64,000 nucleotides of DNA from the NCBI GenBank assembly GCA_029776995.1, contig JAKOTZ010000017.1, forward strand, positions 27,341 through 91,340. The letters are read 5' to 3'. This DNA comes from Candidatus Hydrogenedentota bacterium. GTDB taxonomy: Bacteria; Hydrogenedentota; Hydrogenedentia; Hydrogenedentales; CAITNO01. A program made the position numbers and the translations under genes. Below are positions 1-64,000 of the stretch, one piece after another (positions within the stretch are counted from its first letter, which is position 1; every line of letters starts with the position of its first letter). The notes below the pieces were generated by a model. It was not told where the DNA came from, made no database searches, and worked only from the letters and a program-made list of their open reading frames with translations.

Positions 1-515
1 TCCGGACGGAGCCAGGGGATCTCGCCGGCCTTGCGGATCCTGGCCAATTCGATCAGCAGGCTGTGGCTGAACTGAATTGGAGCCGGCATATATTCCGGCG
101 TTTCATCCGTAGCGTAGCCGAACATCATGCCCTGGTCGCCCGCGCCCTGTTCCTTAAACAGTCCTTCCCCTTCGTTGACGCCCTGGGCAATATCCGGAGA
201 CTGCTCGTGGATCCGGTTAATATAGGTAAACGTCCGGTCGCAGAACCCGATATCATCCCGGGTATACCCGATTTCCCGCACCACCTGCCGCGCGACGGCT
301 TCAGGATCAATGCCGCCCCAGCCCGAGCAGGTGATCTCACCCGCGTTGACCACGAAATCGGTGGCGACCAAGGTTTCGCATCCCACGTGACTGGACGGGT
401 CCACCGCCAGGCACGCGTCCAGAATGGCGTCTGATATCTGGTCGCAGATCTTGTCGGGATGCCCTTCTGAAACCGATTCGGAAGTAAAAACATGATCCGT
501 CAGGAGTTTGCTCAT
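1..515 (-). CDS. metK: S-adenosylmethionine synthetase, N-terminal part. The gene runs off the window start.
   Basis: Reverse-strand translation from the ATG at 515-513 gives [36 protein letters not shown]...[21 protein letters not shown], the canonical MetK N-terminus. The frame stays open to position 1. It is absent from the ORF track because it has no stop in the window. Confidence 0.9.
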
Positions 516-667
516 GGGAATATCCTGCCTCCGCCCGCGGCGGAATTAACAAACTGTGTTTACTCTTTTGCGTTATAATAGCCCAATACCGGCGCGGGCT
601 GCAAAAACGGGTACGCGGCGCGCCATAAATGTATGCGGGCTTTGGGTCCCAACGGAAGGAGCAACCG

Positions 668-1915
668 ATGAACCGGTTCCATTTCTGGGGCAGTGTCATA
701 CTGGCAGCCTTAACCGCGCTGCTGTGCGGAGGAACTTCAGCGGCCCAGGATACCGCGACGGCCATAGGCCTGAATCTGCCGGAAAAAGCGCCGGAAAGTT
801 CCCCCGCCGAACAGGTCAGCGCGATCATGCAGGGCATGGCAGACCTCAAATCGCTCAGCTTTGAGTTATTGCTGAAATCCAAACTCACCAGGGGAGACCA
901 GATCCGGGAAACTGCCATTAACGGATCCGCGCGACTGAAAGGCCAGGACAAACTGCGGCTAGAACTGAGATCCGGAAATGAGGAGGTCTGGCTGATTTCA
1001 GACGGTAAAGTGCAGTGGGTCTATATGCCGCCCGCCAAACGATACCTTAAACTTGGGGAAGTATTGCCCCGTGCTGAATTCATGTGCAAGGCGCCCGGCG
1101 GGCCGTTTGAAGCGTTAACCACCTGGCTAGCAGATTTCCTGCACGGAAACCTGGTCATGCTGAACCAGGCGAAAGAAATCCGCCGGCTCCCGGACGAGCC
1201 GGTTGGATCGGAAATGTGCCTGGTCTACGAATTTATATACGACCGGTTTACCCTGCGCGCCCTGTTTACCCGCCAGAACCCTCCAATCCCCCGGCTCCTC
1301 GAGGCGGATATGAGCGCCGACCTACAGGACAGCACGCACGCGGGATTAAACCTGCGCCTCACCGCTGCAACGGAGATTACGGGATGGCAGCCCAATGTGG
1401 ATATTGCTGATGACCTGTTCAGTTTTACCCCTCCGCCCGACGCCCGGGAGGAAGGGGCCACCAAAATAAAGGTGGGTGCGGAAGCCCCCGACTTTTCCCT
1501 GCCCAATGCAAGCGGGCAAACCGTCCGGCTGGCGGATTTTAAAGGGAAGAAATCGGTGGTGCTGGATTTTTGGGCCTCCTGGTGCGGACCGTGCCGCATG
1601 GCCATGCCGAAAGTCAACGCCGTGGCCAATGCCCTGAAGGACGAACCCGTCGCATTCTACGCGGTAAATCTCCAGGAAACCGAAGACATCGCAAAGCGGT
1701 TCATCGAGAAAAACGCCATCACCCTCCCCGTGCTGTATGACCGTGACGGTACCGTTGCCCGGAATTACGGGGTTGAAGGCATTCCGTTTCTCGTGGTGAT
1801 TGATGCCAACGGCAAGGTGGCCTGGATTCACAACGGGTACTCCGAGGACCTGGAAAAAACCCTGACCCAGGCCGTCCGAAAGGCAATAGGCCAACAGGAA
1901 CAGATAAAAAAATGA
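668..1915 (+). CDS. Secreted fusion protein: a LolA-like (outer-membrane lipoprotein carrier-like) domain followed by a TlpA/ResA-type thioredoxin.
   Basis: An AGGAG Shine-Dalgarno motif precedes the ATG at 668. The product has a signal peptide (MNRFHFWGSVILAALTALLCGG). The middle resembles the LolA/RseB fold (LKGQDKLRLELRSGNEEVWLISDGKVQWVY). The C-terminus has a WCGPC thioredoxin motif (VLDFWASWCGPCRMAMP). Confidence 0.7.
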   Translation: MNRFHFWGSVILAALTALLCGGTSAAQDTATAIGLNLPEKAPESSPAEQVSAIMQGMADLKSLSFELLLKSKLTRGDQIRETAINGSARLKGQDKLRLELRSGNEEVWLISDGKVQWVYMPPAKRYLKLGEVLPRAEFMCKAPGGPFEALTTWLADFLHGNLVMLNQAKEIRRLPDEPVGSEMCLVYEFIYDRFTLRALFTRQNPPIPRLLEADMSADLQDSTHAGLNLRLTAATEITGWQPNVDIADDLFSFTPPPDAREEGATKIKVGAEAPDFSLPNASGQTVRLADFKGKKSVVLDFWASWCGPCRMAMPKVNAVANALKDEPVAFYAVNLQETEDIAKRFIEKNAITLPVLYDRDGTVARNYGVEGIPFLVVIDANGKVAWIHNGYSEDLEKTLTQAVRKAIGQQEQIKK

Positions 1916-1925
1916 CGGGACCGGC

Positions 1926-2801
1926 CTATTTCTGAAGAAAGAACGGCTGGGTCCACGCCTGGATGGCCGCCGGTCCGTGGCATTCCACCCGCAGGTAAGT
2001 AAATTTTTCCCAGAACATATCGGGGACACTGAAATCCAGCACGGTGTCCGCCACGCGCGCAACGATCCTTCCGTAGTCGGCGATAATGTCGTAGCACTGG
2101 GCGTTTCGCGCCTCCACGATAATCCGTTTGCCCGAAACACGGATGGCGTCGATATAAACCCCCGTGCTGACGTAGAACCGTCCTGAACGCAGCGCATCTA
2201 CAATCCCCGAAACCGAGCGGTCCCGGGCGCAAACCATGTTCCATGCTTTTGCCTGGTCTATTTCCTTATGGGTATCGTCATTCCCGAACCCCCATACCCG
2301 CCGGCCGATTCCCAGAAGCCGGTCCCACCGGTCTGTGGCCAGCGCATTTCCCGGGTGACGTTCGCTGATTCCGTTATAGATTTCAATCCCGTGATAACCG
2401 TTGAGCCGTTCCAGCTGCCGCTGGGGCCAGTGATTGAACTCCTTCTCCCAATTGGGGTGGCACAGAATAGCCAGACCGCCGTCGGCGGCGATCCGGTCAA
2501 TCACCCGCTGCCGGTTCTTCAGGGGTGGAACGCGGCGGCTGGCGTTCACGTGAAGAATGTGGCCGCCGCCATCCGTAATTTCATTCCCGGGGATCAGCAC
2601 CATGCCGCGGGAATCAAGCCCGTCGACTTCCGTCAGCGCGTCATGGTCGCTGAGCATCAAAAAGTCATAGCCCAGCCGGGCATACTCGGCCACCGTGTCC
2701 CAGGGGGGAAGATACCCGTCACTGCACATGGTGTGGGTATGCAGATTCCCGCGCAGCCAGGAACCTGAATGGTTTCCGTAGGGTGAAACCACGCGCCTCA
2801 T
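1926..2801 (-). CDS. PHP-domain (polymerase/histidinol-phosphatase family) metal-dependent phosphoesterase.
   Basis: A 291-aa ORF carrying the PHP His motif GNLHTHTMCSDG, plus HD and DH residues further downstream. Confidence 0.75.
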   Translation of the reverse strand: MRRVVSPYGNHSGSWLRGNLHTHTMCSDGYLPPWDTVAEYARLGYDFLMLSDHDALTEVDGLDSRGMVLIPGNEITDGGGHILHVNASRRVPPLKNRQRVIDRIAADGGLAILCHPNWEKEFNHWPQRQLERLNGYHGIEIYNGISERHPGNALATDRWDRLLGIGRRVWGFGNDDTHKEIDQAKAWNMVCARDRSVSGIVDALRSGRFYVSTGVYIDAIRVSGKRIIVEARNAQCYDIIADYGRIVARVADTVLDFSVPDMFWEKFTYLRVECHGPAAIQAWTQPFFLQK

Positions 2802-3028
2802 GATTTTTTTTCGTCACCCCACAGTTGCAGAAATTCCTCAGCCTCCGCGTCCTGCAGGAGTTCCGGGCGGTAAAGCTTGCGGACAACCGGATCCGGCACA
2901 CGGGTGGTTTCCCCGGTTTCCGGAATGTGGGTGAGCTGCCGCTGGACCGTTCCGGCGTCATCACATTCGTAATAGGTCCAGGCCTGGCCTTTTCCGGGAA
3001 CATACTGGGCGGTCTTGAAATATTTCAT
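2798..3028 (-). CDS. Hypothetical small protein (76 aa). Its stop overlaps the PHP gene start by 4 nt.
   Basis: ATG at 3028 (MKYFKTAQYV...) preceded by AGGAGG. The ATGA overlap with the downstream PHP gene suggests translational coupling. No recognisable domain. Confidence 0.45.
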   Translation of the reverse strand: MKYFKTAQYVPGKGQAWTYYECDDAGTVQRQLTHIPETGETTRVPDPVVRKLYRPELLQDAEAEEFLQLWGDEKKS

Positions 3029-3102
3029 GCGCGTCTTCCTCCTTTTATACGGCGCATCAGGCAGATCACCCGACGGTCCTGCCGACACCCTGCCTGTGCC
3101 GG

Positions 3103-4173
3103 TCAGCGGATTGCCAGCATGCGGTCGATCGGTTTGCGGGCCCGGCTGATTATGTCGGGATCCAGTTCCACCCGCGGCGTCAGTGTCTGCAGTGACCGCA
3201 ATGTATCTTCAACCGTAATGGTATTCATATGCTTGCAGCGCAACGAGCAGGAGCGTACCAGTTCCCTGTCCGGAAACTCCGCCGCCAGATTATCGCCCAT
3301 GGCACACTCGGTAAACAGGGCAAAGCGCTTTGCCGGATTTTGCCTCACGTAATCCACCATCAGTTTTGTGCTGCCGGCCACGTCAGCCCGTTCAATCACC
3401 TCGGGGCTGCATTCCGGGTGGGCCAGGATAATCGCGTCCGGGTACTGCCGGCGCACGTTCTCCACATCCTCCGGTGTAAACAGTTCATGCACTTCGCAGC
3501 GGGCCCTCCAGCCGATTACCATCGGCCCGCCGCCAGACGCGGGCGCCTCTTCTTCCCCGCCGGCCATCCAGAAGCGCAGCCCGAGCTGCCGGGCGGTATT
3601 TTCCGCCAGGTACCGGTCCGGAACGAAAATGATCCGGTCGTGTCCCGCATTCAGCAGATACCGTACTACCTTGTCCGCGTTGCCCGATGTGCAACAGTAA
3701 TCGGAAACCGCTTTCACCGACGCGTACGTGTTCACGTAAGACACCACCGGCGCGCCGGGAAACTGTTCTTTCAGCCGCAACACGTCATCAGCCGTAACGC
3801 CTTCGGCCAGCGAGCACCCGGCTTTGGTGGACGGCACCAGCACAATTTTGTCCGGGCTCAGGATTTTGGCGGTCTCCCCCATGAACCATACGCCGCAGAA
3901 CACAATCACATCCGCATCTGTTTCCGCGGCCACCGCTGACAGCTGCAGGGAATCTCCCGTATAATCCGGCACGCTGTGGTACAGGACCGGCTCCATATAA
4001 TTGTGGCCCAGGATTACCGCGTTGACGGTTTTCTTCAACCGCAGAATTTCCCATGCCAGGGGCGCCTTCAGTCGGACTTCCCCTTCAGGAACCACCCGGC
4101 TTAACCGGGCCACCAGCTCTTCCGTAAAAGCTTCCAAAGTCTCTATTTCCGATAGGGAAGCGGAGGATGACAT
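3103..4173 (-). CDS. nadA: Quinolinate synthase A.
   Basis: ILGHNYMEP, VVSYVNTYASVKA and AHPECSPEV motifs. The ORF-track start at 4194 is GTG. The ATG at 4173 (MSSSASLSEIE) is preferred. Confidence 0.9.
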   Translation of the reverse strand: MSSSASLSEIETLEAFTEELVARLSRVVPEGEVRLKAPLAWEILRLKKTVNAVILGHNYMEPVLYHSVPDYTGDSLQLSAVAAETDADVIVFCGVWFMGETAKILSPDKIVLVPSTKAGCSLAEGVTADDVLRLKEQFPGAPVVSYVNTYASVKAVSDYCCTSGNADKVVRYLLNAGHDRIIFVPDRYLAENTARQLGLRFWMAGGEEEAPASGGGPMVIGWRARCEVHELFTPEDVENVRRQYPDAIILAHPECSPEVIERADVAGSTKLMVDYVRQNPAKRFALFTECAMGDNLAAEFPDRELVRSCSLRCKHMNTITVEDTLRSLQTLTPRVELDPDIISRARKPIDRMLAIR

Positions 4174-4463
4174 CTCGGATATTCCTGAAAACACGCCGTC
4201 TGGCGTTTACAAATGGGCCTTACGCACCGAAAGTATAACACACGGGATTGTCCTGCCCAAACCCTGAAAGCCATTCCGGACGGCAGGACGGAAGCGCTTC
4301 TCCCAAGGTATATCACCGCATCGCAATACGCGGCTGCTCCTTTGTCGGGTCCCCGCTGCGCGCGGCGGGCATTTTAATATCCGTTGCGTTTATACTGGAG
4401 TTTGTGCTGAGCGCCGATTTCAGCATGAACCAACGGGCCTGCGTAAATTCAGGAGTAGCCTGC

Positions 4464-6335
4464 ATGAATACACATAAATATCTGATTTCTTTTCTGGCGG
4501 GGCTGGGAGTGCTTTGCTCCGCTCCATGCCTCGGATGGGCGCAGCCGGCGCCGGTCCGCACCATTCTGTACCAGCAGGGAACCGCCGGCTTCCATACCTG
4601 CCGGATTCCGGCGCTGGCCGTGACAAAAACGGGAATCCTGCTGGCCTTCTGTGAAGGCCGGAAACGCTCCAGCGGCGACTCCGGCGACATCGCCATCCTC
4701 CTGCGGCGGTCCGCGGACAACGGAAATACCTGGAGCGAACCGCAGGTCGTCTGGGACGACCCGGGCAACACCAGCGGCAACCCCTGCCCTGTCGTCGACC
4801 TCGACACCGGCGTTGTATGGCTGCTGATGACCTGGAACCGGGGCGACGACCAGGAACGCGGCATCATTGCGGGAAAAAGCAAAGACACCCGCCGGGTATT
4901 TGTCACTGCGTCCCGGGATGACGGCGTCTCCTGGGACGCCCCCCGGGAAATTACTGCAGACGTAAAGCGGGATGACTGGACCTGGTACGCCACCGGACCG
5001 GGAAACGGCATTCAACTGCAGCGCGGGCCCTATAAAGGCCGCCTTGTGGTTCCCTGCGACCACATCGAACGGGACACCAAGGCCTATTACTCCCATGTGA
5101 TTTACTCCGACGACCACGGACAGACCTGGAAACTCGGCGGCAGGTCCCCGGAACCCGGCGTTAACGAATGCGCCGTGGTGGAGCTTGCTGACGGGCGCCT
5201 GATGCTGAACATGCGGAACTATGTGCTGGACAATCGCGCGCGGCAGGTCGCTTTCAGCCTTGACGGCGGCCTGACCTGGCAGGATCAGGCTTTTCAGCCG
5301 GAACTGATTGAGCCGATCTGCCAGGCATCTTTGATCCGGGCGAGCTGGCCCCGGGAAAATGTGCCCGGCCTGCTGCTGTTCAGCAACCCTTACAGCCGCG
5401 AGCAGCGCGCCAATCTCACCGTTCAGGCCAGTTCGGATGAAGGAGCGACGTGGCAGGTCCTGAAAACCTTACACGAAGGCCCGGCCGCGTATTCTTCACT
5501 TGCGGTGCTCCCGACGGGAGGAGCGGCCTGCCTCTACGAAGCGGGGCAGAAACATCCCTATGAATCCATCGTGTTCGCCAGGTTCCCGATCGAATCCTCA
5601 GGACCCGGCCATACCGGTTTCCTGCCGCCCCTTCCGGAACATCGCCGCTGGCGACTGATCTGGCAGGATGAATTTGATGGAAACACGCTGAACCCGGATA
5701 AATGGGAGATTATTGGAGATTATTCCCGGCGGGACGGGTTCTGGCTGAAAGAAGACGCCTACCTTGACGGAAAAGGCACGCTCGTGCTGCGTACCCGCAA
5801 AGAGGGAGACCGGTACAGTTCCGGCGCCGTCCGCACCCTTGGGCATTTCGAACACGCTTTTGGATACTGGGAAGCGCGGTGCAAACTGCCGACCGAACCC
5901 GGACACTGGCCGGCGTTCTGGCTGATGCCCGCCGGAGGCATCGGCAACCTCCAGCAGGACGGCGAGGACGGAACGGAAATCGATATCATGGAAAAGCCGT
6001 GGCGCGATGACCGGGTCCAGCATACCCTGCACTGGAACGGTTACGGGGAACATCACAAGTCAGAGGGATACGTTTCTAAAATAAAAGGCGTTCAGGAAGG
6101 ATGGCATACTTTCGGCCTTTGGTGGACTCCGGAATATTACGCCTTCTACGTGGACGGTCAGGAAGTCTGGCGCACCTCGGCAGGCGGCGTGTGCCGCGTC
6201 CCCGTGTACATCAAATTGACCGAAGAAATCGGCAACTGGGCCGGTGATATCGCCCAGGCCAGCCTGCCGGATTATTTTTACGTGGACTACGTGCGGGTAT
6301 ACCAGGAAGAAGACGCCGAAAAAAGCGGGCCCTAA
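4464..6335 (+). CDS. Secreted bifunctional glycosidase: an N-terminal BNR/Asp-box exo-alpha-sialidase (family 33-like) fused to a C-terminal glycoside-hydrolase-family-16 beta-glycanase domain.
   Basis: AGGAG then ATG at 4464. Signal peptide [21 protein letters not shown]. An RIP motif ([10 protein letters not shown]). Five Asp-boxes ([40 protein letters not shown]). The C-terminal part carries the family-16 catalytic motif EIDIME and [11 protein letters not shown]. Confidence 0.75.
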
Positions 6336-6349
6336 CCAGAATCCGCGGT

Positions 6350-7354
6350 TTATGGAATGCCTTCTCCCGGGTACCGCACGCCCCAAAGCCGGCGGATGCG
6401 GTCAAGGGTCCGCATAATGGCCACACTCTCGTCCAGGGGCATGTCCGGATGTTCCAGTCTGCCGGCGCGCAGGCAGTCCATAACCGCTTCCGCCTCGTAA
6501 TGGTAGCCGTTGCCCGTGAGGGACAGATGCGCCTCATCCTCCACCCGGCCGTCCCGTTCCAGGGTAACGCGCTCACATCTCCAGAATGGCGCCTTGAGCC
6601 GGATCACGCCGGATTCACCAATCAGCACGGCTTCCTGGGGCGTTTCCGCGCGGATAGCGCAGGCCGCCTGTGCGATACCGCCGTCGGGAAAACGCAATAC
6701 CGCAGCCCCCCACTCATCCACCCCGGAAGGGCCCAGGACGGCACACCCTGCCACGTCCACGGGCTCCGCCCCAAACATCCAGCAGGCCAGGGAGACGGGA
6801 TAACACCCCACATCCAGCAGCGCACCGCCTCCCAGCGCGGGATCCAGCAGCTTCGGCTCATCCTCCGGATCCGCGCGAAAACCGAAATCAGCCTGCGCCA
6901 TCCGCAATGCTCCAATCCGTCCCGCCCGCAGCCAGTCCCGCGCCGTCCGCACCGCTGGCAGAAAACGGGTCCACATCGCCTCCATCAGAAACAGCTTCCG
7001 CTCCCGCGCTCGCCGGACCATCTGGTCAGCCTGGACAGCGTTCAGCGCGAAGGGTTTTTCACAGAGCACTGCCTTGCCGGCGTCCAGTCCCATCAGCGTG
7101 TGTTCCATGTGCAGCGCGTGCGGCGTGGCAATGTACAGGACATCCACGTCGGGGTCGGCCGCCAGTTCCGCGTAGGAACCGTACGCGCGCCGCGCGCCGA
7201 AGGTTTCAGCGAAACGCCGGGCCTTCTCCGCTGAACGGGATCCCACCGCCCACAGCACGGCCCCCCGCGCCTGGCGCAATCCCTCCGCGAAAGCCCGGGC
7301 TATGGCGCCCGTACCTACAATCCCCCAATGCACGGTTCGGCAAGCTTCACGCAT
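6350..7354 (-). CDS. Gfo/Idh/MocA-family NAD(P)-dependent oxidoreductase.
   Basis: N-terminal Rossmann motif WGIVGTGAIARAFAEGL, and EKPFALN typical of the family. The start could instead lie at 7366 (MIPGM). Confidence 0.8.
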   Translation of the reverse strand: MREACRTVHWGIVGTGAIARAFAEGLRQARGAVLWAVGSRSAEKARRFAETFGARRAYGSYAELAADPDVDVLYIATPHALHMEHTLMGLDAGKAVLCEKPFALNAVQADQMVRRARERKLFLMEAMWTRFLPAVRTARDWLRAGRIGALRMAQADFGFRADPEDEPKLLDPALGGGALLDVGCYPVSLACWMFGAEPVDVAGCAVLGPSGVDEWGAAVLRFPDGGIAQAACAIRAETPQEAVLIGESGVIRLKAPFWRCERVTLERDGRVEDEAHLSLTGNGYHYEAEAVMDCLRAGRLEHPDMPLDESVAIMRTLDRIRRLWGVRYPGEGIP

Positions 7355-7464
7355 GCCGGGTATCATAAAATGGAATATAAGTAGGTGGCAACTGGAATTC
7401 CGAACCCGCATGGGGGTATCGTGAATGGACAGAATATCAGAAGAAGATAATGGAGGGACGCGTC

Positions 7465-8313
7465 ATGACTGCAGCATATGTCGAGTACGCGTTTGAAGCG
7501 GGCGGCGGTACCCGTTTGTTCGCCCGCCGGTGGGAACTGGATCGTCCGGATGGCGCGGTAGTGCTGATCCACGGCTACGGCGATCACAGCGGAAGATACC
7601 AGGGTGTCGCGGACGCGCTGAACGCCGCGGGATGTTCAGTCTACGCGTATGACCAGCGGGGACACGGCCGTTCACCCGGAAAACGGGCTTACATCGCCCG
7701 GTTTGACGACCTGTTGGAAGATCTGGACGCGTTCCTGGCGTTTCACCGGGAACGGCTCGCCAGTATCCCCTGGTTTCTGATGGGACACAGCATGGGCGGT
7801 ATGGTCCTCGCCCGTTTCCTGCAGACCAGAACAGCAGGCGCACGGGGGGCTGTATTCAGCAGCCCGTTCCTGGGGCTGAACGACGATGTTCCGGAGTGGC
7901 TCAAAAAGGTCGCGCCCCTGCTCGGCGCGCTGCTGCCTATGGTTCCTGCCGGGCGGGTGGACAACAAGGGGCTCTCCCGTGATCCGGAAGCCGTACGCGC
8001 CGCCGATGAAGATCCGCTGGCCTATCACGGGTATGTCGCGGCCCGCACCGGCGCCGAGTTTATCGCCACCATCAGGCAGATCCAGGAAGCATACGGCCGC
8101 ATTACCATCCCGTTCCTGGCCCTGCACGGAAGCGCCGACCCCATCGTGCCGGTTTCCGGATCCCGGGAGCTGTACGAAAAAGCCGCTTCAGCCGATAAAA
8201 CCCTGCGGATTTTCGACGGTGGCTACCATGAGCTTTGGAATGACCTGGACAAAACGGTGTTCTTCCAGGAAGTGACCGACTGGATCAAACAGCGCATCGG
8301 AACCGGCGCATAA
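7465..8313 (+). CDS. Alpha/beta hydrolase, lysophospholipase/monoacylglycerol-lipase-like.
   Basis: GGAGGGA Shine-Dalgarno then ATG at 7465. HGYGDHSGRY, the nucleophile elbow GHSMGG, and a C-terminal HGSADPIV. Confidence 0.8.
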   Translation: MTAAYVEYAFEAGGGTRLFARRWELDRPDGAVVLIHGYGDHSGRYQGVADALNAAGCSVYAYDQRGHGRSPGKRAYIARFDDLLEDLDAFLAFHRERLASIPWFLMGHSMGGMVLARFLQTRTAGARGAVFSSPFLGLNDDVPEWLKKVAPLLGALLPMVPAGRVDNKGLSRDPEAVRAADEDPLAYHGYVAARTGAEFIATIRQIQEAYGRITIPFLALHGSADPIVPVSGSRELYEKAASADKTLRIFDGGYHELWNDLDKTVFFQEVTDWIKQRIGTGA

Positions 8314-8325
8314 GAGGAACTGAAA

Positions 8326-9360
8326 ATGAAAAAGATCTGGGGCAGCATTTCCGGCTGGACGTGGATTATCGGACTGTTGGCGTGCACAGCCCTTCCCGGT
8401 TTTGTGGATGCCGCGGATTCGGCTGCACCCGCCCCCGTTACGGCCGTGTTCCTTACGGACGGACAGGGGTGGATGGTCGATTTCGGGAAAGCGCTATCCG
8501 CGGCGCTCGCGGAAGAGAATATTACCCTGCGGGTTGCAGCGCCTGCCTTGCCGCTGCCGGAGTCTCAGTCCGAAAAACTCCGGGAGCTTAACGGAGAAGA
8601 CGTGAGTGTCCTGCTGGTATGGCCCGCCAACCCGGTGGAGCCGAAAAAAACTTTCGACGGCGCCACGCTCAGCAAACCCGTCATCCTCCTGGGCACGGAC
8701 GCGCCTGCATCCGGACGAAAGGCCGCGGTGACGATCGCCCCGGAAGCTTTGGGGCAAAAATTTGCTGAACTGATCCGCCAGTGCGTTCCGGACGGCCTGC
8801 TGATCGGAATGCTTGCCCGGAAACAGGACGCGGCGGGCATGGATACCCTTCGAAAAACGCTGGAGGAAGGATTAAAAGAGGGGGAAATCACCCTTCGCCA
8901 GATCGCGGAAGATGGCGGAGATCCAGGCGCCGCCCGGGAAAATGCCCGCGAACTGCTGGAAAAACACCCGGAACTGGCGGGATACGTGGGCATGGAGCCT
9001 TATCACCTGACGGCGCTCGCCGCGGCGGCAACGGATGCCAAACGGAACGGTTATGTTGGGCTGGTTGGCATGGGGTGGCCTGAAACCCTGGGAGAGCCGC
9101 TGGAAAAAGGGTTTATTAATGGAGTCGTATTTCCAAATCCACAGGAACTTGCGTCGGTGCTGGTTCCCATGATCCGGGCAGCCGCCTCCGGAGACGGTTC
9201 CTATGCCTGGCCCGAATCCGGCAAAGTGGCGATGCCGCTGGCCACCCGGTTTGTCCCCAAACCTTATGGCGTTACGGAGATGATTCATGGCTTACCGGGC
9301 AATTGGAATATTAAATTACCTGAGGGAAAACCTGAACCGTCCCCCGGAAAGTTCGACTGA
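8326..9360 (+). CDS. Secreted periplasmic-binding-protein-like protein, function unknown.
   Basis: Signal peptide MKKIWGSISGWTWIIGLLACTALPG. An alternating alpha/beta pattern reminiscent of type-I periplasmic binding proteins. No transporter partner genes are adjacent. Confidence 0.5.
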   Translation: MKKIWGSISGWTWIIGLLACTALPGFVDAADSAAPAPVTAVFLTDGQGWMVDFGKALSAALAEENITLRVAAPALPLPESQSEKLRELNGEDVSVLLVWPANPVEPKKTFDGATLSKPVILLGTDAPASGRKAAVTIAPEALGQKFAELIRQCVPDGLLIGMLARKQDAAGMDTLRKTLEEGLKEGEITLRQIAEDGGDPGAARENARELLEKHPELAGYVGMEPYHLTALAAAATDAKRNGYVGLVGMGWPETLGEPLEKGFINGVVFPNPQELASVLVPMIRAAASGDGSYAWPESGKVAMPLATRFVPKPYGVTEMIHGLPGNWNIKLPEGKPEPSPGKFD

Positions 9361-11521
9361 GCGGATCCTTTTCGACGCGAAAACGCTGAGCAGATGGACA
9401 CCTGGAGACGATCCGGCTGAACCGGAATGGCAGGCGGTAAACGGGAAGATTTATCCCGGCGAAGACACCATCCGGATATCCGCCTTCTTCGAGAACGTGC
9501 GGCGCATCGATATTATCGACCGGAATGAACCCCGCTTCTGGTTTGCGATTTCCGCTCCGCGTACCGCGCCGCTTCAGGTCGATGTGTCGCGGTATGCCGT
9601 ACTGGAAGTGGAGACCAGGAACGTAAACCTGCGCGGCCTGTTTCGGGTGGCCTGTTTTTATCCGGGCGGGGAATTCCTGTTTACCCTGCCGATCGATCAG
9701 GAGTGGCATACGTTCGGCATGCTGGTCGGACCGGAATTTCCCCGGACCGTCAACGCCATATCCCTGCGGTGCTACGGAGCTTGGCGGGAAACCGGCACGG
9801 TTGAAGTGCGTTCCGTCAGTTTTCGCGCGCTGGAACCTGAAGAACAGGAGCGGCTGAACTCCCTGACGGAGCACTGCGCGGCGGAGCGGAACCATCGGCC
9901 ATATCCGGATTCTTTTTTCCCCTTTGGCGTCTTTATGGACGCGGAAGCCGCCCAGCGGCTGGGCGATATCATGGATATTTCTTTCCATGACTACTGGCGG
10001 CTGGCGCTTGAAGACATTGCCCGCCACCACCATAACTGTATCGTCCTGGAAAATGCAGAAAAAATGGGCCCTGAACTGGGGGCCCACCTCGTGGAACAGG
10101 CAAAGGGTTACGGGATCCGGATTATTCCATCATTTTCCTCCCTGCCGGATCCCGGTGCTCCCGACACTAAAAATTACATCGAGTCGCTTGTGGGCCCTTT
10201 CCGCCATCATCCAACTGTCGCGGCATGGGCGGTTTCCAGATTTCCCGAGGAGAACTCGTGCCCCTGGTGGAAAGGCACCCATGACATTTTTCATCAGCTG
10301 GACGTTACGCAGCCGCTGCTCTGTTACAGCGAGCATCCCGGCAACGTGGAGCTGCTGTCCCGAAACACGCCTGTTTTCTGGGTAAATTTCTTCAAGTCCG
10401 GTGTGCCGTGGGACGTGCGGCATATGCTCACGACCCATTACCGTCAGAAAGGAAACCGGTCGCTGTGGCTTACGGCCCCGGCGTTCACCCGGGCCAGCGG
10501 CGCGCCGGTGTGGAGCTCCTGCCCCGCCATGCGCATTATGCTGAATCTCGCGCTGGCGTGCGGCGTGGACGGATGGTTTACCCACGCTTATCACCATCTG
10601 CCTTCCTGGCTCCAGGGTACGATGGAACGGTCCCTCACAGGACCATTTCAGACTTTCAGTGATCTGTGGACGGAACTGGGGAACCGCCTGGAGCGGCTTA
10701 CTTCGCTGGCGCCGGTTTTCCAGGCGGTTTCTCCCACGGATACGCAGCCTCACGGTTTTATATGCGAAAGCCGAAAACATCCACAGTCCTCGCTGGATCC
10801 CGATATTCCGCCCGCGTCCGTGTACTGGCTGCAGGGCGACGGGTTACAGCTGTGCCACGTGGTGAACAATGACCTGATGCAGGTCACCTCGGTCACCCTG
10901 CATTTTCCCGAAACAGCCGAGGCAACCATGGCTGTTTATGACCTGACCCATTTTGTCCGGAACCGTACCTGGATCCCCGTCCGGCGGACCAGGCAGCTTG
11001 AAATGTTTCCGGGACAGGGGCAGGTCTTTCTGATCGCGTCCCATGACACCGCTACGGCGTGGCGGGACCTCATCGCCAGCCAGATCCTTGCCGCGGACCA
11101 GCGGCAGGTGCTGGTTGACCTGGACCTCGCCCGGCATTACATCGTGAACCTGGAAGAAACGGAAGAAGTGCTTACGGGCGTCTCGGTCAACCCGCTCGCC
11201 GACCTGGTCCGGGTACACACCGCCCGGGAAAAACTGATCAACATGATCTATGCCTGCCCTGACCTGTACGCGGCGCGGAGCGCGCTGATCGAAGCCAGCT
11301 CGCTGCTTTGCGCCTGCGATGAGGCCCTGGCAAGGCTGCATGCAGCGGGGCGCGCGGAAGCGGCGCATGATTTCGGGATGCGCGCGCTGCCCTTCGCGCG
11401 CCAGTTGACCTTTTACCGACTTCTGTTGCGCCGGGGCGAAGGGAAGGCTATCCTCGCGGAATGCCGCCAGATGAGCCAGTCCATTTACACCCTGCTAAGC
11501 GATATCTGGGCCCGTTTCTGA
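9287..11521 (+). CDS. Large cytoplasmic hypothetical protein (744 aa), possibly a TIM-barrel glycoside-hydrolase-like protein.
   Basis: A long ORF with no signal peptide. It overlaps the upstream gene by 74 nt, so the true start may be internal. No confident motif. Confidence 0.45.
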   Translation: MAYRAIGILNYLRENLNRPPESSTERILFDAKTLSRWTPGDDPAEPEWQAVNGKIYPGEDTIRISAFFENVRRIDIIDRNEPRFWFAISAPRTAPLQVDVSRYAVLEVETRNVNLRGLFRVACFYPGGEFLFTLPIDQEWHTFGMLVGPEFPRTVNAISLRCYGAWRETGTVEVRSVSFRALEPEEQERLNSLTEHCAAERNHRPYPDSFFPFGVFMDAEAAQRLGDIMDISFHDYWRLALEDIARHHHNCIVLENAEKMGPELGAHLVEQAKGYGIRIIPSFSSLPDPGAPDTKNYIESLVGPFRHHPTVAAWAVSRFPEENSCPWWKGTHDIFHQLDVTQPLLCYSEHPGNVELLSRNTPVFWVNFFKSGVPWDVRHMLTTHYRQKGNRSLWLTAPAFTRASGAPVWSSCPAMRIMLNLALACGVDGWFTHAYHHLPSWLQGTMERSLTGPFQTFSDLWTELGNRLERLTSLAPVFQAVSPTDTQPHGFICESRKHPQSSLDPDIPPASVYWLQGDGLQLCHVVNNDLMQVTSVTLHFPETAEATMAVYDLTHFVRNRTWIPVRRTRQLEMFPGQGQVFLIASHDTATAWRDLIASQILAADQRQVLVDLDLARHYIVNLEETEEVLTGVSVNPLADLVRVHTAREKLINMIYACPDLYAARSALIEASSLLCACDEALARLHAAGRAEAAHDFGMRALPFARQLTFYRLLLRRGEGKAILAECRQMSQSIYTLLSDIWARF

Positions 11522-11543
11522 AAACCTCACGATTCCGTCCTAT

Positions 11544-11573
11544 TTAACAAAAATCTAACACGAGCTTTATATA
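11544..11573 (+). promoter_or_regulatory. Candidate Pho-box-like direct repeat plus -10 element upstream of pstS.
   Basis: TTAACA (11544-11549) and CTAACA (11555-11560) lie 11 bp apart, the helical phasing expected of PhoB/PhoP-type sites. TATATA follows at 11568-11573. The spacing to the -10 is shorter than in the E. coli paradigm. Confidence 0.3.
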
Positions 11574-11637
11574 CTTCTGGCGATTGCGCAGCACCATAAA
11601 GGACAGGGAAGAAGCACAACCATAAGGAGATTCTCGT

Positions 11638-12672
11638 ATGCTTCAACGTATCTTCCGCCTGACAGGAGTTGCTGTGCTGTGTGTCCTGCTGTTGCTGGCC
11701 ATGGTTCCGGATGCCCGCGCGCAGGCCGCCAATTTGCGGGGAAAAGTGGTGGTGGATGGGTCCAGCACCGTCTTTCCCATTACGGAAGCCGCCGCGCATG
11801 CTTTTAAACAGGATTTTCCGAACGTGGACGTGGTGGTTGGCGTTTCAGGAACTGGCGGCGGATTCAAACGCTTCGTAAAAGGGGAAATCGACGTTTCTGA
11901 CGCCTCCAGGCCGATAAAAAAAGAGGAATTGGAGGCCGCCCGGCAGAACCAGGTCCGTTTTATTGAACTTCCCGTCGGTTTTGACGGGCTGTCGGTCGTG
12001 GTTCACCATGATAATAACTGGGCAGATAAGCTTACCGTTGAACAGTTGCGGGAACTGTTCAGTGAAGACGGTAAAATCCGGAAATGGAGCGACATCAACC
12101 CGGCATGGCCGAACGAGACCATTAAACTGTATTCGCCGGGCACTGATTCCGGAACATTCGATTATTTTCGTGAAGCCGTCATGGGCGAGCGGAATTTCCG
12201 TACAGATTTGTCCACCAGCGAGGACGATAACGTGCTGGTAACCGGCATAAACGGAGACAAGTTCTCCCTTGGCTATTTTGGCGCGGCCTATTACTACGAA
12301 AACCGGGAAAAAGTAAAAGCCGTGCCGATCCTCAATCCCGCGACCGGAGAAGCCATACTTCCGGAGCCTGAAAACGTGCTGAGCAACCGGTACGCGCCGC
12401 TGAGCCGCCCGCTTTTTATCTACGTGAGTATGAATGCGCTGCGGCGTCCGGAAGTGCGCAAATTCGTGGAGTTTTATATAAACCGGTGCGGCGAATTCTC
12501 GGAGAAAGTCGGATATGTCGCGCTGCCACAGGAGATTGTTGCCATGGCGCGGGATTTCCTGACCAACCGCCGCACGGGCACGGTGTGGCTGATGCCCGAC
12601 GGCGCCAAGCGGCACGGCGCGCTGGCTGAAGTTTACAAACCGGAAAACCTGGTGGATCCGCTGAAACAGTAA
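11638..12672 (+). CDS. pstS: Phosphate ABC transporter substrate-binding protein.
   Basis: AAGGAG Shine-Dalgarno. Signal peptide. VVDGSSTVFPITEAAA...VVGVSGTGGGFKRF, typical of PstS. Confidence 0.9.
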   Translation: MLQRIFRLTGVAVLCVLLLLAMVPDARAQAANLRGKVVVDGSSTVFPITEAAAHAFKQDFPNVDVVVGVSGTGGGFKRFVKGEIDVSDASRPIKKEELEAARQNQVRFIELPVGFDGLSVVVHHDNNWADKLTVEQLRELFSEDGKIRKWSDINPAWPNETIKLYSPGTDSGTFDYFREAVMGERNFRTDLSTSEDDNVLVTGINGDKFSLGYFGAAYYYENREKVKAVPILNPATGEAILPEPENVLSNRYAPLSRPLFIYVSMNALRRPEVRKFVEFYINRCGEFSEKVGYVALPQEIVAMARDFLTNRRTGTVWLMPDGAKRHGALAEVYKPENLVDPLKQ

Positions 12673-12701
12673 TTTATTGATACGGGAATGACTGATACTA
12701 T

Positions 12702-12728
12702 CATGGAGCCTGATCTTCAGGCTCCATG
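12702..12728 (+). other. Perfect 12-bp-stem intercistronic hairpin between pstS and pstC.
   Basis: catggagcctga-tct-tcaggctccatg: 12 of 12 inverted-repeat positions pair, with a 3-nt loop. The ORF-track ATG at 12726 lies inside the stem. Confidence 0.7.
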
Positions 12729-12749
12729 ATAGCGCTCTGCGTAACTGAC

Positions 12750-13718
12750 ATGAACGAACTCAAACCGAAAACAACGCTGGACATGCCGCTTTCCCCGGAA
12801 TCCCGGGTCAGAGGACGCGCGGTGCGGCGGTTCCGCCGGGGCATAGAGTGGCTGATTCTGGCGCTGCTGGGTTCTTCCACCGGCATTACCCTGCTGGTGA
12901 CCGCGGCGATCATCATGGTCCTCGGCGTGGAAACGGTCCTGTTTTTCCGCCAGGAAGAGGTTTCGGTGGGCGAGTTTTTTTTCAGCCTTCAGTGGAATCC
13001 CCTGCTGGGCGGTGAAAAGCACTTCGGCATCTGGCCCCTGCTGACCGGCACGCTGATGATTTCGGTCATCGGACTGGCGGTTGCGGTGCCGATGGGGCTG
13101 ATCACGGCCATTTACCTGAGCGAGTACGCCCATCCCAAAATCCGGGCAGTCCTGAAACCCGCGCTGGAGTTGCTCGCCGGCATTCCCACCGTGGTTTACG
13201 GATTCTTTGCCCTGGCTTTTATCACCCCGCTCCTGAAATGGTTCCACGAGGGATTCAATTCCTACAATGCGCTGTCGGCGGGTATCGCGGTGGGCATCCT
13301 GATCATCCCCATCGTCAGTTCCATCGCGGAGGATGCCATGCGCGCCGTACCCAACGCACTGCGCGAGGGCGTTTACGGACTGGGAGGGACCCGCTTTGAT
13401 GCCGCGGTAAAAGTGGTATTTCCGGCTGCCTTGTCTGGCATTGTCGCCGCGGTGTTACTGGCCATGGCCCGGGCGGTCGGCGAAACCATGGTAGTGGCTT
13501 TGGCTTCAGGCAGCACACCCAGGCTTGCCTACGATCCCCGGCTGGAGACCCAAACCATGACCGGGTTCATGGTCCAGATGGCCATGGGCGATGTATCCAA
13601 TTTCGGCGTGGAATATTATTCCCTGTACGCCGTTGCCGCCACCCTGTTTGTCATGACTTTCAGCCTGACGCTCCTGGGCGCGTGGGTGCGGCGGCGCTAC
13701 CAGGAAAAATACGAATGA
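12750..13718 (+). CDS. pstC: Phosphate ABC transporter permease PstC.
   Basis: A multi-transmembrane permease with the EAA-like motif region (IAEDAMRAVPNALREGVYGLGGTRF). The start at 12750 (MNELKPK) is chosen because 12726 is buried in the hairpin. The start is uncertain. Confidence 0.85.
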   Translation: MNELKPKTTLDMPLSPESRVRGRAVRRFRRGIEWLILALLGSSTGITLLVTAAIIMVLGVETVLFFRQEEVSVGEFFFSLQWNPLLGGEKHFGIWPLLTGTLMISVIGLAVAVPMGLITAIYLSEYAHPKIRAVLKPALELLAGIPTVVYGFFALAFITPLLKWFHEGFNSYNALSAGIAVGILIIPIVSSIAEDAMRAVPNALREGVYGLGGTRFDAAVKVVFPAALSGIVAAVLLAMARAVGETMVVALASGSTPRLAYDPRLETQTMTGFMVQMAMGDVSNFGVEYYSLYAVAATLFVMTFSLTLLGAWVRRRYQEKYE

Positions 13719-14941
13719 ACGGCGAATCCCGGCTGTCTTTACACCCCCTGCTGGCGGACCCCGAAGGGTTGCGCGCCCGGTTGCGTCCCGTCGCGGGTCG
13801 GCACCGGAAAGAACGGATATTCTATTTTCTGTGCTTGGCTGTTTCAGGGATGGCCGTGCTGATCCTGGCCGCGCTGTTCGGCGCCATCACGCTGATGGGA
13901 ATCGCCACCTTTTCCTGGAAATTCCTCACGGCGCCTCCTTCTCCGGCAGCTGAAGAATCCGGCATGTACCCGGCCATCATGGGCAGCGTGTGGGTAGTCC
14001 TGCTGGCCATGCTGACCGCCCTGCCCCTGGGAACGGCATCCGCAATCCTTCTCGAAGAATACCGGCCCCGATCCCCCTTGATGCGCCGGATCCAGCATAT
14101 TATTGAACTGAACATAACAAACCTTGCCGGGGTGCCGTCGGTTGTGTACGGCATTCTTGGCCTGACTGTTTTTGTGTATATGTTCCCTCTGTTTGACGGT
14201 ACCGGCAAACCGGTTCGCGAGTGGGGCGTCGTGTACTACGACCAGTTTTACAACGAAGCCGATACTGTACTCCTGGTTCCGGTAAACACACTGGACGCTC
14301 CGCCTGTCCAACCCAAAACAGGCATGCTCGCCTTCGACGCCGATTTTCATCCCGTAAACCTTCAGGTAATCGGGGAAGATGACCCGTGGCCCGAGGATCC
14401 GGAACGCGCCCGCGTAACCCTGCGGGAAACAGACATGGGCGGGCGGATCAGCGAAAAAACCTGGTACTATTTCTGCCTGCCCTTTGGGCGCGGGGTGCTG
14501 GCCGGCGCCCTGACGCTTGGACTCGTGATCCTGCCCACCATTATCATCGTCGCCCGCGAAGCGCTGCGGGCCGTGCCGGATTCGCTTCGGGAGGGCGCTT
14601 TTGCCCTGGGCGCTTCCCGATGGCAGACCATTTACCGCGTTACCCTGCCGGCGGCGCTGCCCGGCATCATGACCGGGTCCATTCTGGCCATGAGCCGCGC
14701 CATCGGCGAGGCCGCGCCGCTCATCATGATTTCCGGAATCGTATTCCTGACCAATCCGCCCAGGCATCTTATGGATGATTTCACGGTCATGCCCCTCCAG
14801 ATCTTCAACTGGGCCCAGCGGCCGCAAACGGATTTCCATGCCCTGGCGGCCTCAGGTATCATTGTCCTGCTGGCTATTCTGCTGGTGTTCAACAGCATTG
14901 CCCTGCTTATCCGCCAGCGGTACCAGAAGCCTCTTTCATAA
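13715..14941 (+). CDS. pstA: Phosphate ABC transporter permease PstA.
   Basis: The ATG at 13715 overlaps the pstC TGA (ATGA). ALRAVPDSLREGAFALGASRWQTIYRVTLP permease signature. Confidence 0.9.
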   Translation: MNGESRLSLHPLLADPEGLRARLRPVAGRHRKERIFYFLCLAVSGMAVLILAALFGAITLMGIATFSWKFLTAPPSPAAEESGMYPAIMGSVWVVLLAMLTALPLGTASAILLEEYRPRSPLMRRIQHIIELNITNLAGVPSVVYGILGLTVFVYMFPLFDGTGKPVREWGVVYYDQFYNEADTVLLVPVNTLDAPPVQPKTGMLAFDADFHPVNLQVIGEDDPWPEDPERARVTLRETDMGGRISEKTWYYFCLPFGRGVLAGALTLGLVILPTIIIVAREALRAVPDSLREGAFALGASRWQTIYRVTLPAALPGIMTGSILAMSRAIGEAAPLIMISGIVFLTNPPRHLMDDFTVMPLQIFNWAQRPQTDFHALAASGIIVLLAILLVFNSIALLIRQRYQKPLS

Positions 14942-14950
14942 GGATCCATC

Positions 14951-15802
14951 ATGAATAACACGGCGGAAAACGCGATACAACAGAATATGCCACGGCCAGG
15001 GACTGCGGCCGCCGATTCCGGCGCGCCGGCGTCCTCGCCGAAAACGGCCGATATCGCCGTGCGGGTGGACAACTTCAACGCGTGGTACGGCGAAAAACAC
15101 GCGCTGAAAAACATCTCCCTGAACGTGCCCGCCTGCCGGGTGACTGCCCTGATCGGACCAAGCGGCTGCGGTAAAAGCACCCTGTTGCGCTGGATTAACC
15201 GGATGAATGATACCATTCCGGGGGCGCGGGCGGAAGGGACGCTGTCCGTACACGGTATCGACGTGTTCTCCCCGGATACGGATGTCGTTGAACTCCGGCG
15301 GCGGGTCGGGATTGTTTTTCAGAAACCCAATCCGTTCCCAAAATCTATTTTCGAAAACGTGGCCTTCGGCGCGCGGTTGCATCTCAAGCTGAGCCGTTCC
15401 GAGCTGCACGGTCTGGTGGAGTGGGCGCTCAAACGGGCTGCCCTGTGGGAGGAAGTCCGGGATCGCCTCCACCATTCCGCCCTTTCGCTCTCAGGCGGGC
15501 AACAGCAGCGGCTGTGCATTGCCCGGGCCATCGCTGTGGGGCCGGAAGTGCTGCTGATGGACGAGCCCTGTTCCGCGCTGGATCCAAAATCCACCGCGGC
15601 AATCGAAGACCTCATCTGGGACCTCAGCGAGCAGTACACGATTGTAATCGTCACCCATAACATGCAGCAGGCGTCCCGGGTGAGCGATATCACGGCGTTT
15701 ATGTACCTCGGCGAACTGCTCGAGGTGGGCGAGACCGACCAGGTCTTCCAGAATCCGGCCCACCCGCAGACCCGGGATTATATTACCGGGCGGTTCGGCT
15801 GA
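14951..15802 (+). CDS. pstB: Phosphate ABC transporter ATP-binding protein.
   Basis: Walker [10 protein letters not shown], signature LSGGQQQRL, Walker B LLMDEP. Confidence 0.95.
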
Positions 15803-15855
15803 TACACTGGATAACCGGACGGCGCGGCGCGCCGGACCGCAGGAAGGGATAAAGC

Positions 15856-16956
15856 ATGCACGCACACTTTCTGAGGGAGGTGGCGCTGATCAAGGACCTC
15901 ATCGCCCGGCAGGGCATGATGGTACATGAAAACTTTGTGATGGCCATGGAGGCCTTCATTGACGGGGATGCCGCCCTGGGTAAACGGGTCCTGGAAATCG
16001 AGTCCGAAGTGGACAGCAGCGAAGTATCCATTGAGGAAGAATGCCTGAAAACCATCGCCCTTTATCAGCCCGTGGCGGATGACCTTCGCCTGCTGATCTC
16101 GGTTATCCGCGCAAACCACAACCTGGAACGCATCGGCGACCAGGCTGCCCGCGTCGCCCGTTTTGCCGGGCTGGTGCTTCCCCAGTCCCTGGAACCCCTG
16201 CGGCTCATGGTGCGCAATCTGGCCGCGCTGACTTCCATGATGATTTACCGCGCCGTACATTCCCTGGTGGAACGGACTGGAGACGAGGCGCTGCTGATCT
16301 GGCACGTCGACCGCCTGGTGGACCGCCTGCACGATGAAACCGCCCTGCGCATCCAGCGGGAAGTTACCGAAAATCCGGCCGCCGTAACAGACCTGTTTAC
16401 CGCGCTGGACGCGATTAACCGCATCGAGCGTTCCGCGGACCACGCGGCGAATATCGCCAAAGCCGTGCTTTATCTCGTGCTCGGGCACATCGTCCGCCAC
16501 CACCGCAAACAGACGATTCGCGAACTGCCGCTGCCCAAAGTGCGGCTCCTCTTCGTGGACGACAGGGATGCCGGCGCGGCCCGCATGGCCCAGGCATGGG
16601 TTAACCACGCCCACGGCGACCGCTTTGTCGCTGAAAGCGCCGCGCTCAGCCCCGCTGATCCCAATCCGCTGGTCGCCCCCGTCATGGCTGAACTCGGAGC
16701 GGATATCACGGCCTATGCGCCCAGAGGACTGCGGGAATATTTCGAGTCGGAACGGCCTCTGGATTTTGTAATCGTCCTGGGAAATCCCGATCTGCTGGAC
16801 GCCCTCCCCAACCTGCCTGGTACCGCGTGCCTCGCCTGGAGCCATCCGGACCCTAACGCCGGACCGGATTTCGCGGACTCCACGGACGCGCTGCGCGGTT
16901 ACCGGGACACCCTCACCGGTGTCCTGGACCGATGGGTTAAAATGTTGCTGCGCTGA
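15856..16956 (+). CDS. phoU: PhoU-family phosphate signalling regulator fused to a C-terminal catalytically degenerate ArsC/low-molecular-weight phosphatase-like domain.
   Basis: Residues 1-220 are a tandem PhoU domain (two PhoU-type repeats, including DxxRIxD-like NLERIGDQAARVAR and AINRIERSADHAANIAK). Residues ~225-366 (VRLLFVDDRDAGAARMAQAW...HGDRFVAESAALSPADPNPLVAPVMAELGADI...LDFVIVLG) align with the ArsC/low-molecular-weight phosphatase fold, but the CX5R P-loop Cys and Arg are replaced. Confidence 0.8.
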   Translation: MHAHFLREVALIKDLIARQGMMVHENFVMAMEAFIDGDAALGKRVLEIESEVDSSEVSIEEECLKTIALYQPVADDLRLLISVIRANHNLERIGDQAARVARFAGLVLPQSLEPLRLMVRNLAALTSMMIYRAVHSLVERTGDEALLIWHVDRLVDRLHDETALRIQREVTENPAAVTDLFTALDAINRIERSADHAANIAKAVLYLVLGHIVRHHRKQTIRELPLPKVRLLFVDDRDAGAARMAQAWVNHAHGDRFVAESAALSPADPNPLVAPVMAELGADITAYAPRGLREYFESERPLDFVIVLGNPDLLDALPNLPGTACLAWSHPDPNAGPDFADSTDALRGYRDTLTGVLDRWVKMLLR

Positions 16957-16998
16957 GTAAATACTACAAGGCGGATTGACCCTTAAGGAAACGCCCGC

Positions 16999-18444
16999 AT
17001 GCAAACCGGAATTCGGGGGAAAGTCCATTTCTCGGGAATCGGAGGCGTGGCCATGGTCGGCGGCGCCCGGCTCGCGCTGGAACTTGGATGGACGGTCCGG
17101 GGCAGTGACGGGCCTTTATATCCTCCGGCTTCCGAACTGGTCCACAAGCTTGGCATCCCCGTCGCCAACAGCTACAACCCGGAAAACCTGGACTGGAACC
17201 CGGATATTGTCGTCATTGGAAACGCCCTCAGCAGGGGAAATCCTGAAGTAGAAACGGTGCTTTCCCGTCGGCTGCGTTTTGCCAGCCTGCCGGAATGGCT
17301 CCGCGAGAATCTTCTGCGCGAAAGGCGGCCTGTCGTCGTGGCGGGCACCCATGGTAAAACCACCACCACCGCCATGGCCGCGTGGATCCTTATGCGGGCC
17401 GGCATCCAGCCCGGCTGGCTGATCGGAGGCCAGCCCTTCGGATTCCCGTTTCCGGCAGCCGCGGGTGCGCCGGGCTCTCCTTTCGTCATCGAAGGGGATG
17501 AGTATGATTCCGCATTTTTTGACAAGCGGGCAAAATTCCTGCACTATCTTCCTGAAGTCGCTCTCGTCATGTCCATTGAATTTGATCACGGTGACATATA
17601 CCGCGACCTGGATGAAATCGACACCGCCTTCGAGCGCATGCTGCGCCAGATACCCAGGGAAGGGCTCCTGATCATTTGCGCCGACACCCGGGCAATCCTG
17701 CTGCGGAACCACGCATACTGTCCGGTCGCCACATATGGCTTTTCCCCGGATGCCGACTGGCGGCTGGAACCCGCCGCATCAGATCCGGATGCCGGCCAGA
17801 CTTGGCGGGTTATCCCGAAAAACGGGAAGCCCGTCACGCTCCGGCGTCTTCCTCCCGGACGGCACAATGCCCAGAATGCCCTGGCTGCCCTGGTGGCAGC
17901 CGAACGGTTTGGCGTTTCTCCCCGTGATGCCGCCGACCTGCTTGCGGAATTCCCGGGCGTTCGTCGCAGAATGGAAATCTTCCTCCGACATCAGGACAGG
18001 ATATTTATCGACGACTTCGCCCATCATCCCACCGCGGTACGCGCCACGCTGGAAGCTGCCCGCGGACGGTGGCCGAGCAAAACCATCCATGCCGTGTTCG
18101 AACCCCGTTCCAACACTACGGTTACCCGGCGTTTCGCGGCCGAACTGGAGGACGCGCTTGCGCTGGTGGATGCCGTATGGCTTGGGCCGGTTTACCGCGC
18201 CGAGCGCCTAGCTCCCGAAGAACGCCTGGATACGCGATCCCTGGCGGACAGGTTGCGTGCCCGAAACCTGCCAGCCCAGGCTTTTGATGAGGTGCCTGCT
18301 CTTGCTGAGGCCCTCTGGAACGGAACACAGCCTGGCGAGATTGTCCTGATTATGAGCAATAGCGCCTTCGGCGGGCTCTATAACATCCTTCGGGAACGCA
18401 GCCAGGGTTCCCCGGTACCGCCTGATCCTACAGGTAGCCAATAG
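16999..18444 (+). CDS. mpl: UDP-N-acetylmuramate:L-alanyl-gamma-D-glutamyl-meso-DAP ligase (murein peptide ligase).
   Basis: Mur-ligase motifs: VHFSGIGGVAM, VAGTHGKTTTT, DEYDSAFFDK. Confidence 0.85.
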   Translation: MQTGIRGKVHFSGIGGVAMVGGARLALELGWTVRGSDGPLYPPASELVHKLGIPVANSYNPENLDWNPDIVVIGNALSRGNPEVETVLSRRLRFASLPEWLRENLLRERRPVVVAGTHGKTTTTAMAAWILMRAGIQPGWLIGGQPFGFPFPAAAGAPGSPFVIEGDEYDSAFFDKRAKFLHYLPEVALVMSIEFDHGDIYRDLDEIDTAFERMLRQIPREGLLIICADTRAILLRNHAYCPVATYGFSPDADWRLEPAASDPDAGQTWRVIPKNGKPVTLRRLPPGRHNAQNALAALVAAERFGVSPRDAADLLAEFPGVRRRMEIFLRHQDRIFIDDFAHHPTAVRATLEAARGRWPSKTIHAVFEPRSNTTVTRRFAAELEDALALVDAVWLGPVYRAERLAPEERLDTRSLADRLRARNLPAQAFDEVPALAEALWNGTQPGEIVLIMSNSAFGGLYNILRERSQGSPVPPDPTGSQ

Positions 18445-20521
18445 AACGCAGGTCTTCCTGCGCGCCCTCCGAAAGCGGATGCTGTTCGCCTTGCGGGGGA
18501 GCAGTCGCGGAACCAGTAATGCCTGTCCGTTCGCAGTGGCTTTTTAATGCCCCTTTGAGCCGCTCCCGTTCCTCCGGAAACCGGGTGGAGGCATCGAGTA
18601 ATTCCATCGGATCCGCCTCCAGGTCGGCCAGTTCCCATACGGATGGAGAAATCGGGTCATACAGTACCCACCGGGAAGAGGTCCAATCCTGCGCGCTTTC
18701 GCGGCGCGACGCTTTCCAGACGGTTAATTTAAGACGGCCGTCTGTAATGGTGATGCTGCCTTCCCCCTGTATGCCCCGGCTTTTATCCTCGCTGACCAGC
18801 AGGCGCCGCGAATCCCCCTCCTTCAGCAGGCTGATCCCTTCCAGGCGCTCAGGCACCGCCACACCGGCCAGACCCAGCATGGTGGGGAAAATGTCCAGCG
18901 TAGACACCGGATCCGTCCGGCGCGTGCCGTGGTCCACATCGGGCGCGTGCAGAATCAGGGGGACCCGTGTAGTGGTCACGTGCGGATTGCCGTGGTTCCA
19001 CACCATCGGCCGTTCGCCGAAGGATTCCCCGTGGTCTGCCGTAAAAATAATCACGCTCTTTTCGTATCGGCCGAGGTGTTTCAGGCGGAACAGCAATTCC
19101 CCGAAACGGTCGTCCATAAAGGTTACTTCCGACGCGTAACACGCCCGGGCATAATCCATGTCCGCCCGGTGCGTCTGATCCGGGTTCTCTCCCCGCTCCA
19201 CCAACCCGTCGATGATCTGATTGGTCATCAGGTCGCCCAGCGTTCCCGCATTCCGAATAAGCCCCGGGAACCGGTTGATGTAACTGCTGTGCGGCTCAAA
19301 CAGGTGGACGAACAGAAACAGGCCCCGACGGTCGGGCCGCGCGATGACATCCCGGTTCTCGTCCAGGAATGCCGCCGCGGCCCGGAATACCTCGTCCTCA
19401 TCATCGGAAAAATAATACAGGTCGAAGCCCTGGGCCATGCCGGTGCCGGGCCCCAGAAAACCGTCGTAATACGTTCGCGCGAAACCGGCCGTGTAATACC
19501 CCGCGTCATGGAGCACTTCCCCCAGCGTGACCGCGGTGTCAGGCAACACCGAGTTTACCAGCTCCGCGCCGTGCTGGGATGGGTACAAAGATGTAAAGAT
19601 CGACGCGATCGCCGGACGGGTCCACGGCGCGGGCGTGAAGGCGTTGTCGAAGCTTATGCCATCGGCCGCCAGCGCCTGAAGGTTGGGCGTATACCCCCTG
19701 CCCGCCGGGTGAGTACTGGTGTAATACACGGAAAGCGCGTCAGCTACGGCCAGCAGTATATCCGGCCGGGAAGGTTCGCCTGCTGCCGACGCAACCGTTT
19801 TCCGAAAAGACGACACATACAGCACCGCGTCATCAATCCGCACGGAGAACGCGGAGCGGTCCGAGTCCCCTGTAATTTCGAGTGCCAGACGAATCCGCTC
19901 CACGCCGGACGGCACCACCACACACGCGCTGCGCGGCTGCCACGCGGCATGGGCGGAAAGAGGAAGGTTCAGCTCTTCCCGGGAAACGGCCTTATCCCCC
20001 GACAGGTCGATGCGTTCCCAGTTTTTGCCCCGCAGTCCCTCAATGCGGAGGCTGACCCGGCTTGTTCCGTTTTCCACGGACTGGAACCATGCCAGGGCCG
20101 CCGCGAAATCTCCCGCCCCGACGGGCAGGGCTTCTCCAACGAGCGTCACGGGCTGGCCGCTGCCGGACGCCTGAACCGCGTAATGGCCTGACCGGGCGTT
20201 TCCTGATATCAAAGTAAACGCGCCATCTGGTCCCGTCACAGACCAGTTGGCCGCCACGCCGGACACCCCGGGAATCTCGAAGGACGGGTTCAGATTTGAT
20301 GGCGGGAACACGCTCTGAAAATCCGATGGCAATGCCTCACCTGAGTGCGCGGGGGACGGAACCGCTTCCGCCGTCACCTCCTGTGATTTTTCCCGCCACG
20401 GACATTTGCCGGGCACCTGTGGAACTGCCAGCAATAACAGACATAACGTCATACCCGCCAGCAGCCTCAGCATCCAGCCCAGCCCTCCGGGCCGCCCGTT
20501 CTGTTCAGGACGATCCTTCAT
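18428..20521 (-). CDS. Secreted alkaline-phosphatase-superfamily (sulfatase-like) hydrolase with an N-terminal ~230-aa extra domain.
   Basis: Signal peptide. Sulfatase-type core (PDILLAVADAL..., TPNLQALAADGISFDNAF, IFTADHGESFGE). At the expected C/S-x-P-x-R position the sequence is PAPWTRPA, so the canonical formylglycine motif is absent. Confidence 0.65.
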   Translation of the reverse strand: MKDRPEQNGRPGGLGWMLRLLAGMTLCLLLLAVPQVPGKCPWREKSQEVTAEAVPSPAHSGEALPSDFQSVFPPSNLNPSFEIPGVSGVAANWSVTGPDGAFTLISGNARSGHYAVQASGSGQPVTLVGEALPVGAGDFAAALAWFQSVENGTSRVSLRIEGLRGKNWERIDLSGDKAVSREELNLPLSAHAAWQPRSACVVVPSGVERIRLALEITGDSDRSAFSVRIDDAVLYVSSFRKTVASAAGEPSRPDILLAVADALSVYYTSTHPAGRGYTPNLQALAADGISFDNAFTPAPWTRPAIASIFTSLYPSQHGAELVNSVLPDTAVTLGEVLHDAGYYTAGFARTYYDGFLGPGTGMAQGFDLYYFSDDEDEVFRAAAAFLDENRDVIARPDRRGLFLFVHLFEPHSSYINRFPGLIRNAGTLGDLMTNQIIDGLVERGENPDQTHRADMDYARACYASEVTFMDDRFGELLFRLKHLGRYEKSVIIFTADHGESFGERPMVWNHGNPHVTTTRVPLILHAPDVDHGTRRTDPVSTLDIFPTMLGLAGVAVPERLEGISLLKEGDSRRLLVSEDKSRGIQGEGSITITDGRLKLTVWKASRRESAQDWTSSRWVLYDPISPSVWELADLEADPMELLDASTRFPEERERLKGALKSHCERTGITGSATAPPQGEQHPLSEGAQEDLRSIGYL

Positions 20522-20524
20522 CTG

Positions 20525-21871
20525 TTACTTCCTCGACGCGCTCCTCGCGCCAGGCGGCAACGGACCGGTTTCCGTTCCGCTTAATTCCCGCATCAGCCCG
20601 GCCGTTAGAAAATCAGCCAGCGTTTCCGCCACAAACCGCGCGCCCTCCCGGTTTAGGTGCATATCATACCAGTAATACAGGTCGCCGCAGGGACCCCGCT
20701 GTTGCATGGCTTCATAAAGCCGGGGATGTTCAATCCCCAGCCGTTCCAGCAGGGCATCCCCCACCGCGGTATCTTTTCCGCGTACTCGATTCCGGCGGAT
20801 TTCTTCGGGCAGATCCGTTTCCCAGCGCTGTGGATCCGCGGAATACACGCAGGGTATGGTGTACGCGATCAAGCCAATATGTTGATCCGCGCAAAATTGT
20901 TTCAGGTTGGCCACATCCGCTTGCATCGTTTCCAGGGCAAGTTGCAGCAGAGGGTACCATTCCACTAAATTGGGCTCCACCGCCCAAAACAAATGGGCCG
21001 TCGGGTTTACGGGAGGCAGGGGGGAAACACCGGTTCCCGGAATGTGGCTCATGAACCGCGCGTAGAACTCGGCGGGGTCCGTTCCGATCGCGTTAGCCAG
21101 TACGCACCATGCCGCACTCCGGGTGGCCGCCCGCATGTAACAGTGCCCGCCCGGAGCCCGGGCCACCCGGGCAAAACTGACCCGGCGGATAAAATTCTTG
21201 GCGTTGTATGCCTCAAGATGCAGATCCATCCGGCTGAGCGTATCCGAAAGATCATTGCTGGGATAAAGCTGCAGAACAACCAGGTCCGGCGCCGTTTCCT
21301 TCGCGATTTTTCGGAGCAGCGCCAGCTGCTGGTAGGGCGCGGAATTGCCCAGGCCGCCGTTAATCACAGTTACGGGGCGTCCCTGGACACGGGCGCGCAG
21401 CAGGCGCTGCAGCTGGCGGGGAATGGTTTCGTCCAACTGTTCGATGCCCATGCCGGCAGTAAAAGAATCCCCCAGCATCAGCACCCTGAACTCCTCCGGT
21501 CCCTTCGGCAAAATCGGATCGTCCCGCAGTCCCAACGCGTTGGTATAGAACGGCATGGGGCGTTTGGTGCCGTGTTCGTCCTCCGTGAACCAGTAGTAGG
21601 CCACGCCGTTTTCAGGGTATCTGAACAGGGTCTCCCGGTCCGGTAATATATCTGGAAACGGACGTCCAAATCGGAGCCTGGCCCCCAGCTCCAGGATAGC
21701 GCCCGCCACAAGCAGGGCGAACAGGAAGCCCAGCGCGGTCCCCGCCACCGCGCGAAAACATTTGCGAAAATATTTATTCCGGACCATCCGCATGCCGACT
21801 ACCAGAAAAACCATGACAGACCAGAAATGGCTTCGGATATTGTACCTGCCCTGTTTCAGGACTGTCCTCAT
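20525..21871 (-). CDS. SGNH/GDSL-family hydrolase with an N-terminal membrane anchor.
   Basis: GDSFTAG block I and GGLGNS block II. N-terminal transmembrane segment. Confidence 0.65.
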   Translation of the reverse strand: MRTVLKQGRYNIRSHFWSVMVFLVVGMRMVRNKYFRKCFRAVAGTALGFLFALLVAGAILELGARLRFGRPFPDILPDRETLFRYPENGVAYYWFTEDEHGTKRPMPFYTNALGLRDDPILPKGPEEFRVLMLGDSFTAGMGIEQLDETIPRQLQRLLRARVQGRPVTVINGGLGNSAPYQQLALLRKIAKETAPDLVVLQLYPSNDLSDTLSRMDLHLEAYNAKNFIRRVSFARVARAPGGHCYMRAATRSAAWCVLANAIGTDPAEFYARFMSHIPGTGVSPLPPVNPTAHLFWAVEPNLVEWYPLLQLALETMQADVANLKQFCADQHIGLIAYTIPCVYSADPQRWETDLPEEIRRNRVRGKDTAVGDALLERLGIEHPRLYEAMQQRGPCGDLYYWYDMHLNREGARFVAETLADFLTAGLMRELSGTETGPLPPGARSASRK

Positions 21872-21879
21872 TCGCCAGC

Positions 21880-21946
21880 CTTGAAAAAATTTTTTAGTTT
21901 TTTGAAAAAAAGTGCTTGACTTTCCAGACCGGTTTGTGGTACAAAC
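21880..21946 (+). promoter_or_regulatory. Putative strong sigma-70-type promoter with an A/T-rich UP-like element.
   Basis: A/T tract 21880-21910. TTGACT 21916-21921. An 18-bp spacer. Extended -10 TGgTACAAA at 21937-21945. About 90 nt upstream of the ORF at 22035. Confidence 0.35.
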
Positions 21947-22034
21947 TTGTTGGTGGACATAGAGCCACCGGTAAAATCAGGCTGGTAACGGGAATGATCC
22001 GTATCAGGATTCCCAAACGAGAGGAGGTGACAAG

Positions 22035-22526
22035 ATGAAGAAACTGAGCACGGTTATGATGATGGCCCTCATCGGCGGCATGGCGTTCGCCAGCTCGCTG
22101 AGCATCCCCTGGTTCGTGGACAACGCTCCGGACAGCCAGGGCGCCAACTGGCCCCCGACGCAGGGCATCCGCACGTACATCTACCTGCACAACAACACGA
22201 CCAGTGACATCGTGTGCTCCATCGCGTACTACAGCGCGGAGGGCGTGTTCGTGGGTCCGAATGACGATCCGGAAACGCCGTATGATGACACCACGTTCGT
22301 GATTCCGGCGTTGTCCACGGTGGCTTTCGCCCCGGTGGCTGCTCTGGGCGCGACGGGCGGTGAGTCTTCGGTTGCTGACGCCATTCCGAACCGTCCGCTG
22401 CCGGACGGCAAAAAGAACGGTGCTGCGGTTATTACCTGGGCGGGCGGCCCGAATGACATTCAGGGCATGCTGGCCACGGCCAGCTCCCAGCTGTCTTACG
22501 CTCACCTGCTGCCTCCCGGAAACTGA
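22035..22526 (+). CDS. Small secreted protein of unknown function (163 aa).
   Basis: GAGGAGGTGA Shine-Dalgarno 7 nt before the ATG. Signal peptide MKKLSTVMMMALIGGMAFASS. No recognisable domain. Confidence 0.6.
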   Translation: MKKLSTVMMMALIGGMAFASSLSIPWFVDNAPDSQGANWPPTQGIRTYIYLHNNTTSDIVCSIAYYSAEGVFVGPNDDPETPYDDTTFVIPALSTVAFAPVAALGATGGESSVADAIPNRPLPDGKKNGAAVITWAGGPNDIQGMLATASSQLSYAHLLPPGN

Positions 22527-22566
22527 TCGGGTGGTCTGCTAAAGCAGGCAGCACTGCGTAATCCCC

Positions 22567-22607
22567 GGGCGGGAATGTCGGAAGACATGCCCGCCCGATT
22601 TTTTTTA
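22567..22607 (+). terminator. Rho-independent terminator.
   Basis: gggcgggaatgtc-ggaa-gacatgcccgccc: a 13-bp stem with one mismatch, followed by gaTTTTTTTT. Confidence 0.7.
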
Positions 22608-22800
22608 TCTCTCCGCAGATCTCCGGCATGTCTCTACAGTTTCCACGCTCATTCACCCGGGAAACTTCCCATGTGATCACGGACTTTGCCGCGTCCGATG
22701 AGATTTTGCAGTCCGTGGTTTTGCGCATGCGCCGATTCAAACGCATAATTAAAAGCGAAACTAAAAAACGTTTCAGCAAAATAAAAAATAGGGAACTGCC

Positions 22801-24612
22801 ATGTTAAGCATTCTGATTTTCCTGGGTGTGTCCGTGTTTTTCTGGGGCGCTTATGCCGTCTATGGCCGGTTTCTCGCCAGCAGGGTTTTTCAGGCGGATG
22901 CGAATCGCGTAACGCCCTCCCGTGAGGTAAATGACGGGGTGGATTACGTGCCTACCCGAACGCCCGTGTTGTTCGGCCATCATTTCACTTCCATCGCCGG
23001 CACGGGGCCTATTGTGGGCCCGGCGATTGCCATGTTCTGGGGATGGCTTCCCGCTTTGCTTTGGATTGCTTTGGGCGCCGTATTCATCGGCGCGGTGCAT
23101 GATTACGGATCGCTCATGGTCTCGCTGCGGTCCCGCGGACAGACCATCGGCGAAGCGGCGGGACGCATGGTAAATCCCCGGATGCGGCTGCTGTTCCTGA
23201 TTATCCTGTTCTTCACCCTGACGGTGGTCATCGCCATGTTTGCGCTGGTCATTGCCACAATCTTTTCGCTGTACCCCCAGAGCGTGCTGTCCGTCTGGGG
23301 AGCCATGCCGCTGGCGGTGCTGACCGGCTGGTGGATCTACCGCAAACAAAACCTGCTGATACCCACCCTGGTATCGCTTGCGCTGCTGTATGCCCTGGTT
23401 GCCCTGGGGGTTTGGTTGCCCGTGGACCTGGGTAAATGGTTTGGTATTCCTCTGCTGGCCGGACAGGAGGCCGGCTTTATCGGCGGGTTTGCGGCGGTTG
23501 TGCCCGTCTGGAGCATCCTCCTTCTGATTTACTGCTTCTGCGCCAGCGTACTGCCCGTATGGCTGCTGCTCCAGCCCCGCGACTATATCAACTCCAACCA
23601 GTTGTACGTGGCGCTGGCGGCGCTCATTGCCGGGATTCTTGTGCTCCGGCCGGACATGGTGGCCCCTGCTTTGCACACCGCGGTTCAGGACGCGCCGCCC
23701 ATTGCTCCATTTCTGTTCATCACGATTGCCTGCGGCGCCATATCGGGATTCCACTGCCTGGTCTCTTCCGGAACCACTTCCAAACAGATTTGTTCTGAGT
23801 CGGCGGCCCGTACTGTCGCCTATGGCGGCATGCTGCTGGAAGGGGTTCTGGCGCTGCTGGTGCTTGTTGTATGCGGCGCCGGGGTTGGAATTGGCATTCT
23901 GACCGCTGACGGAACGCTGACCGGCAGCAGCGCCTGGCAGCATCTTTACGGCGGCAGCTGGAAGTCCATGCAGTTGGCCCAGGTGCTCACTGCTTTTATC
24001 GAGGGAGGAGGAAACCTCCTGGCCGGAATCGGCATCCCCAGGGCTATCGCGGCCAATGTTCTGGCGGTTATGGTTGCCTGTTTCGCGGCCACTACCATTG
24101 ATACGGCCACCCGATTGCACCGCTATATTATCCAGGAACTGGGCATGACCCTCCGTGTCCTCCCGCTGACCAATAAATACACCGCCACGGTGGTATCGGT
24201 CTGCGCGGCCGCGCTTTTGGCCTTCTGGCCGGGGCCAAAAGGTGTCGGCAGCGGCGCCATGATCCTGTGGCCCCTGTTCGGCGCAACCAATCAGCTGCTT
24301 GCGGGGCTCGCCTTGATTGTGATCGCCTTCTTCCTGCGCCGGTATAACCGCCCCGTCGTTTACGTGATGGTGCCGCTGCTGATCATGCTGGTTCTGCCGG
24401 GATGGGCTTTGGTGCTGCAAATTCGGGAATTCTGGACCACCGGCAATATGCTCCTGTTGGGCGTAGGCGGGCTCATTCTGCTCCTGCAGATCTGGATGGC
24501 TCTGGAGGCCCTGATTTTCTGGCGTTCCGCTAAGGGGATACCGCCTGAAGAACCCGGAGCAGTGATCTCCGCCCGGATCCGCAAACCGGAGGCTTCAGGA
24601 GGCGTCTGCTGA
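22801..24612 (+). CDS. cstA: Carbon starvation protein A (CstA-family peptide/pyruvate transporter).
   Basis: About 18 transmembrane segments. Conserved CstA N-terminus (FGHHFTSIAGTGPIVGPAIA) and the central HCLVSSGTTSKQ block. Confidence 0.9.
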   Translation: MLSILIFLGVSVFFWGAYAVYGRFLASRVFQADANRVTPSREVNDGVDYVPTRTPVLFGHHFTSIAGTGPIVGPAIAMFWGWLPALLWIALGAVFIGAVHDYGSLMVSLRSRGQTIGEAAGRMVNPRMRLLFLIILFFTLTVVIAMFALVIATIFSLYPQSVLSVWGAMPLAVLTGWWIYRKQNLLIPTLVSLALLYALVALGVWLPVDLGKWFGIPLLAGQEAGFIGGFAAVVPVWSILLLIYCFCASVLPVWLLLQPRDYINSNQLYVALAALIAGILVLRPDMVAPALHTAVQDAPPIAPFLFITIACGAISGFHCLVSSGTTSKQICSESAARTVAYGGMLLEGVLALLVLVVCGAGVGIGILTADGTLTGSSAWQHLYGGSWKSMQLAQVLTAFIEGGGNLLAGIGIPRAIAANVLAVMVACFAATTIDTATRLHRYIIQELGMTLRVLPLTNKYTATVVSVCAAALLAFWPGPKGVGSGAMILWPLFGATNQLLAGLALIVIAFFLRRYNRPVVYVMVPLLIMLVLPGWALVLQIREFWTTGNMLLLGVGGLILLLQIWMALEALIFWRSAKGIPPEEPGAVISARIRKPEASGGVC

Positions 24613-25788
24613 CTGGGATTTTTTTTCGGGATAAACCAGATCCAGATATACCGAGTGCACGTGCCGCGCCTGCTCCTCCAGAGAAAATCGTTGCAGTGCC
24701 ATTTTTCGGGCCTGTTGCCCCAGCGCCGCGCGGTACGCTCCGTCCCGGATCAGCCGGAGCAGGGATCCCGCCAGCGATTCGGGCGTGCCTGAGCAGACCA
24801 GTCCGTCCTGTTCATGGGTCACCAGCTCTCCCAGCATGCCCCGGTCGGCCACCACCATGGGCAAACCCATGGCCATCATTTCCCGCACCGCGCGACACGT
24901 TCCGTCCGTGCCGGGAACCAGAAGAACCCCGACATCCAGCGCGGCGAGCGCGGACACGTAGTCCCCGCCCCGCTGATACCCGGGAAAAATAACCCAGCGT
25001 TCTAGCCCCCGCGCCCGTACCGCTTCAAACCCAACGGTCTCCTGTCGGGTTCCCCGCCCGATCACCACCAGCCGAAACGGAAGATTCATTCGCGCTATCA
25101 GCGCCGCGGCGTCAAACAGGTCTTCAAAATGTCGGTAGGGCTGCATGCGGGCGACAATCCCGACGGCAACCGTATCTTGCGGCAGCCCCATCCGGGCGCG
25201 GGCCGCTTCCCGGTCCGCGCATGCCGGATTGAACCGGGCCGTGTCAACCGCCGGATCGATCAGCGCCAGGCGACTCGGTTCCAGCCCAAACTGCCGCGCG
25301 TCCTGTTCCAGCGCGCGGCGGGACGGTTCAAGCAGCCTGGCCGATGCCTGCGCCAGTTTCCGGTGCCGCGGATCGTCCGGCATGCCCTCGCCATAATAAG
25401 AAGATCGCACTACCGGGATGCCGGCCGTATCGGCGGCCGCGAGGGCAATCCCATGGTCATTGTCCAGGTGGCAGTGGATCACGTGGGGCCGTAAAACCGG
25501 CAGCAGTTGCCGAAGCCGGCGCGCGTCCAGCAGGTTCCACAGGGGATGGCGGTGCTTGCCCAGGCGCAGGTCTTCCAGCACGGTCAGGCCAAGTTCCTTC
25601 GCCCGCCCCCGGACGCCGCTGGTATCCGTCCGGGGGCCCGCGCCGGCGGCCAGAATCACTTCCACGCCATCGCGGCTCAATGCCGCGCAGAGGTTAACGG
25701 CCGGCTCCGCGGGGCCTGTCCACCGGTAATTGGAGAACAGGTGCAATACCCGAATCGGCGCGCGATCAGCAGTTGCCCGGCCAGTCAT
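24595..25788 (-). CDS. Family-4 glycosyltransferase.
   Basis: IRVLHLFSNY N-terminal motif. C-terminal EX7E-type region (GLPMVVADRGMLGELV). Confidence 0.8.
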   Translation of the reverse strand: MTGRATADRAPIRVLHLFSNYRWTGPAEPAVNLCAALSRDGVEVILAAGAGPRTDTSGVRGRAKELGLTVLEDLRLGKHRHPLWNLLDARRLRQLLPVLRPHVIHCHLDNDHGIALAAADTAGIPVVRSSYYGEGMPDDPRHRKLAQASARLLEPSRRALEQDARQFGLEPSRLALIDPAVDTARFNPACADREAARARMGLPQDTVAVGIVARMQPYRHFEDLFDAAALIARMNLPFRLVVIGRGTRQETVGFEAVRARGLERWVIFPGYQRGGDYVSALAALDVGVLLVPGTDGTCRAVREMMAMGLPMVVADRGMLGELVTHEQDGLVCSGTPESLAGSLLRLIRDGAYRAALGQQARKMALQRFSLEEQARHVHSVYLDLVYPEKKSQSADAS

Positions 25789-25798
25789 ATTAATGGCT

Positions 25799-28700
25799 TT
25801 ATCCTGTCGGTGCGTCTTCCAGGCGGACCGATACGATCTGGGATACGCCGGGTTCCTGCTGTGTCACCCCAAACAGCGCGTCCGCCCGGGCCATCGTCTG
25901 CTTGTTGTGGGTAATGATGATAAATTGGCTGCGCGTTGCAAACTCAGCCACCATATCCAGAAACCGTTCCACGTTGGCGTCATCCAGGGGTGCGTCCACT
26001 TCATCCAGGACGCAGAAGGGGCTGGGTTTGGCCGAAAAGATCGCCATCAGCAGGGCGATCGCGGTCATCGCCTGTTCTCCGCCCGACAGCAGCGCGATGC
26101 TCTGCGGTTTCTTTCCGGGAGGGCGCGCCTCGATTTCGATGCCGCATTCCAGCGGATCCGACTCATCCGCCAGGTACAGCCTGGCCTGGCCGCCATTGAA
26201 CAGGCGACGGAAATAATCCCGGAAATAGTCGGACACCCTGTTGAAGGTCTCCAGGAACATCCGCGTGATGGTTTCGTCGATGCGGCGGATCACATCCAGC
26301 AGCGCGTCCCGCGCCTGGCGAAGGTCATCGGCCTGGGTCTTCAGGAACCGTTCCCGTTCCTCCAGGGCCTGATACTCCTCTATGGCCGCCAGGTTCACGT
26401 TTCCCAGGCGCTCGAGCTGTTTCCGGATTTCCCGGATCCGCTCTTCCCTTTCCGCGTCTTCCAGATCATCCGTTCCGATAGCTTCTTCCGACAGGGTGTC
26501 CAGGTTCAGCCCGTAATCCCGTTCCACCAGTTGGCGAAAGAATGCCAGGCGGTCTTCCATCTGGGTTTTGGCCAGCTCCGCGCTGTGAAGCGCCTGGCCG
26601 GCTGCATCCAGGCGCGCCCGGGTTTTCCGGTTGCGTTCGGCAAGCGCGTCCAGGGATTCCACAACCACCCGGTGGTGCTGAACCGCCTCCAGGGTTCGCG
26701 CGTGGGCGGACTCCTTCTCAGCGGACAGCCGGGCAATCCGCTCCGCCTGGTCCGCGGCGACCTGTTCCAGTTCCCGGATCCGGCGCTCCAATTGCGTGAT
26801 GAGATCCCGGCGCCGGGTCAGTTCTTCCAGCGCGGTAGCCCGTTCCCGTTCTTCCCGTTCCCGCAGGCGGCGGGTCTCGTCCAGCGCCCGGCCGGCCTCC
26901 GCGGTACGTACCCGCTGATCCGCGACGGCCTGTTCCAGCGCCGCGCGCGCCGCGCGAAGGGTTTCCAGTTCTCCGCGGACGCCCTCCAGCCGGGACTGCG
27001 CTTCAGCCTCTTCCTGCAGCATCCGATCCAGCGCTTTCCGCAGGGACTCAGCCTGTTCCCGAAGCTCATTGGTCCGGGCCAGCAGCCCGGCGTCCTGTTC
27101 CGCCAGGCGTCCGCCGCTGCGGTCCTGCACGGCCCGTTCTGATTCCACGGCCGCCAGGTCTTTTTCCCGGGCGGCCACTTCCCGTCGGGCGGCCGCTTCC
27201 CGGCCTTCCATGTCGCGCAGGGATTCATTAAGCGCCGTGAGCTCGTCACGCGCCGAGGCAATCTTCCGGTCCAGCCCGGCCAATTCATGTTCCAGGGCGG
27301 CAACCTGCCGTTCCAGTTCCTCGATTTCCGCGGCCCGGCCGATCAGCCCCCGGCTTTCATGGCGGGTCCGTCCCCCGGTCACGGCGCCGGCCGGAGACAC
27401 CACTTCGCCTTCCAGGGTAACCAGCCTGGGATATTTCCGTTCTTTCCGGGCGATCCGGATGGCATCGTCTATATCCCGCACGATGGCCGTGTTATACAGC
27501 AGGTACTCCATGGCCGGTCTGAGTTCAGCCGGGCAGGACACGTACCGTGTAGCCCAGCCGATCACGCCCGGCTCACCCGGCAGCGGCTCTCCATCGTCCG
27601 TTCCGCCCGACCGGATCGTATCCAGCGGTAAAAAGGTCACCCGACCCGCCTGATGCTCTTTGAGAAACGCGATAGCCCGCTTAGCCGCGTCCGCGTCACG
27701 GGTCACAACATTGTTAATGTTGCCTCCGAGCGCCGCCTCAATCGCGGTTTCGAAACCCTTTTCCGCCCCGATCAAGTCGCCCACGGGTCCGATAATGCCT
27801 TCCATGTCGGTCAGGCCCTGCTGCCGGGCCAACATGATGGCCCGCACGCCGCCGGCGAAGCCTTCGTAACGGTCGCGAAGCTCCCTCAGCGAGCGCAGGC
27901 GCGCCTCGAGGGCGCTGCGGGTTTCCCGTTTTTCCTGTCGGGCCTGTTCCAGCGCCCGGGCCTGCTCGGTAAGCTCAGATCGCCTGCCGGCCATGCCGCT
28001 GCGGGTGATTTCCACTTCATTCAGAACCTCCCGGGCCGTTTGCAGCGCGTGCCTGGCTGCCGCCTCCCGCTCCGCCAGCGCCGCCAGCAGTTCGGCCTGG
28101 GCGGACTGCTGCGCCCGAAGTTCCGTGATCTGCTGCTCCAGGGCCGACAGTGTCGACAGCACTCCGTTCAGTTCGGATTCGGTCCGGTGCCGCGCGGTCG
28201 TGGCCGAGGTTGCCGCTGACCGCAATGTTTCCAGGTGTTCCTCCGCGGCCCGGGCGGACTGGTCGGCTTCCGCCAGGCGGGACTGCAGCGTTTCCAGTTC
28301 CTGCCGCGCGGATTCCAGCGTCTGTTCCAAAGCCGCCAGGTCGTGCGCTGCTGCCAGATCGGGCATATCCGCGCCCAGTTTCTGCTCCAGCGCGGCGCAT
28401 TCTCCCTGGATTTCCTCGATCCGCCGGGTGCTGAAACTGATCTCCTGCCGGGCCAGGGCAATTTCCCGTTCGGCGCGCTCCATTTCAGCGTCCAGGGCTG
28501 CTTCCTGTTCTCGGCATGCCGCCAGTTCCCGGTCCAGTTCCAGCCGGCGCAGGTTGAGCTGTTCCGCTTCGCTCTCCAGCGAGGCCAGCTCAGCCGATGA
28601 CGCCGCATACTTTTCCTGGGCGTCACCAACCTGCATCCGGATATCGTCCAGGCGGTTCAGCAGCTCGTTGTGCTGAAGCCAGGCGTTGCGCAGCTCGAGC

Positions 28701-29371
28701 GTTTTCAGCTCCTCGGTAAGCTCCCGATACCGGGCGGCCGCGTTCACCTGACGCTTCAGGTGGCGCATCTGACGTTCCACTTCCGCGATGATATCCCCCA
28801 GCCGCACCATGTTCTGGTCCGCCGATTCCAGCCGGCGCGCGGCCAGTTTCTTGCGGTTTTTGTATTTGATAATTCCGGCGGCCTCTTCGAACAGGAACCG
28901 GCGGTCTTCGGACCGAGAGCTGATGATCATATCCACCTTTCCCTGGCCGATCAGGGAATAGGCGTTGGTGCCGATTCCGGTATCCATGAACAATTCCTGG
29001 ATATCCCGAAGGCGGGTCGGCATCTTGTTGAGCAGGTACTCTCCTTCGCCGTCCCGGTACACCCGCCTGCAGACCTCCACTTCCGTGTATTCCACCGGCA
29101 ACTGCAGGTCGGCATTATCAAAGCCCAGCACCACTTCGGCCATCCCCATGGCGGGGCGGTGGGCAGTCCCGTTGAATATCACATCCTGCATGCTGCTGCC
29201 GCGCAGGGCTTTGGCGCTTTGTTCGCCCAGCGCCCAGCGCAGCGCGTCCAGAATGTTACTTTTTCCCGAGCCGTTCGGGCCCACAATGCACGTGATGCCC
29301 GGGCTCAGTTCGAGCACGGTTCGGTCGGCGAAGGATTTAAACCCATGCAGGATGATCCGCTTGAAATACAT
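25799..29371 (-). CDS. smc: Chromosome segregation protein SMC.
   Basis: N-terminal Walker A (IVGPNGSGKSNILDAL), long coiled coils, a hinge, a C-terminal signature LSGGEQ, and Walker B (VLDEVDAPLD). Confidence 0.95.
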   Translation of the reverse strand: MYFKRIILHGFKSFADRTVLELSPGITCIVGPNGSGKSNILDALRWALGEQSAKALRGSSMQDVIFNGTAHRPAMGMAEVVLGFDNADLQLPVEYTEVEVCRRVYRDGEGEYLLNKMPTRLRDIQELFMDTGIGTNAYSLIGQGKVDMIISSRSEDRRFLFEEAAGIIKYKNRKKLAARRLESADQNMVRLGDIIAEVERQMRHLKRQVNAAARYRELTEELKTLELRNAWLQHNELLNRLDDIRMQVGDAQEKYAASSAELASLESEAEQLNLRRLELDRELAACREQEAALDAEMERAEREIALARQEISFSTRRIEEIQGECAALEQKLGADMPDLAAAHDLAALEQTLESARQELETLQSRLAEADQSARAAEEHLETLRSAATSATTARHRTESELNGVLSTLSALEQQITELRAQQSAQAELLAALAEREAAARHALQTAREVLNEVEITRSGMAGRRSELTEQARALEQARQEKRETRSALEARLRSLRELRDRYEGFAGGVRAIMLARQQGLTDMEGIIGPVGDLIGAEKGFETAIEAALGGNINNVVTRDADAAKRAIAFLKEHQAGRVTFLPLDTIRSGGTDDGEPLPGEPGVIGWATRYVSCPAELRPAMEYLLYNTAIVRDIDDAIRIARKERKYPRLVTLEGEVVSPAGAVTGGRTRHESRGLIGRAAEIEELERQVAALEHELAGLDRKIASARDELTALNESLRDMEGREAAARREVAAREKDLAAVESERAVQDRSGGRLAEQDAGLLARTNELREQAESLRKALDRMLQEEAEAQSRLEGVRGELETLRAARAALEQAVADQRVRTAEAGRALDETRRLREREERERATALEELTRRRDLITQLERRIRELEQVAADQAERIARLSAEKESAHARTLEAVQHHRVVVESLDALAERNRKTRARLDAAGQALHSAELAKTQMEDRLAFFRQLVERDYGLNLDTLSEEAIGTDDLEDAEREERIREIRKQLERLGNVNLAAIEEYQALEERERFLKTQADDLRQARDALLDVIRRIDETITRMFLETFNRVSDYFRDYFRRLFNGGQARLYLADESDPLECGIEIEARPPGKKPQSIALLSGGEQAMTAIALLMAIFSAKPSPFCVLDEVDAPLDDANVERFLDMVAEFATRSQFIIITHNKQTMARADALFGVTQQEPGVSQIVSVRLEDAPTG

Positions 29372-29693
29372 GCAGGCATACCCCAGACCGCGACAGCCCG
29401 TTCCGTCCGGCGGTTTCAGCGCTGACGGCCGTTCCCTCCGTAAACGACATGGAGGCGTTTTTGACGCGGAACATTAAGTATACACGATCCGGGTCCGTCT
29501 CTCCCATGTGGCGGCGTTTCTCTCGCGCCCGATGAAAAGAAAATGCCACTTATACTATTTTATTTATGAAAAGTCTGAAAACAGCGCATGCCGGAAGAAT
29601 TGATGCGGCTTTGCGGAATATGGTACATTTCTCTGTTACGGTGTCCCGGTGGACGGGACGGTATTATTCAGCCTCATTTACAGGAATCCCGCC

Positions 29694-31649
29694 ATGCAGG
29701 AATGGATGCGCAAACACAGGCGACTGTTCTTTATTGTTATTTTTTTGTTTATCGGCGTGCCCATGGTGTTTTTCTTCGGGCTGCCTTCTTCGGGGCGTTC
29801 CCGCAGGGCCGCAGGGGAAGACCGGGAGGTAATCCAGGTCGGCAACGTACCGATCCAGGAATCGGAATTCCGGCGCCAGCTGGACGCCACGGCCCGGATG
29901 ATTGCCCAGATGCAGGGCGGCGAGCGCCCCAGCAACGAAGAGCTGGAGCGCATGGGCATGGTTACCCGCGTCACGGACCAGCTGGTCAACTCCACGCTGC
30001 TTACCATGGAAACCCAGTCCAGAAATCTGCCGATCAGTGACGCGATTGTCCAGGAACAGCTGCGCGGCCTGGATATGTTCAAGGATGAAAACGGCAAGTT
30101 CATGCCGGCCGCCTACAATGAGTGGGTCCAGAGCGTGCGTGACTGGACGCCTATTTATGAAGATATGCGTAAGGAAATCGCGCGGAATGTTCTGCTGCGT
30201 ATCGCGGGCGCGCCGGGACGGCGGGTTTCAAAAACCCAGGTGGACGAGGAGCTGATCGCCGACCATACCCGGTTCACCGCGAAATTCCTGAAAGTGGAAG
30301 CGCCGGTGGGCGTTACCGATGAAATGATCCAGAAGGAATACAGCGAGCATCCGGAACGCTACCGCAAATCCCCGACCATCACCGCGGAATTCCTGGCCAT
30401 ATCCCTGTTGCCGCCCGTCCCCCAGAAAGCGCTGGATGCCGTCGCACGGGCCCGCGCCGGCGAAGATTTCGCGGCCCTGGTAAATGAACTGTCCGATCTG
30501 AAAATTCCCGAAGGCGGAGATCAGGGCTGGCGGCCCGTGGATCCCGATGCCCCGGCCCATCTGCAGCCGCTTTTCGCGCTGAAGCCGGGTGAAGTAAGCG
30601 ATCCGGTCGCGGGACCGACGGGATACTTCATCTACAAAGTGGATGAAGAACGCATGAACGACCAGGGGCAGCGGGAGATCAAGTGGCGGCAGATTCTGAT
30701 CAACGCCGAACTGACTGAAGCCGAACTTTCCGAGCGGCGCGCCCGGGCGCAAAGCCTTGAGACAGAGGCGAAACAGATCGGGCTGCTACAGGCGGCCGCA
30801 AACGCCGGACTCGAAGTGCGCCGGACCAACCCTTTCACCCAGGAAACCCAGAACATTGAAAATGTCGACCGGGTTGATGTGCCCCAATTCCGTTCCGCGC
30901 TGATCAGTGAAAAAGAAATGAATGTGCCCCGGACCATTCCGGCCCGGAATAATGTCTACGTGGCCCAGGTGGTGGAGCGGGCTGAAGGCGAACTCCGGCC
31001 GCTGGAAGAAGTCCGCGAGGATGTGGCCCGCAACGTGATTGCCGCGCGCAAACAGGAGGATTCCTACCGCGAGGAAACCCGGGCCCTGGCCAATCAGCTG
31101 AAAAAAGAATATTCCAGCCTGGACGAGATCGTCGTAAAACGTCCGGATCTGGGCGCGGAAGTCAAGGCAACCTCAACGCCGTTCTCCCGCAGAGATCCTC
31201 TCTACAACCAGCAGCTCTTCCTGGATTCCATGCAGCTGTATCAGGAATTCAAGGATGTGGAGCCCGGGACGATCGTAGGGCCGGTGAATGGGCTGTTGGG
31301 AGACATGTGGCTGGCTCAGCTGGTAGAAAAACAGGTGCCTCAGGCCGCGGACCTGGCCCAGTTTGCCGATGAGCGCAAGCAAATCGTTGATCGCCTGAAA
31401 CAGACGGAAGAAGGCAATTACGTCAACGATTATATCCAGCACCTGCGGCGGCAGCGCCTGGCGTCCATGCCCCTGACGGTTCAGCAGGACATCATCGACG
31501 AAATTATCGGAAAGGATCGGCAGAACACGACTGAGGAGACCCCGGCGGAAACCGGAGACACCGCCCAGGAGTCCCCCGCGGCCTCTGACGCGGAGACCGG
31601 CAGCAACACTTCTGCGCCGGCTCCTGCGGCTGCCGAAGGTTCCCAATAA
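29694..31649 (+). CDS. ppiD: Periplasmic chaperone / peptidyl-prolyl isomerase, PpiD/SurA-like, membrane-anchored.
   Basis: N-terminal transmembrane segment (RLFFIVIFLFIGVPMVFFFGL), then SurA-N-like and parvulin-like regions, then an acidic C-terminal tail. Confidence 0.7.
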   Translation: MQEWMRKHRRLFFIVIFLFIGVPMVFFFGLPSSGRSRRAAGEDREVIQVGNVPIQESEFRRQLDATARMIAQMQGGERPSNEELERMGMVTRVTDQLVNSTLLTMETQSRNLPISDAIVQEQLRGLDMFKDENGKFMPAAYNEWVQSVRDWTPIYEDMRKEIARNVLLRIAGAPGRRVSKTQVDEELIADHTRFTAKFLKVEAPVGVTDEMIQKEYSEHPERYRKSPTITAEFLAISLLPPVPQKALDAVARARAGEDFAALVNELSDLKIPEGGDQGWRPVDPDAPAHLQPLFALKPGEVSDPVAGPTGYFIYKVDEERMNDQGQREIKWRQILINAELTEAELSERRARAQSLETEAKQIGLLQAAANAGLEVRRTNPFTQETQNIENVDRVDVPQFRSALISEKEMNVPRTIPARNNVYVAQVVERAEGELRPLEEVREDVARNVIAARKQEDSYREETRALANQLKKEYSSLDEIVVKRPDLGAEVKATSTPFSRRDPLYNQQLFLDSMQLYQEFKDVEPGTIVGPVNGLLGDMWLAQLVEKQVPQAADLAQFADERKQIVDRLKQTEEGNYVNDYIQHLRRQRLASMPLTVQQDIIDEIIGKDRQNTTEETPAETGDTAQESPAASDAETGSNTSAPAPAAAEGSQ

Positions 31650-31667
31650 CACCCAAGGATCAGTCCT

Positions 31668-32621
31668 ATGGAAAACGTCATCATTCTGGGCTCGGGACCT
31701 GCCGGATGCACGGCAGCCCTGTACTGCGCGCGGGCGGATCTGAACCCGCTGGTTCTGGAAGGCGACTACACCCGCGGGCTGCTCCCCGGCGGACAGCTCA
31801 TGACCACCACGGAAGTGGAAAATTTCCCCGGTTATCCCCAGGGCGTTAGCGGTCCCCAGCTGATGATGGACCTGAAAGCGCAGGCCGAACGGTTCGGCGC
31901 CCGGTTTGAGCAGGCCGGCGCGGTAAAAGTCGACCTGAGCGGCCCTCCGCACAAAGTGTGGACCGATGAATCCAGGCCGCCTCTGGAAACCATGGCCCTG
32001 ATCATCGCTACGGGCGCCACAGCCAAATACCTGGGACTTCCGTCCGAAGAACATTTTATGAACCGCGGCGTATCGGCGTGCGCCACTTGCGACGGCGCCC
32101 TGCCGCGGTTCCGGAACCAGCCGGTCGTGGTGGTCGGCGGCGGAGACACCGCCATGGAAGAGGCCTCGTTCCTGAGCCGGTTCTCCTCTATGGTGTATGT
32201 GGTACACCGGCGGGATACGTTCCGGGCCAGCAAAATCATGGCGGAACGGGTGCTGTCCAATCCGAAAATTACCCCCGTCTGGAACAGCGTGGTGGATGAA
32301 ATCCTGGGGGATGACGAGCACGGCGTCACGGGCGTGCGCGTAAAAAATGTCCTGACCGGCGAACTGTCGGAAATCGCCTGTACCGGGTACTTCTGCGCGA
32401 TCGGACACAAGCCGAACACGGACCTGTTCGCCGGCGTCCTGGATATGGATGAAGCGGGGTACCTGGTAACCAGGCCGGATTCCACGTACACGAACGTGGA
32501 AGGGGTTTTCGCGTGCGGGGACGTGAAGGATAAAGTATACCGCCAGGCCATCACGGCCGCGGGAAGCGGATGTATGGCCGCCCTGGACGCGGCGCGCTGG
32601 CTGGAATCCAGGGAACACTGA
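31668..32621 (+). CDS. trxB: Thioredoxin-disulfide reductase.
   Basis: [17 protein letters not shown] motif. Redox-active [23 protein letters not shown] motif. Confidence 0.95.
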
Positions 32622-32665
32622 CCGATGCGCTTCTCCAGCCTGCGGTAACGCGGGAGACTCGATTC

Positions 32666-33691
32666 ATGGGCCTGTTATCTTCGCAGGTCGGCACGAAGGA
32701 AATGGTGCTGCTGTGCAGACAGCTGGCCACCGCCTATGAAGCCGGGATCCCTATCCTGCAGGGGCTGAACCTGGTCCGGCGCGGCGGAATCAGCCGGAAA
32801 CTGTCCCAGATCCTTGAACGGGCGTCCGCGCGGATTCGGCAGGGCGCCACGCTTGCGGACGCCCTCCGCCCGGAATCGAAATATCTCCCCGCCTTTTTCG
32901 TGGAGGTTATCGCCGCGGGGGAACAGGGCGGCACGCTGGACGACATGCTGCGGGATCTGGCCGATTTTTATGAGGACCTGCTCAAGCTCAAGCAGGGTGT
33001 GGCGGTATCCATGGTCTATCCGGGCCTGCAACTGGCCGCGGCGTGGTTTCTCGGATCTTTTTCCCTTCGGCTGCTGCCCTATATTCAGGGAACAGGCGGC
33101 CGGACTTTCCAGTTCGAAGCGTACGTTCGGGATTATCTGGCGTTTCAGGGGCGGGCCGGACTGGTCGCGCTGCTGGTTGCCGTGGGAGTGGTGCTGCTGG
33201 GCCGGACTGGTCTCCTGGACGTTATCACAGGCGGAATTAAAATGTTCTTTTGGCCTTTCAACATGATCAGCCGCCGCTTCGCTCTCTCCCGGTTTTTCCG
33301 CAGCATGTCGCTGCTGGTCGGCGCGGGCATGCGCATGGACCGATGTATCCAACACGCGGCGCGGGTAACCATGAATCCCCTGATGGAACGGGACCTCTTG
33401 CGCGCGGTGCCGCTGGTCCTGCAGGGCCACACCCTTGTCGAAGCCTTCAGCCAGGTCAACTGCCTGAGTCCAGTGGGGCGGGATATGCTGGCCGTGGGAG
33501 AAAAAACCGGCAAACTGGAAACGTCGCTCCGCAAAGTGGCGGAATATCACCTCGCGGAAGCCAAGGCAGCCGTCAGCATCGCGACCAAGGTGATGAACGT
33601 CCTGATCCTGCTGGCCGTGGGCGCTGTAGTGGGATTTATTGTCATTTCGTTTTACGGCGGACTCTATTCGGGGCTGGATACCCTTACCTGA
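32666..33691 (+). CDS. Type II secretion / type IV pilus platform protein, F family. Orphan gene.
   Basis: The T2SSF-domain organisation of GspF/PilC-family platform proteins, including the C-terminal transmembrane segment (ILLAVGAVVGFIVISF). No E, D or G partner genes are nearby. Confidence 0.65.
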   Translation: MGLLSSQVGTKEMVLLCRQLATAYEAGIPILQGLNLVRRGGISRKLSQILERASARIRQGATLADALRPESKYLPAFFVEVIAAGEQGGTLDDMLRDLADFYEDLLKLKQGVAVSMVYPGLQLAAAWFLGSFSLRLLPYIQGTGGRTFQFEAYVRDYLAFQGRAGLVALLVAVGVVLLGRTGLLDVITGGIKMFFWPFNMISRRFALSRFFRSMSLLVGAGMRMDRCIQHAARVTMNPLMERDLLRAVPLVLQGHTLVEAFSQVNCLSPVGRDMLAVGEKTGKLETSLRKVAEYHLAEAKAAVSIATKVMNVLILLAVGAVVGFIVISFYGGLYSGLDTLT

Positions 33692-33707
33692 AACAGGGAG
33701 TGTACGT

Positions 33708-34271
33708 ATGGTTTCACGGGAAGAGGAACAACTGGACGTTAACGGAGAGATAACCCGGGACTGGGCCCGCTGGTTCTGGCCGGCGCTGATTGTGGCCCTG
33801 ATCCTGATGATCCTGCTGCTGTGGGCGGGACAGCGCCCAAAGCCTCGGGCATCCGCCGTACGGGCCCGCCATATCCTGATCACCTTCAACGCGAACGACG
33901 CGGTAGACAGAAGCCGCGCGCTCCAGCGCGCCATGGAAATCCGGGGCCGACTACTCCACGGTGAATCGTTTGAATTTCTCGCCCGGCAGTACAGCGATGA
34001 TTCTTATTCCGCCCGACGGGGCGGCGACCTGGGCTGGGCCGAGCGCGGAACGTATGAAAAAGAGTTCGACACCTATTGCTGGCAGGCTCAGATCGGAGAA
34101 ATCAGCGACATTATCCAGACCAAGCACGGTTTCCACATCATCCAGGTCACAGACCGGTACATCAGTGACGCCGAACGGTATGAGATGGAACTCGAAGAAC
34201 GGGCACGGTCAGCCGCCGGCGGCGCACAGGAATCCGGGGAAAAGCCAGAAGCCGCCCCGCAGGCGCCCTGA
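33708..34271 (+). CDS. Membrane-anchored PpiC/parvulin-type peptidyl-prolyl isomerase.
   Basis: GGGAG Shine-Dalgarno. A transmembrane segment. Rotamase block VRARHILITF...GGDLGWAERGTYEKEFD...HGFHIIQV. Confidence 0.7.
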   Translation: MVSREEEQLDVNGEITRDWARWFWPALIVALILMILLLWAGQRPKPRASAVRARHILITFNANDAVDRSRALQRAMEIRGRLLHGESFEFLARQYSDDSYSARRGGDLGWAERGTYEKEFDTYCWQAQIGEISDIIQTKHGFHIIQVTDRYISDAERYEMELEERARSAAGGAQESGEKPEAAPQAP

Positions 34272-34333
34272 CGATTCTGCGCTAAAGGCTGACAACGCGC
34301 GATTCCTCTGAAAAACAGCACGGTCAACAGAAC

Positions 34334-34364
34334 GCGGCCATTTCCTGAAACAGGAGATGGCCGC
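34334..34364. terminator. Strong hairpin between convergent genes, with no U-tract.
   Basis: gcggccatttcctg-aaa-caggagatggccgc: an approximately 13-bp stem with one mismatch. It lies between the + strand rotamase stop (34271) and the - strand hydrogenase operon end (34417). Confidence 0.4.
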
Positions 34365-34416
34365 GGTGCTATGAGGAACATCACGGGCACGCCCATGATG
34401 AGGGGGACGGCCCTGA

Positions 34417-34983
34417 TTACGCTTCTTTCTGTTGGCTTTCTTTCTGCGCTTTGCGGGCGTACTGCTCCAGAAGCGACGGCACCTTGTCGGGCGTCATGTC
34501 GCCGAACACGTCGTCATTCACCATGACCACGGGGGCCAGGCTGCAGGTTCCCAGGCAGCGCGTGGCGTTGAGCGAAAACAGGCCGTCTTTGGTGGTCTCG
34601 CCAAAGTGTATGCCCAGCTCTTCGCTCAATTTTTCGGACACCCGTTCCGCTCCCTTCACGTAACAGGCCGTCCCAAGGCAGACGCTGATGACATAACGCC
34701 CCCTCGGTTCCGTCCGGAAGAAGTGGTAAAACGTCGCCACGCCGGTAACCTTGGAAGTGGACACCTGAAGCAACTGGGCAACCGCGTTCAGCTGATCCTG
34801 CCCGAGATAACCGTAGTGTTCCTGCACCTTGTGCAGCACGCGGATCAGCTGCCCTTCCGGGTGCTCGTCGGCCCGGCAGGTTTCGATAAAGGCCACGATT
34901 TCCGGGGTCAGGGCCGCCCGGGCCGCGGCCATCACCGCTTCACGATTATCCGTTGAACCGTTACAGCAGCAGTGGGTACTCAT
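34417..34983 (-). CDS. [2Fe-2S] thioredoxin-like NuoE/HndA-type subunit of the hydrogenase complex.
   Basis: The Cys pattern CLGTC...C...CLGTC(S) of NuoE-like ferredoxins. Its ATG overlaps the upstream stop as TAATG. Confidence 0.85.
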   Translation of the reverse strand: MSTHCCCNGSTDNREAVMAAARAALTPEIVAFIETCRADEHPEGQLIRVLHKVQEHYGYLGQDQLNAVAQLLQVSTSKVTGVATFYHFFRTEPRGRYVISVCLGTACYVKGAERVSEKLSEELGIHFGETTKDGLFSLNATRCLGTCSLAPVVMVNDDVFGDMTPDKVPSLLEQYARKAQKESQQKEA

Positions 34984-36752
34984 TATCGTATTCCTCTCGG
35001 CAGTCTGGGCGCGTAGTGGGTGTGAAGCAGGGCGTGCGCCTTTTCTCCGCCCGGCTCGCCAAGGTATTCCCGATAAAGCCGCTGGATCGCGGGATTATGG
35101 TTCGAACTCCGCAGCGGTTTATTGCTGTCAATGGCGTAGAGCGCGCTGGCGCGTTTGGCCAGCAGTTTCGGATCGAGAATGGTATACCCTTTGGGCGGAT
35201 AAGGCTGGCCGCCGCCGCCAATGCAACCGCCCGGACAGGCCATCACCTCGATGATGTGGAAGGTTTCTTCGCCGTTCACCACCTTGTCCAGCAGCATCTT
35301 GGCGTTTTGCAGGCCGTTGGCCACGCCCACTCGGAGGGTCAGTTCGTCGTTCACCTTAAGGTCCCGAACCCGCAGCCCTTCCACCGCGCGCACTTCAGTA
35401 AATTCCATTTTCTCGGGCGGACGGCCGTTGATTACCTCGGCGGCCATACGCAGCGCCGCTTCCAGCACCCCGCCGGTCGTGCCGAAAATATCCGCCGCGC
35501 CGGTGGATTCTCCCAGGGGCGAGTCAAATTCTCCGTCCGGCAGGTTTGACAGGTCCAGGCCGTAGCTCTTGATCATGTAAATCAGCTCGCGGGTTGTCAG
35601 CACGGCGTCGGTCTGCGGCGTGCCGTCCGGCATGCTCAGTTCGGGACGGCGCGATTCGAATTTCTTGGCCGTGCAGGGCATGATGGACACCACGAAAATA
35701 TCTTTCGGGTCTATGCCGGAAATTTCCGCGTAATAGGTTTTGATCAGGGATGACATCATGGACATCGGCGAGCGGCAGGACGACGCGTAGGGTATCAGTT
35801 CCGGATAAAACCGCTCCAGGAAGTTCACCCATCCCGGCGAACAGCTGGTCAGCAGCGGCAGCCGCTCGCCCCGTTTGAATCGCTGGATAAATTCCGTCGC
35901 CTCCTCCACGATGGTCAGGTCGGCGGTGAAATTGGTATCGAATACCCGGTCAAAGCCCAGCATGCGAAGCGCCGTCACCAGCTTGCCCGTGCACGGCGTT
36001 CCGGGCGCCATGCCGAAACCTTCGCCGATCGTCGCGCGGATCGCCGGCGCGGTATGGACCACCACGTGCTTGCCGGGGTCCGCGAGCGCCCGCCACACGT
36101 TGTCCACGTAACTCTTTTCGATGAACGCGGCCGTGGGGCAGGCATTCACGCACTGGCCGCACTGGATGCACACGGACTCGTCCATCGGACCGCCAAACGC
36201 CGGCGAAACAACGGTTTTAAAGCCCCGCCCGTGCTGGCTCAGGTTGTGCACCCCCTGCACCTCGGCGCATACCCGGACGCACCGGCCGCAAAGAATGCAT
36301 TTTTCGGGATCCCGGACCACCGCCACGCCGGACCGGTCTATCGGGAAGCGTTTCCGCTCGCCGTCATAGAGGCGCTCGCGGACGCCCATGGTAAACGACA
36401 GGTTCTGCAGCTCGCAGTTCCCGTCCCGGTCGCACGTCAGGCAGGCCCGTGGGTGGTTGTCCAGCAGCAGCTCCACAATATCCCGCCGAGCCTGGCGGAT
36501 GGCAGGACTGTTCGTCTGCACCTCCATCCCTTCCCAGACCTGCACGCTGCAGGAGGCCATGTAAAAAGGCACGCCCTTCACTTCCACCACGCATACCCGG
36601 CAGGAGCCCTGAAGGCTCAGCTTGGGATGGTAGCAGAGCCTGGGGATCTGCACGCCCAGGTGCTTTTCCGCCGCTTCCATAATGGTCGTGCCTTTGGGCA
36701 CCTGCAGCGGCACGCCGTCTATCGTCACGTTTACCAGTTCTTTCTTGCTCAT
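34983..36752 (-). CDS. hydA: [FeFe]-hydrogenase catalytic subunit (HydA/HndD-type, with N-terminal ferredoxin-like domains).
   Basis: N-terminal 2Fe-2S and 4Fe-4S cysteine clusters. H-cluster motifs L2 MPCTAKKFE and L3 EVMACPGGCIGGGGQ. L1 reads TSCSPGW. The ATG at 36752 (MSKKELV) is preferred over the ORF-track start at 36806. Confidence 0.9.
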   Translation of the reverse strand: MSKKELVNVTIDGVPLQVPKGTTIMEAAEKHLGVQIPRLCYHPKLSLQGSCRVCVVEVKGVPFYMASCSVQVWEGMEVQTNSPAIRQARRDIVELLLDNHPRACLTCDRDGNCELQNLSFTMGVRERLYDGERKRFPIDRSGVAVVRDPEKCILCGRCVRVCAEVQGVHNLSQHGRGFKTVVSPAFGGPMDESVCIQCGQCVNACPTAAFIEKSYVDNVWRALADPGKHVVVHTAPAIRATIGEGFGMAPGTPCTGKLVTALRMLGFDRVFDTNFTADLTIVEEATEFIQRFKRGERLPLLTSCSPGWVNFLERFYPELIPYASSCRSPMSMMSSLIKTYYAEISGIDPKDIFVVSIMPCTAKKFESRRPELSMPDGTPQTDAVLTTRELIYMIKSYGLDLSNLPDGEFDSPLGESTGAADIFGTTGGVLEAALRMAAEVINGRPPEKMEFTEVRAVEGLRVRDLKVNDELTLRVGVANGLQNAKMLLDKVVNGEETFHIIEVMACPGGCIGGGGQPYPPKGYTILDPKLLAKRASALYAIDSNKPLRSSNHNPAIQRLYREYLGEPGGEKAHALLHTHYAPRLPRGIR

Positions 36753-36775
36753 ATGCCTGTCCTTTTCCGGCGGAC

Positions 36776-38959
36776 TCAGACCCTGGCCACCGCGTCGAAA
36801 CGGCACACCTCAAAACAGCGGCCGCACTTGATGCACTTGTTCTGGTCTATCACATGGGGCTCTTTGCGGGTGCCGCTGATGCACGACACCGGACAGTTCC
36901 GCGCGCACATCGTGCAGCCCACGCATTTGGCCGCGTCTATCTCGTAATGGATCAGCGCCCGGCATTTCCGCGCGGGGCACCGCCGTTCGGTAACGTGCGC
37001 GATGTACTCCTCGCGGTAATACTTCAGCGTGCTCAAAACCGGATTCGGCGCCGCCCGGCCCAGCCCGCACAGCGACGTGTGCTTCACCAGCTGCGCCAGA
37101 CGTTCCAGTTTGTCGATATCCTCGAGCGTTCCTTTCCCCGAGGTAATCCGCTCCAGGATTTCCAGCATCCGTTTGGTGCCTTCGCGGCAGGGGGTGCATT
37201 TCCCGCAGGATTCATCCTGGCAGAAGGCCATGAAGAATTTGGCTACGTCGACCATGCAGTCCGTTTCGTCCAGCACGATCATGCCCCCGCTGCCCATGAT
37301 CGACCCCAGTTTTCCCAGGGTGTCGAAATCGATCGGGGTATCGATCAGATGCGCCGGGATAATGCCGCCCGCCGGGCCGCCGGTCTGCACGCCTTTCAGG
37401 GTGCGCCCGCCCGGCACGCCGCCCCCGATTTTTTCCACCACCTCCCGGATGGTCGTGCCCATGGGCACTTCCACCAGGCCGGTATGGTTCACTTTCCCGG
37501 CAAGCGCGAATACCTTGGTGCCTCCGCTGTTTTCCGTGCCCACCCGCGCGAACCATTCCGCGCCGTACGTCAGGATCGCCGGCACATTCGCGAAGGTTTC
37601 CACGTTGTTGATTACCGTGGGCTTGCCCCACAGCCCGCTCTCCGCCGGAAATGGCGGGCGGATCCGCGGCTGGCCGCGCTTGCCCATGATCGAATGGATC
37701 AGGGCGGTCTCTTCACCGCACACGAACGCGCCCGCGCCCAGCCGGATGTCAATGTCCATGCTGAAACCGGAACCCAGAATGTTTTTCCCCAGCAGTCCCA
37801 GGGCCCGGCACTGATCCAGCGCTTTTTCAATGCGCCGGATCGCCAGCGGATATTCCGCGCGCACGTAAAAATACCCTTCCTTCGCGCCGACCGCGTAGCC
37901 TCCGATCAGCATCCCCTCGATCACGCTGAACGGGTCGGACTCCAGGGTGCTGCGGTCCATGAACGCTCCGGGATCGCCTTCATCCGCGTTGCAGATGATG
38001 TAACACATGTCCCGGACGTTCTTCCGGGTAAGTTCCCATTTCTGTCCGGTGGGGAAGCCGCCGCCGCCCCGCCCCCGGAGCTTGGACGTCTTCACCTGCT
38101 CAATGACCCACTCCGGCTCCCCTTTCATCAGCGCCATCGCCAGCGCCCTGAATCCGTTGTACCGGATATATTCATCAATATTCTCGGGGTCCACTATTCC
38201 GGCGTTGCGCAGGGCAATGCGGTTCTGGCTGCTGAAAAAGGCCACATCGCCATACAGGTCAAAGTAATTCAGGCTGATCGGCAGTTCCGTTACCCGCAGG
38301 TCTTCCACTGCATGCCCGCCGATCAGATGCTCCCGGACTATACGCCGCGCGTCTTCCGGAGTCTTCACGTTGTATGCCGTATGCGACGGCCGCACCAGCA
38401 CGGTGGTGGCCCCTTCAGGGCGGGGAACCGAACAGAAGCCCAGGCATCCCACTTCTGAAATGCGCACCCGGTCCGGTCCCAGTTCCGCCTCTTCGAGGGC
38501 CGCGCGAAAAACCTTGGCTACACTGCCGTTCACGCAGGCGCCGCAATGGCGGCTGTCGCAGACCACGATCTGCCAGTCCGCGTTGAAATCCCCCGCGTTA
38601 TCCAGCACGTGCGCCGCTAGCGGATTTCCGTTCAGCACATGCTCGACGAATATGCGGTGCGCCAGTTCCGCGTCTACCCGCTCATACTTCACCGGCATTT
38701 TCCCCGGAATCAGCACGCCAACGATCGGCTCACAGCTGCACCGTCCCGTACACCCCACCCGGTGCAGCCGGATGTCTGTGCGGCCGCTGGTCCGGATATT
38801 CTTCTCAAATTCCTGCCAGACCTGCTGGGCCCCCGCGGCGTTTTCACAGGTGGCCGACCCCACCTGGATCCGGATCGCCTGGCCGAACTCGCGTTCCTGC
38901 AGCCGCTTCAGGGTATCCTGCAGCAGTTTCTGATATGCTTTTTCGACTTTGGCGGTCAT
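36776..38959 (-). CDS. NuoF/HndC-like flavoprotein subunit (NAD(P)H-binding, FMN, Fe-S) of a bifurcating-type hydrogenase.
   Basis: N-terminal NuoE-like 2Fe-2S domain. NuoF core (GRGGGGFPTGQKW, CNADEGDPGAF, VCGEETALIHS). C-terminal 2x[4Fe-4S] ferredoxin (CVGCTMCARNCP, CIKCGRCFEVC). Confidence 0.9.
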   Translation of the reverse strand: MTAKVEKAYQKLLQDTLKRLQEREFGQAIRIQVGSATCENAAGAQQVWQEFEKNIRTSGRTDIRLHRVGCTGRCSCEPIVGVLIPGKMPVKYERVDAELAHRIFVEHVLNGNPLAAHVLDNAGDFNADWQIVVCDSRHCGACVNGSVAKVFRAALEEAELGPDRVRISEVGCLGFCSVPRPEGATTVLVRPSHTAYNVKTPEDARRIVREHLIGGHAVEDLRVTELPISLNYFDLYGDVAFFSSQNRIALRNAGIVDPENIDEYIRYNGFRALAMALMKGEPEWVIEQVKTSKLRGRGGGGFPTGQKWELTRKNVRDMCYIICNADEGDPGAFMDRSTLESDPFSVIEGMLIGGYAVGAKEGYFYVRAEYPLAIRRIEKALDQCRALGLLGKNILGSGFSMDIDIRLGAGAFVCGEETALIHSIMGKRGQPRIRPPFPAESGLWGKPTVINNVETFANVPAILTYGAEWFARVGTENSGGTKVFALAGKVNHTGLVEVPMGTTIREVVEKIGGGVPGGRTLKGVQTGGPAGGIIPAHLIDTPIDFDTLGKLGSIMGSGGMIVLDETDCMVDVAKFFMAFCQDESCGKCTPCREGTKRMLEILERITSGKGTLEDIDKLERLAQLVKHTSLCGLGRAAPNPVLSTLKYYREEYIAHVTERRCPARKCRALIHYEIDAAKCVGCTMCARNCPVSCISGTRKEPHVIDQNKCIKCGRCFEVCRFDAVARV

Positions 38960-39228
38960 GGGATGCTTCCCTTCTGCGCTAACCGCCGGAGAACCGGCGG
39001 ATACATTTTTTGGGTTCCGTGTGTTATTATGCACCCCATTCCGGCAACTGCTTCAATACAGACTTTTGTTCAGCAGACAAAACAATTACCGTTTTTGAGT
39101 TGGATTATATAAATTTTATTGAATTTTTTATGATTTTTCGGTATAAGGCGTAAAAATTTTTGATATCAGCGCATTTTAAAATAAAGATTTTTTTCTTTAA
39201 CATCAATTACGAGAAGTTTTTCCTTATT
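38960..39228 (-). promoter_or_regulatory. AT-rich upstream/leader region of the hydrogenase operon, which also holds the 3' end of ubiB.
   Basis: About 70% A+T over roughly 270 bp in a 65%-GC genome. Contains the inverted repeat TTTTGT-N7-ACAAAA at 39064-39082. Confidence 0.4.
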
Positions 39229-40920
39229 TTATCGCTCCCCGCCCCACAGCATCGTCAGCACAAGATACAGCCCTAGCACCCCCGCCACAAGGTACCCCAA
39301 TATCCCCACACGAACCAGCGCCGAATCCGTCGTGATCACCAGGCTCGACCCCACGATCAGCGCCGCCGTAATCATCGCTATCGCGTTGCGGCGGCTTGCC
39401 CGCTCTATCGTCCGCCCCAGCGCCTCAAGATGCTCATGATGCACCTGGATCTTTACCCGCCCGCGCCTTAACTGGCGCAACACCTCCGCCAGGTCTTCCG
39501 GAACCTGCCGGCTGAAACGCCACCAGAGGCGGGCCTGCTCCCGCCCCTGCCGCGCCATGCCCGCCGGGCTGAACCGCCGCGTTATCAGCCGCTCAATGTG
39601 AGGACGCAGGATGGGAAGCATGTCCAGTTGCGGATCCAGCGTGCGCCCCACCACCTCTATGGTAGCCAGCGCCTTTAACAGCAGGCTGAACCGCGGCGCC
39701 AATTCCAGCCCATGTCTGCGGATAATCTCCAGCGCCCGTTCCATCCCCCGGGCCACCTGGCCGCCGCTGACAATCGTTTTGGCTTCAAACGCGATGAATT
39801 CCGCCAGTTCGTGGGCAAGCGCCTCCGGATTGCCCGGATCGGCGCCGGTGGAAAGGGCCAGTATGGCCTCCATGCAGGCGCGCGCGTCATTTGTAAAAAT
39901 CGCCCAGAAAAGGTCGGCCAGGCGCTCGGCATCCTGCGCGTCCAGGTAGCCCGCCATCCCCAGGTCCAGAATGGCGATCCGGTTGTCCCGTGCCAGCAAT
40001 ATATTGCCCGGATGCGGGTCCGCGTGAAACAGGTGATGCTCAAACACCATCACGCACAGCGTTTCCGCCCCGAGCTTTGCCACAACCGCCGGGTCCGAAT
40101 TCCTGCTTTCATATTCTTCCACCGCGTCGATCCGCACCCCGTCAATCCATTCCAGCACCAGCACCCGGTCATTGGACAATTCCTCCACCACATCCGGAAT
40201 GATGACCCGGTCGTCATGGCGGAAATTCTCGCCGAACTGCCTGGCCGCCCGCGCCTCAATGGTGAAATCCATTTCCCGGCGTATGCTGCGCGCGAACTCA
40301 TTAACAATCCCGACTGGATCCAGCGCGCGGGTGTCCATACGCTCCGCCAGCCATTCCGCCACGGATTGCAGCAGCAACAGGTCAGATTGGATGGTACGCA
40401 CCGCGTCAGGCCGCTGCACCTTCACCGCTACTACCTTTCCGTCCGAGGTTACCGCGCGGTGGACCTGGCTCAGGGAAGCCGCCGCCACGGCCTGTTCTTC
40501 AAACGTCTTATAGGCTGATGCCAGCGGCGCCCCTGCCGCCGCTTCAACCATCGGGCGGATATGCTCAAACGGCAGCGGCGGAACACGGTCCTGCAACTGC
40601 CCCAGTTCGCCGGCTATCCCGTGGCCGACAAGATCCGGGCGGGTGCTCAGCACCTGGCCGAATTTGATGAACGTGGGGCCCAGTTCCTGAAGCGCCAGCC
40701 GAAGCCGCTCCCCGAACGTCTCCGGCGGACCCGCGGGCTCCTCCAGGAGATTCAGGCCCCGCAGCATCCGCGCCGGGAGGCTCTCATGAAAGCCCAGGCG
40801 CCGAAGCACATCCGCGAAACCATGCCGCGCGAACACCCGCAGAATTTCGGCCATGCGGATGGCATTCACCGTATTCCGCCCGAGGCGGGTATGCGTGATC
40901 ACCGAAGCGCCATACGCCAT
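39229..40920 (-). CDS. ubiB: UbiB/ABC1-family atypical protein kinase.
   Basis: ABC1 motifs: GPTFIKFGQVLSTRPDL, AAASLSQVHRA, ADPHPGNIL. Two C-terminal transmembrane segments. Confidence 0.8.
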   Translation of the reverse strand: MAYGASVITHTRLGRNTVNAIRMAEILRVFARHGFADVLRRLGFHESLPARMLRGLNLLEEPAGPPETFGERLRLALQELGPTFIKFGQVLSTRPDLVGHGIAGELGQLQDRVPPLPFEHIRPMVEAAAGAPLASAYKTFEEQAVAAASLSQVHRAVTSDGKVVAVKVQRPDAVRTIQSDLLLLQSVAEWLAERMDTRALDPVGIVNEFARSIRREMDFTIEARAARQFGENFRHDDRVIIPDVVEELSNDRVLVLEWIDGVRIDAVEEYESRNSDPAVVAKLGAETLCVMVFEHHLFHADPHPGNILLARDNRIAILDLGMAGYLDAQDAERLADLFWAIFTNDARACMEAILALSTGADPGNPEALAHELAEFIAFEAKTIVSGGQVARGMERALEIIRRHGLELAPRFSLLLKALATIEVVGRTLDPQLDMLPILRPHIERLITRRFSPAGMARQGREQARLWWRFSRQVPEDLAEVLRQLRRGRVKIQVHHEHLEALGRTIERASRRNAIAMITAALIVGSSLVITTDSALVRVGILGYLVAGVLGLYLVLTMLWGGER

Positions 40921-41050
40921 GATTCTCTCTCCGGGGATAAGCCCTGTTATTGGCAACGATCCCATCGTTTCTCTTATTATGGAACAAAAGGAAAACCAAA
41001 CGCGTCCCCGTGTCGGACGCGGGAAACCCTTGTACACCGGGATCGGCAGG

Positions 41051-41847
41051 TGAATCCGGAACGACTGCTCGAATTGCTGCAGACGGTAGCCTCCGGGAAA
41101 TTATCTCCCGCGGACGCGCTGGATCGGTTGCGCGTGCTGCCTTTTGAATGTCTGGACGGCGCCACGGTGGACCATCACCGTGAGCTTCGGAAAGGCCACC
41201 CCGAAGCCATCTTCTGCGAAGGAAAAACGCCGGAACAGGTGGCGCAGATTGCCGAACGCCTGGCGCAGCGTTCCGGGGGGCGGGTGCTTGGAACCCGCTG
41301 CGATACCGCCCGCGCGGAAGCGGCTCGACGCGCGCTGGGCGATGAGGGGTTTACCTATCACGCCCTCGCCCGGTGTTTCACCCTGAGCCTTACCCCTCCG
41401 ACCCCGGCGCCCGGCCCGGTTGCCGTGGTGTGCGCGGGAACCAGCGATCTGCCTGTGGCTGAAGAGGCCGCCGTTACCCTCGAATTCCTGGGACATCCGG
41501 TCGACCGCGTCCAGGATGTGGGCGTGGCCGGCCTGCACCGGCTCCTCGACCGCCTGCCCCAGCTGCGCCATGCCCGGGTGGTCATCGTGTGCGCCGGCAT
41601 GGAGGGCGCCCTGCCCAGTGTGGTGGCAGGGCTGGTGGCTGCCCCGGTTATCGGCGTGCCGGTCAGCGTGGGATATGGCGCGGGAACCGGCGGGTTCGCC
41701 GCGCTGCTGGGCATGCTGAATTCCTGCGCCACAGGCCTGACTGTGGTCAATATCGACAACGGTTTCGGCGCTGCTATGGCCGCTTCAGGCATGCTGCGCA
41801 TGGCGGCGGAATACCAGAACCGGCAGAACGAATCGCCTAAAGGTTAA
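41051..41847 (+). CDS. larB: LarB-type PurE-like carboxylase (nickel-pincer nucleotide cofactor biosynthesis).
   Basis: GTG start at 41051. N-terminal LarB extension (LSPADALDRL...EAIFCEGKTPEQV). PurE-like core (VAVVCAGTSDLP...VIVCAGMEGALPSVVAGL...VIGVPVS). The long ORF-track version (from 40561) is an antisense shadow of ubiB. Confidence 0.75.
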
Positions 41848-41852
41848 TTCCC

Positions 41853-43046
41853 ATGGGAAGAACCGCCTGGTTTAACTGTTACAGCGGCATCAGCGGAGAC
41901 ATGACGGTAGGCGCGCTTATCGACGCGGGCGCGCCCTTTGACGCGATCGAGCAGGCCCTGGCATCCCTGGAAGTGCCGGGCTTCCGCGTGCGCGCGGAAA
42001 AAATGACTAGGCGGGGGCTGGGCGGAACGGCTTTTCGGGTGGACGTGGACCCGGACGCCCCGCGCCCCCACCGACACCTTCGCCATATGGTGGAAATCGC
42101 CCAGCGGGGAAACCTCCCGCCCCGTGCCCGGGAGAACGCCCTTGCGGCTTTTCGCCTGATCGCCGAAGCCGAAGCCGAAGTGCACGGCATTCCCGTGGAA
42201 AAGGTTCATTTCCACGAGGTCGGCGCCATAGACTCCATCGTGGACATCATCGCGGCGAACGTGGCGTTGGACCTGCTGGACATCACCCGGGTCGTCGCCT
42301 CGCCGATCGCGGTCGGGTCGGGCACGGTTGCCTGCGACCACGGGATCCTGCCGGTTCCCGCGCCGGCCACCGCCCTGCTTCTGCGGGGCCTGTCCGCCCG
42401 CGTGGGACCGCCGGAATGCGAACTGGCCACCCCCACGGGCGTGGCGTTGCTGCGGGCCTGGCAGGCGGAGTCCGGGGCTCCCGCCTGCTTGACGGCCAGT
42501 GCCGTCGGATACGGATTCGGGTCCCGGGATCTCTCGGACCGGCCCAATGCCCTGCAGGTTATCCTGGGCGAACCCGGTGAAACGCCAGACACGCAGCGGG
42601 ACCGGGTCGCGGTCCTTGAAGCGGTGGTTGACGATCTCTCCGGGGAATGGCTGGGCGAAGCCGCGGGCGCCCTGATGGAAGCGGGCGCCGTGGATGTGTG
42701 GATGGCCCCCGCTATCGGAAAAAAGGGACGTCCCGCCCAGTGTATTACGGTGCTCTGCCCCCCGGAACGGGAGCGGAAGGTCCTGGATGTGCTGTTCCGC
42801 CATACCACCACGCTGGGCGCGCGCTGCCGGCACGAAGAGCGGATCATCCTCCGGCGCGACACGCAGACCCAGGATACGCCATGGGGACCGGTGCGGATTA
42901 AACTGGGATACCTTGACGGCCAGAACGTGACCGTTCACCCTGAATTTGAGGACTGCCTGAAGGCGGGGCGCGCGGCCGGCATTCCGCCCAGGCAGGTGGC
43001 TGAATACGCCGTCACCCGGTGGCGGCAGGAAAAGGGTTTGCCATGA
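41853..43046 (+). CDS. larC: LarC-family (DUF111) nickel insertion protein.
   Basis: N-terminal FNCYSGISGDMTVGALIDAG signature of the LarC/UPF0272 family. Confidence 0.85.
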   Translation: MGRTAWFNCYSGISGDMTVGALIDAGAPFDAIEQALASLEVPGFRVRAEKMTRRGLGGTAFRVDVDPDAPRPHRHLRHMVEIAQRGNLPPRARENALAAFRLIAEAEAEVHGIPVEKVHFHEVGAIDSIVDIIAANVALDLLDITRVVASPIAVGSGTVACDHGILPVPAPATALLLRGLSARVGPPECELATPTGVALLRAWQAESGAPACLTASAVGYGFGSRDLSDRPNALQVILGEPGETPDTQRDRVAVLEAVVDDLSGEWLGEAAGALMEAGAVDVWMAPAIGKKGRPAQCITVLCPPERERKVLDVLFRHTTTLGARCRHEERIILRRDTQTQDTPWGPVRIKLGYLDGQNVTVHPEFEDCLKAGRAAGIPPRQVAEYAVTRWRQEKGLP

Positions 43047-43534
43047 ATCCCCCCCGAAAAGCGGTATACCCGGGCAGTTTTGATCCGCCCACCTTGGGAC
43101 ATCTCGACCTGATCTGGCGGGCGGCCCGCATTTTCGACGAAGTCATTGTGGCTGTCGCGAAAAACGAAAGCAAACAATCCCTGTTCACGGTAGACGAACG
43201 CATGGAGATGCTCCGTGAAATCACTGCCGATCTGCCTAACGTGGTGGTGGACCATTTTCAGGGGCTCACGGTGCACTTCGCCCGCAGCCGGGGAGCCTTC
43301 GCGCTCATCCGGGGGCTGCGCGTTATTTCCGATTTCGAATTCGAGCTCTCCATGGCCATTAACAACCAGAAGCTGGCCCCGGACATCGAAACCGTCTGCC
43401 TCATGCCCAGTGATCCCTACCTGTTCCTGAGCTCGCGGCAGGTCAAGGAAATCGTCTCTTTTGGCGGATCGGTCTCCCACTACGTCACGCCGGATATCGA
43501 GCGCCGCCTCCACGAAAAACTGCTGGGAGCCTGA
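43043..43534 (+). CDS. coaD: Phosphopantetheine adenylyltransferase.
   Basis: The ATG overlaps the larC TGA (ATGA). AVYPGSFDPPTLGHLDLI nucleotidyltransferase motif. Confidence 0.9.
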   Translation: MNPPRKAVYPGSFDPPTLGHLDLIWRAARIFDEVIVAVAKNESKQSLFTVDERMEMLREITADLPNVVVDHFQGLTVHFARSRGAFALIRGLRVISDFEFELSMAINNQKLAPDIETVCLMPSDPYLFLSSRQVKEIVSFGGSVSHYVTPDIERRLHEKLLGA

Positions 43535-43545
43535 ATGCGACCCCC

Positions 43546-45507
43546 ATGGCTGGACGAGCCCGAAAACCCCCAAAAACGCCCCGCCCCCAGAGCAGAAATG
43601 TCGGGACACCCAAAGATCCCCGGGCTCGTGTGGTATGGCTGCTGGCGCTGGGGGCGGCGCTGTTTGCCCTGGCGGTGTTTCTGCCCACGCTGGGATTTTC
43701 TTTCCTGATTGTTGACGACGATCAGATTGTCACCAAAAACGAAGGCGTCCGCGCGGGGCTTTCCCTGGCGGGCATTCGCTACGCTTTCAGTGACTTCAAC
43801 TTTCATATCTGGATGCCCCTGACCACGCTGACCCACCAGCTGGACTGGAGCCTGTTTCAGGACGTGCCGTCGGGACACCATTTCCACAGCGCGGCATGGC
43901 ACGCGGCTACGGTCGCGCTGCTCTTTCTGGTGTTGCGGGAGCTGACCGGCCGCATCCCGGAAAGCCTTCTGGCCGCGGCCCTGTTTGCCTGCCACCCCAC
44001 CCGCGCGGGAGCGGTCGCCTGGGTGGCTTCCCGAAAAGAACTGGTCTGCGGGTTCTTCTTTCTGCTGAGCGTATGGGGATACCTGCGGTGGACAAAGCGC
44101 CCTTCCGCCGGCAACTGGTTCTGGTTTACCGCGGCCGGCGCTGCCGCCATGATGGGCAAGCCCATGGCGGTAACCCTGCCGGCCGCCCTGCTGCTGCTGG
44201 ACTGGCTGGCGTTCAACCGCGCGGCGGACTGGCGGCGCTGGCCGGGACTGGTTCTGGAGAAACTCCCACTGATCGCCATGGCCGCAGCGGTTTCGGTCGT
44301 GGCATGGTATGGGCAGCAGTCGGAAGGCCGGCAGTGGTACCCGGTTCCGCCCTTTGATTTCCGGGCGCAGAACGCCCTGTACAGCATCGCCCGCTACCTG
44401 TATCACACCGTCTGGCCCGTCGGCCTGGTATACCACTATCCGGAACTGCGGCTGACCCTAACCCCATGGCATGCCGCAATCGGCGTTGCGGTGACCGGTG
44501 CAATTACCCTGCCCCTGGCCTGGTGGGCGTTCCGGGGCAAAGGCCGCATGATCCTTGCGGGATGGTTGTGGTTCCTGCTAAACCTGACGCCGGTGCTGGG
44601 GTTCATCGGTTTTGCCAATGCCGCCATGGCGGACCGATACCTGTACATTCCCCACATGGGGCTGCTGGCCGCCATGGCATGCCTCATGGCCCGCGCCTTC
44701 CGGATACCCGAAACGGATTGTACGGTCCCGGCCGACGCGCCGCTGACACGCCAGATACAGGCCGTGCTCTGGCCGGAAAACCCGCGCGTAAAATGGTTCG
44801 TGCTGGCGGGAGCCGCCATGGTTATGTTGACCGCGGCGATTGGTGTCGCGGAGACCCTTCCCTGGCGGGATGATGAACAGCTCAACCTGCGGGCGATCGC
44901 GGTCACCCCGGGTGGAAACGCCATGGCCGAGGTTAACCTGGCGCAAATCCGCGTGGCCCAGGGACGCTATGATGAGGCCATCCGGCTGCTGGAAGCCGCC
45001 GTGGAAAGGGAACCTTTTAACCCCTTCTGGCGGTATAACCTCGCCTGGGGACTTTACGAGGCCGGCCGCTATCGCCAGGCGCTCGAGTATATCGACACCC
45101 GCATGGCTGATATGGCGGAAACCCACTTCGTGCTGCAGTTGCGGTCCAATGTCTGCTTTAAACTGGGAGACCGGCAGTGTGAGGTGGAGTCCCTGGAAAA
45201 ACTGGCGGCATTCAAACCGAATGACGCCGCCAACTGGACCCGGATTGCCCAGCTTAAGAGCGCTCTGGGGGACCATAAAGGCGCGCTGGACGCCCTGAAA
45301 AAAGCGGCGGAGATCCGCGCCGCCAAAGATCCAAGGCTGCGGGATGCCGCCGAGGCCCTGGAAAAAGCGCGCGCGCTGATCGATCCGGACGCCACGCCGG
45401 AACCTGAAGGGAATACCCCCAACGCTGACGCCTGGGCAGAGCGGGAATCCCGGCGACTGGGGTTATCCCCGTCCCCGCCGGAAACTTCCGCGCCCATCAC
45501 GCCATGA
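43546..45507 (+). CDS. Polytopic membrane protein with a C-terminal TPR domain (TMTC/PMT_2-like predicted glycosyltransferase).
   Basis: About 11 transmembrane segments, then TPR-like repeats (AEVNLAQIRVAQGRYDEAIRLLEAAVE...). Confidence 0.65.
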   Translation: MAGRARKPPKTPRPQSRNVGTPKDPRARVVWLLALGAALFALAVFLPTLGFSFLIVDDDQIVTKNEGVRAGLSLAGIRYAFSDFNFHIWMPLTTLTHQLDWSLFQDVPSGHHFHSAAWHAATVALLFLVLRELTGRIPESLLAAALFACHPTRAGAVAWVASRKELVCGFFFLLSVWGYLRWTKRPSAGNWFWFTAAGAAAMMGKPMAVTLPAALLLLDWLAFNRAADWRRWPGLVLEKLPLIAMAAAVSVVAWYGQQSEGRQWYPVPPFDFRAQNALYSIARYLYHTVWPVGLVYHYPELRLTLTPWHAAIGVAVTGAITLPLAWWAFRGKGRMILAGWLWFLLNLTPVLGFIGFANAAMADRYLYIPHMGLLAAMACLMARAFRIPETDCTVPADAPLTRQIQAVLWPENPRVKWFVLAGAAMVMLTAAIGVAETLPWRDDEQLNLRAIAVTPGGNAMAEVNLAQIRVAQGRYDEAIRLLEAAVEREPFNPFWRYNLAWGLYEAGRYRQALEYIDTRMADMAETHFVLQLRSNVCFKLGDRQCEVESLEKLAAFKPNDAANWTRIAQLKSALGDHKGALDALKKAAEIRAAKDPRLRDAAEALEKARALIDPDATPEPEGNTPNADAWAERESRRLGLSPSPPETSAPITP

Positions 45508-45518
45508 CAAAAACCAAA

Positions 45519-45551
45519 CGCCGCTTCCCAAAGCGGGAAGCGGCGAAAAAA
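45519..45551 (-). terminator. Rho-independent terminator for the minus-strand transketolase gene.
   Basis: cgccgcttccc-aaagc-gggaagcggcg: an 11-bp perfect stem. On the minus strand it is followed by TTTGGTTTTTG. Confidence 0.6.
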
Positions 45552-45579
45552 CAAACCGGTTTGCCTGTTTCCCAGGGAC

Positions 45580-47493
45580 TTATCCGGCCATCGCGCGGAT
45601 TTTTGCCAGGATGCTGTCGGGGTCAATGCCCTGATGGAACATGTGCTCGGAAAGTCCGCCGTGGCCTGGCCGGGTCACTCCCATGCTGGCATACCGCGGG
45701 GCCAGTCCCCGTTCCAGCAGCCATGTCCCGTAACGCGATCCCAGTCCGGTCTTCACGTTCTGGCTTTCCACGACCAGCACGAAGGGGGAACGGCCCGCCC
45801 GTTCCAGCATGGCGTCATCCGGCACGTTCAGGGTGGGTTTGTTGATCAGGCCCACATCGATGCCGGCCTCTTTCGCCCGCTCCACCGCGTCCAGCGCGCG
45901 GCAGAGCATATCGCCGTAGGCCACCACCCAGCCAGCCGTCCCTTCCCGGACCACTTCGTCTTTTCCAGGCGTAAAGGTATAGCCGTCACCGTACAGCTTG
46001 TTCCCGGCCGGGTCCAGGATAAACGGCAGCGTGCTGCGCAGGGTAAACACGAACCGGATACCCGGATCATCCCAGATCCGTTCCACAACCGCTTTGAGCT
46101 GCAGCGCGTCCGCCGGGAAATACAGCCGGGTAGTGTCCCCCTCCGCGATGCCGCAATCCGCCAGCATGATGTTGATTCCGTAGTGACAGGTGTTGTCCGC
46201 CATGTCGTCAATGCCGGCATGGGAGAAATGGCAGATGGCCCGCGCGCCGTTCAGCCGGGCCATGGTGAGCTCGGAAATGATCATCTCCAGAAAGGCGGAG
46301 AACGTGCTGAAGATGCCCTGCCGCGCGGGGGTGGCGTTCGGTTCAAAACCGAACCCCGCGGCCGCCGAAAAATTCCCGCGCTCCTGAACGCCTCCGTTCA
46401 GGCATACCTCCGGATATTCCTGGCGGATTCCTTTCAGTCCCGTGGATCCCTCCAGGTCTGAATCCACCACCAGCACGGCAGCCTTGCGTTCCTCTTCGCT
46501 GTAACGGCTGAGGATGCCATTCACGATTTTTCCGAATTCCACGCGGTTACTGGCCGTTTCCGCGGTACAGCCGCGGTAACTGGCTTTGACCGATACCTTC
46601 GGCACGGATTCCAGATAGGCCACCGCGTCCCCGTGTCCCCGTTCTTTCAGGTACGCGACGGCATGTTCCTTTTTGATCACATCGTGGCCGGCATGCGTGC
46701 CCTCAATGCCCGGAACCCCGGGCGCCATCTTGCGGCGGTTGATGACCGCCACCGGACCTTCCTGCCGTACTGCCTGCACCATCCGGGAAAACAGCGCCTC
46801 GATATCCTCGCCGTCCCCTGTGGATACCGGCATCCCGTGGCCTTCAAGGGTTCTGGCCACGCTGAACCCCGGCAGATATTGCGAGGGATGGCCCGATATG
46901 GTCACGTCGTTGTCATCCACAATGACTTTCACGTTCACCCGGTGGGCCACGGCGAAACGGGCCGCTTCCGCGTCATCCCCTTCCATTTGCGAACCGTCGG
47001 ATCCGAACAGGAAAACCGCTTTGCCGGGGTGCGCCTTCGCCACGCCGTTCACGAACGGCCAGAGATGGCCCAGACGGCCCGAGGCGAATTTAATGCCCAG
47101 CGCGGCGTCTGGTTCCGGGTGGCCGTAAAGCCCTTCGTTCGCCTCGCGGTAATGCAGCAGTTTTTCGAATGGCATCTCGCCGTTGAACGCCGCCAGGGCG
47201 TACTGCAGCGCCACCCGGTGCCCCCCTTCATCAAAATGCACCGGATAAATCCGGTCCGGGGCCCCTTTCATGAACGCGTCGGCGATCAGGGCCTCCGGCA
47301 CGATGCTGTAGGCGCCTCCCGTATGGCCCCCCAGCCCTTTTGCGCCCGCAACCGCCGTGAAAAAAATGATCGCGTTGCGCATCACCTGAATGTTTGTTTT
47401 CAGTTGCGCCAGCTGTTCAGGGCTCAGCCGGTCCGTCGTGAACGGATCCACAGCCAGGGGTTTGTACGCGCTGACATCCAGTGGAAAACTCAT
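45580..47493 (-). CDS. tkt: Transketolase-family ThDP-dependent enzyme.
   Basis: ThDP-binding GSDGSQMEG...VIVDDNDVTISG (the GDG-x-NDN pattern) and the pyrimidine-binding and C-terminal domains. 637 aa. Confidence 0.75.
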   Translation of the reverse strand: MSFPLDVSAYKPLAVDPFTTDRLSPEQLAQLKTNIQVMRNAIIFFTAVAGAKGLGGHTGGAYSIVPEALIADAFMKGAPDRIYPVHFDEGGHRVALQYALAAFNGEMPFEKLLHYREANEGLYGHPEPDAALGIKFASGRLGHLWPFVNGVAKAHPGKAVFLFGSDGSQMEGDDAEAARFAVAHRVNVKVIVDDNDVTISGHPSQYLPGFSVARTLEGHGMPVSTGDGEDIEALFSRMVQAVRQEGPVAVINRRKMAPGVPGIEGTHAGHDVIKKEHAVAYLKERGHGDAVAYLESVPKVSVKASYRGCTAETASNRVEFGKIVNGILSRYSEEERKAAVLVVDSDLEGSTGLKGIRQEYPEVCLNGGVQERGNFSAAAGFGFEPNATPARQGIFSTFSAFLEMIISELTMARLNGARAICHFSHAGIDDMADNTCHYGINIMLADCGIAEGDTTRLYFPADALQLKAVVERIWDDPGIRFVFTLRSTLPFILDPAGNKLYGDGYTFTPGKDEVVREGTAGWVVAYGDMLCRALDAVERAKEAGIDVGLINKPTLNVPDDAMLERAGRSPFVLVVESQNVKTGLGSRYGTWLLERGLAPRYASMGVTRPGHGGLSEHMFHQGIDPDSILAKIRAMAG

Positions 47494-47723
47494 ACTGCGG
47501 CCCTCCGCCTTGGTTTATGGAAACAATTCACGGTCGGCATCACATGACGCCGGCGTCCGGCCTGTCTGCCGGACACCGCTATAGTATAGCACTGACAGCG
47601 CCCGGCCTAAAAGCAGCGAATTTCCCCTGCCCGGCTTTTTTCGGTTCTTCAGAGCTGCAGTCCGGCCACGGAATACGGAGGAATGTCATCCTGCCGGCGG
47701 CGGTGTGGCATTATAATATACGG

Positions 47724-47957
47724 ATGGCAACAGTCCTTAGCTTGGGAGATGGTCAGGTGGCTACGTACGAATACCATGCCATACGCGCCGAAGGCGATAA
47801 AGATTCGGAAAAATCTTTCGTCGGCGGTATCGTGGTCGCCAGAGACCGGGAAGAAGCCAAAGTCAAACTCCGGCGGCACGGCCTCAAGGCAACCATGCTC
47901 AAACGCGCCCGGGGCCTTATGGCTGTTATCAAATGGTTTGACGCGGACATCCGCTGA
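47724..47957 (+). CDS. Hypothetical small protein (77 aa).
   Basis: ATG at 47724 (MATVLSLGDGQVATYEY...), immediately after a TATAAT hexamer (47712-47717). Weak Shine-Dalgarno. No homology recognised. Confidence 0.3.
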   Translation: MATVLSLGDGQVATYEYHAIRAEGDKDSEKSFVGGIVVARDREEAKVKLRRHGLKATMLKRARGLMAVIKWFDADIR

Positions 47958-47998
47958 ACCTGCCAACCGCGGGAGACGGCCTGAAAATCACCGTATCG

Positions 47999-49924
47999 TT
48001 AAGGGCTTTTCGCCGCGCCCCCTTGAAAAAGGAACAGCGCGCCGGCCGGCGCCCATCCCGGCAGGGCAGGTATTTCTTCGGCCAGTTCTTCCCCGAAGCG
48101 TATCAGCGCCTCGCCCATTTCTTTTTCGCCACTTTCACGTAGCACTGTTCCGCCAAAAACCAGGATATCCGGCCAGTATCCTTCCGTCCGGCTCCCCACG
48201 GTTTCCAGCCATAATCTGGCCTCCTCTCCTCGGCCCATGGACGATGCCACCCGCGCCTGGCCGAAATGGGCCGCGTCCCGCGCGGCCCGCGGCAGCGGCC
48301 ATTCCCACGGCATGCGGCCCCGCACCGCCGGATGGCTGAACCAGCCGGGGGTAACCGCCAGCAGCCGGTCCATGCCGGCCACCCGCAGCGCAACGGTTCC
48401 CGGGGCCGACGCGGGATCCGTTGACTCATCCAGCAGCTGGACCAGCGCCACCCGCCACGCGGCATCTGACCACCCGGACCGTGCCATCGCGGCCGCCCCT
48501 GACTGCTCTGCCTCCCACGCCTTCGCCGCGGACGCCGCTGCAGCCGCCGCCTCCCGGTTCAGCCAGGCGAAACGGAACCCGTTCACCAACAGCACCAGCG
48601 CCGCAGTCCCCACGATCAGATATCCGCCCAGGAAAAAGCACGCGCCAGGGCGCCGCATCGTATTCCCATTGCAGGCCCCCGGTTCCTGTGCTGCCGTACA
48701 CGCCATTCCGCACGCCGCCATCGGAAAAAACAGGATCCACCTTACCGGCAGGATCAGCAGCAGGGACAGCACGACCACCCGCCATCCTCCCATGTCCGCA
48801 TCGGTTACTCCGGTCCGCAAACCTCTGGTTCCGCTCCGCCAATTTCGCCACAGCAGCACAACCAGCCAGACGAAAATCGCAATCCCCGCGGCTCCAGATT
48901 CCGTAACAGTCCCGCCCAGCCAGGGCAGGGACATCGGCAATGACCAGGGTTGATCCGACCGATATATCAGATTTTCCGCTCCCCCGGGTCCCGCTCCCAT
49001 CCATCCCGAATGCGCCAGCCGTGATACTCCCGACCGGAAGACCTTTGCCAAATCCTCCCAACCGCCCAAAATCAGCCCGTGTCCAAACCACAGGATTGCC
49101 GCCATGAGCAGCACTGGCGCCCCTATATACCGGTACGGATTCCCGGCTTCCGGGGAGCGCTTCCGGAACAGCCGCCACGCGCCCAAACCCGTCGGCACGC
49201 CCAGCGCCACCAGGGCGCCAAGGGGCGCCACAGCCGCCGTCAGTAGCGCTAAAACGGTCAGTCGGATCAGTTCCGCCGGGTGAACCGCGGACGCCCTGAT
49301 GAAACGCGCCACATAAAAAGCCAATACACAGCTCAGGGGAAATGCCAGCGGATCCGATCCGTCCGCCGCGGCGGCAAACCCCGCCAGCGGCAGCAGCAGG
49401 CGCGCCACGGCGGCAGCTGCGCAGGAAACCGCAAGTGCCCGAAATACACGCGTGATCGACCGCCGGGGAGATGCCGATGAGGCCAGAAGCAGATATCCCG
49501 CCACACCCACGGCAGCCGATCCCGCCAGGGAGATCAGGGCATCCCGTTCTCTGTCCGGATCATGCAGCCCGGGGGATATCAGGCCGGCCGCCAGCAGTAT
49601 TGCCGTTGGGATACACAAACCGGCAATGCCCGGAAAAAAATAAAGGGTTCTCCGCATGTGCCAGACCGCCTGGGCTGATCCCAGCGCGACACAGACCGCC
49701 CCGAACACCGCTACCAGTGATAAACCGGGGGGCACCATTTCCAGCAGTGGAACAGTCCCGGGCGCCAGGCGGACGCTGATTTCCCGCAGAAAACGCGTCG
49801 GTACAACCGCAAGATCCCTCCACGGCGCCAGCGCCAGCGTCAGGGTAAAAAAGAACACCCCTGCATCCGCAATGGCACAGGGGCGGAAAAGCCGGGCCGG
49901 CACTTTACCCAGCCGGCGGATCAT
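47999..49924 (-). CDS. Polytopic membrane protein, O-antigen-ligase/Wzy-like, with a C-terminal soluble TPR-like domain.
   Basis: About 12 transmembrane segments with a large periplasmic loop. Ala-rich C-terminal repeats. Confidence 0.5.
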   Translation of the reverse strand: MIRRLGKVPARLFRPCAIADAGVFFFTLTLALAPWRDLAVVPTRFLREISVRLAPGTVPLLEMVPPGLSLVAVFGAVCVALGSAQAVWHMRRTLYFFPGIAGLCIPTAILLAAGLISPGLHDPDRERDALISLAGSAAVGVAGYLLLASSASPRRSITRVFRALAVSCAAAAVARLLLPLAGFAAAADGSDPLAFPLSCVLAFYVARFIRASAVHPAELIRLTVLALLTAAVAPLGALVALGVPTGLGAWRLFRKRSPEAGNPYRYIGAPVLLMAAILWFGHGLILGGWEDLAKVFRSGVSRLAHSGWMGAGPGGAENLIYRSDQPWSLPMSLPWLGGTVTESGAAGIAIFVWLVVLLWRNWRSGTRGLRTGVTDADMGGWRVVVLSLLLILPVRWILFFPMAACGMACTAAQEPGACNGNTMRRPGACFFLGGYLIVGTAALVLLVNGFRFAWLNREAAAAAASAAKAWEAEQSGAAAMARSGWSDAAWRVALVQLLDESTDPASAPGTVALRVAGMDRLLAVTPGWFSHPAVRGRMPWEWPLPRAARDAAHFGQARVASSMGRGEEARLWLETVGSRTEGYWPDILVFGGTVLRESGEKEMGEALIRFGEELAEEIPALPGWAPAGALFLFQGGAAKSP

Positions 49925-49927
49925 GGA

Positions 49928-50452
49928 TCAGGACCCCGATACTTCCCGGGATTCCTCCACCGGCACCGCGGCGGGAGCTGCCTGCGAGGCGTCCGATCCG
50001 CCGCTCAGTTTGGCCATGATGGCATCTGCCAGTTTCTGGGTGGCCCGCTCATCTTTCAGTTTGCGGTCGTGCCACCCCGGATCCGTAAGCAGGGTTACCC
50101 CATAAACCTGGCGTACCGCTTCAATGTGAATATTGGTCTCTTTTTCGCCTGCCGGAGTCAGGTTGATGGTGTATTTGATCCGGTGCGGCTGCACGAACAG
50201 CAGACGGTACGTATCTCCATAAGCGACGAACAGCCCCCGTTTGTCCCGGGTATAAATTTCCAGGTTCTGTTCCCGCAGGGCCGCTTTAACCGCCTGCCAG
50301 GCTTCCTCAAAAGGCACATCCGCCCGCAGGTCCCGTGTTACCGCGAAACCGGTCGTATCACGGGCGCTGCGCGCGCAGGCTGGCATCAGCGCCACGGCCG
50401 CCAGCATTACCGACAATACCGCAAACCACGTAAACGCGCGTGTCCGGGCCAT
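49928..50452 (-). CDS. Lipoprotein of unknown function.
   Basis: GGAGGG Shine-Dalgarno. Signal peptide with a lipobox-like LMPACA motif. Confidence 0.55.
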   Translation of the reverse strand: MARTRAFTWFAVLSVMLAAVALMPACARSARDTTGFAVTRDLRADVPFEEAWQAVKAALREQNLEIYTRDKRGLFVAYGDTYRLLFVQPHRIKYTINLTPAGEKETNIHIEAVRQVYGVTLLTDPGWHDRKLKDERATQKLADAIMAKLSGGSDASQAAPAAVPVEESREVSGS

Positions 50453-50684
50453 AGTCTTGCCCTCCGTTTCACCGCATTTTATCACATCCCCTTAACGGGT
50501 ACCAATAAACGGAAATGCCGGTTCCGCCGATTCTAACAATAAATGCAACCCCTGCTGAGTTTTGGTGTGAATAAGGTGGCGGCCAAGACGCGGGAGGAAT
50601 TGAAAAGTAGAAGATAGCAAATTTAGAATTACCATTCAGGCCAGCTGGCATTACGACTTCATTTTCTTACAGAAAGGATATAGA

Positions 50685-53600
50685 GTGAGTAACGACTTGT
50701 CCTCTTTGTGTGGGCAGCGGATTTTGCTCGCCGGCCACTACGCTGAACCTGTGGTTTTGGAGGAAGCGCGGTTGATTGGTTCCAATGATATGCCAGTCTA
50801 TGAATGCCGTGTTCGTCTTTCCAATGGATCCTTAGAGGAGGTTGTTATTTCCGCGGAAGAGGCCGAGGCTATCTTCAGCAAAAAACATGGCTCTGCCGAA
50901 AAGGATTTGGTGGACGCCGAAAAGCTTCGGCTTCTGATCGAATCGGCTCGAATCCGTTTAGCCTATGCGTATGACCAACAGTTTGCGGTGAGTCTTTCTG
51001 GCATCCGGACGTTGCCGCATCAGATTGAAGCGGTGTACCAGGCAATGCTTCCTCAGCCCAGGTTGCGTTTCTTGCTGGCAGATGATCCTGGAGCCGGAAA
51101 GACAATCATGGCCGGGCTCCTGATAAAGGAGCTAAAGTTGCGTGAGGCGATTGATCGCATCCTCATCCTATGTCCCGCGCCGCTCACCGTGCAGTGGCAG
51201 GACGAGATGCTTCGCTGGTTCAGCGAGCCTTTTGACATTATCTTTTCCGCTGTCGACCAACAGCAATTGACCAATCCATGGCAGAGGTCTTCACAGATCA
51301 TTGCGTCCATTGACTACGCCAAGCAGGAAGACGTGCGCGAGCGTGTCTGGCAACAGCGGTGGGATCTCGTCATCATCGACGAGGCCCACAAGTGTTCGGC
51401 CAGGACCGCCACAGGTGGACAGAATCGAGAATCCAAAGTCGCGACAACGAAGCGCTATGACCTGGCCTTGCGTCTCACATCTCAGGCAGACCACGTTCTC
51501 CTCCTGACGGCCACACCCCACCATGGGGACGAAGACAAATTTGCTCATTTCCTGCGACTCATTGATCCGGATCTTTTTCCGGAACCGCACCGGCTGGCAA
51601 AACAGGCCGGTGAAATTCGGCAGAATGTCTTTCGACTGGGAAAAGATTCACCATGGTGCTTGCGGCGTCTCAAGGAAGATCTTCGGGATGCGAACGGCAA
51701 GCGGCTTTTTCCTGATCGTCATGCCAGGACTGTCGCGTTTACGCTGAATAGCGACGAATACGCTCTCTACAAAAGCGTAACCGCATACATCAATGAGTTT
51801 ATCCCGCAACAGACCGGGCAAAAGCGTTCTTCTGCGGCGTTGACCCGAACTGTCCTGCAACGAAGGCTGGTGAGCTCCACCTGCGCGATACACGAGTCCC
51901 TCAAACGGCGTCTGAAAAAACAGGAAGGCCTTCTGGAAGAACTTGAGGGGCTCACGCCGGACCAGCGCGCCAAACGATTGGCCGCTTTGCAGGGTCGACG
52001 GTCTGATGCCGAACAGGATGAAGACGATCTTGACGATGCGGAACGGGATCAATTGGTTGATGAGTATACGACTGCGCAGGAACTTGAACAGTTGCGTGCG
52101 GAGATCTCCGCCCTCAGGGAACTTGTCGAGCAGGCGCGAAGGGTTCGTGAAAACGCGAATGATTCCAAACTGGCCGCATTGAAGAAATGCCTCAATGATG
52201 CCCAGTTTCAGGACCTGAAGGATGGTCGGGGAAAGCTTCTGATCTTTACGGAACACCGGGATACCCTTGGCTACGTGCGCGGGCATCTGGAACGGTGGGG
52301 GTTCAGCACCTGCGAAATCCATGGCGGCATGAACCCCCATGAACGCAAACGCACTCAGGAGGTCTTTCGGACCAGTGCGCAGGTGTGCGTCGCCACGGAA
52401 GCTGCCGGCGAAGGGATCAACCTCCAGTTCTGCCACCTGATGATCAATTATGATATGCCCTGGAACCCGACCCGGCTGGAGCAGCGATTAGGGCGTATTC
52501 ATCGCATTGGCCAGGACCGGGATGTCTATGTTTTCAACTTCGTGGCCACGGATTCCGAGGACGGACAGCCCATTGTGGAAGGCCGGATTCTTCATCGACT
52601 TCTGGAAAAACTTGACCAGATGAACGAGGCCCTTGAAGGTCGCGTTTTCGATGTGATCGGCGAAGTACTGTCCCTGAACGACGTAAACCTCCCGGATATG
52701 CTCCGTGATGCAGCTTATGACCCCAGGCGGCTCGACGAATACCTCGACCAGATCGACCGTATCGACCCAGTAAAGCTTAAAGAATACGAAAAAGCCACGG
52801 GTATTGCGCTCGCGCGCAGCCATGTGGATTTTTCCGCGTTTCAGCAACGGAACCTCGAGGTTGAGGAAAAGCGGCTGATGCCTCGATATGTCGAGGCGCA
52901 ATTCATTGCGGCCGCCCGTGAAGTTGGCCTTCGGGTCGAGCCGAGAGCCGACGGGCTGTGGCGCATCGAACATGTCATTGCGGATCTTCGTTCGGAAAGG
53001 CTGCGCTCTGTTCAAAAAATCGGAAAACCGGAATCCGCCTATCGTAAGATCACTTTTCACAAACAGCACCTCGAGCAGGACGCCCACCTGGATGCCGTGC
53101 TGGTAGGTCCTGGCCATCCGCTCTATGCGGCGGTGGATGAGAAGCTCAATGAGCGTCTGGAAACGTTGGTCGGAGGTATTGGTTTCTTCATCGATCCCTT
53201 GTGCAGAGAACCTTATCGTATCCATTTCCTTGAGATTTCAATTCTCGGCACGGACTCGAAAGGAAACAATGTGCCGCTTTATGGTGAACTCCTTGCTGTG
53301 CGGGAAGAAATTGGGAAGTGCGAAGTCATCCCAAGCGACATCCTCCTCAACCTGGCGGCACATCCGCGCCCACCGAGAGAAATCGATACGAAAACCCAGG
53401 CTGCGAGCGTGTCACAAGCCATCGATTTTTTAAAAAGCACCTATCAGCTCGAGTGCCGCGCCCGTTGTCAGCGCGAGCGACAGCATTTCGCGCAGATTTG
53501 CCGGGAGTATCTGGAAAAGTCGTTCAAAGCCCGGATCGACCACGCCCAGCGAAGGGCGATGGAGCTTGCCGCCGAAGCAGTTTCCAAACCGGAGTTCAAG

Positions 53601-54212
53601 TTGGCTGCGGACGAGGCCAAAAAAGACGTAGATGAACTTGAGCGCGCACGCCAGGAAAGGCTCACCGGTTTAAAACAGCTTGAAACTGCCAGAACCGGGC
53701 CAATTAAACATGTGGGGACGGCCTTTGTACTCCCTCCAGATGCCGACATGCCAGCCCAGCTCGCCGATCTGGCCGAGGATCTCGATCCGAATATCCGCCG
53801 GCAGGTCGAGATCGCCGCGGAAGACAGGGTCGTTGAAGCGCTGGTCGCCGAGGGCTTTCCCCCTGACCGCATTGAGCGGGTCGGCCATCTGCATTTGGGA
53901 TTCGACATCCGGGCCCAAAGGATCGCCGATGAAAATACCGGCGAAATTTTTGTGAAAAGAATCGAGGTCAAAGGACGCAGGCGGGGACAGCCGGTAAGGC
54001 TTACCACCAACGAGTGGTACAAGGCCCAGCAACTGGCCGAAACCTACTGGCTGTACGTGGTGTGGGACCCCCTGGGAGATACTCCGGAAATCGTGCGCAT
54101 ACATAACCCTGTTGCCAAACTCGACCATGCCAAACGGGAGATCGTGGCGGCGAGATTCTATGAAATCTCTGCCGAGGCGGTGCAGAATGCTGGATTGCGG
54201 GAGATGAGGTGA
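50685..54212 (+). CDS. SNF2/Swi2-family helicase with a C-terminal DUF3883-like (restriction-endonuclease-fold-like) domain. It is the helicase component of a helicase-methylase-ATPase defence module.
   Basis: GTG start after AAAGGA. Helicase motifs I LADDPGAGKT, II VIIDEAHK, III LLLTATP, and VI QRLGRIHRIGQ. A coiled-coil middle region. The C-terminal ~100 aa (VKRIEVKGRRRGQPVRLTTNEWYKAQQLAETYWLYVVWD) resemble DUF3883. Confidence 0.85.
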   Translation: MSNDLSSLCGQRILLAGHYAEPVVLEEARLIGSNDMPVYECRVRLSNGSLEEVVISAEEAEAIFSKKHGSAEKDLVDAEKLRLLIESARIRLAYAYDQQFAVSLSGIRTLPHQIEAVYQAMLPQPRLRFLLADDPGAGKTIMAGLLIKELKLREAIDRILILCPAPLTVQWQDEMLRWFSEPFDIIFSAVDQQQLTNPWQRSSQIIASIDYAKQEDVRERVWQQRWDLVIIDEAHKCSARTATGGQNRESKVATTKRYDLALRLTSQADHVLLLTATPHHGDEDKFAHFLRLIDPDLFPEPHRLAKQAGEIRQNVFRLGKDSPWCLRRLKEDLRDANGKRLFPDRHARTVAFTLNSDEYALYKSVTAYINEFIPQQTGQKRSSAALTRTVLQRRLVSSTCAIHESLKRRLKKQEGLLEELEGLTPDQRAKRLAALQGRRSDAEQDEDDLDDAERDQLVDEYTTAQELEQLRAEISALRELVEQARRVRENANDSKLAALKKCLNDAQFQDLKDGRGKLLIFTEHRDTLGYVRGHLERWGFSTCEIHGGMNPHERKRTQEVFRTSAQVCVATEAAGEGINLQFCHLMINYDMPWNPTRLEQRLGRIHRIGQDRDVYVFNFVATDSEDGQPIVEGRILHRLLEKLDQMNEALEGRVFDVIGEVLSLNDVNLPDMLRDAAYDPRRLDEYLDQIDRIDPVKLKEYEKATGIALARSHVDFSAFQQRNLEVEEKRLMPRYVEAQFIAAAREVGLRVEPRADGLWRIEHVIADLRSERLRSVQKIGKPESAYRKITFHKQHLEQDAHLDAVLVGPGHPLYAAVDEKLNERLETLVGGIGFFIDPLCREPYRIHFLEISILGTDSKGNNVPLYGELLAVREEIGKCEVIPSDILLNLAAHPRPPREIDTKTQAASVSQAIDFLKSTYQLECRARCQRERQHFAQICREYLEKSFKARIDHAQRRAMELAAEAVSKPEFKLAADEAKKDVDELERARQERLTGLKQLETARTGPIKHVGTAFVLPPDADMPAQLADLAEDLDPNIRRQVEIAAEDRVVEALVAEGFPPDRIERVGHLHLGFDIRAQRIADENTGEIFVKRIEVKGRRRGQPVRLTTNEWYKAQQLAETYWLYVVWDPLGDTPEIVRIHNPVAKLDHAKREIVAARFYEISAEAVQNAGLREMR

Positions 54213-54215
54213 ACA

Positions 54216-54806
54216 GTGGAGCGAAGTGAACTTACCGAACTGCACTACATTACGCCTATTGCCAATTTGCCATCCATTCTCCGGCATGGCATTCTGTCTC
54301 ATAACCGCGCCAAACGTATTGAGCATCAATCTGTGGCAATGAATGAGATTCAAGACCGACGGGCTAAAGTGGTCGTTCCCGGCGGGAAAAAACTCCATGA
54401 TTATGTAAATTTGTATGTCTGCGCCAGAAACCCGATGATGTACAAATGTCAGGCGCAGTTCAAGGAAATTTGCGTTCTGAAAATCAGCACTGATGTAGTG
54501 GATCTACCTGGGGTAGTGATTACCGACGGTAATGCTTCCGGAGACTATGTGCGGTTTTCGGCAGCGCCGAAGGGGTTGGCGATTGTGGATCGGGATTGGA
54601 CCTTTGCGGATGATTGGCGAGACCCCGATCAGATTCAGTATTATCATAAAAAGGCTGCCAAGTGTGCCGAAGTGTTAGTGCCGGATCAGGTAAATGCGGA
54701 TTACATCATGGGCGCCTACGTCGTGTGTCAGGAATCCCAAGAGACGATCAAGGATTTGGTCCAGCATCTTTTTGTGGTAATAAATGGCCATCTTTTTTTT
54801 AGGTAG
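54216..54806 (+). CDS. darT: DarT-family (DUF4433) DNA ADP-ribosyltransferase toxin.
   Basis: GTG start 4 nt after the helicase stop. N-terminal LHYITPIANLPSILRHGILSHNR and C-terminal AEVLVPDQV signatures of DarT. GC content is about 48%. Confidence 0.85.
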   Translation: MERSELTELHYITPIANLPSILRHGILSHNRAKRIEHQSVAMNEIQDRRAKVVVPGGKKLHDYVNLYVCARNPMMYKCQAQFKEICVLKISTDVVDLPGVVITDGNASGDYVRFSAAPKGLAIVDRDWTFADDWRDPDQIQYYHKKAAKCAEVLVPDQVNADYIMGAYVVCQESQETIKDLVQHLFVVINGHLFFR

Positions 54807-54816
54807 GAAGAAAGGT

Positions 54817-55935
54817 ATGGTTAAGGTTATTATGGGCAATATATTTGAATCCCGGGCGCAAACCCTGATCAACACAGTGAACTGCGTTGGAGTTATGGGG
54901 AAAGGTGTGGCCCTGGAATTTAAAAAGCGCTTTCCCGAAATGTTTGAAGATTACGTCCGGCGGTGCGAGGCCAAGCAGGTCCATCTCGGTCGTCCCTACC
55001 TTTTCAAGCAGATGTTTCCGCCCTGGATTCTCAACTTTCCGACTAAAGACCATTGGCGGTCTGTTGCGCGCCTTCAGGATATCGAGGAGGGATTGCGTTA
55101 CCTCCAGCAACACTATACGGAGTGGGGCATCACCTCTCTGGCTGTACCACCCCTGGGGTGTGGTCATGGCCAACTCGAATGGCGTGTGGTCGGACCGACT
55201 TTGTACAGGCTCCTGATGGATTTCAATATTCCAGTTGAGCTTTATGCGCCGTTCGGCACGCCCCATGAGGAACTCCAGCTTTCATTTCTGGACAAGTCAC
55301 AAGCAGCGGAATCTCAGAAAGCGGCTCCATATAACATTGATCCCGCATGGGTAGCCGTTGTGGAAGTGCTCAAACGCATCGAGGAGGAGCCGTTTCATAG
55401 GCCTGTCGGAAGAACGACATTTCAGAAGATCGTCTATTTTGTAAACGAATGCGGTATTCCAACCGGCTTGACATACCAGAAGGGAAGCTACGGTCCTTAC
55501 GCACCTGCCCTAAAGGAGCTACTCACCGCCCTGGTGAACAACGGCCTTGTGCACGAGAAGAAACTTGGGCGCATGTTTGCCATCCAGGTCGGTCACACCT
55601 TTCCCGACGCCCAAAAAGCTTATGAACAACAGATTAAGGAGTGGGATCCGATCATCAACAAAGTTGCCGATCTTTTTATGCGGGTGAATACCCAGCAGGC
55701 CGAGGTCGCCGCAACGGTGTATTTTGCCGCCCAAGAGGCAAAGACCAGATCGGAAGAGATGCCCACGGAGAAAGATGTCCTCGATGCCGTCATGAAGTGG
55801 AAGCAAAAGCGCAGACCGCCTCTGAACGAAAAAAATGTCGCTCTGACAGTGCGCAACCTGAACATGTTGAGCTGGCTCGGGGTCAAGGTAAGCGACGAGT
55901 TACCCATCACCGAAGAGGATGTCCTGCATGTCTGA
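54817..55935 (+). CDS. darG: DarG-family macrodomain antitoxin (ADP-ribosyl-DNA glycohydrolase).
   Basis: GAAGAAAGG Shine-Dalgarno. N-terminal TARG1/DarG-type macrodomain (NTVNCVGVMGKGVALEFKKRFP...PPLGCGHG). A C-terminal ~200-aa domain. Confidence 0.85.
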   Translation: MVKVIMGNIFESRAQTLINTVNCVGVMGKGVALEFKKRFPEMFEDYVRRCEAKQVHLGRPYLFKQMFPPWILNFPTKDHWRSVARLQDIEEGLRYLQQHYTEWGITSLAVPPLGCGHGQLEWRVVGPTLYRLLMDFNIPVELYAPFGTPHEELQLSFLDKSQAAESQKAAPYNIDPAWVAVVEVLKRIEEEPFHRPVGRTTFQKIVYFVNECGIPTGLTYQKGSYGPYAPALKELLTALVNNGLVHEKKLGRMFAIQVGHTFPDAQKAYEQQIKEWDPIINKVADLFMRVNTQQAEVAATVYFAAQEAKTRSEEMPTEKDVLDAVMKWKQKRRPPLNEKNVALTVRNLNMLSWLGVKVSDELPITEEDVLHV

Positions 55936-58900
55936 TGACCGCAGGCTTATAGAAGATTTCCTGCCCATCCAGGCCATCAGCGCGGAGGCATCGCGGGAGA
56001 AGTCTATCCGAAAAGGGAACATCTCGACGCTTCACCGCTGGTGGGCGCGGCGGCCGCTGGTGGCCTGCCGCGCCGCCGTGTATGGCGCGCTGGTCCCGGC
56101 GTCGCGGTTCGTGTCGGAGAATGGCCCGGACAACAAAAAGCAAAGCCTGGGCAGGGCCAATGCGGCCAGGTTCATCGAGCGGCTCTGCAAGTATCCGGGC
56201 AATCCGACCGTCATCAAGGAAGCCCAAAGGCACATTCTCGAAGCTCACGCTGAAAGGTTGACTGAAGCGGCCGGCAGGAAGGTCACCGCCGAGGACATCG
56301 AAGCAGGCCGCGCCCCCCGCCCCAGGGTGCTCGACATGTTCGCCGGCGGAGGGTCCATTCCGCTGGAAGCGCTGCGGCTGGGGTGCGAGGCCTACGCCCT
56401 CGACCTTAACCCCGTGGCCCACATCATTGAACTGTGCACGTTGGTGTATCCCCAAAAATACGGCAATCCGGATCCCGGCGCCCGCGGGATGGCCGGCCCC
56501 CAGAATGCAAAGGGCGAAACCACCTGGGGCGGCCTGGCCGACGAGGTCCGCTACTGGGGCGAATGGGTGCTCAGGAAGGTCAAGGCCGAGATCGGCGACC
56601 TTTACCCGCTCATTCCCGATCCCGAATACAAGGGGGAAAGACCTCCGGTTCAAGCCGAAATGTGGCAGTCCTCTGAAAGGGAAACGGTACCGCCGGGGTA
56701 CCTTGTGCCTGTTGCCTATCTCTGGACGCGGACTGTCCGCTGCAAGAACCCGACGTGCGGAGCCACGGTGCCGCTTGTGCGGCAGACCTGGCTCTGCAAA
56801 AAGAAGGGCCGCTATGTGGCCCTTCGGATGGTTGCGCCCAACGGGGAAAAGTCGGCGCGTTTCGAAGTGGCGGAAAGCAGCGTCGAACAGGGGCTGGGCT
56901 TCGATCCGGCGGGCTTTTCCAAGGGCGGCAACGCCACCTGCCCGTTTTGCGGGACCGTGGCGGACAGCGATTATGTGAAGGCCGAAGGATGCGCCAAACG
57001 CATGGGTCAGCAGCTGATGGCTGTGGTCTGCATCCGGCCGGGCAAAAAAGGAAAGGTCTATCTATCCGCCGAAGAGGCTACCAGCCTGCTCAAAAGCACA
57101 GGTAAGATGCCTGTGCCGCCGGAAGAGGAGATAAAACAGCGCATCGAAGCACTCTGCCAGAGAACAGGACTGACCGTGCCGGCGGAGATGTTGCCCCGGA
57201 GATCAAACAACCCGGATGATTTTCGGGGCACGCTGGGTATGGGCGTGCAGCCCTATGGTATTACCACCTTTTGCGATCTCTTCACGCCCCGCCAGCTACT
57301 CTGCCTGCTAACCTTCACTGCAGCGGTAAGAGAAGCAGGAGTCCAGATGTACCGTTTGTACGGTAACCGATTGAATAGCCAAGACAACAGCTATTCCTCA
57401 GTAAGCGCTTTAAATGATCAGGTCAAAGCCGTGCTGACTTACTTGGGTACTGCGGTAAATCGGATGGCAGACTTCAATTCTTCATTATGCGTTCACAATT
57501 ACTTTGGTAGTAGCAGAATTGCGCACACATTCAGGCGACATGCACTCCAGATGGTATGGGACTTTGTGGAGGCAAATCCTTTCAACTATGGTAGTGGAGG
57601 TTGGGGGATTAACAATATCGTGGAGGTTCTGGAATCGCCTGATACGATCACCTATACCGCAGCAATGGTTACCCGCGGCTCCGCCGCAGCCCTTCCGTGG
57701 TCTGATGGTTTATTCGATGCTATCATTACGGACCCTCCCTACTACGACAACGTACCCTATGCCGAAATTTCTAACTTCTTTTACATTTGGCTTAAGCGCT
57801 CAGTGGGTCACCTTTATCCCGAACATTTCGCCAACGACGGCCCTCCCAAGAAACAAGAGGCTATTGCCGATGCGGTTCGTCATGGTGGCAACAAAAAAAA
57901 GGCACGGCAAGTGTACGAGCAAATGATGGCTCAGTCCTTCGCTGAGGCGAACCGGGTGCTGAAGCCAGGCGGCCAAATGGTGGTGGTCTATGCGCATAAA
58001 ACCACCTTGGGATGGTCAACCCTTGTGGGTGCACTTCAGCAGGCGGGCTTTGTTGTAATGGAAGCATGGCCTCTCGATACGGAAAAACCCGGTCGCCTTC
58101 GGGCTCAGAATGCAGCCGCCCTTGCCTCCAGCATCTTTTTAGTTGCACGTAAGCGTGCGGGGACGCAGACCGGCTCCTATGAAGAAGAAGTACGCCCTGC
58201 ACTGGATCGGATTGTCCGCGAACGGGTGGACTCCTTCTGGAAGATGGGCATCACGGGTGCCGATCTTGTCATTGCTGCCGTGGGCGCGGGCCTTCGGGCC
58301 TATACCCGATTTGCGCGGGTGGAGTACGCCAACGGCGAAGAAGTCCCGGCGGAGAAATTTCTGGCCGAGGTGGAAGGCGTTGTACTGGAGACGCTTCTGG
58401 AGAAGATCTTCGGGGTAACCGGAAGCGGCGTGGCAGCGGTGGACGGCCCGAGCCGGTTTTATCTGCTCTGGCGCCACACCTACGGCGCGGATGAAATGGA
58501 TGCCGGCGAAGCCATCGTCTTTACCTACGGACAGAACGTGGAGCTGGACGGGCCAAACGGCCTATCTTCCGGAAGCTGCGCCATGGTTGAGAAAAAGAAA
58601 GGAAAATACCGGCTGCGCGATTTTTCCGAACGGGGCAGTGACGCCAGGCTGGGCATGCCAGGACATACCGGCAGGCCGGCCCCGCTGATGGATATCCTGC
58701 ACCGCATCCTGTGGCTCATGGAAAACGAGCCCCGCAAACTCAACGACTTTCTCGACGAGGTACGGCCGGATCGGGAACGGCTGCGCCTGGTAGCCCAGGT
58801 TCTGGCCGGAACAGCGCTGGAGGGCGCGGAGGCTGGAAGCCAGCCTCACCCCAATATGATTACCACTCCCGCGGAAGGCGCGGCCCTGAAGAAACTTGTC

Positions 58901-58960
58901 GCCAACTGGGGGACGCTGATCGACCAGCGGCTGGCCGCCAGAGAAGGGCGCCTGTTTTAA
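55919..58960 (+). CDS. DUF1156-family DNA methyltransferase with a Zn-ribbon (COG1743-like).
   Basis: N-terminal DUF1156 block (IEDFLPIQAISAEASREKSIRKGNISTLHRWWARRPL). Motif I-like DMFAGGGSIPLEA. A Zn-ribbon (CKNPTCG...CPFCG). Motif IV ITDPPYYDNVPY. It overlaps the darG stop by 17 nt. Confidence 0.85.
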   Translation: MSCMSDDRRLIEDFLPIQAISAEASREKSIRKGNISTLHRWWARRPLVACRAAVYGALVPASRFVSENGPDNKKQSLGRANAARFIERLCKYPGNPTVIKEAQRHILEAHAERLTEAAGRKVTAEDIEAGRAPRPRVLDMFAGGGSIPLEALRLGCEAYALDLNPVAHIIELCTLVYPQKYGNPDPGARGMAGPQNAKGETTWGGLADEVRYWGEWVLRKVKAEIGDLYPLIPDPEYKGERPPVQAEMWQSSERETVPPGYLVPVAYLWTRTVRCKNPTCGATVPLVRQTWLCKKKGRYVALRMVAPNGEKSARFEVAESSVEQGLGFDPAGFSKGGNATCPFCGTVADSDYVKAEGCAKRMGQQLMAVVCIRPGKKGKVYLSAEEATSLLKSTGKMPVPPEEEIKQRIEALCQRTGLTVPAEMLPRRSNNPDDFRGTLGMGVQPYGITTFCDLFTPRQLLCLLTFTAAVREAGVQMYRLYGNRLNSQDNSYSSVSALNDQVKAVLTYLGTAVNRMADFNSSLCVHNYFGSSRIAHTFRRHALQMVWDFVEANPFNYGSGGWGINNIVEVLESPDTITYTAAMVTRGSAAALPWSDGLFDAIITDPPYYDNVPYAEISNFFYIWLKRSVGHLYPEHFANDGPPKKQEAIADAVRHGGNKKKARQVYEQMMAQSFAEANRVLKPGGQMVVVYAHKTTLGWSTLVGALQQAGFVVMEAWPLDTEKPGRLRAQNAAALASSIFLVARKRAGTQTGSYEEEVRPALDRIVRERVDSFWKMGITGADLVIAAVGAGLRAYTRFARVEYANGEEVPAEKFLAEVEGVVLETLLEKIFGVTGSGVAAVDGPSRFYLLWRHTYGADEMDAGEAIVFTYGQNVELDGPNGLSSGSCAMVEKKKGKYRLRDFSERGSDARLGMPGHTGRPAPLMDILHRILWLMENEPRKLNDFLDEVRPDRERLRLVAQVLAGTALEGAEAGSQPHPNMITTPAEGAALKKLVANWGTLIDQRLAAREGRLF

Positions 58961-58985
58961 CGTATTGAGATTCGGAGGGCCTAAC

Positions 58986-61889
58986 GTGAGCACATATACG
59001 CTTCGTCCCTGGACCGACCTGGTTAAGCTCCATCCGGACGTGGAATCCGGCAGCCTGACCGAGGCGGTCTTCGCCATTGATCTCGGGGCCATCGCCGCCA
59101 ATGATCCCAACGTGCCCGTAGTCAACCGGGACCCGGAAGCCTTCTTTCGGGCAACCTACCTTACGGCCGATCTGCGAAAACTGCTGGAAGAAGTGCTGGC
59201 ATCCCTCTCCGGCAAATCCGGTTACAACCGGGTATTGAAACTCCGGGTGCCCTTCGGAGGCGGGAAATCACACACCCTGGCGGCGCTGTTCCATGCCGCG
59301 CGAAAGCGCGAGGCGCTGGAATGCATTCCCGAGGCGGAAACATTCGCCCGGCCCGGCAATGTGGCCGTAGCCGTCTTTGACGGCGAGAAATTCGATGCCC
59401 GTAACGGCAAGACGCTGGATGACGGCCACGCGATCCAGACCATGTGGGGCTGGATCGCCTGGCAGATCGATCCCGAAAAAGCTTTCCCCCTGGTGGCCGA
59501 CCACGACAGGGACCGCGTGGCTCCCGGCGGCGACGTAATCCGTGAACTGCTCACCAAAGGCGCTGGCGGCAGGCCGGTTCTAATTCTGCTCGACGAAGTG
59601 CTTAAGTATATGGAGCGGGCCGCCGCGGTTGGCGTCCTGGATTCCACCCTCCAGCGGCAGGCCAAAGATTTTTTCCAGAACCTTACCGTCGAGGTTGCCG
59701 GAAGCGAGAAAGCGGCGCTCGTCTATTCCCTCACCTGGAGCGCCAGGGAGGCCCTGGGCAATGTCGGGCTGCTTGCCGAGATCGATAAGCTTGCTTCCCG
59801 GGTGGACCAGCTCAGGGAACCGGTTTCAGGGGATGAAATTCTTCCGATCCTTCAGCGGCGCCTGTTGGAACGCAACCCGGATCCGTCTTATACCGCAGCG
59901 GTCGCCCACGCCTATCAGGAGGTGATTACCGGCATGCAGCGCGCCCATGCTGAAACGCTATCCGAACGTCTCCAGGCCGATGAGGAAGGATGTAAGTTTC
60001 GGGATCGGGTTCGCACTGCATATCCGTTCCATCCGGCGCTCATCGACATCATGCGGGAACGCTGGACAGCGGTGGACGCCTTCCAGCGGACGCGCGGCGC
60101 CCTGCGTTTTCTTGCCTCCTGTATGCATTCCATCAGGAAGAACGGCGGCGCCAAAGCGCTTCTTGGTCCCGGAGATGTGCCACTGCATGATGTCGACGTT
60201 CGGGTGAAGATGCTCAAAGAACTGGGGGTACAGCATGATTATGATCCGGTTATTACGGCAGACATCTGCGGCCCGAACGCCCGCGCAAAACGGATTGATG
60301 ACCGTATGGCGCGTGAAAACCCTGAGCTTGCCAGCGTGAAACCAGCCACCCGCATTGCCACGGCTATCCTTTTATATTCGTTTGGCGGGTTAAGGCGTGA
60401 AAGCCGGGACAGCGACGAAACACTCCCGCCCGGGGTAACAGAGAAAGATCTGCTGGAAGCCTGCATAGGACCTGACCTCGATAACATAACGGCTACAGCT
60501 GTGTTGGCAGAACTTCGCAATACCTGCCTCTATCTGCACTACGATGGCGTCCGGTACTGCTTCAAGAAAGACCCGAATGTCACCAAGCTGATTGAGGACG
60601 CGGAGCAGACCATTGCCCGTGAGGACGTTCAGGCGAGCGGGTACGGTTTGGTACGCGACAAAATCAAGGAAATGCTGTACGCCCGCCTGGCCGGCACGCA
60701 CACAGCTATCGTGTGGCCGGCGAAAAGCCAGGACATCCCGGACGAGGATCCGCATTTCCTGGTCGCCTACCTGCCCCTGGAGTTTGCCGCTGAAGAAAAA
60801 TCGGAACAGGAACGGCAAGCCAAGGCGTACCTGACGAAATACGGCGACCGTCCCAGGCGATTCCGTAACGGGTTGGGGCTTGCTATACCGGACAAGAAAC
60901 AAATCGAAGGGCTTCGGCGTGCCGTCCGGTATCTCCTGTCTATCGATCGCGTGGAAGCAAAGAAACAGCAGCACCGGCTCACAAAAGACCAGATTGACCA
61001 GCTTCGGGAACGGAAAAACACCGAACAGGCAGCCGCCGAAGCATGCTTCCGGGACCTTTACACCGCTGTGTGGCTGCCCCGGGTCCAGGATGGCGAGATT
61101 GAACTGGAGAAAGTGGAACGGGGGGGGCGGCCGCTTCAGGCGACGGGCGTTCACCAGCGCATCATGGAGCTACTGACCAGTGTGGGGACACCGCGGATTC
61201 ACGGCTTGGTTACGCCGCAGAAAATCGTCGAGCGGGTGGGGCTTGGTAAATGCCTGCGCAAGGGTGAACCGCCGCTCATGGGCATCAGGGTATCCGATGT
61301 GCTGGAATCCTTTTTTCGGGATATTGCGCCGCCCCGGTTGGAATCCGCATCTGTCCTGCGCAAGGGGATCGCTCGCGGCGTATCGGAAAGAGTCTTCGCC
61401 TACGTTAGCGGGGAAAACCCGGTTCTTGGACCTGACAGGAAATACCAGATAAATCTCGACAAAGTGGTATTTGGCAAGGCGATTCCCGAAGACGAAATTG
61501 ATTTTGACTCTGGCTTTCTCATGCTGCCCGAAGCCATTCCGGAAGTATCGCCCAATCCGCCACAAGGCGGTTCCCCCAGTGGTTCAGGTGAGGACCTCCC
61601 GAAAAGGGTTAATGACAACGGCAATGGAAACGGACCGGGAACTGGTTCAGGGTCAGGTACAGGCATGGCCGGTCAAAAGAAGCAGATCGCCCTGACATTT
61701 GAGGCAACCAAAGCGCAGGTATATAAATCATTCAACGCTATTGCAAACCTAGCCGAGAAATCCGATGGGGCCAGGATTCGTATCCGAGTTGAGGGTACGT
61801 CATCTTCCGGCTTCGATCCGTCCTGGCTGCGAAATGCCGTGTATGAACCCTTGGACGAGGCCGATATCAAATGGACCGATGAGGCTTGA
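58986..61889 (+). CDS. DUF499-family (BrxC-like) P-loop ATPase.
   Basis: GGAGGG Shine-Dalgarno then GTG at 58986. Walker A PFGGGKSHT. Walker B ILLDEV. A Gly/Asn-rich linker (NDNGNGNGPGTGSGSGTG) precedes an ~80-aa C-terminal domain. Confidence 0.8.
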   Translation: MSTYTLRPWTDLVKLHPDVESGSLTEAVFAIDLGAIAANDPNVPVVNRDPEAFFRATYLTADLRKLLEEVLASLSGKSGYNRVLKLRVPFGGGKSHTLAALFHAARKREALECIPEAETFARPGNVAVAVFDGEKFDARNGKTLDDGHAIQTMWGWIAWQIDPEKAFPLVADHDRDRVAPGGDVIRELLTKGAGGRPVLILLDEVLKYMERAAAVGVLDSTLQRQAKDFFQNLTVEVAGSEKAALVYSLTWSAREALGNVGLLAEIDKLASRVDQLREPVSGDEILPILQRRLLERNPDPSYTAAVAHAYQEVITGMQRAHAETLSERLQADEEGCKFRDRVRTAYPFHPALIDIMRERWTAVDAFQRTRGALRFLASCMHSIRKNGGAKALLGPGDVPLHDVDVRVKMLKELGVQHDYDPVITADICGPNARAKRIDDRMARENPELASVKPATRIATAILLYSFGGLRRESRDSDETLPPGVTEKDLLEACIGPDLDNITATAVLAELRNTCLYLHYDGVRYCFKKDPNVTKLIEDAEQTIAREDVQASGYGLVRDKIKEMLYARLAGTHTAIVWPAKSQDIPDEDPHFLVAYLPLEFAAEEKSEQERQAKAYLTKYGDRPRRFRNGLGLAIPDKKQIEGLRRAVRYLLSIDRVEAKKQQHRLTKDQIDQLRERKNTEQAAAEACFRDLYTAVWLPRVQDGEIELEKVERGGRPLQATGVHQRIMELLTSVGTPRIHGLVTPQKIVERVGLGKCLRKGEPPLMGIRVSDVLESFFRDIAPPRLESASVLRKGIARGVSERVFAYVSGENPVLGPDRKYQINLDKVVFGKAIPEDEIDFDSGFLMLPEAIPEVSPNPPQGGSPSGSGEDLPKRVNDNGNGNGPGTGSGSGTGMAGQKKQIALTFEATKAQVYKSFNAIANLAEKSDGARIRIRVEGTSSSGFDPSWLRNAVYEPLDEADIKWTDEA

Positions 61890-62105
61890 AAAACCTAGCG
61901 GCTGTCGCTTTGAAGAATATACCCAAACGCCGGAGTCAGCCATTAACTGAATTAAAATTATATTAGTATAATCGTAATACTAAATAAAAAAGAAATCTGT
62001 GTTTGTGTAAATGGCCCATTAGTGCAGTTAAATAAATCTAACACCACCAACCAGCATCCAGGGAGGCTGCATACCCTTGCGGGGGCGTGGTACACTGAAT
62101 GGCCT

Positions 62106-63014
62106 ATGGACGTGTGTGTGTGCGTGGAAAACCTCCGCAAGCGGTACGGGAAGACCGAGGCGCTGCGGGGGATCAGTTTCGAGGTCCGGCGGCATGAGAT
62201 CCTGGGCCTGCTGGGACCGAACGGCGCGGGGAAAAGCACCACCCTCGGAATCCTGTGCGGGCTGGTGCGCCCCACCGCCGGGCGGGTAACCGTCTTCGGC
62301 ATGGACCTGGCACGGCACCGCCTGGCCGCGCTGGAAAAAATCGGGGCGCTGCTGGAACGGCCGGCGTTTCCGCCGCGCCTGACGGTGCGGCGGCTGGCGC
62401 GGCTGCACGCCCGCCTGAAAGGGCTGCCCTATGAAGCGGCGGAACAGGCGCTGCACCGGGTGGGGCTCTCGGACTGGGCGTCGGTGGCCGCGGGGCGGCT
62501 GTCGCTGGGGCTGCGCCAGCGGCTGGGCCTGGCGCTGGCCATCCTGGGCGAGCCGGAACTGCTGATCCTGGATGAGCCCACCCTGGGCATGGACGTGGAA
62601 TCCGCCGGCCAGGCGCTGGATTTCCTGCGGCAGCTCGCCCGGGAAGGCGGCGCCACGATCCTGTTTTCCAGCCACCGGATGGGCGAGGTGGAACGGCTGT
62701 GCGACCGGGTGGCCATCATCCGGGAAGGTGAAATCGTGTCCGTGGCGGACACGGCGGGCCTGCTGGCCTGGAACCTGGGGGAACTGGAAATTTTTGTGGA
62801 CCGGCCAGAGGAGGCGCTGTCCCTGATCCGGTCGCTCCCGGAAACGGCGGAAGCGGAACTGGAGCCCTCCGGCATGGTCCGCGTCCGGCTGAAGGAATCC
62901 GGCGCGTCCCACGCGGTCACGCGCCGGCTGGTGGAAGCGGGCTTTCAGGTCCGGGCGGTCATTCCCGCGCGCCGGACGCTGGAACTCCATTTCAGGGAGG
63001 TGACGGGATCATGA
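62106..63014 (+). CDS. ABC transporter ATP-binding protein.
   Basis: Walker A GPNGAGKST, signature LSLGLRQRL, Walker B LILDEPT. GC content is about 72%. Confidence 0.85.
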   Translation: MDVCVCVENLRKRYGKTEALRGISFEVRRHEILGLLGPNGAGKSTTLGILCGLVRPTAGRVTVFGMDLARHRLAALEKIGALLERPAFPPRLTVRRLARLHARLKGLPYEAAEQALHRVGLSDWASVAAGRLSLGLRQRLGLALAILGEPELLILDEPTLGMDVESAGQALDFLRQLAREGGATILFSSHRMGEVERLCDRVAIIREGEIVSVADTAGLLAWNLGELEIFVDRPEEALSLIRSLPETAEAELEPSGMVRVRLKESGASHAVTRRLVEAGFQVRAVIPARRTLELHFREVTGS

Positions 63015-63805
63015 TGGTTTCGCGGTTTCGCCGGGCCTGGGCCGTGGAAACGGCGCGCCTGGTCCGCAGCGGTTTCGCCTGGGCCGTAACCGTAACGCCC
63101 GCGCTGATGTCGGGCGCCGTGCTGCTGGCGCGCCCGCTGGCCCGGGACGGCCGGGGCGATTATGATTTCATCGCGGCGGCCATGACCGCGGGGGTGTGCA
63201 CGCCGGGGTTTGTGCTGCTGCTGGCCTGGAGCGCGGTATGGACGGCGTCAGACCTTGCGGACGGCACGGCCCGGGGGCTGCTGGTCCGGCCCATCCGGCG
63301 GGTGGATTACCTGCTGGCGAAGTATGCCGGGCTGGCGGCGCTGGGGACGGTGATGTCCGGCCTGGCGCTGGGGGTGTCCTGGCTGCTGCTGTGGCTGCTG
63401 GGGGACACGACCGGGGTGGCGTACGGCGGCGAAGTGTTATTTACGTCGGACCGGATGGTGGCGGGCGGCGCGCAGGCGTTCGCGGCAACGCTGTTCGCGC
63501 TGTGGGCGGGCAGCGCGGGTGCGGTGCTGGCGGGCATGGCGACCCGCCATCCGGGTCCCGCCGCGGTGGTGACGTTGGGGGCCTGGCTTGTCGCGGAGCT
63601 GGTGAAATATCCGCTGGGGATTGAGTCCTGGGTTTTCACGACGTATCTGGAGCGCTCCTGGCAGGGGTTTGGAGACCTGTGCCGGGGCTATGAGGCGGAC
63701 ATGGCGGGCATAGTGGCCGAAGCGGCGGCGGCCGCGTTTCCCGTGATCATCGGCTGCCTTGTGGCGTCGGCGCTGCTGTTCCGGCGGAGGGACCTGACGC
63801 CGTGA
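63011..63805 (+). CDS. ABC-2-type transporter permease.
   Basis: The ATGA overlap with the upstream ATPase gene. About six hydrophobic segments. Confidence 0.55.
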   Translation: MMVSRFRRAWAVETARLVRSGFAWAVTVTPALMSGAVLLARPLARDGRGDYDFIAAAMTAGVCTPGFVLLLAWSAVWTASDLADGTARGLLVRPIRRVDYLLAKYAGLAALGTVMSGLALGVSWLLLWLLGDTTGVAYGGEVLFTSDRMVAGGAQAFAATLFALWAGSAGAVLAGMATRHPGPAAVVTLGAWLVAELVKYPLGIESWVFTTYLERSWQGFGDLCRGYEADMAGIVAEAAAAAFPVIIGCLVASALLFRRRDLTP

Positions 63806-64000
63806 GCCGGCTGGGATGTTGCGCGGTCCTCTGGGCGGCCAGCGCGGTTTCGTGGGGGGGAACGCCGGCGGCGATTATGGAAATGCCCGGCCTGTGGGCC
63901 GAATTCGCGGCGGGCCCGGTGGCCCGGGTGACGGGCAATTTCTCGCACGCCGACCTGAACCGGGACGGCCAGCCGGAGCTGATTCTGGAGCGATCGGTGT
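63802..64000 (+). CDS. Hypothetical protein, partial at its 3' end.
   Basis: The GTGA overlap with the permease stop. The frame is open to the window end (DLNRDGQPELIL...). Confidence 0.3.
   Translation, partial: MSRLGCCAVLWAASAVSWGGTPAAIMEMPGLWAEFAAGPVARVTGNFSHADLNRDGQPELILERSV

Follow-up and report, generated by a model that had tools for sequence, protein, structure and literature searches.

A putative HydABC-type [FeFe]-hydrogenase of Candidatus Hydrogenedentes with a common serine variant at the H-cluster motif L1

The analyzed window, a 64-kb stretch of a Candidatus Hydrogenedentes genome, contains three adjacent genes on the minus strand in the order hydB-hydA-hydC (Table 1). HydB and HydC are the NuoF-like and NuoE-like partners of the catalytic subunit HydA that the sequence-only reading had recognized, and Pfam, NCBIfam and PDB matches bear out both identifications. 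The spacer between hydB and hydA is 23 nt long, while the hydC ATG and the hydA stop codon overlap by one nucleotide, which suggests translational coupling of these two genes. A scan of positions 34200–39400 for promoters and terminators returned sites no more numerous than in shuffled sequence. The longest ORF in the hydA frame begins at a GTG at 36806; however, homologs are 585–592 aa long and, thus, it is the ATG at 36752 that starts the gene. hydB may begin either at its GTG or at an internal ATG, at 38959.

Table 1. Positions of the hydB-hydA-hydC genes and of the sequence features discussed in the text.
Feature	Coordinates	Strand	Basis or remark
hydB, NuoF-like flavoprotein subunit, longest ORF 752 aa from GTG	36776..39034	minus	Pfam, PDB matches
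HydB GAFMDR, residue 356	37952-37969	minus	Ala/Met signature
HydB GAGAFVCGEETAL, residue 433	37700-37738	minus	Phe signature
HydB GGPAGG (GGPAG residues 552-556)	37364-37381	minus	SLBB region
HydB signature CVGCTMCARNCP	36890-36925	minus	
hydA, [FeFe]-hydrogenase catalytic subunit, 589 aa	34983..36752	minus	Pfam, NCBIfam NF040763, PDB matches, conserved cluster ligands
H-cluster motif L1, TSCSPGW, residues 302-308	35829..35849	minus	translation
Ser305 codon TCG; equivalents CpI Cys300, A. woodii Ser301, T. kivui Cys299	35838..35840	minus	alignment, PMC10021017
H-cluster motif L2, MPCTAKKFE (Met358, Cys360, Lys363, Glu366)	35655..35681	minus	alignment, translation
H-cluster motif L3, EVMACPGGCIGGGGQ (Met504, Cys506, Cys510)	35205..35249	minus	alignment, translation
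hydC, NuoE-like thioredoxin-like [2Fe-2S] subunit, 188 aa	34417..34983	minus	Pfam 2Fe-2S_thioredx 2.5e-52, NCBIfam NuoE/HoxE

HydA consists of an M3-type F-domain (a [2Fe-2S], a His-ligated [4Fe-4S] and two further [4Fe-4S] clusters), an H-domain and a small-subunit-like C-terminus; Pfam detected no PAS or other signaling domain in the protein besides these. The Pfam matches are Fe_hyd_lg_C (PF02906, 3.3e-92), Fe_hyd_SSU (PF02256, 2.8e-24), Fer2_4 and NADH-G_4Fe-4S_3. The protein passes the group A model TIGR02512 (503.9 bits, cut-off 405.95), as well as the NCBIfam model NF040763, named "NADH-dependent [FeFe] hydrogenase, group A6" (825.7 bits, cut-off 765, model positions 1–571). Its scores are below the cut-offs of NF040762 for the clostridial ferredoxin hydrogenase (568 bits, cut-off 900) and, by far, of TIGR04105 for monomeric group B enzymes (186.6 bits, cut-off 450). 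Judged by sequence, this is a HydABC-type enzyme, belonging to group A3 in HydDB-style classification, the class of the electron-bifurcating HydABC hydrogenases (Bfu family).

The feature that drew attention to the locus is motif L1. The canonical L1, TSCCPxW, in which the second cysteine is a ligand of [4Fe-4S]H, is not matched by HydA, which reads TSCSPGW in frame, as translation confirmed; CTGACCAGCTGTTCGCCGGGATGG occurs a single time (minus strand, 35852–35829), in frame with the 589-aa ORF. The serine, Ser305, was proposed to occupy the position of the cubane ligand, C300 of C. pasteurianum CpI or C170 of CrHydA1 (precursor numbering), and the ungapped alignment indeed pairs it with CpI Cys300. 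The residue equivalence is fixed by full-length matches to solved structures (E∼1e-179) that contain no gap around L1; the best of these are 8a6t_A (2.6e-179) and 7q4v_A (1.6e-178). The preceding cysteine, Cys304, aligns without gaps to the proton relay CpI Cys299 and is thus retained, as had been stated. L2 fits MPCxxKxxE and L3 fits ExMxCxxGCxxGGGQ, in agreement with their earlier description as canonical.

The rest of the catalytic environment is conserved. In the alignment, HydA keeps CpI residues E279, E282, R286, C299, S319, M353, C355, K358, E361, M497, C499 and C503, together with all 16 ligands of the accessory F-clusters. The proton pathway of CpI (C299, E279, S319, E282 and R286) corresponds to C304, E284, S324, E287 and R291 in HydA.

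HydB is composed of an N-terminal HndB/HydD-like thioredoxin-fold domain, a thioredoxin-like [2Fe-2S] domain, the FMN/NAD(H) core and a C-terminal 2x[4Fe-4S] ferredoxin domain, with Pfam matches to Complex1_51K, NADH_4Fe-4S, SLBB and Fer4 (the last at residues 698–750). Its best PDB matches are all B subunits of the bifurcating family, including 7t2r_B (1.8e-227) and A. woodii HydB (7q4v_B, 2.7e-219), and the alignment spans the full length of both, C-terminal ferredoxin domain included. Losey et al. (2020) described bifurcating β-subunits by Ala/Glu232 and Met234 (GAFMDR), Phe367 (GAGAFVCGEE) and a GGPSG motif found in all of them. HydB shows the first three residues, in GAFMDR and GAGAFVCGEETAL; in place of GGPSG it carries GGPAG, a single conservative substitution. 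The same GGPAG is present in the closest loci, L001, L003 and L004, whereas 63 other loci have GGPSG. A co-directional hydB of the same bifurcating type accompanies hydA in 67 of the 80 related loci.

Serine is not rare at this position of L1. TSCSP[G/A]W was found in 118 of the 120 closest database homologs, the remaining two having no L1 by pattern search. Among 80 loci from GTDB species-representative genomes, collected in part with the peptide pattern MPCTAKKF, which may favor close relatives but not any state of L1, serine is present in 76 (79 of the 83 hydA copies). The Ser-bearing loci are spread over Clostridia, Syntrophus, Verrucomicrobiota, Fidelibacterota, Armatimonadota and other groups, and both codon families encode the serine (54 TCN and 26 AGY codons). 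When representatives are clustered at 50% identity, 28 of 149 (19%) have serine, close to the ∼20% given by Kertess et al. 2017 (PMC5855289). TSCSPGW was also recorded in Melainabacteria (Di Rienzi et al. 2013, PMC3787301); in reviews from 2024–2025, discussion is confined to the relay cysteine or the group B motif. At least about 17 switches between cysteine and serine were counted by parsimony on a neighbor-joining tree, a crude procedure that makes the number indicative only. The sequence-only reading had allowed for an ordinary subgroup uniformly carrying TSCSP. Serine is the majority state of the HydABC-type family, as that idea would have it, but not a uniform one, since T. kivui, Orenia and others in NF040763 carry cysteine. 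The model NF040763 ("A6") does not, therefore, define the Ser group: the Cys-bearing proteins of T. kivui, Orenia, L060, P0125 and P0135 also pass its cut-off. The replacement of cysteine by serine is a common and already published natural variant and, hence, ordinary.

Ser-type and Cys-type sequences are otherwise much alike, and the remaining H-cluster residues are equally conserved in both. The column of Cys304 contains cysteine in 93% of Ser-type and 90% of Cys-type sequences, and no compensating cysteine covaries with the serine in the alignment of the two types. The only other columns in which the cysteine frequency differs by more than 0.15 are 326 (window numbering; 75% vs 52%) and 312 (23% vs 8%), neither of which is specific to the Ser-type. 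In the second sphere, no column separates the types, save three poorly covered C-terminal ones; weak trends are seen at CpI F296 (towards I/L) and at the x of PxW, which is glycine in 86% of Ser-type and 35% of Cys-type sequences. Thus, the alignment offers no perfectly covarying second-sphere residue to account for the natural tolerance of serine, compared to the C115S variant of CrHydA1.

We consider it very probable that the locus encodes an ordinary, catalytically competent HydABC-type [FeFe]-hydrogenase, multimeric and NAD(H)-linked, most likely bifurcating or confurcating, with a known serine ligand variant. This reading starts from direct observations: the sequence itself, the family membership, the conservation of the serine and other functional residues, and the operon context. 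That the serine may serve as ligand and be compatible with normal activity is taken from the literature by analogy to A. woodii HydABC, in whose cryo-EM structure Ser301 was modeled as a cluster ligand (Katsyv et al. 2023, PMC10021017), and which has the normal infrared signatures and activity of a normal bidirectional hydrogenase; we infer that the Hydrogenedentes enzyme would likewise be active and bifurcating. HydA would oxidize or produce H2 at a standard H-cluster, in which Ser305 would take the place of one cysteine among the four [4Fe-4S]H cubane ligands. From the F-clusters of HydA, electrons would reach the FMN in HydB, HydC being an attached subunit. Most likely, NAD(H) and ferredoxin are coupled in the complex through flavin-based bifurcation or confurcation of electrons, the mechanism of A. 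woodii and T. kivui. Selection has maintained the serine, the majority state of the family, for a long time. Counting against this reading are the GGPAG of HydB, the words "NADH-dependent" in the NCBI family name and the result of an NCBIfam scan of 30 large ORFs in the window, among which no HydE, HydF or HydG maturase genes were found.

A sequencing or assembly error in a gene truly encoding TSCCPGW, a possibility raised by the sequence-only reading, has next to no likelihood. Reversion of TCG to a cysteine codon (TGY) takes two base changes, as had been correctly remarked, serine prevails in the closest homologs and the species-representative loci alike, and an error is excluded by locus L001, a 96%-identical gene from an independent assembly that encodes the serine with the synonymous codon TCT. 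The same reading had proposed a non-prototypical hydrogenase, sensory or of an unusual subclass, and the departure of L1 from TSCCPxW could be taken as the mark of a non-catalytic protein resembling groups C/D (HydS) or group B. Sensory [FeFe]-hydrogenase groups deviate around the H-cluster, which fits such a view. Nevertheless, we regard it as highly improbable: HydA has no signaling domain detected by Pfam, retains the relay cysteine with the whole CpI proton pathway and the H-cluster environment, passes both group A models but not that for group B, and has relatives that overwhelmingly carry serine. Moreover, group B is defined by TSCCCP with a supernumerary cysteine (PMC12138974), whereas the motif here is TSCSP, and the Ser-type A. 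woodii enzyme is a normal bidirectional hydrogenase.

The role of the serine and the electron partners of the complex admit further alternatives. Ser305 might not be a true ligand, the cubane being held by three cysteines plus water or hydroxide, or with Cys304 swinging in. According to Kertess et al. (PMC5855289), the neighboring cysteine could substitute as ligand in CrHydA1 C115A, and a serinate ligand is easily protonated and lost; in addition, the A. woodii maps, at ∼3 Å, cannot prove an Fe-O(Ser) bond, which also counts against the preferred reading. However, Ser301 was modeled as a ligand in these maps, and the standard FTIR states and activity need the relay cysteine in place (PMC10021017); Cys304 is about equally frequent in both types, and no other cysteine covaries. 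A non-ligand serine is thus improbable. It is unlikely, though somewhat less so, that the complex is non-bifurcating and purely NADH-dependent, like Syntrophus aciditrophicus HydAB or S. wolfei Hyd1ABC. The name of NF040763 points that way but does not discriminate, since HydA of A. woodii and of T. kivui, both bifurcating, also pass this model. The absence of GGPSG, reported for every bifurcating β-subunit, and locus L025, where a Ser-type HydA stands beside a non-bifurcating-type HydB, also favor it. Against it are the Ala/Met and Phe (GAGAFVCGEE) signatures of HydB, its [2Fe-2S] domain at the N-terminus and 2x[4Fe-4S] domain at the C-terminus, and its best PDB matches, all of which come from the bifurcating family.

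For annotation, hydA is best described as a normal HydABC-type [FeFe]-hydrogenase gene, and the serine calls for no flag as error, defect or novel class. Roughly one in five sequence clusters of [FeFe]-hydrogenases has TSCSPxW, as does the large majority of the sampled HydABC-type relatives. Given the 19% of 149 representatives, the similar published fraction and the active Ser-type enzyme of A. woodii, TSCCPxW is an overly strict diagnostic motif and marks no true family boundary. Altered redox tuning by the serine, as suggested earlier, is possible. A stronger version, in which the choice between cysteine and serine at the [4Fe-4S]H ligand is an adaptive tuning knob instead of a neutral variant, seems to us rather doubtful; it draws on the serine majority specifically in NuoEF-coupled hydrogenases, the use of both codon families and the ∼17 switches. 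If true, serine could shift the potential or protonation of the cubane to suit the NADH/ferredoxin confurcation equilibrium at low H2 pressure. The effect of serine on potential and catalytic bias, and its tolerance compared to CrHydA1, are questions already recognized in the field.

Among known systems, A. woodii HydABC (PDB 7Q4V, 7Q4W and 8A5E; PMC10021017) is one of the closest. Its HydA1 shares 48.5% full-length identity and the domain order with HydA, has the same L1, with Ser301 equivalent to Ser305, as well as the same L2 and L3, and is likewise partnered by a NuoF-like HydB and a NuoE-like HydC. It differs in gene order, in the HndB/HydD-like domain, which the Hydrogenedentes HydB carries as an N-terminal fusion, and in having GGPSG instead of GGPAG; A. 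woodii also belongs to another phylum, and its enzyme is characterized, whereas the Hydrogenedentes one is known from sequence. HydA1 of T. kivui HydABC (PDB 8A6T and 8BEW), the best PDB match, has 48.3% identity, the same architecture and membership in NF040763, but contains the canonical Cys299 (TSCCPSW) at the position of Ser305. The group A1 prototype CpI (40.5% identity) shares its M3 F-domain and its H-domain with HydA, in which all CpI residues of the H-cluster, proton pathway and F-clusters are conserved bar one, Cys300; unlike HydABC, CpI is monomeric and ferredoxin-dependent, with no NuoE/NuoF partners.

The C115S variant of C. reinhardtii HydA1 (PMC5855289) likewise has serine in place of cysteine at this ligand of [4Fe-4S]H. 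It lost most of its cubane, did not take up the [2Fe] subcluster and was inactive, in contrast to the active natural Ser-type enzyme of A. woodii. This inactivity counts against the preferred reading, as serine is not tolerated in every context. Since the natural Ser-type is conserved and, in A. woodii, active, the tolerance of serine depends on the protein context, and the Hydrogenedentes enzyme adds a candidate to the comparison of natural with engineered serine and is not a new phenomenon. The "confurcating" hydrogenases of the Melainabacterium ACD20 (PMC3787301) resemble it in being of the trimeric confurcating type with TSCSPGW at L1; in these two ACD20 proteins a cysteine of L3 is also replaced, by isoleucine, whereas L3 is intact here.

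The L1 motif of the H-cluster in the hydrogenase gene hydA reads TSCSPGW, where TSCCPxW is canonical. The DNA string quoted for this motif in the sequence-only reading occurs once in the window (minus strand, 35852–35829), in frame with the hydA ORF, and both the motif and its TCG serine codon are borne out by this search and by translation of the minus-strand ORF. The longest ORF begins further upstream at a GTG, but the homologue lengths of 585–592 aa place the true start of hydA at ATG 36752.

Features of the hyd operon and other genes of the window
Feature	Position	Strand	Remark
pstS-pstC-pstA-pstB-phoU	11638-16956	+	phosphate uptake operon, complete
hydC	34417-34983	-	NuoE-like, 188 aa; downstream of hydA
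hydA	34983-36752	-	589 aa
L3 EVMACPGGCIGGGGQ	35205-35249	-	translation
L2 MPCTAKKFE	35655-35681	-	translation
L1 TSCSPGW	35829-35849	-	translation
Ser305 codon TCG	35838-35840	-	translation
hydB	36776-39034	-	NuoF-like, 752 aa; upstream of hydA
HydB GGPAGG	37364-37381	-	residues 552-557
UbiB-family kinase gene	39229-41037	-	directly upstream of hydB
larB	40561-41847	+	nickel-pincer cofactor biosynthesis
larC	41853-43046	+	nickel-pincer cofactor biosynthesis
DrmD-like SNF2 helicase	50685-54212	+	putative defence island
DarG-like ADP-ribosyl glycohydrolase antitoxin	54784-55935	+	putative defence island
DUF1156 protein	55919-58960	+	anti-phage-associated; putative defence island
DUF499 protein	58965-61889	+	putative defence island

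Residue equivalence was taken from alignments that cover the full length of solved structures and are locally free of gaps (CpI of Clostridium pasteurianum, A. woodii HydA1, T. kivui HydA1); the mapping is validated, since the alignment numbering agrees with that given by Katsyv et al. 2023. These alignments confirm the proposal that the substitution falls on a ligand position of the cubane, [4Fe-4S]H: Ser305 corresponds to Cys300 of CpI, Ser301 of A. woodii and Cys299 of T. kivui. The proton-relay cysteine is Cys304 in the window protein and Cys299, Cys300 and Cys298, respectively, in the other three. Window HydA keeps the remaining three cubane ligands (C360, C506 and C510), M358, K363, E366 and M504, the proton pathway (E284, E287, R291 and S324) and 16/16 ligands of the four accessory clusters.

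A sequencing or assembly error at the Ser305 codon is ruled out. An independent Hydrogenedentota assembly (locus L001, 96% protein identity) has the same serine with the synonymous codon TCT, and L1 is of the Ser type in 118 of the 120 closest database homologues (TSCSPGW in 117, TSCSPAW in one), the pattern search detecting no L1 in the other two. Identity to these homologues is 69–100%, and their hosts include Hydrogenedentes, Planctomycetota and Latescibacteria.

Nor is the serine rare. Scanning a single genome for each GTDB species gave 80 loci (49–96% identity), hosted by Clostridia, Syntrophus, Syntrophorhabdales, Verrucomicrobiota, Victivallales, Fidelibacterota, Armatimonadota, Gemmatimonadetes and Kapaibacterium. 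Serine is present at 76 loci and cysteine at three (Orenia, a Halanaerobiales MAG and one Armatimonadota MAG); one is a short contig without the motif. Counted per hydA copy, 79/83 have serine. Both serine codon families are in use (TCN 54, AGY 26), which indicates long-term maintenance by selection. Among the 149 best representatives of 50%-identity clusters, 28 (19%) have serine, consistent with the published figure of about 20% (Kertess et al. 2017), and 115 cysteine. In a crude neighbour-joining analysis of 232 H-domains, cysteine is inferred at the root, serine falls into three pure clades of ~30 sequences each, and at least 17 Cys/Ser changes are required. Two Ser-type hydA paralogues lie on the same strand, ~5 kb apart (~1270–1540 and 6886–6895), at L045, L050, L054 and L058, from Syntrophus, Syntrophorhabdales and deltaproteobacteria.

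The public annotation of this exact HydA is 'NADH-dependent [FeFe] hydrogenase, group A6' (Candidatus Hydrogenedentes), and the protein passes NF040763, the corresponding NCBIfam model (825.7 bits; cut-off 765). A purely NADH-dependent enzyme is the minority reading. The model name is no discriminator and is not to be taken as non-bifurcating; it under-describes the chemistry of the family, as the HydA proteins of A. woodii (872.7 bits) and T. kivui (851.7 bits), from ferredoxin- and NAD(P)-dependent, bifurcating enzymes, also pass, as do further Cys-type members. Against a purely NADH-dependent enzyme, HydB finds its top PDB matches among the B subunits of the bifurcating Bfu family (7t2r_B, 1.8e-227; A. 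woodii HydB, 2.7e-219). HydB also has GAFMDR, GAGAFVCGEETAL and extra N- and C-terminal Fe-S domains, three of the bifurcation features of Losey et al. 2020 (PMC7311640); at the fourth it reads GGPAG for GGPSG, one conservative substitution common to its nearest relatives (L001, L003 and L004). A co-directional bifurcating-type hydB occurs at 67/80 related loci, the remainder being mostly short contigs. By these matches, signatures and neighbourhoods, the window complex is most likely electron-bifurcating or confurcating.

Between hydB and hydA lie 23 nt, and hydA shares 1 nt with hydC. Scans for consensus promoters and terminators around the operon gave no more sites than shuffled sequence, and an NCBIfam scan of 30 large ORFs in the 64-kb window showed no HydE/F/G maturase gene. 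HydB residues ~55–145 form an extra N-terminal thioredoxin-fold domain; this fused HndB/HydD-like module can be aligned with the N-terminal parts of 9bov_B and 8oh5_B. The lar genes lie on the strand opposite to the UbiB-family gene, and 50685–61889 (+) is a probable anti-phage defence island.

The residues, family membership and operon of the window hydrogenase are directly observed; its activity and bifurcation we infer. A standard H-cluster would cleave or produce H2, its [4Fe-4S] part being held by Cys360, Cys506, Cys510 and the Ser305 oxygen; a serine ligand is compatible with normal function according to the literature (PMC10021017). Protons would pass via Cys304, Ser324, Glu284, Glu287 and Arg291, and electrons from the HydA F-clusters to FMN in HydB. 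NAD(H) would be handled at this FMN and ferredoxin served by the C-terminal ferredoxin-like domain of HydB, a division of roles that follows the one proposed for the HydABC complexes of A. woodii and T. kivui (PMC10021017).

Comparison of alignment columns between Ser-type and Cys-type sequences revealed no cysteine covarying with the serine as an alternative ligand, and no well-covered column that separates the two perfectly. The strongest local trends in Ser-type sequences are Ile/Leu for Phe at CpI position 296 and Gly over Ala in PxW. The other H-cluster residues are equally conserved in both types, which argues that Ser-type proteins are working hydrogenases. The variant is not tied to bifurcating complexes: at L025 (hydA L1 at 3305) the HydB beside a Ser-type HydA bears signatures of the non-bifurcating type (GTFKDR, AGAYVCGEETAL, neither GGPSG nor the C-terminal 2x[4Fe-4S]), and Cys-type HydA is found in bifurcating complexes, e.g. 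that of T. kivui. Serine is thus neither necessary nor sufficient for bifurcation. One database representative, P0121 (4122 aa), contains seven tandem H-domains (repeat ~444 aa) with L1 TSCCASW or TSCCAGW, the motif proline being alanine; a polyprotein and an artefact of assembly are both possible explanations.

No support emerged for placing the protein in a sensory or unusual subclass: window HydA is an otherwise ordinary HydABC-type [FeFe]-hydrogenase, and its serine is a documented, common natural variant that was already known. Serine at this position surprised Kertess et al. (PMC5855289), because C115S/A/D variants of Chlamydomonas reinhardtii HydA1 lost the cubane and all activity. The cryo-EM structure of A. 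woodii HydABC has Ser301 replacing one Cys ligand of the cubane (Katsyv et al. 2023, PMC10021017), and TSCSPGW was noted in the confurcating hydrogenases of Melainabacteria by Di Rienzi et al. 2013 (PMC3787301).

Follow-up and report, generated by a model that had tools for sequence, protein, structure and literature searches.

The 64,000-nt window analyzed here comes from a Candidatus Hydrogenedentota MAG and contains five tightly packed ORFs on the (+) strand at positions 50685–61889, which we designate hmaA, darT, darG, hmaB, and hmaC (Table 1). Start codons were placed with the help of ribosome-binding sites, exact protein look-up, and the gene calls made on identical contigs, and motif inspection revealed that all five ORFs are full length and have intact catalytic motifs. 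The hma genes follow the order A-B-C on one strand, with two genes embedded at the A|B junction and none at B|C. Specifically, hmaA and darT are separated by 3 nt, darT and darG by 10 nt (with the toxin gene located 5′ of the antitoxin gene), and hmaB and hmaC by 25 nt, while the darG stop and the hmaB start overlap by 8 nt (ATGTCTGA). These values agree with the initial annotation, which had described five same-strand genes with overlaps or gaps of 4–25 nt and a tight coupling of darTG to both the helicase gene (now a 3-nt gap) and the methylase gene (the 8-nt overlap). Independent assemblies of four data sets (Logan SRR2043628, Logan SRR18360461, JGI 3300010327, and ENA ERZ746980) yielded an identical five-gene arrangement.

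Table 1. Genes and candidate regulatory features of the five-gene locus (positions within the window)
Feature	Position	Strand	Description
Promoter-like site	50600–50629	+	TTGAAA, 18-nt spacer, TAGAAT; 10/12 matches, 55 nt 5′ of the hmaA GTG
hmaA	50685–54212	+	GTG start, 1175 aa
darT	54216–54806	+	GTG start, 196 aa
darG	54817–55935	+	ATG start, 372 aa
hmaB	55928–58960	+	ATG start, 1010 aa
Weak promoter-like site, inside hmaB	57492–57519	+	9/12 matches
hmaC	58986–61889	+	GTG start, 967 aa
Promoter-like site in 3′ spacer	61943–61972		Ahead of the ABC-transporter gene
Palindrome in 3′ spacer	61963–61983		TTAGTAT-AATCGTA-ATACTAA

Profile searches with Pfam, PADLOC, and NCBIfam bore out all five gene identities proposed in the initial annotation, and the PADLOC name that it had put forward, Hma, proved correct; the HmaA, HmaB, and HmaC models were all matched. 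HmaA contains SNF2-rel_dom (9e-20), Helicase_C (1e-24), and NOV_C (formerly DUF3883; 3e-14) domains, matches the PADLOC HmaA model over residues 43–1127 (8.2e-189), and displays the helicase motifs GAGKT at 136 and DEAH at 232. The PD-(D/E)xK nuclease residues of its C-terminal NOV_C/DUF3883 domain (D1074, E1094-x-K1096, and E1110) correspond to D1084/E1104/K1106/E1121 of Halomonas HmaA, which have been proven essential (PMC11232893), and all DarTG-positive loci retain the nuclease D, ExK, and E (see below). HmaB matches DUF1156 in Pfam (4.7e-25) and the PADLOC HmaB model (2.7e-138), with motif I (DMFAGGG) at 136, motif IV (DPPY) at 602, and a large insert between the two that holds four invariant Cys residues (C272, C277, C338, and C341) in a Zn-ribbon-like pattern. 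The only tRNA that ARAGORN called, a tRNA-Gly inside hmaB (56031–56112), has no Rfam support; we regard it as a false positive and therefore not as an integration site. HmaC is an AAA+ (ORC/Cdc6-like) ATPase with a P-loop (GGGKS) at 91 and a Walker B motif (LLDEV) at 201; DUF499 is its sole Pfam domain (1.2e-25), and no N-terminal HEPN domain was detected. It matches the PADLOC HmaC model at 1.8e-109 and the BrxC model at just 3e-7 and is thus distinct from BrxC; the suggested relationship of DUF499 to BrxC is correct. Both a ribosome-binding site (GGAGGG) and the gene calls made on identical contigs support the hmaC start.

The two embedded genes encode a toxin and its antitoxin. DarT, a predicted ssDNA ADP-ribosyltransferase, matches Pfam PF14487 (DUF4433; 6.8e-42, 143.9 bits versus a 22.5-bit cut-off) and the PADLOC DarT model (2.4e-44), and can be aligned with structures 7OMU and 7OMV of DarT. 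Its catalytic Glu152, located in the motif CAEVLVP, occupies the mutated catalytic position of 7OMU; the catalytic residue of Thermus aquaticus DarT is E160 (PMC5179494). Against the NCBIfam toxin_DarT model, the protein scored 123.4 bits, which is below the 150-bit equivalog cut-off, so that it may not share the base specificity of characterized DarT2 enzymes; with its family-level assignment made by Pfam and PADLOC, its sequence marks it as a divergent subfamily of DarT. DarG matches the Pfam Macro domain (6e-16), the PADLOC DarG model (1.8e-95), and NCBIfam antitoxin_DarG (303.6 bits, above the cut-off of 250; residues 14–359 of the long ORF). Its N-terminal macrodomain carries N19/N22 and the catalytic K77 (in FPTKDHW), the counterpart of K80 in DarG from Thermus aquaticus, and matches the DarG macrodomains of Thermus aquaticus and M. 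tuberculosis (structures 5M31 and 5M3I), while the C-terminal part is the DarT-binding domain according to the antitoxin_DarG model. We found no Pfam match in DarG to the NADAR domain that defines DarTG1 and, by NCBIfam and structure comparison, no additional domain, i.e., DarG is a standard full-length antitoxin. A ribosome-binding site (GGAAGAAAGG) precedes the darG ATG at 54817, and the exact 372-aa protein is on record (P0001, 100% identity); a longer ORF from the ATG at 54784 (383 aa) was rejected because exact look-up returned nothing for it. Judged by sequence, the cassette is a complete DarTG2 toxin-antitoxin pair, with a GC content of 0.506 versus 0.55–0.59 in the hma genes.

The AT-rich spacers said to bound the island are real: the 5′ spacer (50453–50684) has a GC content of 0.444 and the 3′ spacer (61890–62105) of 0.412 (0.333 in its 61890–62021 part), as compared with 0.564 for the island coding sequence. 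Upstream, the GC content of the window is 0.611, and downstream it is 0.704, where genes for an ABC transporter ATPase and an ABC-2 permease follow the island, consistent with the GC-rich ABC transporter neighbor described earlier. The strongest promoter-like site preceding any island gene on the (+) strand lies 5′ of hmaA; it is a consensus match only, in a region where the count of such sites is not above that of shuffles. No (+) strand promoter-like sites were found ahead of darT, darG, or hmaC, and no terminator-like sites at the gene junctions of the five-gene unit. The 5′ AT-rich spacer likely holds the operon promoter. The upstream flanking ORFs displayed no Pfam or PADLOC match, which leaves the lipoprotein label of the initial annotation without profile support, and among related Hydrogenedentota genomes the flanking ABC protein occurs solely on contigs with the island. 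A search for a clean empty site in Hydrogenedentota relatives via the flanking transketolase led instead to a rearrangement breakpoint at ~47.5 kb, and the island boundaries are therefore defined by composition only.

Hma is a PADLOC system (Payne et al. 2021; PMC8565338) that has also been analyzed in silico, under the name “Type-1 BR system,” as a DUF499-centered BREX-related system (PMC12839542, 2026). HmaA from Halomonas meridiana alone shields E. coli from T4 via its SNF2 domain and NOV_C nickase, and overexpressed HmaB in Halomonas left T4 susceptibility unchanged, so that HmaA is the one Halomonas component with demonstrated activity (PMC11232893). The statement in the initial annotation that Hma is still mechanistically uncharacterized is thus superseded by the published anti-T4 activity of HmaA and by the in silico work. 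The locus shares with Hma three core proteins in the same order on the same strand, with near-full-length PADLOC matches, namely, an SNF2 helicase whose C-terminal PD-(D/E)xK (NOV_C) nuclease has the Halomonas-essential residues, an N6-type methylase of the DUF1156 family in which a target-recognition insert is nested, and an AAA+ ATPase with DUF499. It differs in that HmaC has no N-terminal HEPN domain, a feature of about half of the Type-1 BR systems, and in that the host phylum, Hydrogenedentota, lies outside the hosts studied.

Three related systems were considered and rejected. BREX type 3 (BrxC, BrxXI/PglXI, BrxHII, and PglZ) contains a homolog for each Hma protein (PADLOC; PMC12839542), with PADLOC matches of HmaA to BrxHI/BrxHII at 5.7e-105 and of HmaB to PglXI at 3e-18, but the effector here is a helicase-fused nuclease rather than PglZ. 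Searches of the five genes and the four flanking ORFs returned no PglZ, BrxA, BrxB, or BrxF, and the first three of these missing components exclude BREX membership, as had been proposed. Resemblance to DISARM and Type-2 BR is limited to weak to moderate NCBIfam matches to DrmD, DUF1156_antiphage, and DUF499_antiphage. DISARM was rejected because HmaA falls below the DrmD cut-off (378 bits versus 610) and there is no DrmA, DrmB (DUF1998), DrmC, or PLD protein, and Type-2 BR because all scores are far under the curated cut-offs (DUF1156_antiphage, 189.9/1000; DUF499_antiphage, 182.1/1200; PLD-helicase, 162.6/1100), with neither a PLD helicase nor DUF3780.

Embedded genes have been reported in 62.7% of 1,485 Hma systems (bioRxiv 10.1101/2024.01.29.577857) and insertions in 66.5% of hma systems, the latter termed a “defence gene insertion hotspot” (PMC11232893). 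The view that the locus represents an undescribed composite system is thus not supported; embedding in hma operons had already been described and quantified in these two studies. Similar to the published “guilt-by-embedding” examples (bioRxiv 10.1101/2024.01.29.577857), a complete, known defense system with the orientation of the hma genes is embedded among them, relatives contain another cassette or none at the same junction, and the slot cassettes of relatives include published HEC and PDC families. The published text names Septu, PARIS, Ppl, GmrSD/BrxU-like, and HEC-01 to HEC-09, whereas the cassette here is DarTG; DarT, DarG, and DarTG are absent from the text and 11 supplementary files of that preprint. 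DarTG insertions in restriction-modification operons were already noted in 2016, along with the idea of crosstalk between methylation and ADP-ribosylation (PMC5179494), and the arrangement has been tested in EPEC (PMC12255303). Like DarTG2 in Type I R-M operons (PMC5179494) and the EPEC RptR-RMS-DarTG-M48 island (PMC12255303), the cassette comprises DarT and a macrodomain DarG, toxin first, and lies inside a restriction operon based on methylation, whose orientation it shares (with co-transcription here presumed), and hsdR immediately 3′ also occurs in this DarG clade. Unlike in those operons, the host system is Hma and not HsdMSR, the insertion lies between the helicase-nuclease and the methylase instead of hsdS/hsdR, and neither an RptR-like regulator nor an M48 peptidase is encoded among the five genes. 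As for the claimed novelty of darTG within Hma, the specific pairing is not named in the literature texts and supplements searched, but the nesting and DarTG within R-M were both known.

The initial annotation had proposed looking in other genomes for the module with and without darTG, and both forms are present among relatives. Of 80 metagenome loci gathered by an HmaB profile, 70 could be classified and 10 could not. The hmaA|hmaB slot contains darTG in 9/70 loci, is empty in 19/70 (in 16 of those, the end of hmaA and the start of hmaB share 4 nt, ATGA or GTGA), and shows a gap of at least 150 nt in 42/70, most of these gaps being filled by unrelated cassettes. The alternative cassettes include DUF4062+HATPase_c_4, HEC-01A, PDC-M19B, PDC-S02, and Ppl-like as well as SIR2/LmuA-like, OLD/AriA-like, MNT, and HD-domain proteins; darTG ranks among the two most frequent cassettes of the Hma clade studied and is always found at the A|B junction. 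On a neighbor-joining HmaB tree (identity distances, without support values), which resolves scattered from clustered placement and not fine topology, DarTG-positive loci occupy seven or more separate positions, and their nearest neighbors have empty slots or other cassettes. The closest empty relative, L093 (HmaA 86% and HmaC 90% identical), has a 100-nt hmaA-hmaB spacer that aligns over its whole length to the last ~95 nt of darG (score 37; shuffle maximum 13). By this alignment, darTG has been deleted from L093, leaving a darG 3′ scar with hmaABC retained. The hmaA|hmaB junction is a known hotspot where defense cassettes are gained, swapped, and lost.

Outside Hma, darTG was followed in a sample of 80 species-representative loci of the DarG clade. 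Hma genes flank darTG on the same strand in only ~5/80 of these loci, and ~90% have no Hma gene nearby; hsdR is located directly 3′ in 5/80, and the remaining flanks are diverse. In one locus, L019, darTG adjoins a decayed hmaA fragment, with no hmaB or hmaC. By BLAST, this remnant matches HmaA residues 39–231 and not the C-terminal end. The same five-gene unit is found in a Syntrophales MAG (DarG 84% and HmaA 86% identical) within a different neighborhood, and darTG in the Hma slot recurs across several phyla. As far as these comparisons indicate, the five-gene unit is horizontally mobile.

The reading that we favor, and hold to be very probable from the sequence comparisons, is that of an Hma system with a DarTG2 cassette in its hmaA|hmaB hotspot, with one putative operon encoding two independent defense layers. 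A promoter within the AT-rich stretch 5′ of hmaA would most likely drive all five genes as a single operon, and the mobile unit lies in a patch of the Candidatus Hydrogenedentota genome with lower GC content. As predicted from the protein families, HmaB would methylate adenines in host DNA, HmaC, as an ORC/Cdc6-like ATPase, may have a role in recognition, and HmaA would translocate on unmodified invader DNA and nick or cut it with its own PD-(D/E)xK domain. In the second layer, DarG is expected to restrain DarT in uninfected cells by binding it and by stripping ADP-ribose off thymidine; upon infection, freed DarT would ADP-ribosylate thymidines in single-stranded phage DNA and block replication. 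This layer may serve as an abortive-infection-type backup.

A reading compatible with this one, though itself rather unlikely, is that darTG acts mainly as a selfish stabilizer that anchors the Hma island and contributes little to defense, in which case loss of the locus would free DarT and kill the cell. Jankevicius et al. (2016; PMC5179494) suggested such an addiction role for the DarTG of Type I R-M operons, darTG outlasted the neighboring Hma genes in L019, and the distinct GC content of the cassette fits an element that travels separately. However, cloned DarTG1 and DarTG2 confer direct phage defense, according to work cited in PMC12255303 and PMC11543638, and the other slot occupants are defense systems, not merely toxin-antitoxin modules. 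Moreover, L093 lost darTG cleanly and kept hmaABC, so stabilization by darTG would not be absolute.

The frequency of darTG and its constant A|B position could, against the two-layer reading, stem from selective pressure for a specific partnership and not from a neutral hotspot. We give only a small chance to the possibility that repeated independent capture of darTG at hmaA|hmaB, translationally coupled on both sides, amounts to a functional partnership. In one variant, HmaA, acting as a translocase/nickase on unmethylated invader DNA, would expose single-stranded thymidines for DarT; in another, phage inhibition of Hma would release DarT. If true, the locus would encode a wired two-step defense linking epigenetic discrimination to DNA ADP-ribosylation.

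An integrated composite in which DarT is a (second) effector of Hma, licensed by HmaC sensing or by HmaA-made ssDNA and with DarG as the safety catch, appears improbable. The tight coupling at both ends of the cassette speaks for such a system, as does the recurrence of darTG at this position in at least seven Hma lineages and in several phyla, and DarT requires ssDNA (PMC5179494), which HmaA, as a nickase and translocase (PMC11232893), might supply. Yet the slot is empty or contains unrelated cassettes in ~87% of close relatives, each partner has persisted after loss of the other (hmaABC after the darTG deletion in L093, darTG after Hma decay in L019), most of the sampled DarG-clade loci have no nearby Hma gene, and DarG has no additional domain. 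DarT as a replacement effector of Hma was likewise rejected, since no DarTG-positive locus has lost the nuclease residues of HmaA; the effector role that the initial annotation had offered for DarT is disfavored by the empty or unrelated slots, the L093 deletion, and these residues. Finally, the view of the locus as a relic (decaying or non-functional) or as a chimera produced by assembly, suggested by the MAG source and by one DarG cluster member labeled Limnochordia rather than Hydrogenedentota, is hardly credible given five full-length ORFs with intact catalytic motifs, the identical arrangement in four independently assembled data sets, and the same layout in other taxa.

The locus reveals no new kind of system; with known systems nested in an already described hotspot, it is a clear but ordinary example. 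It provides a clean, intact case of two published defense systems nested in the uncultured phylum Hydrogenedentota, and it adds DarTG2 to the cassettes known to use the hmaA|hmaB hotspot of Hma. The “guilt-by-embedding” work (bioRxiv 10.1101/2024.01.29.577857) and, for Type I R-M, PMC5179494 did not settle whether the effects of nested systems are additive or synergistic, and the compact 11-kb operon offers material for this question. The deletion scar of L093 and the decayed Hma of L019 show that each partner can be lost independently.

ORF calling in the window revealed five long ORFs within the region 50685-61889, all on the (+) strand. Profile searches confirmed the assignments that the initial annotation had made for each of them, including the darTG pair, i.e., the DarT ADP-ribosyltransferase toxin and the DarG macrodomain antitoxin, lying between the genes of the Hma helicase-nuclease (HmaA) and methylase (HmaB). 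Start codons were refined using ribosome-binding sites in the sequence, the genes predicted on identical contigs from independent assemblies and exact-sequence look-up. The 372-aa form of DarG has a 100% identity match on record and was preferred to a 383-aa form, for which the exact look-up returned no match. The genes are closely packed, with gaps of 3 nt (hmaA-darT), 10 nt (darT-darG) and 25 nt (hmaB-hmaC) and an overlap of 8 nt between darG and hmaB (ATGTCTGA).

Features of the island and its immediate surroundings in the window
Feature	Coordinates	Strand	Start codon	Length or sequence
Two ORFs upstream of the island	47999-50485	−
Top promoter-like site (consensus match)	50600-50629			TTGAAA, 18-nt spacer, TAGAAT
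hmaA	50685-54212	+	GTG	1175 aa
darT	54216-54806	+	GTG	196 aa
darG	54817-55935	+	ATG	372 aa
hmaB	55928-58960	+	ATG	1010 aa
tRNA-Gly(GCC) call (very likely false)	56031-56112			82 nt
hmaC	58986-61889	+	GTG	967 aa
Perfect 7-nt inverted repeat with overlapping promoter-like site	61943-61983			TTAGTAT, 7-nt spacer, ATACTAA
ABC-transporter ATPase	62022-63014

Hma, a name introduced by the PADLOC paper (PMC8565338), has also been described in a 2026 study as a "Type-1 DUF499-centred BREX-related system," each component of which is homologous to type 3 BREX (PMC12839542). In HmaA, SNF2-rel_dom and Helicase_C are accompanied by NOV_C (former DUF3883) at the C terminus; the PADLOC HmaA model aligns with almost the entire protein (8e-189), and the motifs GAGKT (position 136) and DEAH (position 232) are both retained. 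The nuclease residues D1074, E1094-x-K1096 and E1110 are the counterparts of D1084/E1104/K1106/E1121 in Halomonas HmaA, where they are required for defense and nicking (PMC11232893). HmaB is a DUF1156 protein (PADLOC HmaB, 3e-138) with DMFAGGG at 136 and DPPY at 602; the long stretch inserted between the two motifs contains four invariant cysteines. HmaC is a DUF499 ATPase with a GGGKS motif at 91 and an LLDEV motif at 201, and it matches PADLOC HmaC at 2e-109 but BrxC at only 3e-7. BREX, DISARM and the NCBIfam "anti-phage-associated DUF1156/DUF499/PLD-helicase" set were all excluded for this locus because components were absent and scores fell far under curated cut-offs. Separately, six close HmaB relatives (P0174, P0175, P0176, P0236, P0238 and P0239; 64-70% identical) have a DprA/SLOG-like, GIY-YIG or Y1-transposase domain fused at the N terminus, indicating that effector or sensor modules can join the methylase directly.

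DarT matches PF14487 (7e-42), aligns with the DarT structures 7OMU and 7OMV and retains the catalytic glutamate (E152 in CAEVLVP), while scoring below the NCBIfam equivalog cut-off (123 versus 150 bits). DarG lies above the NCBIfam antitoxin_DarG equivalog cut-off (303.6 versus 250), aligns with the macrodomain structures of Thermus aquaticus and M. tuberculosis and retains the catalytic lysine (K77 in FPTKDHW, equivalent to K80 of T. aquaticus DarG). Since the antitoxin is a macrodomain rather than a NADAR protein, the pair belongs to the DarTG2 class (PMC11543638). One 521-aa protein that is 81% identical to the window DarG (P0010) bears both DarT and Macro domains; it represents a DarT-DarG fusion resembling the crystallized Thermosipho protein (7OMU) or else an artifact of gene calling or of a frameshift.

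A search with an HmaB profile (alignment A2) yielded 80 metagenome loci whose HmaB shares 54-99% identity with that of the window; in these we mapped the five proteins and every junction ORF. The helicase-methylase-ATPase module occurs both with and without darTG, a comparison that the initial annotation had proposed: darTG occupies the hmaA-hmaB junction in 9 of the 80 loci (L095, L099, L116, L140, L159, L163, L169, L171 and, partially, L170), where L116 is the window's own sequence, and the junction is empty in 19. In another 42 loci, hmaA and hmaB are separated by 150 nt or more, and most of these gaps hold other genes; 10 loci were not classifiable. Of the 19 empty junctions, 16 have an ATGA or GTGA sequence through which the stop of hmaA shares 4 nt with the start of hmaB. 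The darTG-bearing gap consistently measures 1.69-1.74 kb in contigs that include both of its ends. Many of the loci carry inserts at the hmaB-hmaC junction too. Clustering and annotation of the inserted ORFs revealed DUF4062+HATPase_c_4 proteins (9 loci), DarG (8 loci) and DarT (7 loci, the window counted in for both), MNT nucleotidyltransferases (5 loci), HEC-01A ABC ATPases, PDC-M19B, PDC-S02, OLD/AriA-like ATPases, HD-domain proteins, one Ppl-like protein and one SIR2/LmuA-like protein.

These junction contents are the hotspot picture already published: Liu et al. (2024) found 66.5% of hma loci to contain insertions and used the term "defence gene insertion hotspot" (PMC11232893), and "guilt-by-embedding" has been the route by which authors discovered new systems (10.1101/2024.01.29.577857). 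The window locus is thus a defense cassette embedded in an Hma hotspot or, equally, a DarTG2 nested in a restriction-like operon, and the proposal in the initial annotation of an undescribed composite system found no support. What is new is modest, namely that DarTG2 is a recurrent hmaA-hmaB occupant within one Hma clade, and that its loss is documented by direct sequence evidence of a deletion scar. DarTG within Hma was not named in the literature texts and supplements searched.

The darTG-positive loci occupy at least seven separate positions on a neighbor-joining HmaB tree, and the nearest neighbors of each are empty or hold a different cassette. Hma and DarTG identities to the window are only loosely coupled, with values for HmaA, DarG and DarT of 83%, 63% and 59% in L099 and of 81%, 74% and 75% in L159. 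In the nearest empty relative (L093; HmaA 86% and HmaC 90% identical to the window), the entire 100-nt hmaA-hmaB spacer aligns with the final ~95 nt of darG (score 37, shuffle maximum 13). The remnant (region 3940-4047) ends ...LPINEEEILHV* (...LPITEEDVLHV* in the window) and overlaps the hmaB ATG. This locus has thus lost darT and the greater part of darG, with hmaABC left intact. L093 is therefore not primitively empty, its spacer being the deletion scar of a lost darTG cassette.

Close DarG relatives number in the thousands (64-86% identical) and are spread over phyla. P0241, a member of the 90%-identity cluster of the window DarG, is labeled Limnochordia (Bacillota) by NCBI, while the window flanks are Hydrogenedentota, a mismatch due to horizontal transfer in the very recent past or else to noise in the binning of MAGs. 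A DarG profile retrieved at least 596 loci from species-representative genomes, of which the best 80 (42-66% identical, archaea included) were examined. In about five of these 80, darTG has same-strand Hma neighbors, namely hmaA upstream in L022, L032 and L073 and hmaB downstream in L031 and L016; in L066, Hma adjoins darTG on the opposite strand. In L019 (8968-11125, Verrucomicrobia bacterium LP2A), the sequence directly before darTG encodes a ~120-aa fragment that corresponds to HmaA residues 39-231, and neither hmaB nor hmaC was found within 10 kb of darTG; this looks like a decayed Hma of which the toxin-antitoxin pair is the sole survivor. Further among the best 80, hsdR lies directly downstream in five (one of which, L088, also has hsdS upstream) and a ResIII-type helicase lies nearby in four, while the other flanks are diverse (376 ORFs in 342 clusters). 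DarTG of this clade is therefore found mostly outside Hma, yet habitually inside restriction-like operons, and in an EPEC island that has been tested and its regulator solved, DarTG2 sits between hsdS and hsdR (PMC12255303).

The unit is also mobile. The five genes recur, with their order preserved but among other neighbors, in a Syntrophales MAG (DarG 84%, HmaA 86%, HmaC 82%, HmaB 71% and DarT 69% identical to the window), with an HTH_17 gene 5′ of the unit in one assembly. The five-gene arrangement, in the neighborhood that it has in the window, was assembled independently in four data sets and is thus not an assembly artifact. One further contig, L010 (5139-8994), holds hmaA-darT-darG (DarG 84% identical) and an hmaB of only 761 aa that is joined to HDOD/HD domains and followed by a resolvase gene; with hmaC absent, it is a rearranged operon variant.

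A consensus scan placed the top promoter-like site in the AT-rich spacer 5′ of hmaA and found none on the (+) strand upstream of darT, darG or hmaC, the sole internal (+) strand site being a weak one within hmaB; these sites are consensus matches only, and their regional count is not above that of shuffles. No terminator-like site was found between the five genes. Taken together, the gene content, intact motifs, close packing, cassette exchange, independent loss of either partner and mobility observed here fit two autonomous defense systems on one presumably shared transcript. Judging from its family, Hma would provide a restriction-like layer based on adenine methylation, with unmodified DNA cut by its own effector, the helicase-fused nuclease; in the study of Liu et al., HmaA alone protected against T4 via its helicase and NOV_C nickase (PMC11232893). 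DarTG2 would add a toxin-antitoxin, abortive-infection layer in which thymidines in ssDNA are ADP-ribosylated once DarG control fails. A role of the toxin-antitoxin pair as a stabilizer, proposed by Jankevicius et al. together with methylation/ADP-ribosylation crosstalk (PMC5179494), is compatible with these two layers. An integrated system in which DarT serves Hma as its effector, an option raised in the initial annotation, would suit the recurrence of darTG at one junction and the ssDNA requirement of DarT, since a translocase-nickase could provide such ssDNA, but we regard it as improbable.

In composition, the island is distinguished from its surroundings, with a GC content of 56.4% in its coding sequence (50.6% in darTG alone) versus 61.1% upstream and 70.4% downstream, and the flanking transketolase is identical to Candidatus Hydrogenedentota MAG proteins. 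ARAGORN called a tRNA within the hmaB coding sequence, very likely a false positive, as Rfam has no tRNA there at the gathering threshold. The ATPase gene downstream of hmaC gave moderate PADLOC matches (mad3, 1e-27; AriA, 6e-10) confined to the generic ABC/AAA_21 fold and, given the adjoining ABC-2 permease gene, probably encodes part of an ordinary exporter and not a defense protein. The inverted repeat 3′ of hmaC, in a 33%-GC spacer, overlaps a promoter-like site (TTAACT, 18-nt spacer, TATAAT) upstream of this transporter gene and may therefore be an operator. In a related Hydrogenedentota contig (L175; 72-84% nucleotide identity in four aligned blocks), window segments 1-4136 and 35669-47522 adjoin each other in reversed relative orientation, which places a rearrangement breakpoint at ~47.5 kb. 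The 3 kb from there downstream to the island contain two minus-strand ORFs, neither of which has a Pfam or PADLOC match.

Follow-up and report, generated by a model that had tools for sequence, protein, structure and literature searches.

How does a toxin–antitoxin pair come to lie in the middle of a defence operon, and how long has it been there? The question is raised by an 11.5 kb island in a metagenome-assembled genome of Hydrogenedentota, which is made of five co-oriented and nearly contiguous genes in the order hmaA-darT-darG-hmaB-hmaC. The island lies in a 64,000-nucleotide stretch of DNA (called the window here), and the darTG pair occupies positions 54216–55935. In the first-pass annotation, the low GC content of the pair was taken to mean that it had a separate origin and had been inserted into the operon more recently than its neighbours. 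We favor a different reading, to which we give a probability of roughly three in four. In this reading, darTG is an intact DarTG2-type abortive-infection module that is embedded as a cargo cassette at the hmaA|hmaB junction of the Hma operon. The cassette would be secondary to the operon but old, and its GC content would be no sign of recency.

Profile searches with Pfam and PADLOC confirmed the gene content and the coordinates first proposed for the pair. All five genes are on the plus strand. The hmaA gene (50685–54212, 1175 aa) encodes a SNF2/DEAD helicase with a C-terminal NOV_C domain, which is PD-(D/E)xK-like (Pfam Helicase_C, SNF2-rel_dom and NOV_C; PADLOC HmaA, 8.2e-189). The product of hmaB (55928–58960, 1010 aa) is a DUF1156 DNA methyltransferase (PF06634; PADLOC HmaB, 2.7e-138). 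The center of this gene (approximately 57008–57728, residues 360–600) is hypervariable and low in GC, with a sliding identity of 23–60 % in residues 361–600 versus 75–97 % elsewhere. The hmaC gene (58986–61889, 967 aa) encodes a DUF499 AAA+ ATPase (PF04465; PADLOC HmaC, 1.8e-109). Its start is that of the gene call on identical contigs, and the mechanical open reading frame begins at TTG 58965. Both Pfam and PADLOC find HmaA, HmaB and HmaC co-oriented and in the order A-B-C, as in an Hma system.

The darT gene (54216–54806, GTG start) encodes a predicted single-stranded DNA (ssDNA) ADP-ribosyltransferase toxin of 196 aa. It matches PF14487 over profile positions 1–189 of 201 (E 6.8e-42), PADLOC DarT (2.4e-44), and the structures 7omu and 7omv (phmmer E 1e-14 to 1e-15). 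The glutamate of the E-x-LV motif is present as Glu152 within AEVLVP, and it is aligned to an alanine of the 7omu chain, which we take to be the E-to-A catalytic mutant (Schuller et al. 2021). The darG gene (54817–55935) encodes an antitoxin of 372 aa, counted from ATG 54817, in which a macrodomain is followed by a C-terminal domain. An alternative in-frame ATG lies upstream at 54784 and would overlap darT; the 372-aa gene call is found on seven contigs. The N-terminal domain is a macrodomain (PF01661, 6.2e-16) rather than NADAR, and it aligns with PDB entry 5m31 at 9e-35. The phosphate-binding loops are present, and both GVMGKGVA and FPTKDHW, which contains Lys77, are conserved. In the literature, the macrodomain lysine of DarG is the catalytic residue, and Lys77 is predicted to serve as such here. 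PADLOC DarG is matched over positions 1–327 of 329 and hence at full length (1.8e-95), so the C-terminal domain is present, and darT and darG are adjacent in that order. As judged from these features, the segment is an intact toxin–antitoxin pair of the DarTG2 type.

The pair lies tight against both of its neighbours, as had been proposed. Only 3 nt separate the hmaA stop codon from the GTG of darT, and 10 nt separate the darT stop codon from the ATG of darG at 54817. The TGA of darG (55933–55935) lies within hmaB, so that the two genes overlap by 8 nt from the hmaB ATG at 55928, or by 17 nt if hmaB starts at 55919. This overlap, CATGTCTGA/ATGTCTGA, is kept in the related loci L167, L172 and L173, and also in L181, there with TAA. 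The overlap had been seen as a mark of selection for co-expression. It does not decide this point: the ends of two conserved proteins limit how it can vary, and shared ancestry accounts for its conservation equally well. A candidate sigma-70-like operon promoter (50600–50629, plus strand; TTGAAA-18-TAGAAT, 10/12) is the best match upstream of hmaA and sits in an AT-rich spacer (50486–50684). Such consensus matches occur in the region at chance frequency (6 observed versus 6.3 expected). We rejected an internal promoter or terminator that would isolate darTG. The consensus scan found no promoter-like plus-strand site just upstream of darT or near 54.2 kb, and the only terminator-like sites on this strand are weak ones inside darG and hmaC, fewer than expected by chance. 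The five genes would be transcribed from the candidate promoter upstream of hmaA, and they may well be translationally coupled.

The dip in GC content is real, although smaller than first described. The pair has 50.7 % GC and not 48 % (darT 47.9 %; darG 51.7–52.2 %), the hma genes 55.3–59.0 % and not 58–63 % (hmaA 55.3 %, hmaB 59.0 %, hmaC 58.4 %; together 57.4 %), and the window 60.4 % and not 65 %. Within the operon, the GC of the pair is the lowest, and none of 1448 in-frame windows of equal length in hmaA, hmaB and hmaC was as low. The third codon positions had been described as A/T-rich and unlike those of the neighbours. This holds for darT, whose GC content at third positions (GC3) is 0.523, which is 3.3 standard deviations below the window's 37 reference genes and different from hmaA (Fisher p = 0.019) and hmaB (p = 6e-5). 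It does not hold for darG, whose GC3 of 0.604–0.609 is indistinguishable from the 0.612 of hmaA (p = 0.9). We also scored a codon-typicality index, for which 37 other genes in the window served as the reference set (0.676 ± 0.059). The values are 0.551 for hmaA, 0.546 for darT, 0.526 for darG and 0.596 for hmaB; of the two steps expected at the ends of the pair, that at 54.2 kb is missing and that at 55.9 kb is moderate. Composition changes most at the two ends of the island (50.4 and 62.0 kb), from 61–69 % GC outside to 55.9 % inside; the neighbours there are a 174-aa gene (49928–50485) and an ABC transporter (62022 onward).

A dip of this kind might have no evolutionary meaning. It could reflect protein composition together with local codon selection, for example for low translation of a toxin. 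About half of the gap in GC between the pair and the hma genes does come from codon positions 1 and 2 (47.1 % versus 53.9 %, with GC3 at 57.9 % versus 64.5 %), and DarT and DarG are below Hma at these positions in nearly all Hma loci that carry darTG. In most of these loci, the GC3 of darT is also below that of darG, and the mean difference between hmaA and darT is 0.088. The dip is not unique in the operon either; a segment of the hmaB variable core (57308–57898) has a GC of 0.482 and a GC3 of 0.503, and the 3' end of hmaC is equally low in GC. This reading accounts for the dip but not for the exchange of cargo among related loci (described below), and as an explanation of the locus we consider it very improbable. 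It does not compete with the preferred reading over origin; on the composition signal it complements it. The low GC is due to the amino-acid composition of DarT and DarG and to a low GC3 that is specific to darT and recurs in its relatives.

If darTG had entered the operon recently, after Hma had settled, the low GC and the A/T-rich third positions would be an un-ameliorated trace of this event. The extent of the dip and the low GC3 of darT speak for such an entry, as does a quick turnover of cargo at the hmaA|hmaB junction among close Hma relatives. Against it, the composition of the pair is not that of recently acquired DNA. The GC3 of darG is that of hmaA, no codon-typicality step marks 54.2 kb, and the dip recurs in relatives. 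Where hmaA could be measured in darTG-bearing Hma loci, its GC exceeds that of darT in eight of eight and that of darG in seven of eight, with hmaA and darG equal in L122. The GC3 of darG tracks that of hmaA across loci that span 0.54 to 0.79, with a mean difference of 0.02 (r = 0.90). Where the host has only 39.5 % GC (L181 and L178), darTG even lies above it. The dip carries no signal of recency because it is shared with relatives and because the GC3 of darG follows that of hmaA.

The arrangement itself is also seen elsewhere. The five-gene order is found on five contigs with identical DarG, and hmaA-darTG-hmaB is repeated in no fewer than eight further Hma loci. One of these, L167 from a Syntrophales MAG, has the same five genes in a different chromosomal neighbourhood, with identities to the window of 86 % for HmaA, 84 % for DarG, 71 % for HmaB and 82 % for HmaC. 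DarT is more diverged than DarG in this comparison (69 % versus 84 %), and the gap could reflect partial replacement within the cassette. L181 has the same five-gene order (HmaA, DarT, DarG, HmaB and HmaC at 80, 67, 72, 65 and 78 %). In L087 and L091, the hmaA-darT-darG-hmaB part is present and the contigs end within hmaB; in L172, hmaC was not recovered, and in L173 the upstream end is cut. The same order is seen in the partial contigs L094 and L089 and in the distant Hma loci L122 and L138.

The identities of HmaA and DarG co-vary between pairs of loci (r = 0.96 without L172), and the closest DarG (86 %) is no nearer to the window than the closest sampled HmaA (86 %) and HmaC (83 %), which makes the divergence of cassette and operon about equal. 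Incongruent phylogenies had been expected of a recent insertion. In neighbour-joining trees with bootstrap and few taxa, HmaA and DarG largely agree among the Hma loci that bear darTG. The exception is L172, whose HmaA is distant (65 %) but whose DarG is close (80 %); each of the two splits is backed by 100 % bootstrap, and the incongruence is clear. Bootstraps within the close DarG clade are low (12–74 %), too low to place the window's DarG relative to that of L167. The claim of a more recent insertion thus finds no support in order, identities, GC3 or the recurrent darT dip, and we regard a recent entry as unlikely. For composition-based dating, there is a caution here: in a toxin–antitoxin pair, low GC can be a lasting trait of the gene family that persists while the pair and its neighbours co-diverge over a long time.

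The other half of the first proposal, that darTG is a separate, secondary module at an intergenic junction, is upheld by what lies at this junction in nearly equal Hma backbones, by relatives outside Hma and by L172. Among backbones that are equally close to the window (HmaA 86 %, HmaC 81–83 %), the hmaA|hmaB junction has four states: darTG, an HD_assoc_2 pair, two metallo-beta-lactamase-fold genes, or empty. L171 and L012 carry an HD_assoc_2 gene with a 181-aa gene, L176 a 244-aa gene, two Lactamase_B genes and a 102-aa gene, and L008 and L009 an empty junction; in L174 the cargo is a protein kinase and a UvrD helicase. The HmaA proteins of L167, L176 and L012 are only about 0.03–0.06 substitutions per site apart, yet their cargo differs, and in the HmaA tree darTG loci are interspersed with loci that have other cargo or none. 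The pair therefore has the properties of an Hma-embedded cargo cassette: it lies between hma genes and in their orientation, occurs outside Hma, and is absent from other Hma loci. HD cargo is common to L010, L012 and L171. Because these loci share it, the ancestral cargo of the window's Hma clade is ambiguous between darTG and HD cargo. Plasmid records gave only distant relatives (DarG ≤32 %, HmaB ≤48 %), which say nothing about this clade. The sister Hydrogenedentota contigs (L182–L186) have the opposite orientation to the window, the inversion breakpoint lying at approximately 47.5 kb, and their 10-kb flanks stop short of the position of the island.

Most members of this DarTG clade lie within Hma. 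Three solo copies (L178–L180; DarG 76–80 % identical) sit among housekeeping genes, and they are flanked by remnants of the hmaA 3' end, the hmaB 5' end or both. L178 retains both, with 234 nt of hmaA 3' sequence (blastn 1.7e-48) and approximately 190 nt of hmaB 5' sequence (4e-22), L179 an hmaB 5' remnant (blastx 3e-6) and L180 an hmaA remnant (1.4e-4). More distant DarG relatives occur in RM-I, RM-III, RM-IIG, PglX-like (BREX-like) and Dsr1 contexts.

It could be argued that darTG is an ancestral and integral part of a five-gene Hma subtype, and that loci free of it have lost it. The same order and the darG/hmaB overlap in loci whose HmaA is 65–87 % identical fit this idea, the HmaA tree, read by parsimony, allows darTG to have been present at the root of the window's clade, and the remnants beside the solo copies make the Hma-embedded state look ancestral in the clade. 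Other evidence is against it: darTG is present in none of the 79 HmaB-anchored Hma loci across phyla, and many unrelated cargoes occupy the junction, both here and in Payne et al. 2024. Relatives of the pair live in restriction-modification and PglX-like systems or alone, L172 is a transfer between Hma lineages, and HmaA by itself defends Halomonas against phage T4 (PMC11232893). An ancestral component hence seems improbable to us. The cassette is more probably secondary in origin with an old Hma partnership, in which it co-diverges with HmaA. Now and then it appears to pass from one Hma lineage to another, to give way to other cargo, or to stay on after Hma has decayed.

How the cassettes move can be suggested only tentatively. 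Cargo might be swapped as cassettes bounded by the last 90–250 nt or so of hmaA and the first 75–250 nt or so of hmaB, which would act as homology arms between Hma loci. The solo copies L178, L179 and L180 would then be cassettes in transit, or addictive relics that outlive the Hma operon. Scars in which an hmaB 5' fragment is followed by an hmaA 3' fragment, seen in L174 and L089, would mark stacked cassettes. The model has few cases behind it, as scars are rare: a scan of 78 cargo-filled junctions found them only in L174 and, weakly, in L034 (L089 was outside that scan). No recombination tract boundary could be placed around the window's cassette, since sliding amino-acid identity in the hmaA 3' and hmaB 5' regions does not sort by cargo type, and a search for repeats, direct or inverted, on either side of darTG or of the island gave only short, chance-level matches. 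ARAGORN called a tRNA-Gly inside hmaB (56031–56112), which we dismissed as an integration site; it is a false positive, with nothing in Rfam at E ≤ 1 and no tRNA called in hmaB of nine homologous loci. Should the homology-arm model be true, Hma would be a recombination-driven, integron-like platform for defence genes that is stabilized by toxin–antitoxin cargo. The remnants and scars are a lead on how embedded cassettes move, and they raise the question of whether addictive cargo outlives its host system.

By analogy with published DarTG2 biochemistry, DarT would ADP-ribosylate thymidines in ssDNA and stall replication once infection upsets the balance between DarT and DarG. The DarG macrodomain would reverse the modification, and its C-terminal domain would restrain DarT. 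The pair could provide a second, abortive layer on top of the DNA-targeting Hma system and, as an addictive module, may also stabilize the island.

Defence genes embedded in Hma operons have been described as 'guilt-by-embedding' (Payne et al. 2024, bioRxiv 10.1101/2024.01.29.577857), and hmaABC has been described as an insertion hotspot for such genes (Liu et al. 2024, PMC11232893). The published cases resemble the window in that the cargo lies between hma genes, is co-oriented and tightly packed, is a known defence system, and varies among related loci. The published cargo consists of Septu, PARIS, Ppl, GmrSD/BrxU-like and ABC-ATPase systems, whereas here it is DarTG. The main texts of both papers and 11 supplementary files of Payne et al. 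contain no mention of DarT or DarG, although the figures, which lay outside this search, may list them. Exchange through homology arms is proposed by neither paper.

The DarT/DarG proteins of Thermus and Thermosipho (PDB IDs: 7omv, 7omu, 5m31) share with the window the glutamate of E-x-LV, the macrodomain lysine in PTK-HW, the GVMGKG loop and the order of darT before darG. Identity to them is low, and their thymidine-specific ADP-ribosylation of ssDNA is a prediction for the window. [quoted passage not shown] DarT differs from PrrC in having its own antitoxin, and control of DarT by Hma proteins is not indicated. A parallel in arrangement is the RptR island of EPEC E2348/69, in which DarTG2 is embedded in a type I restriction-modification operon and which is viewed as a combined defence island at what is presumably a hotspot of recombination (PMC12255303). 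There too, a macrodomain-type DarTG lies between methylation-based defence genes and in their orientation. The host is hsdMSR with the insertion at hsdS/hsdR, versus Hma with the insertion at hmaA/hmaB; the window has no RptR-like regulator gene before hmaA, and the protein sequences are distant. Both embedding in Hma and DarTG within type I restriction-modification are already published, and the window is a further example. With it, DarTG joins the defence modules known to be nested in Hma operons, and the arrangement known from restriction-modification is extended to a second class of methylase-based system, which supports the view that DarTG has a preference for DNA-modification defences as partners.

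The Hma-darTG island of this Candidatus Hydrogenedentota MAG consists of five genes, all on the + strand of the window. The first, hmaA (50685–54212), encodes an SNF2 helicase with a NOV_C domain (PADLOC HmaA, 8e-189). It is followed by darT (54216–54806; PF14487, 7e-42) and by the macrodomain gene darG (54817–55935), which PADLOC DarG matches over its full length (2e-95). hmaB (55928–58960) encodes a DUF1156 methylase (PADLOC HmaB, 3e-138), and hmaC (58986–61889) a DUF499 ATPase (PADLOC HmaC, 2e-109). The first-pass annotation had noted that the pair is tightly coupled to both neighbours, and this holds: the spacers are 3 nt (hmaA/darT) and 10 nt (darT/darG), and darG overlaps hmaB by 8 nt, with the hmaB ATG inside the final darG codons. 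The homologous loci L167, L172 and L173 keep the overlap sequence CATGTCTGA / ATGTCTGA, as does L181 except that its stop is TAA. The overlap may equally reflect selection for co-expression or shared ancestry. ARAGORN called an 82-nt tRNA-Gly(GCC) at 56031–56112 (+), where hmaB encodes its conserved DUF1156 domain. The call had no Rfam match at E ≤ 1, was absent from hmaB in 9/9 homologous loci and is probably a false positive, lying as it does in GC-rich coding sequence.

Upstream, two genes of 641/560 and 185/174 aa that match no Pfam family (47999–50485, − strand) lie between a transketolase gene and the island, just past the breakpoint at ~47.5 kb where collinearity with related Hydrogenedentota contigs ends. 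Against these contigs (L182–L186; 73–84% nt identity), the window is collinear over 1–4136 and its matches are inverted from 47522 down to 35669. Over the compared 4.2–47.5 kb, this implies a large inversion, whose breakpoint at ~47.5 kb is 3 kb from the island.

Glu152 of the E-x-LV motif is present in DarT. The aligned residue in the 7omu chain is Ala, which we interpret as the catalytic E-to-A mutant. In DarG, the GVMGKG loop and the lysine of FPTKDHW (Lys77) are conserved with the Thermus DarG macrodomain (5m31). As these residues are kept, the pair looks intact and of the macrodomain (DarTG2-like) type. Divergence is faster in DarT than in DarG (identities of 69 vs 84% with L167 and 60 vs 80% with L172) and is concentrated in the C-terminal half of DarT. 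The 521-aa protein P0130, whose identity to the DarG of the window is 81%, contains DarT and Macro domains and may represent a DarT–DarG fusion or a merged gene call.

From its base composition, darTG had been described as a more recent insertion of about 48% GC between genes of 58–63% in a genome of about 65%. The dip is real, as 0/1448 equal-length in-frame windows of the hma genes are as low in total GC, but it is smaller. The pair has 50.7% GC (darT 47.9%, darG ~52%), compared with 55.3% for hmaA, 59.0% for hmaB, 58.4% for hmaC, 57.4% for hmaABC pooled and 60.4% for the whole window. Codon positions 1+2, which reflect protein composition, hold half of the gap (darT 0.457, darG 0.474–0.479, pair 0.471; hmaA 0.523, hmaB 0.546, hmaC 0.549, pooled 0.539). 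GC3 is 0.579 for the pair and 0.612, 0.677, 0.652 and 0.645 for hmaA, hmaB, hmaC and the pool. The A/T-rich third positions ascribed to both genes are found only in darT (0.523); darG (0.604–0.609) is not different from hmaA (p = 0.9). A codon-typicality index referenced to 37 other window genes (0.676 ± 0.059) is atypical across the whole island (hmaA 0.551, darT 0.546, darG 0.526, hmaB 0.596, hmaC 0.602). The step expected at 54.2 kb is missing from hmaA to darT, and the strongest composition breaks are the island borders at 50.4 and 62.0 kb.

Across nine loci, the GC3 of darG tracks that of hmaA over a range of 0.54–0.79 (r = 0.90; mean difference 0.02), and darT averages 0.088 below hmaA. 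GC3 is lower in darT than in darG in most loci, and positions 1+2 are lower in DarT/DarG than in the Hma proteins in nearly all. Because the GC3 co-variation and the low positions 1+2 recur across loci, the dip is a family trait and is unable to date the insertion. In hosts of 39.5% GC (L181, L178), the GC of darTG exceeds that of the host. A dip as deep as darT's (57308–57898; GC 0.482, GC3 0.503) coincides with the hypervariable centre of HmaB (57008–57728, residues ~360–600), where identity is 23–60%, compared with 75–97% elsewhere in the same relatives. This centre resembles an exchanged module for specificity or target recognition, of which L012 and L173 have a different version in common. 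HmaC residues 841–900 (~61506–61686) are also variable (25–43 vs 65–95% around them) and coincide with the dip at the operon 3′ end (61.4–62.0 kb). Low GC accompanies fast-diverging segments in general across the island.

The proposal that darTG is secondary cargo is supported by related Hma loci, in which the hmaA–hmaB junction contains darTG, other cargo or nothing. Four loci are equally close to the window's Hma (HmaA 86%, HmaC 81–83%), and their junctions differ: darTG in L167, an HD_assoc_2 gene and a 181-aa gene in L171 and L012, and a 244-aa gene, two Lactamase_B genes and a 102-aa gene in L176. In L174 (HmaA 80%), the cargo is a protein kinase and a UvrD helicase. The junction is empty in L008 (HmaA 77%, also Hydrogenedentota) and L009. 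In a neighbour-joining HmaA tree, the loci with darTG are dispersed among the rest; L167, L176 and L012 are separated by only 0.03–0.06 substitutions per site, and L009 (empty) and L091 (darTG) are sisters (100% bootstrap). No darT or darG was found in 79 loci anchored on HmaB and taken from GTDB species genomes. In 80 metagenome loci anchored on DarG, an HmaA-like helicase lies upstream in 10 and an HmaB-like methylase downstream in 7, and these are the only recurrent neighbours. Other relatives adjoin RM genes of type I, III or IIG, a PglXI-like methylase, Dsr1 or PDC-S41. At 4485–8179 of L173, a nucleotidyltransferase/HEPN pair (MNT-HEPN toxin-antitoxin type) lies between hmaB and hmaC, and hmaC is split into two ORFs.

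The window's gene order recurs in L167, L181, L087, L091, L172 and L173. Two partial contigs (L094 and L089) and two distant Hma loci (L122 and L138) also have it. Over seven such loci, HmaA and DarG co-vary in pairwise identity (r = 0.84; 0.96 without L172). No relative of the window's DarG closer than 86% was found, a distance similar to those that separate the window's HmaA and HmaC from the nearest relatives sampled. The recurring order, the GC3 co-variation and the co-varying identities argue against a more recent insertion, and an old Hma-darTG partnership is supported. The incongruence predicted between the phylogenies was seen at L172. Its HmaA (65% identity) falls in a different clade from the window's (split at 100% bootstrap), and its DarG (80%) lies inside the window's tight clade (100% bootstrap), which supports a darTG transfer between Hma lineages. 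At 9107–9990 of L172, a DUF1828 gene separates hmaA from an N-terminally truncated DarT (156 aa), followed by an intact DarG; the toxin may be decaying with the antitoxin kept.

Solo DarGs among housekeeping genes are 80% (L178), 80% (L179) and 76% (L180) identical to the window's. In L178, 234 nt from the 3′ end of hmaA precede darT (9124–9375; blastn 1.7e-48 vs L176 hmaA), and ~190 nt from the 5′ end of hmaB follow darG (11119–11330; 4e-22). L179 keeps an hmaB 5′ remnant with a mutated ATG (11100–11195; blastx 3e-6), and L180 an hmaA remnant (~9250–9400; 1.4e-4). Judged from these pseudogene remnants of the hmaA 3′ and/or hmaB 5′ ends, the solo copies derive from Hma-embedded ancestors. In L174 (7654–7926) and L089 (2059–2379), two cargo cassettes are separated by a joint in which a 5′ fragment of hmaB runs straight into a 3′ fragment of hmaA; these joints are read as scars of stacking. 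The hmaB–hmaC cargo of L174 also contains a 5′ fragment of hmaC (14647–14778). Scars are rare: 78 cargo-filled junctions, a set outside which L089 falls, yielded L174 and, weakly, L034. Cassettes may move between Hma loci with hmaA and hmaB as homology arms, or Hma may decay around an addictive toxin-antitoxin pair; the observations are compatible with either. In L181, the whole island (50–55% GC) lies in a 39.5% GC host and has as neighbours an nSTAND3 gene and a primase-like gene of the D5_N/DUF5906 type. L171 has a tRNA-Asn gene 1.2 kb upstream of hmaA. These contexts hint that the island might move as one unit on mobile elements.

Transcription would start in the AT-rich region upstream of hmaA, where the best sigma-70-like match is at 50600–50629 and such sites occur at chance frequency. 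No credible internal terminator was found in the operon, and translation would be coupled across the short junctions. By analogy with published DarTG2 work, DarT would ADP-ribosylate thymidine in ssDNA and block replication, and DarG would strip the mark and restrain DarT. On infection, DarTG would form an abortive layer beside the Hma system. HmaA helicase-nickase on its own protects against T4 in Halomonas (PMC11232893). Possible benefits are a back-up role, activated as for PrrC/EcoprrI, and addiction stabilising the island.

Payne et al. (2024, bioRxiv 10.1101/2024.01.29.577857) described defence systems nested in Hma operons. Neither DarT nor DarG is mentioned among such cargo in the running text of Payne et al. 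and Liu et al. or in supplements of Payne et al. An insertion hotspot in hmaABC was described by Liu et al. (PMC11232893), and DarTG2 was characterised in a type I RM system of EPEC, where it lies between hsdS and hsdR (PMC12255303), whereas the host here is Hma and the flanking genes are hmaA and hmaB. Because both the hotspot and DarTG2 within RM are already described, darTG in Hma is a further example of the known embedding of defence genes.
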